The notes under the pieces were generated by a model. The model worked only from the letters and a program-made list of their open reading frames with translations. It was not told the DNA's origin and did not search any database. From an uncultured virus (IMG/VR IMGVR_UViG_3300030019_000018) (taxonomy: Duplodnaviria > Heunggongvirae > Uroviricota > Caudoviricetes > Crassvirales), in IMG/VR virus record IMGVR_UViG_3300030019_000018: 30,039 bases of DNA. The stretch is one strand, 5' to 3'. Of this stretch, positions 1-30,039 are shown in pieces. The position numbers and the translations under genes were made by a program. Each line of letters opens with the position of its first letter. Position 1 is the stretch's first letter.

Positions 1-81
1 GTGGCTGATGAAACTGCTACAGTAGATTTAGTAGAAATTGATAAAGAAGATCCTAAGGTAGATATATTTCAAACAGTTTAA
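1..81 (+). CDS. 3' end of a hypothetical protein (partial, runs in from the left edge)
   Basis: Frame 1 is open from base 1 (VADETATVDLVEIDKEDPKVDIFQTV) to TAA at 79-81. It has the same purine-rich codon style as the neighbouring genes. Confidence 0.6.
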   Translation: MADETATVDLVEIDKEDPKVDIFQTV

Positions 82-95
82 ATAAAAATTATGAC

Positions 96-125
96 TTGAT
101 TATCTTGAAAGAATGGATATATTAG
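96..125 (+). promoter_or_regulatory. Possible Bacteroidota-type sigma70 promoter for the SSB-primase operon
   Basis: TTG (96-98), 19-nt spacer, TATATTAG (118-125). This is one mismatch from the TAnnTTTG -7 consensus and lies in the 108-bp intergenic gap. The AT-rich background weakens the call. Confidence 0.3.
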
Positions 126-189
126 GTATAAAAATATTAAGAATAAAAAAACAAAAAGACAAATTAAAACAAATTAAATTAAAATAAAT

Positions 190-1068
190 ATGGGATTTGC
201 AAAGGGAAAAGAATCAACAGAAGGAACAGGTAGTGTATTATTAAAAGGTATTGGTACAGTAAATGTAGTAGCTGTTAATCCTACTAAGGATGAATTATCT
301 AAATTGTTTAATGCTACAATAGAGAAAGACCCAGAATATATTACAGAAAAAGATGGCGTAAAATCTGCTAGAATTGATTTCTATTTGAAGTCAGTTTCAG
401 AGAAAAATAATGGTTTGGAATTTATTAAAAAATTAAGTTATTTCATTAGAAATGAACATTTTTATAATAAAGATGCAAGTAAAGTACAAATTATTGATAA
501 ATATGGTTCTACTGCTTGGGCTACTAAAGAAGAAGTAGCTGCTGGAAAATTACCTGCCTATGCAGAACAATATGATAGTTGCACTATACCATTTAAACCT
601 GCATATAAAGGGGAAGAAGAAATTGTAAGTTTCTTAAAAACATTCTTAATTATTTCAGGAAGAAAACGTTTAGATGCTAATAAAGGAGAGTGGGTTAATA
701 TTAATAATTTAGAAGAAGCAGAAGCTGGATTAACTAAGATTTCTAGTTATTTTAAAGGTGATTTTAAAGAATTAAAAGATATTATTAACTATCAACCTGA
801 TAATAAAATTCAAGCTATTTTTGGAGTAAAATCTACAGATGATGGCAAAGAGTATCAAGATGTATTTTCTACTGTACTTGGTAATAGAGTTAATAAATAT
901 GACAAAATTGCTAAAATTATTGATGATAAAAAGGTAGCAGGTGCTTATGCTAATACTGAATTTTCTATAGAGCCAATTCATACATGTAGTATAGAAGCTA
1001 CTACTTTTACTAAGTCTGCAGAAGTAGAAAAAGAAGGAGAAGAATCAGAACTTCCTTGGAAATTCTAA
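190..1068 (+). CDS. Putative single-stranded DNA-binding protein (crAss-like)
   Basis: 292 aa with an N-terminal VVAVNPTKDEL and an acidic tail ending EKEGEESELPWKF, like the acidic/aromatic tails of SSBs. It sits directly before the primase. Confidence 0.6.
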   Translation: MGFAKGKESTEGTGSVLLKGIGTVNVVAVNPTKDELSKLFNATIEKDPEYITEKDGVKSARIDFYLKSVSEKNNGLEFIKKLSYFIRNEHFYNKDASKVQIIDKYGSTAWATKEEVAAGKLPAYAEQYDSCTIPFKPAYKGEEEIVSFLKTFLIISGRKRLDANKGEWVNINNLEEAEAGLTKISSYFKGDFKELKDIINYQPDNKIQAIFGVKSTDDGKEYQDVFSTVLGNRVNKYDKIAKIIDDKKVAGAYANTEFSIEPIHTCSIEATTFTKSAEVEKEGEESELPWKF

Positions 1069-1071
1069 TAT

Positions 1072-2079
1072 ATGTTTGCAAGGGGAATTTCTAATAAAAA
1101 TTCTTTAGAAGATATAATTACACAAGTAAATGAGTATCAGATATTAAAATATTATTTTAATATTAACTCATTACCTTGTGTAATAAAATCCCCTTTAAGA
1201 GTAGATAAACATCCTTCATTTGGTATTACTTTATCAGAAAATTTTAAAGTGAAATTTAAAGATTTTGCTACTGGAGAAAATGGAAATATATTTACTCTTT
1301 TAAAGCTGTATTGTAAAATATCTTTTCAAGAATTAATAAATAAGATTTATAGTGATATAGAGGAAATAAAAAAGAAAAGATATAATAATATAAACTTAGT
1401 AATAAAGGATACTAAAAAAGATCATATTACTTATAATAGTAGTAGTGAGATGAAGGTGAAAGTCAGAGAATGGAAAGAATCTGATTTAGAGTATTGGAAA
1501 CAATATGGCATTGAACTGCCATTGTTAATTAAAAGTAATACTTACCCAATATCACATATTATTATAAAAAAGAAAGATAAATCTTATACATTTGGAACTG
1601 AAAAATATGCTTTTGCTTATATAGAGTATAAAGATAATACTCCAAGTATTAAAACTTATCAACCATACAGTAAAGAATATAAATGGAGAAATAACCACAA
1701 TCCTTCTGTATGGGACTTATGGGACTTATTACCTGCTAAAGGAAATACATTAATAATAACATCCAGTAGAAAAGATGCTTTAACTATTATTAATAATACT
1801 GGTACACCTGCAACTTCTTTACAAGCTGAAGGTTACTTTCCTAAAAAACAGGTAATTAATGAACTTAAAGGAAGGTTTAAAAAAATATTTATCTTCTATG
1901 ATAATGATTTTAATAAACCTATTAATTATGGACATAATTATGGTGCAGCTATTGCTAAAGAATTTAAATTGATTCAAATAGAAATACCTACAGAATATAT
2001 GTCTAAAGATCCTAGTGATTTATATAAAAATCATGGGAAAGAAATATTTATATCCGTTTTAGATAAATTAATTAATTAA
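1072..2079 (+). CDS. DNA primase (DnaG-like TOPRIM, crAss-like)
   Basis: N-terminal SPLRVDKHPSF...FKDFATGENGNIF (zinc-binding-domain-like). TOPRIM features IITSSRKD, FYDND (DxD) and C-terminal KDPSD. Confidence 0.85.
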   Translation: MFARGISNKNSLEDIITQVNEYQILKYYFNINSLPCVIKSPLRVDKHPSFGITLSENFKVKFKDFATGENGNIFTLLKLYCKISFQELINKIYSDIEEIKKKRYNNINLVIKDTKKDHITYNSSSEMKVKVREWKESDLEYWKQYGIELPLLIKSNTYPISHIIIKKKDKSYTFGTEKYAFAYIEYKDNTPSIKTYQPYSKEYKWRNNHNPSVWDLWDLLPAKGNTLIITSSRKDALTIINNTGTPATSLQAEGYFPKKQVINELKGRFKKIFIFYDNDFNKPINYGHNYGAAIAKEFKLIQIEIPTEYMSKDPSDLYKNHGKEIFISVLDKLIN

Positions 2080-2091
2080 AAAAAGAAAAAA

Positions 2092-2604
2092 ATGAGTACA
2101 AGAATTTTAAAGTTAAAACTACTTACTAGATTACAATTGGTTACTATTGAAACTTCCGTTAGAAATTTAGGAGAATTTAAAGAATTACCTGAAGTAAAAG
2201 AATTAAATATTAATTGGGGACAATCTAAATTGGTAGATAGAGCCACTCAAAATACAATTGAGTTAGATACTGCTCTACTTCCAAATATTGATTCTATTTT
2301 GTTTATAAGTGTAACCAAAACCTCTTCGGGTGTGTATACTAGATCTGAACTATATACTATTATTAAAGAGTATAAACAACAAGGAGGAGTGGTAAATTTT
2401 AATTATACACAAACAACTACTTCTAAACTACAAGAGTTTGTTAGTAGTATTAGTGATACAACTAAAAAAGTAGTAACACCTGAAGCATCAAATGTTAGTA
2501 ATAAAAATAGTGCTGTAGTTGAAATTAGTGACTTAGCTGATTTTGTAACTACAAACACTTTACAAAAAGAAGCTGTAGAAATTACTTCTAAATTAAAAAA
2601 ATAA
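2092..2604 (+). CDS. Putative ubiquitin-like (beta-grasp) protein precursor with a C-terminal extension
   Basis: Residues 1-80 show a strand-strand-helix-strand-strand hydrophobic pattern ending ILFISVTKTSSG (Gly80), followed by a 90-aa tail. It lies directly upstream of the E2-like, JAB and ThiF genes. The fold is inferred, not shown. Confidence 0.5.
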   Translation: MSTRILKLKLLTRLQLVTIETSVRNLGEFKELPEVKELNINWGQSKLVDRATQNTIELDTALLPNIDSILFISVTKTSSGVYTRSELYTIIKEYKQQGGVVNFNYTQTTTSKLQEFVSSISDTTKKVVTPEASNVSNKNSAVVEISDLADFVTTNTLQKEAVEITSKLKK

Positions 2605-2616
2605 TAATTTATTAAT

Positions 2617-2649
2617 AATATAGGGGGATATTAAATCCCCCTATATTTT
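2617..2649 (+). terminator. Intrinsic terminator or attenuator hairpin between the putative Ubl gene and the E2-like gene
   Basis: Perfect 13-bp stem AATATAGGGGGAT (2617-2629) / ATCCCCCTATATT (2635-2647) with a 5-nt loop, ending in a short T run. Confidence 0.7.
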
Positions 2650-2651
2650 AA

Positions 2652-3809
2652 ATGCTAAATATGGATTATACAAACAGATATTTTCAAGAATTTTTAAGGA
2701 TGAAAGATTCTGAAGTAGAAAAAATTCTAGGTAATTCAGATGATTTCTTCAAAAATAAATATTTTACTTACTTTGATAACATAATAAAACCAAGATATAA
2801 AGATAGTTATAGAGTAATTGGGGAAAACGTAGACTCATACTATGATATTTGTGATGTTAAAACATTTAATTATAATGATTATATAGAATGTAAAAATTTT
2901 TATAAGTATAATATACCTAAAAATAATGATGTTTATTATAACTTTGCTTATAAAAAAGCAGTTTTCTATTATGGGGAGGATAAAGTATGGAAAGATAATA
3001 GGAATAATTCTATAATAATATATTTTCCTACCATTACTATCAGCAATTCTCAAGGAGGATCTCATATTATGAGAGATTTATATGTAAAATTAAAAATAAA
3101 CAATAAAACATTAAATATTCTATTAGCTAGAACTACTGTTTTAGATTATGAATATCAACATTATTTATTTTCACATTGTAATGGAACTCGTTTAGGAAGA
3201 TATAGTGGTTCTTTATGCTTTGGAGATACTGTACTGCAAAATAATGTTAAAAAGTGTATAAACTCTTTTACTATTAATTACACTTCTATAGATTATATTA
3301 TATCTAGTTTATATGGATATTTAAGTTGGGAATCTTTAGAAGGTACTCCTTATTACACTTTTACAAATATTGAAAATCATATATATAACTATGATATTGA
3401 AAGAAGTTACTCTGTACAAACAGATACTGCTATTAAATATTTAATAAGTAATAATTTTTCTTTTGGTTATACTTTAAATAAAGATATTTGTAATAGGTAT
3501 AATCTTAGGTTTTCATCTAAATGTTTAGACGAAATGGAAACTTTATTAAATACATGTAAAGAGTTAGATAAATTTATTTGTTTTAAAGGTGTAAGTTGTA
3601 GTAATGTGTATAAACAAAGTGTGCCTACTACTCCTAGTATAGATATTTCTGAAGTTTACTTTAAACATGAAAAAATAAATTTAAAAATAATTGAATCTGA
3701 AGAAAAAATATTTGAAAAATCAAAGATACATTCCAGGTTAATTACTTCCATACAATCAATATTAGAACCAAAGTTATTAGATTATTTAATAAAAAAAGAA
3801 AATGAGTAG
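2652..3809 (+). CDS. Putative E2 (UBC-fold) ubiquitin-conjugating-like protein
   Basis: 385 aa. YLFSH(175)...GSLC(189)FG resembles the E2 H-P-[NH]...G-x-[IL]-C-L signature. It overlaps the JAB gene by 8 nt. The start could instead be the ATG at 2661. Confidence 0.5.
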   Translation: MLNMDYTNRYFQEFLRMKDSEVEKILGNSDDFFKNKYFTYFDNIIKPRYKDSYRVIGENVDSYYDICDVKTFNYNDYIECKNFYKYNIPKNNDVYYNFAYKKAVFYYGEDKVWKDNRNNSIIIYFPTITISNSQGGSHIMRDLYVKLKINNKTLNILLARTTVLDYEYQHYLFSHCNGTRLGRYSGSLCFGDTVLQNNVKKCINSFTINYTSIDYIISSLYGYLSWESLEGTPYYTFTNIENHIYNYDIERSYSVQTDTAIKYLISNNFSFGYTLNKDICNRYNLRFSSKCLDEMETLLNTCKELDKFICFKGVSCSNVYKQSVPTTPSIDISEVYFKHEKINLKIIESEEKIFEKSKIHSRLITSIQSILEPKLLDYLIKKENE

Positions 3810-4929
3810 TGAAATAAAATTAAACAATGTAGGAAAATTAATTATTAACGATAGATGTTTAAAAATTATAGATTATTTACATCATAAAATTGGGGCAACA
3901 GAATGGTCTGGTATGTTATTTTTTAAATTAATATCTGGAAATATTAAAAATAAAAAAGATTTAATATTTGAAGCTACTTTTATTTATCCTAGAGATATTG
4001 GAAATGCTACTTATACAGAAACAGAAGCTAGTGGAGATATAGCAGAAGCTTATAATTTGTATGAGTCTGGAATAGAGGAGTTTAATGGGCTAATTCACAC
4101 GCACCACCAAATGTCTGCTTTTTTCAGTAGTACAGACATTAATGAACTGACTTCAAATGCTAAGTTATACAATTTCTATTTATCTTTAATTGTTAATTTT
4201 GATGGTAAATACTGTGCAAAAGTAGCATTTCCAGGGAAAGAAAAAAGTCAATCTGTAATTTCATATATAGATGAAAATGGAGATTCTTATGAAACTCTTA
4301 TCAGTGAAGAAAATGATATTATAGCTATAGGAGATTTAACTATAGAATATAATAAAGAAATTCCACATGAAGATTGGATGGATTCTAAAATAGAAGAATT
4401 ACAAAAGAAAAAAGATGCTAAAGTAAAAACATCTTCTATCTATCAACCTAAAAATATACCTTTTAGAGCTAACACAAATGATCTTAGTAATGGATGGTTT
4501 AATAATAAAGCATTTAGTAAAGGATGGAGTGAGGTAGATGATTTATTTCCAGAGGATATTTATGCACAAAATGCTTATACTAATATAGAAAATGAAAGAA
4601 AGCCTTTTAATCCTAAAGAATTTTTATTAGAATTAATAGACACTCAATCTATTTCTGATTGTAATACTACAGATGCTAAGATTAAATCTAGTTTTAAAGA
4701 TAATATTGATAATAAAAGAACTTGTGATAATAATATAGACATCATTGATAGTAATTTAGAACTAGTTTATGAGGATATTGTAGATGATTTAGATTTTACT
4801 AATTTTAAATCTAATATGCAATTACTTATAGATTTATTAATTACTTATAATGAAATATATGGTAAAACTTTCTTTTACACAGAGTTATATGATATTATTA
4901 AGTTCCACATGGATAATTTTAAAAATTAA
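3802..4929 (+). CDS. JAB/JAMM (MPN+) metalloprotease, deubiquitinase-like
   Basis: Complete JAMM motif: E34 (TEWSG), then H99-T-H101-x7-S109-x2-D112 (IHTHHQMSAFFSSTD), plus a long acidic C-terminal extension. Confidence 0.85.
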   Translation: MSSEIKLNNVGKLIINDRCLKIIDYLHHKIGATEWSGMLFFKLISGNIKNKKDLIFEATFIYPRDIGNATYTETEASGDIAEAYNLYESGIEEFNGLIHTHHQMSAFFSSTDINELTSNAKLYNFYLSLIVNFDGKYCAKVAFPGKEKSQSVISYIDENGDSYETLISEENDIIAIGDLTIEYNKEIPHEDWMDSKIEELQKKKDAKVKTSSIYQPKNIPFRANTNDLSNGWFNNKAFSKGWSEVDDLFPEDIYAQNAYTNIENERKPFNPKEFLLELIDTQSISDCNTTDAKIKSSFKDNIDNKRTCDNNIDIIDSNLELVYEDIVDDLDFTNFKSNMQLLIDLLITYNEIYGKTFFYTELYDIIKFHMDNFKN

Positions 4930-4932
4930 ATT

Positions 4933-5595
4933 ATGGATACAGATAAAATATTTAGTAATTTTAAAACAGCTCCTTGGTACATAAAATCCAAGGAAGAAAC
5001 TATTCTTTTGACTGGTGTAGGAGGTATAGGTAGTAATACTATTATGGCTTTAGGGAAAACAATTCCTGCAAAATACTTCATTATTGATGATGATATAGTA
5101 GAAACTCACAACATAGGCACACAAGCCTTTAGAGAATCGCAAATTGGGCAAACTAAAGTACAAGCATGTTGTGACAATATTGATTATAAAAATATAATTG
5201 GTATTAAAAAGTTAGTTAAAAATGAATACAATCCTATTACCATCATGGGCTTTGACAACATGAAAGCTCGTAAATTAATCTTTGATAATTGGAAAGAAAA
5301 AGAGGATAGAGAAATACTTATTGATGGCAGATTAAGAGCTAATTTTTATGAAGTCTTTGTAGTTACTAAAGGAAGAGAAAGAAAATATGAAAAAACTTTA
5401 TTTGATGATAATGAGGTAGATACAATGCCTTGTACTTATAAGCAAACTGCTTATTTTGGAATGCTTATAGGAGCTAGGATTACACATGTATTATGTAATT
5501 ATTTAATAAATAAATATTCTGAAGAACCCTACTGTGTGGTACCATTTAAAATAGAAGAGTTGGGAGATATGTTTTTTAATAAATTAACACTATAA
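4933..5595 (+). CDS. ThiF/MoeB/E1-family adenylyltransferase
   Basis: GVGGIGS nucleotide-binding loop, DDDIVETHNIGTQ, KVQA, GFDNMKAR and IDGR, with a candidate catalytic Cys167 (MPCT). No CxxC zinc pairs. Confidence 0.9.
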   Translation: MDTDKIFSNFKTAPWYIKSKEETILLTGVGGIGSNTIMALGKTIPAKYFIIDDDIVETHNIGTQAFRESQIGQTKVQACCDNIDYKNIIGIKKLVKNEYNPITIMGFDNMKARKLIFDNWKEKEDREILIDGRLRANFYEVFVVTKGRERKYEKTLFDDNEVDTMPCTYKQTAYFGMLIGARITHVLCNYLINKYSEEPYCVVPFKIEELGDMFFNKLTL

Positions 5596-5597
5596 AT

Positions 5598-6113
5598 ATG
5601 TTCTTAAAGAAAAATAATAAAAATTATGAAGGTTGGATTCCTTATTTACACATTTTATTTCCTATTAAAGGTAATATACATAAGATAAAGGAATCTAATC
5701 ATGAATTTCCTAGTGTAAAAGAAGCTTTTTCTTTTATATTTAATACTACAAAAGGTGATATTTTGTATATACCTAAAGGATATAGATTTTTAATATCTCC
5801 AGGGATTATATTAAATGCATACAGTAATGATATTTTAGGTATACTATGTTATAAGGAGGAAAAACCTAAATTTTTTGTTAATATTAATTATTTTGAAAAT
5901 GCACCTTCTACGCATTTAGTATATATTAAAAGAGAACTCAAAAAATTTGGATTAAACCCTAACAAAGATATAAGTTATGAAACAGTAGATAAATTAAATA
6001 GTTGGTCTAATATATTAATTATAACTTTAGATAGTTATAAACCAGAAGTACAGGAAGAAATTAGTAAAGATTTTATTGAAGAACTTAAAAAGGAATATAA
6101 CAATGAAGAATAA
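5598..6113 (+). CDS. Hypothetical protein
   Basis: 171-aa ATG ORF starting 2 nt after the ThiF stop. No recognisable motif. Confidence 0.7.
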   Translation: MFLKKNNKNYEGWIPYLHILFPIKGNIHKIKESNHEFPSVKEAFSFIFNTTKGDILYIPKGYRFLISPGIILNAYSNDILGILCYKEEKPKFFVNINYFENAPSTHLVYIKRELKKFGLNPNKDISYETVDKLNSWSNILIITLDSYKPEVQEEISKDFIEELKKEYNNEE

Positions 6114-6600
6114 AGAAAGATTTTATGGTAAAGTTATCTATACACATTTAGTAAATAAAAATAGTTATAAATATCCAGATGGTATTACTAAAGTTGTAAT
6201 ATCTAGATTTAACATTGATTATTTATATGATTTATTAGTATCAAAAGAGATTGCACCTAATAATAAAAAACGGGTATTATATATAAATGCTCGTTATAAT
6301 ATTTTTATGTTACTTGGAAAAGAAAGTGAAGATGTTTTATTACAAGAGCATCCTAATATTTATTTGAAGTTATTACTAACTTATATTGCTAAAGAACTCA
6401 ATAAGAATTGTAATTCTTTACTAGAAGAAGTAGGAGGTAAAGTATGGGCTATATCATCTATTAAAAATGAAATTTCATCTTACTATATTAATAGCTTAGA
6501 AGTAAAAACGGGTTTTATAGGATTTCGTTGTAAATGTGATGCAGAATTAGCATTAGAAATCATAAAAGAATTTAGAGAAATGTTCATTGATGGTAAATAA
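6103..6600 (+). CDS. Hypothetical protein
   Basis: The ORF track starts at TTG 6076. The in-frame ATG at 6103, which overlaps the upstream stop, is the more likely start. No recognisable motif. Confidence 0.65.
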   Translation: MKNKERFYGKVIYTHLVNKNSYKYPDGITKVVISRFNIDYLYDLLVSKEIAPNNKKRVLYINARYNIFMLLGKESEDVLLQEHPNIYLKLLLTYIAKELNKNCNSLLEEVGGKVWAISSIKNEISSYYINSLEVKTGFIGFRCKCDAELALEIIKEFREMFIDGK

Positions 6601-7036
6601 AAAAATATTAAATTCAACTCCAAAAGAATATGAAGGTATAAAATTTAGATCTTTGTTAGAAATAACTTGCTATAAACATTTAAAAAGCTTAGAAATAAAT
6701 CCTCAATATGAAGAAGAAAAGTTTAAATTATTTAATGGCTTTTATCCTAAAAATATCAAAGTTTATGCTAAACCTTTAAAAGGGCATAAACAAACAATTC
6801 ATTTAATAGAAAGTAAAATCAGGGATATAGATTATACTCCTGATTTTACTATAAAAAACTATAAAGGATATGATATTTATATTGAATGCAAAGGGTTTCC
6901 TAATGATAGGTATCCTAATGTTAGAAAAATGTTTTTAAAACAATTAGAAAACAATGAAAATAATAAAATTATATTTTTTGAGCCTCAAGATCCAAGAGAT
7001 TTTATATTTATGAAAGAAATACTAAGTAATTTATGA
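6590..7036 (+). CDS. PD-(D/E)XK endonuclease (DUF1064 / T7 endonuclease I-like; possible Holliday junction resolvase)
   Basis: EYEGIKFRSLLE...YTPDF...IECKG motif series. ATG at 6590 (the track starts at TTG 6587). Confidence 0.75.
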   Translation: MVNKKILNSTPKEYEGIKFRSLLEITCYKHLKSLEINPQYEEEKFKLFNGFYPKNIKVYAKPLKGHKQTIHLIESKIRDIDYTPDFTIKNYKGYDIYIECKGFPNDRYPNVRKMFLKQLENNENNKIIFFEPQDPRDFIFMKEILSNL

Positions 7037-7335
7037 ATAAACAATTAAAGGAGATAGAATTTCTCATAGAGGAATTACCTATAAAAGATAGATTGTTGTG
7101 TAATAACTTTTTAAAAGAAAGAAATTTTCAATCTTTACTTGAAATAGTTCAAGCAGATATAAAATTAGGTTTAAGACATAATAGATTATTTAGATTTGAA
7201 AAACCCTATGAAGAAAAGTATAAAACGCTAAACATTGACATGTTGAGATTATTAGAAGTGAATATACTTTTATATACTAAAGATTTATTAACACCTGGCA
7301 CAGTAGCCACGGATGATTGGTTAATTTATGGGTAA
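7033..7335 (+). CDS. Hypothetical protein
   Basis: 100-aa ORF with an ATGA overlap on the upstream stop, suggesting translational coupling. Confidence 0.7.
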   Translation: MNKQLKEIEFLIEELPIKDRLLCNNFLKERNFQSLLEIVQADIKLGLRHNRLFRFEKPYEEKYKTLNIDMLRLLEVNILLYTKDLLTPGTVATDDWLIYG

Positions 7336-7609
7336 TAAAAAAGAATTTGAAGATTTTGAAGAATGTGAGTATAATGTATTATTAGACACTACACTAACAG
7401 AAGGAAAAAGAGGAGAGTTGTTTATAAAACCTTTAAAAAAGAAAGGATTAATTGTACCTTCTACAGAAGATGTAATAAAAAGATGGAAATGGGTAGATAA
7501 AAATGGATGGTGGTACTACCCATTACAAAAAATTGAAACTAAAATTATACTAAGTTATTTAACCTTTAAAGATTGGTTGGTTGATAAAAAAATCATTAAA
7601 AGACATTAG
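7328..7609 (+). CDS. Hypothetical protein
   Basis: 93-aa Trp-rich ORF overlapping both neighbours in a tightly packed operon. Confidence 0.6.
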   Translation: MGNKKEFEDFEECEYNVLLDTTLTEGKRGELFIKPLKKKGLIVPSTEDVIKRWKWVDKNGWWYYPLQKIETKIILSYLTFKDWLVDKKIIKRH

Positions 7610-8624
7610 TTGGCAAGTATCTGAAGATACTTATAGAAAAGATGAAGCTTTCTCATACTCTATGTTAAGTAGATTTGATAGAGAAGGTCATAGATGTATA
7701 CCACATCTATTTGATAAACAAGATAGTACAGCATTAAGATTTGGAGGGTTAGTAGATTGTTTACTAACTGCTCCTGAAGAATTTGAAGATAGATTTTTAA
7801 TATTTGATTTTAAAGTTCCTACAGATACTATAGTTAGAATTGTTAAAGACATTCATTCTAAAAGTGATATTGTAGATTTAAAATTAGTAGACAGAAATAT
7901 TATATTTACATCTATAGAAAAAGAAAACTATTCATCTTCATGGAAAGAAGATACTAGAATAGATAAAATTATAGATGAAGGTAGTGAATACTACAAAATG
8001 TTAAAACTATCTGAAAACAAAGCAATTATTTCACAAGATGAATATAAACAAGCAGTTAATTGTGAACAGGCATTAAAAATTTCTCCTTACACTGAAAATT
8101 ATTTTAGTTTAGATCCTTTTTCTAATGTAGAGAAATTGTTTCAATTAAAGTTTAAAAGTGATAGTTTATATGAACATCCTGTAAGGTGCATGTTGGATGA
8201 GGTAATTATACTACATGATGCAAAAATAATAGTCCCTGTAGACTTAAAAACTACAGGTAAAGATGAACATGAATTTAAAAAATCATTTATTGACTGGAGA
8301 TATTATTTACAATCAAGTCTTTATACTAAGATTTTAAAAGATATTATCAGTAGAGATGAGTATTTTAAAGATTTTACTATATTACCTTATGAATTTTTAG
8401 TAGTTAATAAAAACAATTTAACTCCATTAGTATATAAATATAATTTCAATCATTATGATGGAGATTTAATAGATAATTATGGTAATAAATTAAAAGGAGT
8501 TAAAACATTAATTACTGAATTAAATTACCATATTAAAAATAAAGAATATTCATATTCTTATGTAGCAAAAACTCACAGTGGATTACTTGAAATAGATAAT
8601 ATAAAACCTTATAAAAAAGAATGA
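7581..8624 (+). CDS. PD-(D/E)XK exonuclease (RecE/exonuclease VIII, DUF3799-like)
   Basis: FSYSML...LRFGGLVD...RCMLD...VDLKTTG...YYLQSSLY. The TTG start is uncertain. Confidence 0.75.
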   Translation: MIKKSLKDISWQVSEDTYRKDEAFSYSMLSRFDREGHRCIPHLFDKQDSTALRFGGLVDCLLTAPEEFEDRFLIFDFKVPTDTIVRIVKDIHSKSDIVDLKLVDRNIIFTSIEKENYSSSWKEDTRIDKIIDEGSEYYKMLKLSENKAIISQDEYKQAVNCEQALKISPYTENYFSLDPFSNVEKLFQLKFKSDSLYEHPVRCMLDEVIILHDAKIIVPVDLKTTGKDEHEFKKSFIDWRYYLQSSLYTKILKDIISRDEYFKDFTILPYEFLVVNKNNLTPLVYKYNFNHYDGDLIDNYGNKLKGVKTLITELNYHIKNKEYSYSYVAKTHSGLLEIDNIKPYKKE

Positions 8625-10810
8625 CAGTACAAGATTGGTTAGGAGAAGAAAATGAGATAGGTATAAAAATATGGGAGAATAAATATAGGGTCAATAATGA
8701 AACATTTGATGGATTTTTAGCAAGAATATCTAATGGTAATGAAGATATTAAACAATTAATTATAGATAAAAAGTTTCTATTTGGAGGAAGGATTTTAGCT
8801 AATAGAGGTACTCAAAATTTAGGAGTAAAGACCACTTTTAGTAATTGTTACGTACTTCCTAAACCTAATGATAATATAGAAAGTATATTTGAAACTGGTA
8901 GAGATTTAGCTCGTACTTTTTCTTATGGAGGTGGAGTTGGAATAGATTTATCTAATTTATCTCCTAAAGGAACTAAAATTAATAATGCAGCTAAAGAAAC
9001 ATCTGGAGCTGTATCTTTTATGGAATTTTACTCTGTAATTACTGATGTAATAAGTCAGAAAGGAAGAAGAGGCGCTTTAATAATTAGTTTAGATTGTTCA
9101 CACCCAGATTTATTAGATTTTATTAATATTAAATCTGATTTGCATAAAGTAACTAAAGCAAATATATCAGTAAGAATTAATAAAGAGTTTATGCAAGCTG
9201 TTATTAATGATACTGATTATGCATTACATTTTAAAAGAGAAGAAACTGGAGAAGTCATTGAAAAAGTAATTAAAGCTAAAGAAGTGTTTATGCAATTAGC
9301 TAAGATGAATTGGAAAATGGCAGAACCAGGTATATTATTTTGGGATAACATAGAAAATAATAATCTTCTTTCAAATAATCCAGAGTTTGAATATGCTGGA
9401 GTTAATCCGTGTGCAGAAGAACCATTGCCAAGTGGTGGGAGTTGCTTACTTGGAAGTATAAATTTAGCAGAATTTGTAATTAATCCATTTACAAATAATG
9501 CTAATTTTAATATTGAAGATTTTACAGATACAATTCATAAAGCAGTGATTGCTTTAAATGAAGTTTTAGATGAAGGATTACCATTACATCCATTGCAAAT
9601 ACAAAGAGATACTGTAAATGATTGGAGGCAGATTGGGCTTGGAATAATGGGTTTATCTGATATGTTAATTAAATTAGGATTTAAATATGGGAGTACACAA
9701 TCATTAATTATTTGTGATTTAATAGCAAGTACTCTATTAAATGAATCTCTATGTGCATCAGCACAATTAGCTAAACAATATGGTACTTATCCAAAATACA
9801 ATGAGTTAATACTAGAAAATAATTGGTTTATTAATAGAACTTCTTGTTTTACTCAAAGAGAAGTTTTAGATAATGGTTTGAGAAATTCTCAAATATTAAC
9901 TATTGCTCCAACAGGTACATTATCTACTATGTTAGGAGTAAGTGGAGGAATTGAGCCTATATTTGCTAATTACTACACTAGAAAAACTCAATCTTTACAT
10001 AATAAGGATGTTGTATATAAAATATATACTCCTATTGTAAAAGAGTTTATGGATAAAAATAATATATCTGAAGAAAACTTACCTGAATATTTCACTACTT
10101 CTGAAAAAATAGTACCTTCAGAAAGAATCAAAATGCAGTCAGTATTTCAGAGATATATAGATGCTTCTATTAGTTCTACTATAAACCTTCCAAATTCTGC
10201 AACTGTAGAAGATATATACAATATTTATATAGAAGCTTATAAAGCAGGATTAAAAGGTTTAACAGTATATCGAGCAGGATGTGATAGGGAAGGGGTATTA
10301 GTTACAGAAGAAACTAAAAATAAAGAAACTTTAACTATATCAAAACGTCCTAATGAACTGATTGCTAATTTACATAAGATTAAGATTAAGGGTATAGATT
10401 ATATTGTAGTGGTTGGATTACTAGATAAAAAACCTTATGAAATATTTTGTCAAAAAACTGCTCTCCCAATTAGTAATACTATAGGAAAAGTAATTAAAAT
10501 ACAAAAAGGAGTATATAAGTTTAGAAATGAAGAATCTTCTATAACATTAGCAGAAAATACTATTGAAGAAAAAACACATGCTTTATTTATAAGTATGCTG
10601 CTAAGACATAACGTACCTTTAGTAGAAGTTATTAAAACATCTAAAAAAGTAGATGATAATATTGTATCCTTTACTTCTGCTATATGTAGAGTATTACAAA
10701 AGTATAACAGTATAGTAACTAAAGAAGTATGTCCAGAATGTGGAGAAGAAATAATTAATGAGGGTGGTTGTATGAAATGTCCCCATTGTGGATATTCAAA
10801 ATGCAATTAA
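8621..10810 (+). CDS. nrdJ: Ribonucleotide reductase, class II (adenosylcobalamin-dependent)
   Basis: FLFGGRIL, SNCYV, NPCAE (thiyl-radical Cys), SCLLGSINL, TIAPTGT and C-terminal CPECG...EGGCMKCPHCGYSKC. No adjacent nrdB beta-subunit gene. Confidence 0.9.
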   Translation: MTVQDWLGEENEIGIKIWENKYRVNNETFDGFLARISNGNEDIKQLIIDKKFLFGGRILANRGTQNLGVKTTFSNCYVLPKPNDNIESIFETGRDLARTFSYGGGVGIDLSNLSPKGTKINNAAKETSGAVSFMEFYSVITDVISQKGRRGALIISLDCSHPDLLDFINIKSDLHKVTKANISVRINKEFMQAVINDTDYALHFKREETGEVIEKVIKAKEVFMQLAKMNWKMAEPGILFWDNIENNNLLSNNPEFEYAGVNPCAEEPLPSGGSCLLGSINLAEFVINPFTNNANFNIEDFTDTIHKAVIALNEVLDEGLPLHPLQIQRDTVNDWRQIGLGIMGLSDMLIKLGFKYGSTQSLIICDLIASTLLNESLCASAQLAKQYGTYPKYNELILENNWFINRTSCFTQREVLDNGLRNSQILTIAPTGTLSTMLGVSGGIEPIFANYYTRKTQSLHNKDVVYKIYTPIVKEFMDKNNISEENLPEYFTTSEKIVPSERIKMQSVFQRYIDASISSTINLPNSATVEDIYNIYIEAYKAGLKGLTVYRAGCDREGVLVTEETKNKETLTISKRPNELIANLHKIKIKGIDYIVVVGLLDKKPYEIFCQKTALPISNTIGKVIKIQKGVYKFRNEESSITLAENTIEEKTHALFISMLLRHNVPLVEVIKTSKKVDDNIVSFTSAICRVLQKYNSIVTKEVCPECGEEIINEGGCMKCPHCGYSKCN

Positions 10811-10828
10811 AACATAAATTAAAAAAGA

Positions 10829-11380
10829 ATGGAATATGGTATAGCCTTAATTGGACTGTTATTATTGTGTGGCTTATTATATCAACACAATAAAAAAATA
10901 GATGAATTATTTTTAGGAATTAACAAATATAACAGTAAATTAATTAAAGAGAAGAAAGGTAAAATAAAGTTTAAAAGAGGATATGAAAAGACAGAACATC
11001 CAATTATTCCTATAATTCTAAAAGAACATATTTATTATGTGCTACTAGATACAGGAGCTAATAATAATATTATTGATTACACTTTATTAAAGGCAATATA
11101 TAAGGAGGATAATTTAGAAGTAGAGAGTACAGAACCTATTAATTGTGGTACTAATAGTTTTAATAATGTACACAAAGTAAAATTAGATTTTCAAATTGAA
11201 ACTGATATTTATTTTCAAAAATGTACAGAATATTTTTCTATTTTAGATATAAAGCCTACTTTAGATGTTATATCTAATAAATATGAAAGAGAAATAATTG
11301 GAATACTTGGTACCAAGTTCTTTAATGATAATCATTTTAGAATTGATTTTGATAATTATTTAATTACTATTAATAAATGA
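10829..11380 (+). CDS. Retropepsin-like aspartic protease with an N-terminal membrane anchor
   Basis: VLLDTGANNNII catalytic DTG motif, IIGILGTKFF C-terminal motif, and hydrophobic N-terminus GIALIGLLLLCGLLY. Confidence 0.75.
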   Translation: MEYGIALIGLLLLCGLLYQHNKKIDELFLGINKYNSKLIKEKKGKIKFKRGYEKTEHPIIPIILKEHIYYVLLDTGANNNIIDYTLLKAIYKEDNLEVESTEPINCGTNSFNNVHKVKLDFQIETDIYFQKCTEYFSILDIKPTLDVISNKYEREIIGILGTKFFNDNHFRIDFDNYLITINK

Positions 11381-12667
11381 TATATTTAGTAAGTAGTCAA
11401 TTAAGTCTATTTGATTCTTCTAATTATACAAAACTTACATTAGAGGGCTCTATTAAAATGATAGAGTCTTTTAATGTAATACAATTTGATACTGAAACTA
11501 CTGGAAGAGATGCACATATATGTGATATATTATGTGCTCAATTTGGTAATAAAAAACAAGATATTCAAATTGTAGTAGATACTACTACTATATCTATTTT
11601 ACATTATAAGAAGTTATTAGAAACTAAACTTATTATAGGTCAAAATCTAAAATTTGATTTACAATTTTTATTCAAATATAATATTATACCTACTAAAGTA
11701 TATGATACTATGATAGTAGAACAATTATTATATTTAGGTTATCCTCCTGGAAATATACCTGGAGGAATAAGTTTCTCATTACTAGCTATTGCTAAAAGAT
11801 ATTTAAATATAGATTTAGATAAATCAATTAGAGGTGAAATTATATGGAGAGGTCTTGATGATTCTGTAATAGTTTATGCTGCTAATGATGTAAAATGGTT
11901 AGAAGATATAGTAGAAAAACAAATAGAAGAATGTAAAAGAAAAGACTGCATAATAGGAGCTAAATTAGAATGTGATTTTGTACCTGTAATATCATATTTA
12001 GAATGGTGTGGTATAAAATTAGATGTAGATAAATGGAATAAAAAGATGTTAAAAGATAAGTTAAATATGCAAAATGGTGCTATTAAACTTAATATATTTA
12101 CAATAGCTTTAAATAATCCAAAATTTTATGTTTCTAATTTACAAGGTGATCTATTTGAAGGTTTTAATTCAGAACCTGTATGTAATATAAATTGGGCAAG
12201 TTCACAACAAGTAATAAAACTTGCTAAATATTTAGGATTTGATACTAAAGTAGTAGATAAAAAGACAGGAGAAGATAAAGAAAGTGTTTTAGAAAAGCAT
12301 TTAAAAGGACAAAAAGGAATAAATGATGATTTTTTAAAAATATATTTTGATTATAAAGAAGCTGAAAAAGTAGTAAGCACTTATGGACAAAAATATTTAA
12401 ATGCTATAAATCCTTTAACTGAAAGAATACATACCCAATTTAAACAAATTGGTGCTTCTTCTTCTAGGATGTCATGCGGTAGTAAACAAATTAATACTGA
12501 TTTAGCTAAACTTAAAAAATTACCTATTAAACCTTCTAATAAACAAAGTGACTTAGTATGTTCTTATCCTCAATTACAGAATCTACCTGCAGATGAAGAT
12601 ACTAGAAGTGCCTTTATTTCAAAGAAAGATAACTATATGTGTAGTTGTGATTATAGTGCCTTAGAGT
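11377..12667 (+). CDS. polA: DNA polymerase family A, exon 1 (3'-5' exonuclease domain to motif A). Spliced CDS join(11377..12667,13737..13917,14796..15423) = 2100 nt, 699 aa
   Basis: ExoI FDTETTG, ExoII GQNLKFD, ExoIII YAANDV, then SSRMS, PQLQNLP and motif A CDYSALE. The unspliced ORF reads on into the intron and stops at 12693. Confidence 0.9.
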
Positions 12668-12709
12668 TAATAAAACTTGTTACATATATTTAGTATTTTA
12701 CTATAACTA

Positions 12710-12740
12710 TTGTATTTACTGATTATTTTACTTATCTTTG
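12710..12740 (+). promoter_or_regulatory. Bacteroidota-type sigma70 promoter inside intron 1, upstream of the LAGLIDADG ORF
   Basis: TTG (12710-12712), 20-nt spacer, TATCTTTG (12733-12740), an exact TAnnTTTG -7 element 27 nt before the ATG at 12768. Confidence 0.65.
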
Positions 12741-12767
12741 CATATTAATAATAAAGAGTAAGTTATA

Positions 12768-13607
12768 ATGAGTAAATTTACAAAAGAAAAAGAACTAGAA
12801 ATTGTTAAAATGTATAAATTAGGAAAATCTCAAAAAGATATAGCTAATTTTTACAATACTTTTAATACTTCTATAAGAAGAGTTTTAATTAGAAATAATA
12901 TAAAAATTAGAAAAGGTGAAAAAGTTTTGAGATTATGTAAAAATAATCCATTTAAAAGAAATTGTGAGTATTCAGAATATTTTCTAGGATTACTTCTTAC
13001 AGATGGTTGTATCAGTAAGGGTAGAGAAAAAAAGAATAGTACTATTAGTCTATCTTTAAATGAAAGAGATGGTTATATTGTAGAACAATTTAGAAATTTC
13101 ATTAATCCTAATCTAAAATTACAAAAAGTATTACAAAATTTAAATAATTCTTACATGCATGCAGTATGTTTTACTAATTGTGAAGTAGAAGAATGGTTAA
13201 AAAGAAAAGGTAATTTTAATAATAAAAGTTATGATTGTAAAATATATACTCCTATAACATGGAATATACTAAGAGGTATATTTGATGGAGATGGGGGATT
13301 TCATTCTAGTTGTAACCACTTAGGTTTTTTTATTTGTGGTAGATCATTAGTATTTATTGAACAAATTAAAAATTTTTTATTAAAATATGGTTTTACAGTA
13401 TATTTAAGAAAAAGAAAAAATAGTATTTCTGATTCTTTATTTTTATATTACGTAGAAATTCATAAAATAAATGAGGTACTAAAACTAGGAGAATTAATGT
13501 ATGGAAATTCCCATATTTTTATAAAAAGAAAATATGATAAATGGCTCGCCTTCTATGAAAGTAGAAGGGCATATACCTTAAATTCAGGGAAAGAGATGGA
13601 AATCTAA
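12768..13607 (+). CDS. Intron-encoded double-motif LAGLIDADG homing endonuclease with an N-terminal HTH
   Basis: Two motifs, YFLGLLLTDGCI and ILRGIFDGDGGF. The N-terminal KSQKDIANFYNTFNTSIRRVL is HTH-like. Confidence 0.9.
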   Translation: MSKFTKEKELEIVKMYKLGKSQKDIANFYNTFNTSIRRVLIRNNIKIRKGEKVLRLCKNNPFKRNCEYSEYFLGLLLTDGCISKGREKKNSTISLSLNERDGYIVEQFRNFINPNLKLQKVLQNLNNSYMHAVCFTNCEVEEWLKRKGNFNNKSYDCKIYTPITWNILRGIFDGDGGFHSSCNHLGFFICGRSLVFIEQIKNFLLKYGFTVYLRKRKNSISDSLFLYYVEIHKINEVLKLGELMYGNSHIFIKRKYDKWLAFYESRRAYTLNSGKEMEI

Positions 13608-13736
13608 TCCTGAGCGAAATCTATTCACCTACTAGGTAATTATAAAGAGATAGAGACGTGCAGAGACTATAATAGGTACACCTAAGTATAATAATTATAT
13701 ATGGTGAAGGGATAGTCCAACCTTAACAAGTGGTAG

Positions 13737-13917
13737 CAAGATTAGGAGCAGATATATATAATGAAACTGCTATGTTAAAAGAATTTTTAGAAGGTGGTGG
13801 AGATATGCACAGTTTATGTGCTAAGATGGTTTATTATGAGGATTTAAAAGATGTAGAAGTAAAAGATGTTAAAAAGTTACGTCCTGATTTAAGACATGAT
13901 GTTAAACCAATTGAGTT
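13737..13917 (+). CDS. polA: DNA polymerase family A, exon 2 (end of motif A to motif B)
   Basis: 181 nt encoding (S)RLGADIYNE...GDMHSLCAKM...PDLRHDVKPIE(F). It is in frame with exons 1 and 3 after splicing. Confidence 0.9.
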
Positions 13918-14795
13918 CAAAAAGGCTGGACTCCTTATATAGAAATATATATGTAAAAACGTAAATAACGGAGAATGCTAGAACTCCGTGATGGTATAAT
14001 ATATATACCTTCCTAGAGACTACTAATACGGATCTAAATGTAAAAATATTTTTACACAAGATTAAGGAATAGTCCAAAAATTAATAATTATATGAAACAA
14101 AGATTTTGTAAAGTTTGTGGTAAGCTTCAAACCATTAGTGAACATGGTAATTTATGTTGGAAACATTATATACAATTTAAAAAATATGGTAAATTTTTAG
14201 ACACAAATTCAAGAACTAAAAATGTACCTAATGAATTTAGATTTATAGGTAATGATACAGTAGAGTTAGATACTTATGATAATTTTGGAACAAAAAATTA
14301 TACATATTTAATAGACACTGATGATTATCCTTTAATAAGTAGACATAAATGGTGTACTGCTTTATATAAAAATAAACCTTATGCCATGGAAGGCTGTTCC
14401 AGAATTAAATTACATAGATTCATATTGAATCCTAAACCAGGCTCTTTAATAGATCATATAGATGGTAATTCATTAAATAATAAAAAAAATAATTTAAGAG
14501 TAGCTAGTTCTTCTTTAAATGGGATAAATTTATTAAAAGATGGGTTACAACACAAAGGAGTATATCAAAAAAAGTCTGGAAAATGGTATGCAGTATTACA
14601 ATGGCAAGGAAAGCAGTATTTTTCAAATATGTATTATTTACAAGAAGAAGCTTGTTTTGCTAGATATTTAATGGAACAATTATTTGTTCCTCATACTATT
14701 ATTCAATGTAATCAGGATGCTATTAATAAATTATCTTTAATTCAAAAAGATAATATAATTAATACTATAAATAAAAAGTTTCATAATTAATTAAG
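13918..14795 (+). mobile_element. Group I intron 2 in polA, carrying an HNH-AP2 homing endonuclease
   Basis: The exon ends in U (13917) and the intron in G (14795). Splicing gives GAG TT|C AGC CAA = KPIEF-SQQFGG. P1: exon GAGTT pairs with GACTC (13929-13933) with a U.G wobble at the splice site. P10: GGCTG (13924-13928) pairs with 3' exon CAGCC (14796-14800). P4 ACGGAG/CTCCGT; P7 GACTA (14018-14022)/TAGTC (14070-14074). Confidence 0.9.
14092..14790 (+). CDS. Intron-encoded HNH homing endonuclease with a C-terminal AP2-like domain
   Basis: LHRFI...IDHIDGNSLNNKKNNLRVA (HNH), then HKGVYQKKSGKWYAVL...EEACFAR (AP2-like), with an N-terminal CKVC...CWKH zinc-finger-like motif. It lies 3' of P7. Confidence 0.9.
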   Translation: MKQRFCKVCGKLQTISEHGNLCWKHYIQFKKYGKFLDTNSRTKNVPNEFRFIGNDTVELDTYDNFGTKNYTYLIDTDDYPLISRHKWCTALYKNKPYAMEGCSRIKLHRFILNPKPGSLIDHIDGNSLNNKKNNLRVASSSLNGINLLKDGLQHKGVYQKKSGKWYAVLQWQGKQYFSNMYYLQEEACFARYLMEQLFVPHTIIQCNQDAINKLSLIQKDNIINTINKKFHN

Positions 14796-15423
14796 CAGCC
14801 AACAGTTTGGAGGATCAGAATTTGCTATAGCATCTGCATTAGGGTGTAGTATAGAAGAAGCTTTAAAATTTAAAAATGCTTATGATGAAGGTTTTAAAGG
14901 TGTGACAGAATTTAAAAATAAAGGCAGTAAGTTTGTAAGAGAAAATGGTTATATATTAATATGTAAATATACTGGACATAAAATATATTGGTATGATTGG
15001 AAAGAATGGAAAGATAGACAGAAATCTTTTAATAGTGAATTTTGGGATGAATACAAAACATTAAAATCTTTTTTAAGTCCCTCAGAATGGAATAGTCATC
15101 CTATGAGGCAAAAAGTAAGTTATCATTTTAAAGCCGCTTCAAAGTATGACAGATTAGCTCTCAACTCCCCTACCCAGGGAACAGGTATTATTTGTTTAAA
15201 GCATGCTATGATAGATTTTTTTAATTGGATTGTTGCAAATAATTTATTTAACATTGTATTAATTTGTAATTTAGTACATGATGAAGCAGTTATAGAATAT
15301 CCTAAAAGTATGCCTGATATAGCAAAAATATTACAAGAGAAAATGGAACATGCTACCAGTATTTATTGTAAAAAACTACCTATACCTGCATGTTCAGAAA
15401 TATCAGATCATTGGGTACATTAA
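14796..15423 (+). CDS. polA: DNA polymerase family A, exon 3 (motif B end to motif C)
   Basis: SQQFGGSEFAI...RLALNSPTQGTG...NLVHDEAV (motif C)...WVH. The track ORF at 14902 is an internal GTG of this exon. Confidence 0.9.
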
Positions 15424-15439
15424 AAACAAAAAAAACTAT

Positions 15440-15895
15440 ATGCAAATAGGAGATAAATACCTAGCAGAATGGCATTTTAACTATGATATGGTAGATTGTA
15501 TATTAGGAGTAATTACTATATCAAATATATATGATAATGGTGGTTACTCCTTTACTTATACTAACAAATGGAGTACTTCTACTTATCGTAGTAATAGATG
15601 TAGAAATATAAAAATAATTAAAAAGGTAGATAAAGAAATGAGTAGATATATAGTATTATGGAATGGTAATACTGGAGAACCTAATGGTAAATATTCAGGT
15701 CATAAAGTATTAAATGATAAAGAATTAATTGAATTTTTACATGATAGATTAGAAGATAAGTATGAAGAAGATGGAGAAGATTTATCAGAAGAAGAATTTA
15801 CTAAAGTTATAAAGAAAATTATAAAAAATAGATCATATGAATATGAAAATCTTGATACTGGAATTAAATTAATAATTGAAATTGAGAAAGTATGA
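15440..15895 (+). CDS. Hypothetical protein
   Basis: The track start (15350) overlaps polA. The ATG at 15440, after an A-rich leader, is more likely. ATGA overlap with the next gene. Confidence 0.6.
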   Translation: MQIGDKYLAEWHFNYDMVDCILGVITISNIYDNGGYSFTYTNKWSTSTYRSNRCRNIKIIKKVDKEMSRYIVLWNGNTGEPNGKYSGHKVLNDKELIEFLHDRLEDKYEEDGEDLSEEEFTKVIKKIIKNRSYEYENLDTGIKLIIEIEKV

Positions 15896-16824
15896 GTTTA
15901 CTGGGTGTACATGGAAAAATTTCCTCGGGAAAAGATACAATAGGTCTAATTATACAATATTTAATAGATAAAAATAATTCTGGTCTTACATATACACAAA
16001 ATTTAAGTAAAGATTACAGCATATTAGATGATTTTAATGGTTATTGTAATAGAATATTAGATAGAAGTAGTGTATTTGAAATTAAGAAATTTGCTGATCC
16101 TTTAAAGGATATTGTATGTATATTATTAGGATGTACTAGAAAAGATTTAGAAAGTCAAGAATTTAAATCACAAGAATTAGGGGAAGAATGGAAAATTTGG
16201 AAATATACAATTAATGAAGATGAAAATATATTTGATGGTAATTGTATGATAACAAATGGTATATTTCAATCAAAACAGGAAGCTGAAAATTTTATTAAAG
16301 AACATAAAATTATTAATATTCTTGATATAAAATCAGAAATTTTAACTCCTAGAATGTTATTACAACAAATAGGTACAGATTTATTTAGAGAACAATTACA
16401 TCCTAAAATTTGGATAAATGCTTTATTTAAAGATTATGTAGATATACCTATTGTAAGTTTTGATTTATGTTCTATACCAAAAGGAGAAACTTTAGAATCT
16501 TATGGTATAGAAAAAATAAGAAAAGAAGGTAAGATAATAAAAGATATAAGTAATTGGGTAATAACTGATGTTAGATTTCCAGATGAAGCAAATTATATAA
16601 AAGAAAGAGGTGGTATTTTAATTAAAGTAGTTAGAGATAGTGAAATAAATAGATGGAAAAAATTAGATGATGGTACTCATGAATATCCTGAAGAACATAT
16701 ATCTGAAACTGCTTTAGATAATTATGATAAATTTGACTATGTTATAGATAATAATGGTACTATTGAAGAATTAATAATAAAAATAAAAGATGTATTAATT
16801 AAAGAACACTTTGTAAATGGTTAA
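15892..16824 (+). CDS. Deoxynucleoside monophosphate kinase (phage dNMP kinase family)
   Basis: P-loop GKISSGKDT, KFADPLK, PRMLLQQIGTD, VITDVRFPDE and HISE, with several insertions that make it 310 aa. Confidence 0.85.
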   Translation: MSLLGVHGKISSGKDTIGLIIQYLIDKNNSGLTYTQNLSKDYSILDDFNGYCNRILDRSSVFEIKKFADPLKDIVCILLGCTRKDLESQEFKSQELGEEWKIWKYTINEDENIFDGNCMITNGIFQSKQEAENFIKEHKIINILDIKSEILTPRMLLQQIGTDLFREQLHPKIWINALFKDYVDIPIVSFDLCSIPKGETLESYGIEKIRKEGKIIKDISNWVITDVRFPDEANYIKERGGILIKVVRDSEINRWKKLDDGTHEYPEEHISETALDNYDKFDYVIDNNGTIEELIIKIKDVLIKEHFVNG

Positions 16825-17293
16825 AGTAAAATTTAAAAAATTACATGAATTAGCTTCTATTCCTAAGAAAGCTACAGAATTAGCAGGGGGATTTGATGTT
16901 ACAGTTACAGAGATTATACAAGAAGATAAAGATTTTGTAATATGTAAACTAGGATTTGCTTTACAACCTCCTGTTAATTATAAAATAACTTTAGTTCCTA
17001 GAAGTAGTTTAACTAAAACCAGATGGATTTTACAAAATACACCTGGCTTAGGAGATGCTGATTATACTGGAGAATATTCATTTAGATTTAGAGCTATTCC
17101 TGAGTTATGTCAATTAATTAATTGGGGTAGTTACCAAAGTACAGAATTAAAATATCCTAAATTTCCTTATAAAGTAGGAGATAGAATAGGTCAAATGTAT
17201 TTAGAAGAAGTTATTCCTACTGAATTTATAGAAGTAGAGGAGTTAGAAGAAACTAAAAGAGGAAATGGTGGATTTGGATCTACAGATAAATAA
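16817..17293 (+). CDS. dut: Trimeric dUTPase
   Basis: All five motifs: AGGFD, PRSS, GLGDADYTGE, RIGQ and RGNGGFGST. Confidence 0.92.
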   Translation: MVKVKFKKLHELASIPKKATELAGGFDVTVTEIIQEDKDFVICKLGFALQPPVNYKITLVPRSSLTKTRWILQNTPGLGDADYTGEYSFRFRAIPELCQLINWGSYQSTELKYPKFPYKVGDRIGQMYLEEVIPTEFIEVEELEETKRGNGGFGSTDK

Positions 17294-17300
17294 ATAATAT

Positions 17301-17621
17301 ATGATAGTATATAAAGCAATAGAAACAGATGATGGTGTTTTTAGACTTTCTGATAGTGTAGAAAATGAAAAGTTTATAGAAATGCCAGATTTTACAATAA
17401 CAAAAGACCATAAGGAAGTAGATTACTATGATAGTCCTTATTTTTTATTAAATGCTGTATATCCTTATTTACAAAATAAAAGTAATGATATATCTAAAGA
17501 CTTTTTAAAACAAGATATAGAAGGAATGGAGAAGTATTTAAAAAATGATAAAGAGGAATTATTAGAAATATTTGAAGAGGCTTTTAGAATAGGAATGTTA
17601 AGCTATGATTTATTAAAATAA
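17301..17621 (+). CDS. Hypothetical protein
   Basis: 106-aa acidic ATG ORF between dut and thyX. Confidence 0.65.
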   Translation: MIVYKAIETDDGVFRLSDSVENEKFIEMPDFTITKDHKEVDYYDSPYFLLNAVYPYLQNKSNDISKDFLKQDIEGMEKYLKNDKEELLEIFEEAFRIGMLSYDLLK

Positions 17622-17640
17622 TTATAAGTACAAAAAATAT

Positions 17641-17679
17641 AAATTCTTGAACATGTTTTTAGCATATGTTCAAGAATTT
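17641..17679. repeat. Perfect 14-bp inverted repeat upstream of thyX
   Basis: AAATTCTTGAACAT (17641-17654), 11-nt spacer, ATGTTCAAGAATTT (17666-17679). Confidence 0.75.
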
Positions 17680-17729
17680 TAAATTATTAAACATATGAGT
17701 TTAGAACTTTTAAAATTAAAATGTATTAG

Positions 17730-18635
17730 ATGCGACTAATTAAACCTTACACAGAGATCTTAGAGCAAAAAGATCTATTTAAACACATTGAATTATGTGG
17801 GAGAGTTGCTTATAAAAGTGAAAATAAAATAACTGAAGATTCTGCAACTAAATTTGTAGAAAATATTAAAAACAGAAAACATGGTGCAGTATTAGAACAT
17901 GGTACTATTTATCTTATATTTGAAAATTTCACCTTGAATAGTTATAATCCAGATAAGGATGCATTAACTGGAGTTGAATTAATAGATAAATATCTGTTAA
18001 ATGCCTATTCTAAAGTTAATCTAATTGATTATACAGAAGATATTAATTTTGATTTTTATATTACTACGAATTATAGAGTTTTAGTAGAGAATGATTGGTT
18101 AGATGATTTACAATATCAATGTGAGTGTACAAAACTTCATGAGAAAAGAATTAGTGTCAAGTTAGTTTGTGACAGAGGCGTATCACATGAGTTAGTTAGG
18201 TCAAGAATATTTAGTTTTGTACAAGAAAGTACAAGGTTTTGTAATTATTCAAAAGATAAATTTGGTAATGAACTTACTTTTATTATACCAAATTGGACAG
18301 AATTAAAAGAAAATTCTTATAATTATGGTTATGATCCTGTATTTTATTTAGAAACAGAAAATACTCATGTTACTGATATTGATTATGTTTTTTTAGAAAG
18401 TTTAGCTTTGTCTGAAAGTAATTATTTAAATTTAATAGATCAATATAAATGTACACCACAACAAGCAAGGAATATATTACCAAATGCTTTAAAAACAGAA
18501 ATAATTATGACTGGTTTTGTGAGTGATTGGAAACAATTTTTTGAATTAAGATGTGCTAAAGATTGCCATCCTCAAATGTTAGAATTAACTATACCTTTGA
18601 GAGAAGAGTTTATAAAATTAGGATATGAAGTATAA
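17730..18635 (+). CDS. thyX: FAD-dependent thymidylate synthase
   Basis: CGRVAYKSE, HGAVLEH, DRGVSHELVRSRIFSFVQESTRF (ThyX motif with RSR in place of RHR), QARNILP and FFELRC. Confidence 0.9.
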   Translation: MRLIKPYTEILEQKDLFKHIELCGRVAYKSENKITEDSATKFVENIKNRKHGAVLEHGTIYLIFENFTLNSYNPDKDALTGVELIDKYLLNAYSKVNLIDYTEDINFDFYITTNYRVLVENDWLDDLQYQCECTKLHEKRISVKLVCDRGVSHELVRSRIFSFVQESTRFCNYSKDKFGNELTFIIPNWTELKENSYNYGYDPVFYLETENTHVTDIDYVFLESLALSESNYLNLIDQYKCTPQQARNILPNALKTEIIMTGFVSDWKQFFELRCAKDCHPQMLELTIPLREEFIKLGYEV

Positions 18636-18678
18636 ATAAAAATAGGGGTAGATTAATTCTACCCCTTAAGTTTTTTTT
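18634..18678. terminator. Bidirectional intrinsic terminator between the converging gene blocks
   Basis: Stem AGGGGTAGA (18644-18652)/TCTACCCCT (18658-18666), with T8 at 18671-18678 on the + strand and an A-rich run at 18634-18642 giving a U-tract on the - strand. Confidence 0.85.
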
Positions 18679-18690
18679 ACTATCGCCTAA

Positions 18691-21600
18691 TCAATGTTTA
18701 AAGAATGTAAGTCTTGTAGATGGGTCTATGGCACCTTCAATACTTCTATAAGTAGGAATAGCTTGTAATATCCAATTAGGACCATTTAAATCTCCTTGTT
18801 TATCTGTTTGGAATGATTTTAAAGATATAATTTTTAATATTCTTTGTGCATACCCAATATTAGCAGTAGGAGATTGTACTATTTGTAATCCTTGAGTAAT
18901 AGCAGCAGGTGTTGGAGTATAAAATGCCATTTCATTATTTATTCTATATAATTGATATTCTAACATTTTAGCAAGCCACGGTCTATCTTTATCTCCAAAA
19001 TCTATTAATCCTATTGCTAAAGCAGAAGCAAGAAACACTCCCATTTCTATAGAAGCTCTTTTTACATTAGATTTTTCTGTAGGATTAAGTTTATCCCAAT
19101 TAGCTTTTACATAAAAATCCATTTTTCTTAAATCTTTAGCAGTTTGTAATAAGAATTTACCAGTAGTTCTATAATAACCTTCAGTCCATTCTCCTAATGC
19201 ATAATTATATTGTGCTTGACCATATCTTTGAGATATAGCGATAGGAATCCATTTTCTAAATAACATTATCATTCTACCTTCAGCATATCTTTGTATCTCT
19301 GCTAAGTCTGCTTTATTATGAAGGCCATGTAATCTATTATTAATTTCTCTACCTTTTAAAGTAAAGTCTTTAACATCCTCTTTAGTGAATTGAGTGCCAT
19401 CTAATTTAGTATAGCCTTCTTTTACTTCTAATGTAGCACCTTTGTTTTTATTGTTATCATCTATGTATTTAGATTCTAAGGCTTCATATAATGGAACTTC
19501 TTTACCTTCGGGAGATAACATTTTATATCTATCTGCTAAAGCTAAATATGTTCTAGTTTGCATGTAATGCTCCCCACAAGTTGACATAAATTGTAAAGAT
19601 TCTAATTTTAAACCTCTAGCCAACCATGTCTTTCTATCCATGTTAATGTCTCTATTTTTTGAATTAGATCCATTTAAGCAATCAAATTTCTCAATAAATA
19701 GATTTAATTTAGATATTTTAACTCTATTTCCAACTTCTCCAAGTAAATCTAATAATCCTTGACCATAATATTTATCTCCTTTAGCTAAATTTTTTACATT
19801 AATATATTGTCCAGATAAAGCTTCTATTCCTGCTAAAGTCTTTCCAGTAACAACATTACCTATACCTTGTAAAACATTCAATCCTAAACTATATGTAGCA
19901 GTCATACCACTTACAGTATCCATAAGTTTAGCTTTATCTATTTTAGTATTACCAATTGTTCCTTGATCTACTTTTAATTCTCCATATACTTGAGCATCTA
20001 AATAACCTTCTAATTTAGAACCTATATTACTTTCTACACCTTTTTTAGTAAGTTTTCTTTTAACGTCTTGACCAAAACTTCTTATAGATTCTTCTTGTAC
20101 TTTACCTCCTTTTTTAGAAGTTACTTGCTTAGCATTTATTACATTATGTCCTATTTCTAACATATCTATAACTTTATTCATTTCATCAAAGTTTATAGCC
20201 ATGTCTGCATAAGCAATTAGATTAGAAGTTGCATCTAAAGATAAATCTTTCATATTATCTAATTTGGAAGTAAAATAAACAGGAATTACTTTAACTTCTT
20301 TACCTTCAAAATCAGTTACAACACTTCTAGTTCCAAACTCATCATCATCTTCTCTTCTTAATATTTTATCCTTAACTCCCTCAATAAAAGTATCTTTAGG
20401 ATTAGATAAAAATCTCTCTAATTCATCTTTTCTTATGAAGGGAACTTTTCCAGTTTGTTTGTATTTATCTGGTAAATAAGAATCTAATAGTTCTTTAGTT
20501 TCTTTTATAGTTTTTAGATAAGTATGTTGTGCTTCTGATAAATTATTATAAGTAGTATTTCCATATATAGACAATTTAGGAGTTTTAAAATCATCTTTAG
20601 TATCCATATTATCTCTATACCATTGAGCCATTATTTTTTTATACTCAATGTTAGCAATATTAGAATCTAAACTTTTAACAACTTCTTCTGCTTTCTTTTC
20701 AGCCTCTTTTAAATTTTCTTGAAATTTATAATACTTTATTTCAGATATATATTTACCAGTTGGAATACCTTCATTATCTAGCTCATGTACCCATTTTGTG
20801 TCTTTTATACCTGATTTTTCTAATTCTATTTGTGCTGCTTGAAGTGCTTTTTTAGCATCAATGGCTCTAAGTCTTTTATTTTCATGACTATCTTTAACTA
20901 TAGAATCAAATAATCTTAAAGAAGCATCATTACTGTTACTTAAAGCACTAAACCATTTGTCTAAAATCCCAATATCTCCATCTTGAGATTCTTTAAGTAA
21001 TTCTTCTAAAGTAGAAGTTTTAAAATTGCCATTTTCATCTTTTTGGAATGGATTAGTTAATGCTTTTTTATCTACAAATTTAGAAGCAAATTCTGCAAAT
21101 AATGGTAATATTATATCTTTATATGCTTTATCTGTTTGGGAAGTTAGATTATTTAAATTTTTAACATTTTCTTGTATTTTATCTATAAAATCTGTATCTT
21201 CATTATTTCTTGCACTGTTTAAAGCTCCTTGGAGTAACTCTAATGTTTCTTTATAAGCATCTACATAGTCTTTCATCATCCTTAAAGTTTTAGCTGTTTC
21301 TAAGGCATCTGATGTAGTGTAAGTTTTAGTTAAAGTATCAAATCTTTCTTGTACAGCTTTTAAATCTTTTATAGCTCTTTCAGTATATGTATTAATACCT
21401 GAAATTACTTCATTATCAGCTAAGTTCTTTTGAAGATTTATAATTTCTTGTTTTTGTTTTTTATCAAATTTATAGTTTCTTTCTGAAAATACATTGTATT
21501 TTTTAATTTCAGTTTGAATTATTTTATCTAATACTTCACTATAATCTTGTGTAGATTTTTCTAAACTATTTAAAGTTACTTTATTCCTAATATTAGATGC

Positions 21601-22689
21601 TTTTAGTACACTTTTAAATTTATTACTTAGTATATCTGTAGATAATTTACCTAAATCTTGTTCTATTTGTTCTTTTGAAGATAATATTTTATCATCTACT
21701 CCTTTATCTTTCAAACCTTGAAAGAAGTTTTTAATTAAATTAATAATTCTATCAAACAAAGAAGTGTTTAGATCAGTGTTAACTAAATTAGAAGCTAACA
21801 TTTTACCTAAAGCTTCTTTAGCTAAAAGTTCTTTATTTCCTTCATATAATTCATTATATTTAGAATAAGAATCTCCTAAAGTATCTACATAACTTTCATT
21901 AGATTGTATATAGTTAATTGCTCTTTTTATTAAAGGACTATCTATTAAAGCTTCAACTGCAAAATGAGCAAATTCTTCAGGTAATGCTTTTTCTCCATTT
22001 ATTCCCGGAGCTAATCTGATTAGTTCTACTAATTCTTTAGTTTCATAATCTAATTTACTAGAATCAAATACTCCATTAGCACCAATTCTTTGCTCTAACT
22101 CATTGATAGCTCCAATACTAACTTTTGCATCCTGTAGAATAGTTCTTATTCTACTATTTACTTTTTCATTATATATTTTATTTTTAACATCTAAATCAAA
22201 AGAAGAGGAAGGAGAGAGGGGGGCTTCTATGTAGTCTAGATTTACTTTTATACCATTTATTCTGTTATTACCTCCTAATCCCACTCTAGCTTTATAAAAG
22301 AATCTAAGTGGGTTACTATTATTAAATTTTGTTGTTTGTGATTGTAGAGTATTCCAATTTTTTTGATTATTATCTAAAACTGTAAATTCAGTATGATCCC
22401 CAATTTCATTAGTAAATCCACTATAATCTGCTACAGCTTTTCTTACTTCTCCATTATTAAAATCTATTCTTTTTCTCCATCCATCAGGCCATTTAGACAT
22501 TAAAAATTCTAGTGTTGGATTACCCTGCCTATCTACAGGGTATTCACTAAATTTACTTTTAATATCTTCACTTTGAGCGTAAGCTAATACTTTTGAAGCT
22601 AATTCTCTATTGTTAGTTATTTTTTTAATGTCTTCAAACAATTGTATAGGTTCTCCTTTAATTGTTCCTTTATATACACATGATTCCAT
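18691..22689 (-). CDS. Large virion/ejection (cargo) protein of the crAss-like RNAP gene block
   Basis: 1332 aa directly downstream of the vRNAP, with a zincin-like LPEEFAH, long coiled-coil-like stretches and a hydrophobic segment near the C-terminus (MGVFLASALAIGLIDF). Function is inferred from context. Confidence 0.65.
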   Translation of the reverse strand: MESCVYKGTIKGEPIQLFEDIKKITNNRELASKVLAYAQSEDIKSKFSEYPVDRQGNPTLEFLMSKWPDGWRKRIDFNNGEVRKAVADYSGFTNEIGDHTEFTVLDNNQKNWNTLQSQTTKFNNSNPLRFFYKARVGLGGNNRINGIKVNLDYIEAPLSPSSSFDLDVKNKIYNEKVNSRIRTILQDAKVSIGAINELEQRIGANGVFDSSKLDYETKELVELIRLAPGINGEKALPEEFAHFAVEALIDSPLIKRAINYIQSNESYVDTLGDSYSKYNELYEGNKELLAKEALGKMLASNLVNTDLNTSLFDRIINLIKNFFQGLKDKGVDDKILSSKEQIEQDLGKLSTDILSNKFKSVLKASNIRNKVTLNSLEKSTQDYSEVLDKIIQTEIKKYNVFSERNYKFDKKQKQEIINLQKNLADNEVISGINTYTERAIKDLKAVQERFDTLTKTYTTSDALETAKTLRMMKDYVDAYKETLELLQGALNSARNNEDTDFIDKIQENVKNLNNLTSQTDKAYKDIILPLFAEFASKFVDKKALTNPFQKDENGNFKTSTLEELLKESQDGDIGILDKWFSALSNSNDASLRLFDSIVKDSHENKRLRAIDAKKALQAAQIELEKSGIKDTKWVHELDNEGIPTGKYISEIKYYKFQENLKEAEKKAEEVVKSLDSNIANIEYKKIMAQWYRDNMDTKDDFKTPKLSIYGNTTYNNLSEAQHTYLKTIKETKELLDSYLPDKYKQTGKVPFIRKDELERFLSNPKDTFIEGVKDKILRREDDDEFGTRSVVTDFEGKEVKVIPVYFTSKLDNMKDLSLDATSNLIAYADMAINFDEMNKVIDMLEIGHNVINAKQVTSKKGGKVQEESIRSFGQDVKRKLTKKGVESNIGSKLEGYLDAQVYGELKVDQGTIGNTKIDKAKLMDTVSGMTATYSLGLNVLQGIGNVVTGKTLAGIEALSGQYINVKNLAKGDKYYGQGLLDLLGEVGNRVKISKLNLFIEKFDCLNGSNSKNRDINMDRKTWLARGLKLESLQFMSTCGEHYMQTRTYLALADRYKMLSPEGKEVPLYEALESKYIDDNNKNKGATLEVKEGYTKLDGTQFTKEDVKDFTLKGREINNRLHGLHNKADLAEIQRYAEGRMIMLFRKWIPIAISQRYGQAQYNYALGEWTEGYYRTTGKFLLQTAKDLRKMDFYVKANWDKLNPTEKSNVKRASIEMGVFLASALAIGLIDFGDKDRPWLAKMLEYQLYRINNEMAFYTPTPAAITQGLQIVQSPTANIGYAQRILKIISLKSFQTDKQGDLNGPNWILQAIPTYRSIEGAIDPSTRLTFFKH

Positions 22690-22700
22690 ATAGTTATATT

Positions 22701-25700
22701 TTAGCAGAGTTTTTCACCAGAATCTGGATCTACTGCTTTATTATTAGTTTCAAAAAAATCTTCTTTATTATCTACTCCTAAAGAATTACTATCATAGGAG
22801 CTCATTATATCATCTTGATGAGTATTTTCCATACTATCCTCATCATTATAATAAGATTCTTCATCTGGATTTTTAAATGTATCTTCTTGTTTACTTCCAT
22901 CTATAACAGATTTAAAATCTTCAATTGCTGTATTATATGAGTATTCTTGAAACTCATTTTTCATTCCTAAAGAATCTATTTTAGAATATGTTGCTTCTTT
23001 TATATTATCTGTAGAAGATTCTGTATTTTTAATATAATAATTAATTTTACCTTCTTTATCTTTAATTCCTAAAGTAGTATTCCATTGTATATCACCTTGG
23101 TTATTTAATTTAGTAATTTTAGAAACATTACTGTCATAATTAGTAGAATCATATTTAAAAGATATAGTATTTTGAATATTTTTTTCTTCTATATCATCTA
23201 ATAAAGGAGTAAATTTTCTATTATCTAAGTTATTTAATAAATATTGATTTACAAAATGAATATTTTCAAAATTAGGATTTCTTAATAAAGAATTCATAGT
23301 GTCAATATATCCTTCTATTTGCATTTTTAACTCTACTGGAGCTAAATGTATAAAAGTTTCTGGACTAAAAGCAAATCCATTTCTATGAAAGTTATAAAAG
23401 AATAAATTTTTTGCTAATTTTTTATCTTCTTCATTACCATATAACAAACTATTCCACCCATCCATAACTGATTCTCTAGTAGAAGGGGTTAACTTTCCAA
23501 CATTATTAAACCATATTTTTTCTATCTCTGTACCTTTTATTTTAGATACTGCTAATTTAGATATAAACGAATTATCTGCATATTTTTTAGATTCTAATAA
23601 ACTTTTAAATTCTTTAGGAAATTCATTAATGTAATAATTATTTTTATTTAATATTTCATTAGCCTCTCCTCCAAAAGAATTAATAGAAGATGCTATATAA
23701 GAGAAATAATCATTATATATATCATTCATAGTTTTAACATTTATCTTCTCAGACTTTGTTAAATCTTTAAAACTTCTAACTAAATTTCTAAAATTATCAG
23801 AATATTGTGGAAAATACTTGAAAAATAAAGGAATAGTAGATTGTACTCCATACAAATTAAAAGCCAATGGATATGCTAAAGAATTTTTATAAATATGTTC
23901 TCTCATTTTATCATAATCCATTAAATCTGTTTGTGTATAATCATTATTATATACATCAAGTATCCCATTTACAAAAGGTTCTAATCCTATAATTTTAGCA
24001 TCTGGAGTTTCTCTGCTTAAAGAAAAATCAATAATTTTATCTAATTTATTTATATTATCTGCTATAGATGGACCTGCACCACCATTAGAAGTATCTGATT
24101 TTAAAATAGATACAACATCTGATAAATCTTCTGCTATAGTAGATATTTTATCATACAAGGATAATACCTCAATATGATGTTTAATTAATTCTTGTGAATC
24201 TTCTTTATTATCTTTAAAGTCTTGTAAAGTTAACCCTAATTTAGTATCTCTATCTAATTCTTCTACTAAGAAAGGTTTATCTTTTATATCATTACTTTGT
24301 GGTGTGGATAGTAATTTAGAATAATCATCTATAACATCCTTAATAATATTTGCTTTAATAGGAGCAGTATTTTGTATTTTCATATACCTATCTACTACTT
24401 CTTTTATAGCAGGATGTACTAAAAGTGCTGCTACTTCAAATTCATTATATCCTAATCTAGCTAATAAACATGCTGTATCAGCAGTAAAAGTATTAATATT
24501 TAAAGTACCTAATACTGGTTGTTTGATTGCATCTACAGAAGAAGCAACTAATCCTGCTAAAGTCCTACTTATATAATGTCCTTCTTTAGATTTAATCTGA
24601 TTTAACTGTGTAAATACCTTATTATTATAAGTAAATTTAAAATCATCATTAATATGAGTATCAGTATTCTGTAATAAAGAATGATTTACATTATGATTTG
24701 CAAATATTCCAATTAATTTCTTAGCTCCCATATTTTGCTGATGCAACTCTACTTGAGTAGTAGGGTCTAATGAGTTAAAACTAGATTTTTCAGACTTATA
24801 TTTGTTCATAGCATCAATCCACTTATCAAAACCACCTGGATTCATAGATTTAGCTATTGTATCAGGATGTTGTAATATAGAAGTTAACATATCTAAAAGT
24901 AAATTATTTCTTTGCTCTACTGAACAATTTTTTAATTCTTCAGGTGTATTAACATCAACTTGTATTTTAGATATTTTATTATTATTTATTGTAAACTCTG
25001 GAGCAATAAAATATAATTTATCTATATCAAAGTCACAACCTGCAATAGTTGTAATTTCTGCAGGTAACATTATAGCACTTCCAGAGTTTTGAGGTAAAAA
25101 CCCTTTAATATATAAAGGCATCATAGAATAAGCATCTTCTGTAGGTATTCTATAACCAACTAAACTTTTTAACTCTTCTGGAAATTTATTTATATCTAAT
25201 TCTCCATTATCTCCTATAAGTTGTTCTACATATTGTTTAGAGTACCAAGGCATGTAACATTCATAGTGTTTAATATGTTTATTTGAATCTTCTCCTTCAT
25301 ATACTATATGTAAATCATCTTGTAATCCAAAAGCACTTACTTGTACTAATGAACCACCTTTAATTTTTTGTTTAGTAATTCTATTTTTAATTACAGAATT
25401 TAATAAATTTTGAATTTTTAAAGATTGTGATGGTTCAAATAATGGTATATTAAATTCTCCATTTGCATTTAAAGTTACTGCATCTACTAAATCTTGATTG
25501 TAATTATTTTTACTTGTTATTTCATCTTTAAGTAATCTTTCTAATTCATATTTATTTCCTATAACTTTTTGAGTATCATCAAAAGATTTAATTACATTTT
25601 CAACAATAGCATGATTATACCAAGACATCCACTCCTTTTTAGATAGTGTTTTATCTTTACCATTAATTGTTAAAGATATTTTTATATTAGAATCTAAATC

Positions 25701-28700
25701 TGAATGAATTAATTTTCTAATCTGTGTACCAAATAATTGTTGAGTATCTTGATAATGTTCTGGAATTTCTTGTTGTAATCCATAATCATCATAATCAAAT
25801 GTATGTACTATATCAGGATATTTAACTGCTTGATTTAAGTAATCTGAAACATCTTCTTTATTATTTAAATTATTTATATCTAAAACACCTTGTTCTCCTA
25901 CTTTAACAGCAGAGTTAAATTGTACTACATCTATATTACCTTTAGAACCATCAGAAAAAGTATGTTCTTTAGACATAAATTCTTCTAAAGCACTTAATTT
26001 AGGTGAATTGGTTATTACTCCTTGAAGTAATAACATAAACTCAGAGTTTTTATTTTGATTAGCCTGTCTTAAATAAATTGGAGAACCATTTTCATCATTT
26101 ACATGACTATTTATCATAGTATTAGTAAATAAAAAAGGTTTAAAAGCATTCAAAACAGTATTAAAATCATTAAGATTCCAATTTCCAGTTTTAATTCTAT
26201 TCATAGATTCTTCAATAGCAGTAGTTAATTTACCTGCCATATTTAATACTGCTTTATAAGAGTCCCAACTTCTATATGCTTGAGCATCAGTTAAATTAAT
26301 AGTAGATGAAGGAATAAATCCTTTATTATCTCTATATAACACTGGAGTTGGTTCTCTCCCATATTGATTTAAAGCATTGTTATAATTATCCTTACTAATT
26401 TTAACTCCATTTTTAGTATATCCTTTAGTGATGCTATCATTTGATACTACTTCTTTATATTTATCTTCATTTAAAGTAAATATTTTAGCATTATATGCAC
26501 CATATTTAGCTAAAATAGTATCTCTTTCAAAAGTATTAAGATTGCCTTTTTTAACTATAGTATCCAAAGCAGTTTTTAAATTATCTAATGTTTCTTTACT
26601 AGAAGTTACTTCAGAATCTCTAAGATATACAGTATGTTCAAATTGTCTTCCACCATCTATAGTAGTATCTAATTTAAGTCCTGGAGCATTCCATTCTTTA
26701 GATCTCTTTTGAAAATCAATTGTATCTTTATATTGAGCTAAATCATTAGTTAATAATTGAATAATTTGACTTTCTGCAAAATAAGTATTAAAGAAATATT
26801 CTTTTAATGGGTTATTATTATTACTTCTTCTATCTCCTATTTTAGTAGAATCAGTGTTAGTTAATGTATTTATATCTTTACTTCTTAAAGCTTTTGTATC
26901 TAATTCTGTAAAATTACCTTTTTCATCCATGTTAAATAATCCAGATTTATTCCATTTATTTACAGCTGAAGTAAAAGCTTCATCTAATCCATTTTCTATT
27001 TTATTTTTAATAAATAAATCAATTTCTGCTTGTTCTTTTTTATCTTTATACATTTCTTGTATAGTATCTAAATCTTCATTTAGAAACTTTAGAAATTGAA
27101 ATTTATCTCCATTAGCATCAAAGTTTTTAATTTTAGCAATATTAGGCATTGTTTTTCTAACATTAACTAAATTAATTCTATCTATTTCTTGATGAGCAAC
27201 TTGTAATAATTTATTAACAATAGTATCTTCATAATCCAATGATTTATAATTTTCATCCATATCAGAACCATTTGTATATCTTACAAATTTAATAAATCTA
27301 GCTATAGGAGCATCAGCCATAATTGGAATATGATACTTAGCAGTTTTATTATTAGGGTCTGAAAAGAACTCATGTATTAAAGCAGAAGTGTATCCTACAC
27401 TATCTAAATCAGTATAGTCTATATTATTTGAAGATAATAATAAACTATCATCCAACATATTTCTATATTTCTCTCCTAGATCATTACCTACTTCATCTTT
27501 TAAAGTTAATAATCTAAGCCATTCATTTCGGTATCCATTTTTAAAAAATAATTGAGCCTTTCCATACTCTTGTTTAACCCAATCTATATATTTTTCTATA
27601 CTATCTGCTTTAGCATTTCTAAGTAATTTAGTTAACTTTCCAAAATAATTAGGTACTAAATGAGAGTATAACATCTTATTACCTTGATGTACAGAACTTT
27701 CAAAATATTCATCTACAAAAGGAGCTATTAAATTAGCCATACTTTTATATTGACTATTTAATAAATGCAATTTATCTACTCTTTCTCTGTCAGATTGTTT
27801 AGATGCTACACTTAATATAGTTTGCAATGTATTTAATATATTCTCATAAGAAGGATATGATAGTTCTGAAGGTCTAAATGAAGTAATTTTATTTACTTCA
27901 TCAGAAGTAACATCTACTCCAACACTTCTTAGTAAATCAAATACTTTATCATTATTTCTATTTGTTAAATCTTGAATACCACTTACTTTTTCTTCAAAAG
28001 ATTTATTAGAATTATTTATTGTAGTAATATCCTTTTTTAATTCTGTTACAATATTACTATTTTTTTGAATATTGTCTTTATTAAACAATCCATCTTTATT
28101 ATAAATAGATGATTTAGTTAAAGTTATATCATTATCTAAATTATCTCTCCATTTGTTAATAAGATAAAGGATACCTTTAGGAGCATTTAAAGAAATTGTT
28201 TGTATTTTGACAGTACCATCAGGAGCAATTTGTTTCTTTTGTATATAAAAGTTTGCAGCATCCTTTCTAAAATCCTTATAAAATAAAGCTTTAGTTCTAG
28301 CTATTTCTTTACTATTTTTTTCATCTACACCATTAGTAGAATCTAATTTATCTACAACTCCTTGAATCCATTTTTTACTTATACTTAAATCTTTAAGCAT
28401 AGGTACTAAGTCTGTTCCAGAAGTCATATTTTTTAAACCTTCTATTAGTTCTGCATGAGCATAATCAGCATCCATATACACAGGAAATCCTAAATCATCT
28501 GTACTAATTTGTCCTTTATAATCTAACATGGGTATTCTTCCTAATACTTTTCTAGTTAGTGTAGATAAAGAACTTAAATTAGAAGATTCCATATAATTAG
28601 TCATCCACCTGTCTTTTTCTTCCTCTTCTTTAAAAAGGTCATCTTTATTATCTAAATCATCTGGATTATTATACTTATTATAAGAATCAGTAGTATCTAC

Positions 28701-29465
28701 AGTAGATAACTTTATATTCTCTTCCCATCCTATTTTATTAGCAGATAACTTAGATAAATCACTAAAATGATCTATTATTTTACTTACTTTATCTTTAATA
28801 CTTTGATCTATATCTGAATCTAATAATCCTTTAAATTCATTTTTAATATCATTAAATATTTCAGATGGATTATATTCTTGTATAATATCAATTCTTGATT
28901 TATTTGGTTGTGCTTCATTTAATTGTGATACTCTTTCTACAAATAAATTAGCAAGTAAATCTACTCTTCTTTTCCTTTCCTCTGGAGTAAATTTAATGTA
29001 AATATCTTGTTTAGATTTTAATTTACTTAATATTTTACTTGTAGTAATAGGACGCATTTCAACACTATAAGGTAAAATAACATTGTCTGGAATACCTATA
29101 GTATCATTTATTTCATTTAATACATCTTTACTATCTTGTAATTTATCTAATACGTCATTACTAATATAGACTTTATCTTCAGATTCTTTAGCATTTTTAA
29201 TACTATTAATAATAGACTGTTTCACATCTCCTTCTACATTTATAGTAGATTTATTATCAGTATTTAATTCTCTAATATTAAGATGTTTATGTTTATCACT
29301 TGTAGATAAATATTCTACAAACTTAGATTCAATATCTTTATCATCTAAGGATATATTATTTTTTTCTGAAAATACAGCAAGTTGGGAAGAAACCACTATA
29401 GGTTTTAATCCCAACTTATCTGAAATATTAGTTATTAATTTTGAATTTTTATTTATACAACTCAT
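22701..29465 (-). CDS. Virion-packaged DNA-dependent RNA polymerase (crAss-like single-chain two-barrel RNAP)
   Basis: 2254 aa with catalytic GCDFDIDK (DFDID at 25020-25034), preceded by GYRIPTE; also FQKRSKE, TDAQAY, SAVKVG, FGTQIRKLI and SVDAIK. Confidence 0.88.
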   Translation of the reverse strand: MSCINKNSKLITNISDKLGLKPIVVSSQLAVFSEKNNISLDDKDIESKFVEYLSTSDKHKHLNIRELNTDNKSTINVEGDVKQSIINSIKNAKESEDKVYISNDVLDKLQDSKDVLNEINDTIGIPDNVILPYSVEMRPITTSKILSKLKSKQDIYIKFTPEERKRRVDLLANLFVERVSQLNEAQPNKSRIDIIQEYNPSEIFNDIKNEFKGLLDSDIDQSIKDKVSKIIDHFSDLSKLSANKIGWEENIKLSTVDTTDSYNKYNNPDDLDNKDDLFKEEEEKDRWMTNYMESSNLSSLSTLTRKVLGRIPMLDYKGQISTDDLGFPVYMDADYAHAELIEGLKNMTSGTDLVPMLKDLSISKKWIQGVVDKLDSTNGVDEKNSKEIARTKALFYKDFRKDAANFYIQKKQIAPDGTVKIQTISLNAPKGILYLINKWRDNLDNDITLTKSSIYNKDGLFNKDNIQKNSNIVTELKKDITTINNSNKSFEEKVSGIQDLTNRNNDKVFDLLRSVGVDVTSDEVNKITSFRPSELSYPSYENILNTLQTILSVASKQSDRERVDKLHLLNSQYKSMANLIAPFVDEYFESSVHQGNKMLYSHLVPNYFGKLTKLLRNAKADSIEKYIDWVKQEYGKAQLFFKNGYRNEWLRLLTLKDEVGNDLGEKYRNMLDDSLLLSSNNIDYTDLDSVGYTSALIHEFFSDPNNKTAKYHIPIMADAPIARFIKFVRYTNGSDMDENYKSLDYEDTIVNKLLQVAHQEIDRINLVNVRKTMPNIAKIKNFDANGDKFQFLKFLNEDLDTIQEMYKDKKEQAEIDLFIKNKIENGLDEAFTSAVNKWNKSGLFNMDEKGNFTELDTKALRSKDINTLTNTDSTKIGDRRSNNNNPLKEYFFNTYFAESQIIQLLTNDLAQYKDTIDFQKRSKEWNAPGLKLDTTIDGGRQFEHTVYLRDSEVTSSKETLDNLKTALDTIVKKGNLNTFERDTILAKYGAYNAKIFTLNEDKYKEVVSNDSITKGYTKNGVKISKDNYNNALNQYGREPTPVLYRDNKGFIPSSTINLTDAQAYRSWDSYKAVLNMAGKLTTAIEESMNRIKTGNWNLNDFNTVLNAFKPFLFTNTMINSHVNDENGSPIYLRQANQNKNSEFMLLLQGVITNSPKLSALEEFMSKEHTFSDGSKGNIDVVQFNSAVKVGEQGVLDINNLNNKEDVSDYLNQAVKYPDIVHTFDYDDYGLQQEIPEHYQDTQQLFGTQIRKLIHSDLDSNIKISLTINGKDKTLSKKEWMSWYNHAIVENVIKSFDDTQKVIGNKYELERLLKDEITSKNNYNQDLVDAVTLNANGEFNIPLFEPSQSLKIQNLLNSVIKNRITKQKIKGGSLVQVSAFGLQDDLHIVYEGEDSNKHIKHYECYMPWYSKQYVEQLIGDNGELDINKFPEELKSLVGYRIPTEDAYSMMPLYIKGFLPQNSGSAIMLPAEITTIAGCDFDIDKLYFIAPEFTINNNKISKIQVDVNTPEELKNCSVEQRNNLLLDMLTSILQHPDTIAKSMNPGGFDKWIDAMNKYKSEKSSFNSLDPTTQVELHQQNMGAKKLIGIFANHNVNHSLLQNTDTHINDDFKFTYNNKVFTQLNQIKSKEGHYISRTLAGLVASSVDAIKQPVLGTLNINTFTADTACLLARLGYNEFEVAALLVHPAIKEVVDRYMKIQNTAPIKANIIKDVIDDYSKLLSTPQSNDIKDKPFLVEELDRDTKLGLTLQDFKDNKEDSQELIKHHIEVLSLYDKISTIAEDLSDVVSILKSDTSNGGAGPSIADNINKLDKIIDFSLSRETPDAKIIGLEPFVNGILDVYNNDYTQTDLMDYDKMREHIYKNSLAYPLAFNLYGVQSTIPLFFKYFPQYSDNFRNLVRSFKDLTKSEKINVKTMNDIYNDYFSYIASSINSFGGEANEILNKNNYYINEFPKEFKSLLESKKYADNSFISKLAVSKIKGTEIEKIWFNNVGKLTPSTRESVMDGWNSLLYGNEEDKKLAKNLFFYNFHRNGFAFSPETFIHLAPVELKMQIEGYIDTMNSLLRNPNFENIHFVNQYLLNNLDNRKFTPLLDDIEEKNIQNTISFKYDSTNYDSNVSKITKLNNQGDIQWNTTLGIKDKEGKINYYIKNTESSTDNIKEATYSKIDSLGMKNEFQEYSYNTAIEDFKSVIDGSKQEDTFKNPDEESYYNDEDSMENTHQDDIMSSYDSNSLGVDNKEDFFETNNKAVDPDSGEKLC

Positions 29466-29475
29466 TTTATTTATT

Positions 29476-30039
29476 TTAAAATCCTAGACAATCTAAAGTA
29501 TTTTTTCTTTCTTCTTCAGTAAAGACATTATCCCAATCATTATCAGAAACATCAAATTTACTTAAAGAATCTTTTATTTCTTGAGAAAGATTTGCAAATT
29601 TAGCAATTTTACCGACTTCTTCACTATTAATTATGTTATTTTTTGTTAAAGTTTCTTCAGTTTTATTATCAACTTTTAAACTATTGTTTCCCAGTCTATT
29701 AAATAAAGAAGGAGAAGAGGTAGAAGGGGCTTTATCTTGTTTTACATTATAAAGTTTATTATAAAAATTCTTAATTTCTTCTTCGGATGTTAAAAAAGAT
29801 TCTGTTTTTATATTAAAAATTTTATTAAACTCTTTATTAACAAGAACATTATCACCATTGACTCTTTCTTTTTTCCATTGTAGATCATTCCAATTAGATT
29901 TAATAAATGCTTTTGCTCTTATAGTATCTTTTTCTATAGCATCTTTAATATCCTGTTCTATGTAACCTTTTTTATCATCTTGTTTATATATTTTATTATT
30001 AGTTAAATCTACAAATAATTTACCTTCTTTATGTACAAT
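29476..30039 (-). CDS. 3' end of an upstream large virion-associated protein (partial; missing from the ORF track)
   Basis: The - strand frame is open from the window edge (IVHKEGKLFVD...) to ...WDNVFTEEERKNTLDCLGF and TAA at 29476-29478, 10 nt before the vRNAP ATG. Confidence 0.8.
   Translation of the reverse strand: MVHKEGKLFVDLTNNKIYKQDDKKGYIEQDIKDAIEKDTIRAKAFIKSNWNDLQWKKERVNGDNVLVNKEFNKIFNIKTESFLTSEEEIKNFYNKLYNVKQDKAPSTSSPSLFNRLGNNSLKVDNKTEETLTKNNIINSEEVGKIAKFANLSQEIKDSLSKFDVSDNDWDNVFTEEERKNTLDCLGF

Follow-up and report, generated by a model that had tools for sequence, protein, structure and literature searches.

We analyzed a window of 30,039 nucleotides from an uncultured virus of the Crassvirales (IMG/VR IMGVR_UViG_3300030019_000018), in which three genes for giant cargo proteins follow each other on the minus strand (Table 1). 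The block consists of three ORFs with TAA stops and spacers of 10-11 nt rather than of one continuous ORF, and we found no DNA motif common to both spacers that could explain the Cys codons. The starts MSC and MESC correspond to the first possible start codon in each frame, with no earlier start in the window. The gp47-like ORF is cut by the end of the 45,979-base contig, in which it spans 799 aa or more, and its sole Cys is the one at position -4. The hairpin behind the last gene is likely the terminator that closes the three-gene block.

Table 1. Features of the cargo gene block in the analyzed window.
Feature	Position	Strand	Remarks
gp47-like giant cargo gene, 3' end	29476..30039	minus	gene runs past window end
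gp47-like C-terminal tail			...EEERKNTLDCLGF; ends TLDCLGF
Cys codon, gp47-like position -4	29488-29490		
Junction 1 spacer, gp47-like stop codon to vRNAP start codon	29466..29475	minus	10 nt
vRNAP gene	22701..29465	minus	2254 aa; crAss001 gp50 / phi14:2 gp66 type; starts MSC, ends ...EKLC
Cys codon, vRNAP Cys3	29457-29459		
Catalytic DFDID motif, two-barrel RNAP, residues 1478-1482	25020..25034	minus	Cys1477 directly before
Cys codon, vRNAP Cys2254	22704-22706		
Junction 2 spacer, vRNAP stop codon to gp49-like start codon	22690..22700	minus	11 nt
gp49-like giant cargo gene	18691..22689	minus	1332 aa; starts MESC
Cys codon, gp49-like Cys4	22678-22680		
Hairpin GGGGTAG...CTACCCC, G+C-rich, then T-run	18638..18666	minus	shortly 3' of gp49-like stop

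In tblastn searches, the vRNAP shares 31-35% identity with Crassvirales proteins annotated as 'putative RNA polymerase' (31-32% for crAss001). All 143 matched phage records are below 60% identity, and the 100 listed among them are either of crass-type phages or of unnamed phages. A single-sequence phmmer search against PDB, Pfam and PHROGs gave no match; the profile of alignment A3 matches PDB 6vr4_A with an E value of 2e-105. The residues Asp-1478, Asp-1480 and Asp-1482 of the DFDxD motif are invariant in vRNAP alignments A1 and A3, as is Cys-2254, and Cys-3 is nearly invariant. The upstream ORF aligns with crAss001 gp47 (25% identity over 793 aa, E 1e-37), although the HEAFH motif found at position 2157 of crAss001 gp47 has no counterpart of the zincin type (HExxH) in the visible 799 aa. 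The 1332-aa ORF is 37.8% identical to crAss001 gp49 over 1319 aa, with Cys-4 invariant in alignments A2 and A4; an AF2 model of its first 350 residues shows residues 1-8 as coil and gives residues 1-3 pLDDT values below 50. These matches identify the window protein as a predicted Crassvirales virion RNA polymerase, accompanied by gp47-like and gp49-like giants. Virions of crAss001 were shown to contain gp47, gp49 and gp50, which were assigned to the cargo zone of the capsid (PMC10172136); packaging and ejection of the vRNAP are known from crAss001 and phi14:2 alone (PMC10172136 and sequence record notes).

A preliminary description of the window had reported a Cys close to each of the four facing ends of the giants, about 6 Cys in the polymerase and about 3 in the protein that follows. 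All of this is exact: TLDCLGF, MSC, EKLC and MESC are all seen, the vRNAP contains six Cys (residues 3, 1403, 1477, 1514, 1666 and 2254) and the gp49-like protein three (residues 4, 1004 and 1038), with none near its C-terminus, which bears an aromatic ...TRLTFFKH motif. Across the three giants we count 10 Cys in 4385 aa (0.23%), a depletion and not the absence reported for Schitoviridae-type ejection proteins. Four of the ten are located at the facing ends, at positions -4 and 3 of junction 1 and -1 and 4 of junction 2. The joint chance of these four hits is 2.9e-9 if each protein's own Cys are placed at random and 2.5e-6 if the Cys frequency of the whole window (1.17%) is used, both calculated post hoc. 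The window has 22 other ORFs of at least 100 aa, with a Cys content of ~1.7%; a Cys occurs within the first 8 residues of one of them and within the last 8 of one.

We compared ORFs in 80 IMG/VR loci and junctions in 44 clusters at 70% core identity; these clusters, non-redundant Crassvirales lineages, include crAss001, phi14:2 and p-crAssphage. N-termini were taken as the first ATG, with the start moved in two loci, and the width of the residue windows (4-15) was set post hoc. Split gp47-vRNAP junctions seen from both sides carry Cys on both in 21/21 clusters (of the 44), and split vRNAP-gp49 junctions in 34/34. The outer ends have none, neither at the gp47-type N-terminus (0/14 clusters) nor at the gp49-type C-terminus (0/42). 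Counted by ORF over the 80 loci, C-terminal Cys are present in 51/51 gp47-type ORFs, with 0/4 complete N-termini carrying one, whereas gp49-type ORFs have N-terminal Cys in 68/69 and C-terminal Cys in 0/68. All 57 unbroken complete vRNAP ORFs have Cys at both ends; six further complete ORFs, outside the 57, are halves of three broken genes. Breaks inside vRNAP (L017, L042, L077) or gp49 (L052), which we read as putative frameshifts or inserted elements, show no Cys at the new ends. Control ORFs from the same loci, with ten-fold higher Cys content, have terminal Cys in 12/172 (N-terminus, 7%) and 33/172 (C-terminus, 19%). In the 120 vRNAP homologues listed of 826, a Cys is found within the first 8 residues in 119 and within the last 15 in all 120, their Cys frequency being 0.16% overall. 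Across lineages, junction Cys lie 3-7 residues from an N-terminus or 1-9 from a C-terminus, and all four are kept in Crassvirales down to ~23% identity. The 5398 aa of phi14:2 gp67, gp66 and gp65 contain exactly four Cys (gp67 1797, the last residue; gp66 3 and 2179 of 2180; gp65 3), and crAss001 has a single Cys in gp47 (-3), three in gp50 (5, 1334 and -9) and a single one in gp49 (5). The gene order 47-50-49 is colinear in the window and in phi14:2, whereas genomes of the crAss001 type encode gp47 on the other strand, its C-terminal Cys being still present. The suggestion that linkage follows gene order thus had to be given up; the order would be that of the proteins. The terminal Cys pattern is a family rule in Crassvirales, and the tabulation over orthologues, by which the preliminary description had proposed to check its reading, found the Cys conserved. 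Our literature search found no published statement of this rule.

Gene fusions provide a second view of the junctions. None of nine fused gp47-vRNAP junctions has a Cys (these ORFs contain 0-1 Cys), and six of seven fused vRNAP-gp49 junctions have none either, in ORFs with 0 Cys. Internal Cys are present in the vRNAP+gp49 fusions of p-crAssphage LMMB (8 Cys) and L069 (26 Cys), where the junction is only roughly placed. Four gp47+vRNAP ORFs of 3919-4631 aa (L035, L051, L052, L067) have one Cys, at the C-terminal end, and the gp49 beside them keeps its N-terminal Cys. In the LMMB fusion, Cys-3 is retained and the C-terminus is free of Cys; the gp47-type protein that accompanies it retains a Cys at -2. 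Five triple-size ORFs of 5005-5711 aa (L056, L061, L063, L066, L078) contain zero Cys. A tree of the RNAP core requires ~9 changes of architecture, an approximate number from a quick search with long-branch warnings, which indicates that Cys and fusion were exchanged repeatedly. The terminal Cys are conserved, specific to the facing ends and exchanged with gene fusion. As the Cys pairs are kept at split and missing at fused junctions, a Cys pair can take the place of a peptide bond. Co-loss on fusion, taken alone, would also follow if each end had its Cys for a separate reason; what argues for pairing is the lack of Cys at the outer ends and in the polyproteins.

We propose that the terminal Cys are clasps that tie the three cargo proteins head to tail, most likely by two inter-protein disulfides, and we give this reading a probability of about 0.6. 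The gp47-like C-terminus would be tied to the vRNAP N-terminus, and the vRNAP C-terminus to the gp49-like N-terminus. The earlier idea that each C-terminus is linked to the next N-terminus thus gains support from junction-specific conservation, from loss in fusions and from the Cys-free outer ends. The disulfides would form in the assembled particle and generate a quasi-linear 47-50-49 thread of more than 4400 residues, resembling the single polyprotein of other Crassvirales, and the scarcity of other Cys would prevent branched cross-links. Because each Cys lies 1-9 residues from its chain end, the joint would be no thicker than two strands and could thus pass a narrow tail channel with partly unfolded proteins. 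The tie may ensure that the three proteins are packaged together and ejected one after another, and thiol reductants of the host cytoplasm may undo it. The chemistry of the joint (disulfide or metal), the ejection of the cargo proteins in order and their release by reduction are inferred. Phages assemble in a reducing cytoplasm and many of the hosts are strict anaerobes, which puts the timing and route of disulfide formation in question. Other inter-subunit disulfides are present in crAss001 virions (PMC10172136), and those of the tail may have formed after purification in air. The texts consulted contain no direct evidence of a covalent link between cargo proteins for any crassvirus.

The same head-to-tail tether could also be made without a disulfide, by facing thiolates (perhaps with acidic residues nearby) that share a metal ion, or by another thiol link. 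The comparative pattern speaks to peptide-bond substitution only and is silent on chemistry, vRNAP C-termini often have the acidic context D-x-[DE]-G-[ND]-x-[IL]-C, and a metal site would form in a reducing, anoxic cell. However, one conserved Cys per end provides just two thiolates per junction, with no conserved His, and the sole solved precedent, the gp27-gp26 joint of phage A4, is a disulfide; we consider this chemistry unlikely. A single four-Cys metal site was ruled out as unlikely, as in lineages with a single fusion precisely the one neighbouring pair is left.

Each terminal Cys might instead act independently, anchoring its end to the portal, the inner capsid or other cargo, or carrying a modification. 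Here too co-loss is expected, since fusion removes both termini at once, and a further 861-aa upstream protein of LMMB has a single Cys at -2 next to a protein without Cys, so that a terminal Cys with no obvious partner does exist. Yet outer ends never carry Cys, triple fusions without any Cys suggest that no Cys chemistry beyond joining is required, and the crAss001 cargo proteins gp45 (842 aa, Cys at 390 and 398) and gp46 (534 aa, no Cys) have no terminal Cys that could serve as partner, making independent roles unlikely in our view. The involvement of chance, composition or gene calling deserves mention because residue windows are post hoc and N-termini depend on start-codon choice. The joint chance of 3e-9 to 3e-6 (post hoc) bears out the earlier claim that the placement is hardly fortuitous, there is no earlier start codon in the window, and the pattern recurs in 44 lineages (23-50% identity) and three cultured phages, against 7% and 19% in the controls. 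Conservation refutes such an origin, to which we assign virtually no weight.

The tie by disulfides could be part of a wider scheme, in which the block is a split polyprotein with Cys pairs as reversible stand-ins for peptide bonds; this extension, with its roles, reductive switch and general principle, is tentative and somewhat doubtful. The gp47 type would be the starter (C-terminal Cys only), the vRNAP the extender (both) and the gp49 type the terminator (N-terminal Cys only). These ends would fix the order in which a cargo of ~700 kDa is threaded out of the capsid, and reduction in the host cytoplasm would act as a switch, releasing the polymerase and rendering it active.

No phages are more abundant in the human gut than crassviruses. 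The cargo proteins could not be resolved in the 2023 atlas of crAss001 (PMC10172136), and a paper of 2026 on N4 asks for their structures (PMC13434306). For the packing and injection of this polymerase-associated cargo, the sequence rule predicts which ends join. If true, the tie would explain the otherwise Cys-purged giants, why some lineages have these genes fused and others have them separate, with no apparent cost, and how cargo stoichiometry and ejection order could be secured without a scaffold.

We compared the window to known systems. The homologous giants crAss001 gp47/gp50/gp49 and phi14:2 gp67/gp66/gp65 (gp66 is PDB 6VR4) have the DFDxD polymerase in the middle and follow the same terminal Cys rule, at only 25-38% identity to the window's proteins; the accessible parts of Bayfield 2023 and of the Drobysheva preprint make no mention of cargo cysteines. 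The fused RNAP-block polyproteins of some crAss-like phages contain the same three modules in the order 47-50-49, but linked by peptide bonds and devoid of junction Cys, where the window has three ORFs. N4-like Schitoviridae also pack a giant vRNAP and eject it through a narrow tail, with Cys strongly suppressed and passage through the periplasm suggested as the reason (PMC11445570); the N4 vRNAP has been described as 'beads on a string' (PMC13434306). These N4-type proteins are reported to be without any Cys and make up a single chain, and their polymerase fold is described as unrelated, whereas in the window giants Cys depletion spares exactly the facing ends. The closest precedent is the cyanopodophage A4, where cryo-EM revealed a Cys1715-Cys5 disulfide joining gp27 and gp26, neighbouring ejection proteins of the pre-ejectosome (PNAS 2025, PMC12002296). 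There, a Cys near the C-terminal helix of gp27 is bonded to residue 5 of gp26 inside the capsid. This geometry is the one proposed for the window, where the sequence places a Cys near the C-terminus of one protein and another near the N-terminus of the next. The A4 bond concerns one pair, within a folded five-fold ring of an unrelated podophage; it involves no polymerase, and the accessible text of PMC12002296 does not present it as chain-forming, as a conserved rule or as a replacement for gene fusion. If the split-polyprotein scheme is true, it would, together with phage A4, point to end-to-end disulfide chaining as a general, so far unrecognised ejection principle of short-tailed phages.

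Three tightly spaced ORFs, separated by spacers of 10 and 11 nt, run along the minus strand of the window from 30039 to 18691 in the colinear gene order 47-50-49. The preliminary description had labelled the 2254-aa protein a vRNAP and its setting crAss-like. Both labels are correct, as is evident from several findings taken together: tblastn with this protein matched 143 phage records, the named rows among the matches listed being Crassvirales and the closest of those matches sharing 34.6% identity; gp50, the 'putative RNA polymerase' of crAss001, shares 31-32% identity; the catalytic motif DFDID occupies residues 1478-1482; a profile of 26 homologues matches 6vr4_A, the solved phi14:2 polymerase, with an E value of 2e-105; and the upstream and the 1332-aa proteins are homologues of gp47 (25% over 793 aa, E 1e-37) and gp49 (37.8% over 1319 aa), respectively. 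Pfam and PHROGs scans of all three giant proteins returned nothing useful, and neither the vRNAP nor the 1332-aa protein had a match among PDB sequences with single-sequence phmmer. The window belongs to a deep, AT-rich lineage (~25% G+C); no relative closer than ~35-39% identity was found, and an IMG/VR search with the single vRNAP sequence returned no close relatives. The window is part of a contig of 45,979 bases, in which the gp47-like ORF (G000:C1:3-2402) spans at least 799 aa and reaches the contig end. Its product aligns to crAss001 gp47 residues 870-1606 and ends 63 residues later, retaining the gp47 C-terminal tail motif EER..(T/A)L.C; the ~700-aa C-terminal part of crAss001 gp47 with its HEAFH motif is absent, and a zincin HExxH was not found in the visible part. 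According to the accessible text of Bayfield et al. 2023 (PMC10172136), crAss001 virions contain gp47, gp49 and gp50 by mass spectrometry, and this study places all three in the capsid cargo zone; leaving via the tail requires them to unfold in part.

Features of the window, with coordinates and strand
Feature	Coordinates	Strand	Remarks
ORF with JAB-domain match	3802-4929	+	weak, below Pfam cut-off
ORF with ThiF/E1-like match	4933-5595	+	adjoins JAB-matching ORF
Family A DNA polymerase gene, in pieces	11377-15423	+	
Exonuclease and N-terminal polymerase part	11377-12693	+	
LAGLIDADG ORF	12768-13607		between polymerase pieces
HNH ORF	14092-14790		between polymerase pieces
C-terminal polymerase part	14902-15423	+	
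ThyX gene	17730-18635	+	convergent with gp49-like gene
G+C-rich hairpin and T-run	18638-18666	-	between gp49-like and ThyX genes
gp49-like ORF, 1332 aa	18691-22689	-	starts MESC
Aromatic C-terminal motif of gp49-like protein	18691-18720		
vRNAP ORF, 2254 aa	22701-29465	-	starts MSC, ends ...EKLC
Codon of vRNAP Cys1477	25035-25037		directly before DFDID
gp47-like ORF, 3' end	29476-30039	-	cut by window end; tail ...TLDCLGF

Translation reproduces every terminus from which a head-to-tail chain had been proposed, including the lack of a C-terminal Cys in the 1332-aa protein, and the earlier estimates of about six and about three Cys turn out to be exact. The six vRNAP residues are Cys 3, 1403, 1477, 1514, 1666 and 2254, and the three of the gp49-like protein are Cys 4, 1004 and 1038; the sole Cys in the visible part of the gp47-like protein is found at -4, counted from the C-terminus. 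Neither the vRNAP nor the gp49-like frame offers an earlier start codon. The joint probability of four terminal Cys by chance is, post hoc, 2.9e-9 when each protein's own Cys are placed randomly, and 2.5e-6, also post hoc, at the window-wide Cys frequency of 1.17%. The 22 other window ORFs contain ~1.7% Cys, with one of them having a Cys in its first 8 residues and one in its last 8. Cys1477 directly precedes the catalytic motif (AGCDFDID; family consensus SGSDFD).

Elsewhere in the window, the interruptions of the family A DNA polymerase gene look like intron or homing-endonuclease insertions, and the adjoining JAB- and ThiF/E1-matching ORFs may, within a phage replication module, make up a pair for ubiquitin-like conjugation or deconjugation. 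The hairpin following the gp49-like gene is likely a terminator.

We compared the window proteins with those of cultured phages. In crAss001, gp47 (2341 aa) contains one Cys at 2339 (-3), gp50 (2412 aa) contains Cys 5, 1334 and 2404 (-9), and the only Cys of gp49 (1349 aa) is residue 5. The single Cys of phi14:2 gp67 (1797 aa) is its final residue, gp66 (2180 aa) has Cys 3 and 2179, and gp65 (1421 aa) has Cys 3; these 5398 aa thus hold exactly four Cys, all at facing ends. The crAss001 gp47 gene lies on the strand opposite to its partners and its product keeps the Cys, which indicates that the rule tracks proteins, not gene adjacency. Other crAss001 cargo lacks terminal Cys, namely gp45 (842 aa, Cys 390 and 398) and gp46 (534 aa, zero Cys). 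CrAssphage LMMB has a terminal Cys without an obvious partner. It is the only Cys, at -2 (...GKQSCR), of an 861-aa protein (L083:245-2830) whose gene lies upstream of the gp47-type gene, two genes away; the 857-aa protein that follows has zero Cys, and the N-terminus of the gp47-type protein likewise lacks one.

The rule extends to more distant homologues. The best-scoring 120 of 826 vRNAP homologues share 30-48% identity with the query, with best local alignments covering 19-95% of it, and have an overall Cys frequency of 0.16%. An N-terminal Cys is present within the first 5 residues in 115/120 and within the first 8 in 119/120, the lone exception (P0007) beginning within the conserved region and looking truncated; a C-terminal Cys is found within the last 5 residues in 41, the last 12 in 117 and the last 15 in all 120. 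We next turned to IMG/VR loci from an alignment-based scan (the best 80 of 505 confirmed ones), in which ORFs of at least 250 aa, read from the first ATG, were assigned by BLAST to window and crAss001 proteins; in L027 and L050 the first ATG lies inside the upstream gene and the start was shifted to the next ATG. Counting Cys in the first 8 and last 15 residues of proteins from these best 80 loci, we found gp47-type proteins to have an N-terminal Cys in 0/4 complete N-termini and a C-terminal one in 51/51, unbroken complete vRNAP ORFs to have both (57/57 each), and gp49-type proteins to have an N-terminal Cys in 68/69 and a C-terminal one in 0/68. Control ORFs from the same loci have 12/172 and 33/172, respectively, and contain 1.54% Cys versus 0.15% in the three families. 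The gp49-type exception is the second piece of the broken L052 ORF, and six more complete vRNAP ORFs are halves of broken genes (L017, L042, L077) with Cys at the native end only. Each of these four genes is split into two ORFs by ~1 kb of inserted DNA or a frame change, and the new ends at the breaks lack Cys; the breaks are probably introns, homing elements, frameshifts or assembly errors. L049 was excluded from the counts because none of its ORFs of at least 250 aa, as read under table 11, belongs to the families; it matches the vRNAP by tblastn, and stop-codon reassignment is a possibility there. In gp49-type proteins of the window and of L002-L081, the C-terminus is formed by a conserved aromatic motif (...FFK[QH], ...WYK, ...WF..) and never by a Cys; this motif might serve to dock the chain's last link.

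We mapped the modules in every ORF of at least 2800 aa, with LMMB and L035 added, and found all four architectures.

Architectures of the 47-50-49 series and their Cys
Architecture	Where found	Fused ORF	Cys
All separate	window, crAss001, phi14:2, most loci		at each of four facing ends
gp47+vRNAP fused, gp49 separate	L035, L051, L052, L067	3919-4631 aa	one per ORF, C-terminal end; none at N-terminus
gp47 separate, vRNAP+gp49 fused	LMMB	4070 aa	Cys3 retained; none at C-terminus
Triple fusion	L056, L061, L066, L078	5005-5711 aa	zero
Triple fusion, gp47 part weakly detected	L063	5472 aa	zero
Triple fusion	L057	5'-cut	zero

The separate partners keep their Cys as well: gp49 behind gp47+vRNAP fusions retains the N-terminal residue, and the gp47-type 'zincin' protein preceding the LMMB fusion retains a Cys at -2. 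Clustering the polymerase cores at 70% identity gave 44 clusters, with L036, L042 and L069 left out as DFDxD was not found by motif search in the ORF used. The gp47|vRNAP junction is split with both sides visible in 21 clusters, all with Cys on both, and in 9 more the vRNAP side alone is visible and has its Cys; the junction is fused in 9. At the vRNAP|gp49 junction, Cys occur on both sides in 34/34 split clusters with both sides visible, one further cluster has the broken L033 as its representative (L035, a near-identical relative, has both Cys), and 7 are fused. The outer ends of these 44 clusters have no Cys (0/14 first-protein N-termini, 0/42 last-protein C-termini). Junction Cys are located 3-7 residues from the N-terminus and 1-9 from the C-terminus. 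A quick maximum-likelihood core tree requires 9 architecture changes versus a shuffled mean of 13.7, an approximate number given a long-branch warning; its well-supported branches alone require each fused type to have arisen several times. The fused ORFs gave no match to an HMM built from the first 350 aa of gp49, and BLAST with sister-lineage ends located the junction there only roughly, and not in the Cys-richer LMMB and L069.

Judging from these sequences, a chain end has a Cys exactly where it is followed by the next protein of the 47-50-49 series, and nowhere else; Cys is dispensable in a continuous peptide chain, which can exceed 5000 residues with zero Cys. Read most simply, a facing Cys pair substitutes for a peptide bond, joining the chains. 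Taken alone, the joint loss upon fusion would be expected as well if each end required its Cys for a separate reason of its own. The intermediate architectures indicate a pairing of 47C with 50N and of 50C with 49N. A 50N-50C link within one molecule is excluded by them, and so is one (metal) center built from all four Cys, since single fusions retain one pair. We also rejected an intein/Hint-like or N-terminal-nucleophile role for the 'M-x-C-hydrophobic' start, as the sole Cys of gp47 and gp49 types is terminal and the polyproteins are Cys-free, and a DNA motif shared by the two junctions, as the spacers have none in common.

If facing Cys pairs join the chains, a joint near the very ends would be no thicker than two strands, suiting passage through a channel with constrictions of <50 A (accessible text of PMC10172136), and the ten-fold depletion of Cys elsewhere in the chains would avoid branched cross-links. 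A disulfide is the most likely link chemistry by analogy, because crAss001 particles have other inter-subunit disulfides (same source) and because Cys1715 of gp27 is bonded to Cys5 of gp26, both ejection proteins, in the cryo-EM study of cyanophage A4 (PMC12002296, in the text covered). Such a link could allow the proteins to be packaged together, ejected in order and released by reduction in the cytoplasm. For residues 1-350 of the window gp49-like protein, an AF2 model (mean pLDDT 68.8) has residues 1-8 as coil and residues 1-3 at pLDDT <50, weakly compatible with an exposed N-terminal tail. Co-folding the last 305 aa of the vRNAP with the first 350 aa of the gp49-like protein, on alignments built for this analysis and without controls, gave a score of 0.03 against a mark of 0.32, which speaks neither for nor against binding.

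The rule is not stated in the portions of the literature reached by full-text search, including the crAss001 atlas, the DEV paper and the 2026 N4 paper. In the text covered, the phi14:2 preprint makes no mention of 'cys', and a supplement of PMC10172136 makes none of gp47, gp49, gp50, reduced or disulfide. New here is a proposed terminal-Cys chain exchangeable with gene fusion across a phage order. The Cys purge in the giant proteins resembles the Cys-free ejection proteins described for N4-like phages in the available text of PMC11445570. In A4 there is one such bond in one unrelated phage, whereas in Crassvirales we propose a conserved two-link chain that would include the polymerase.
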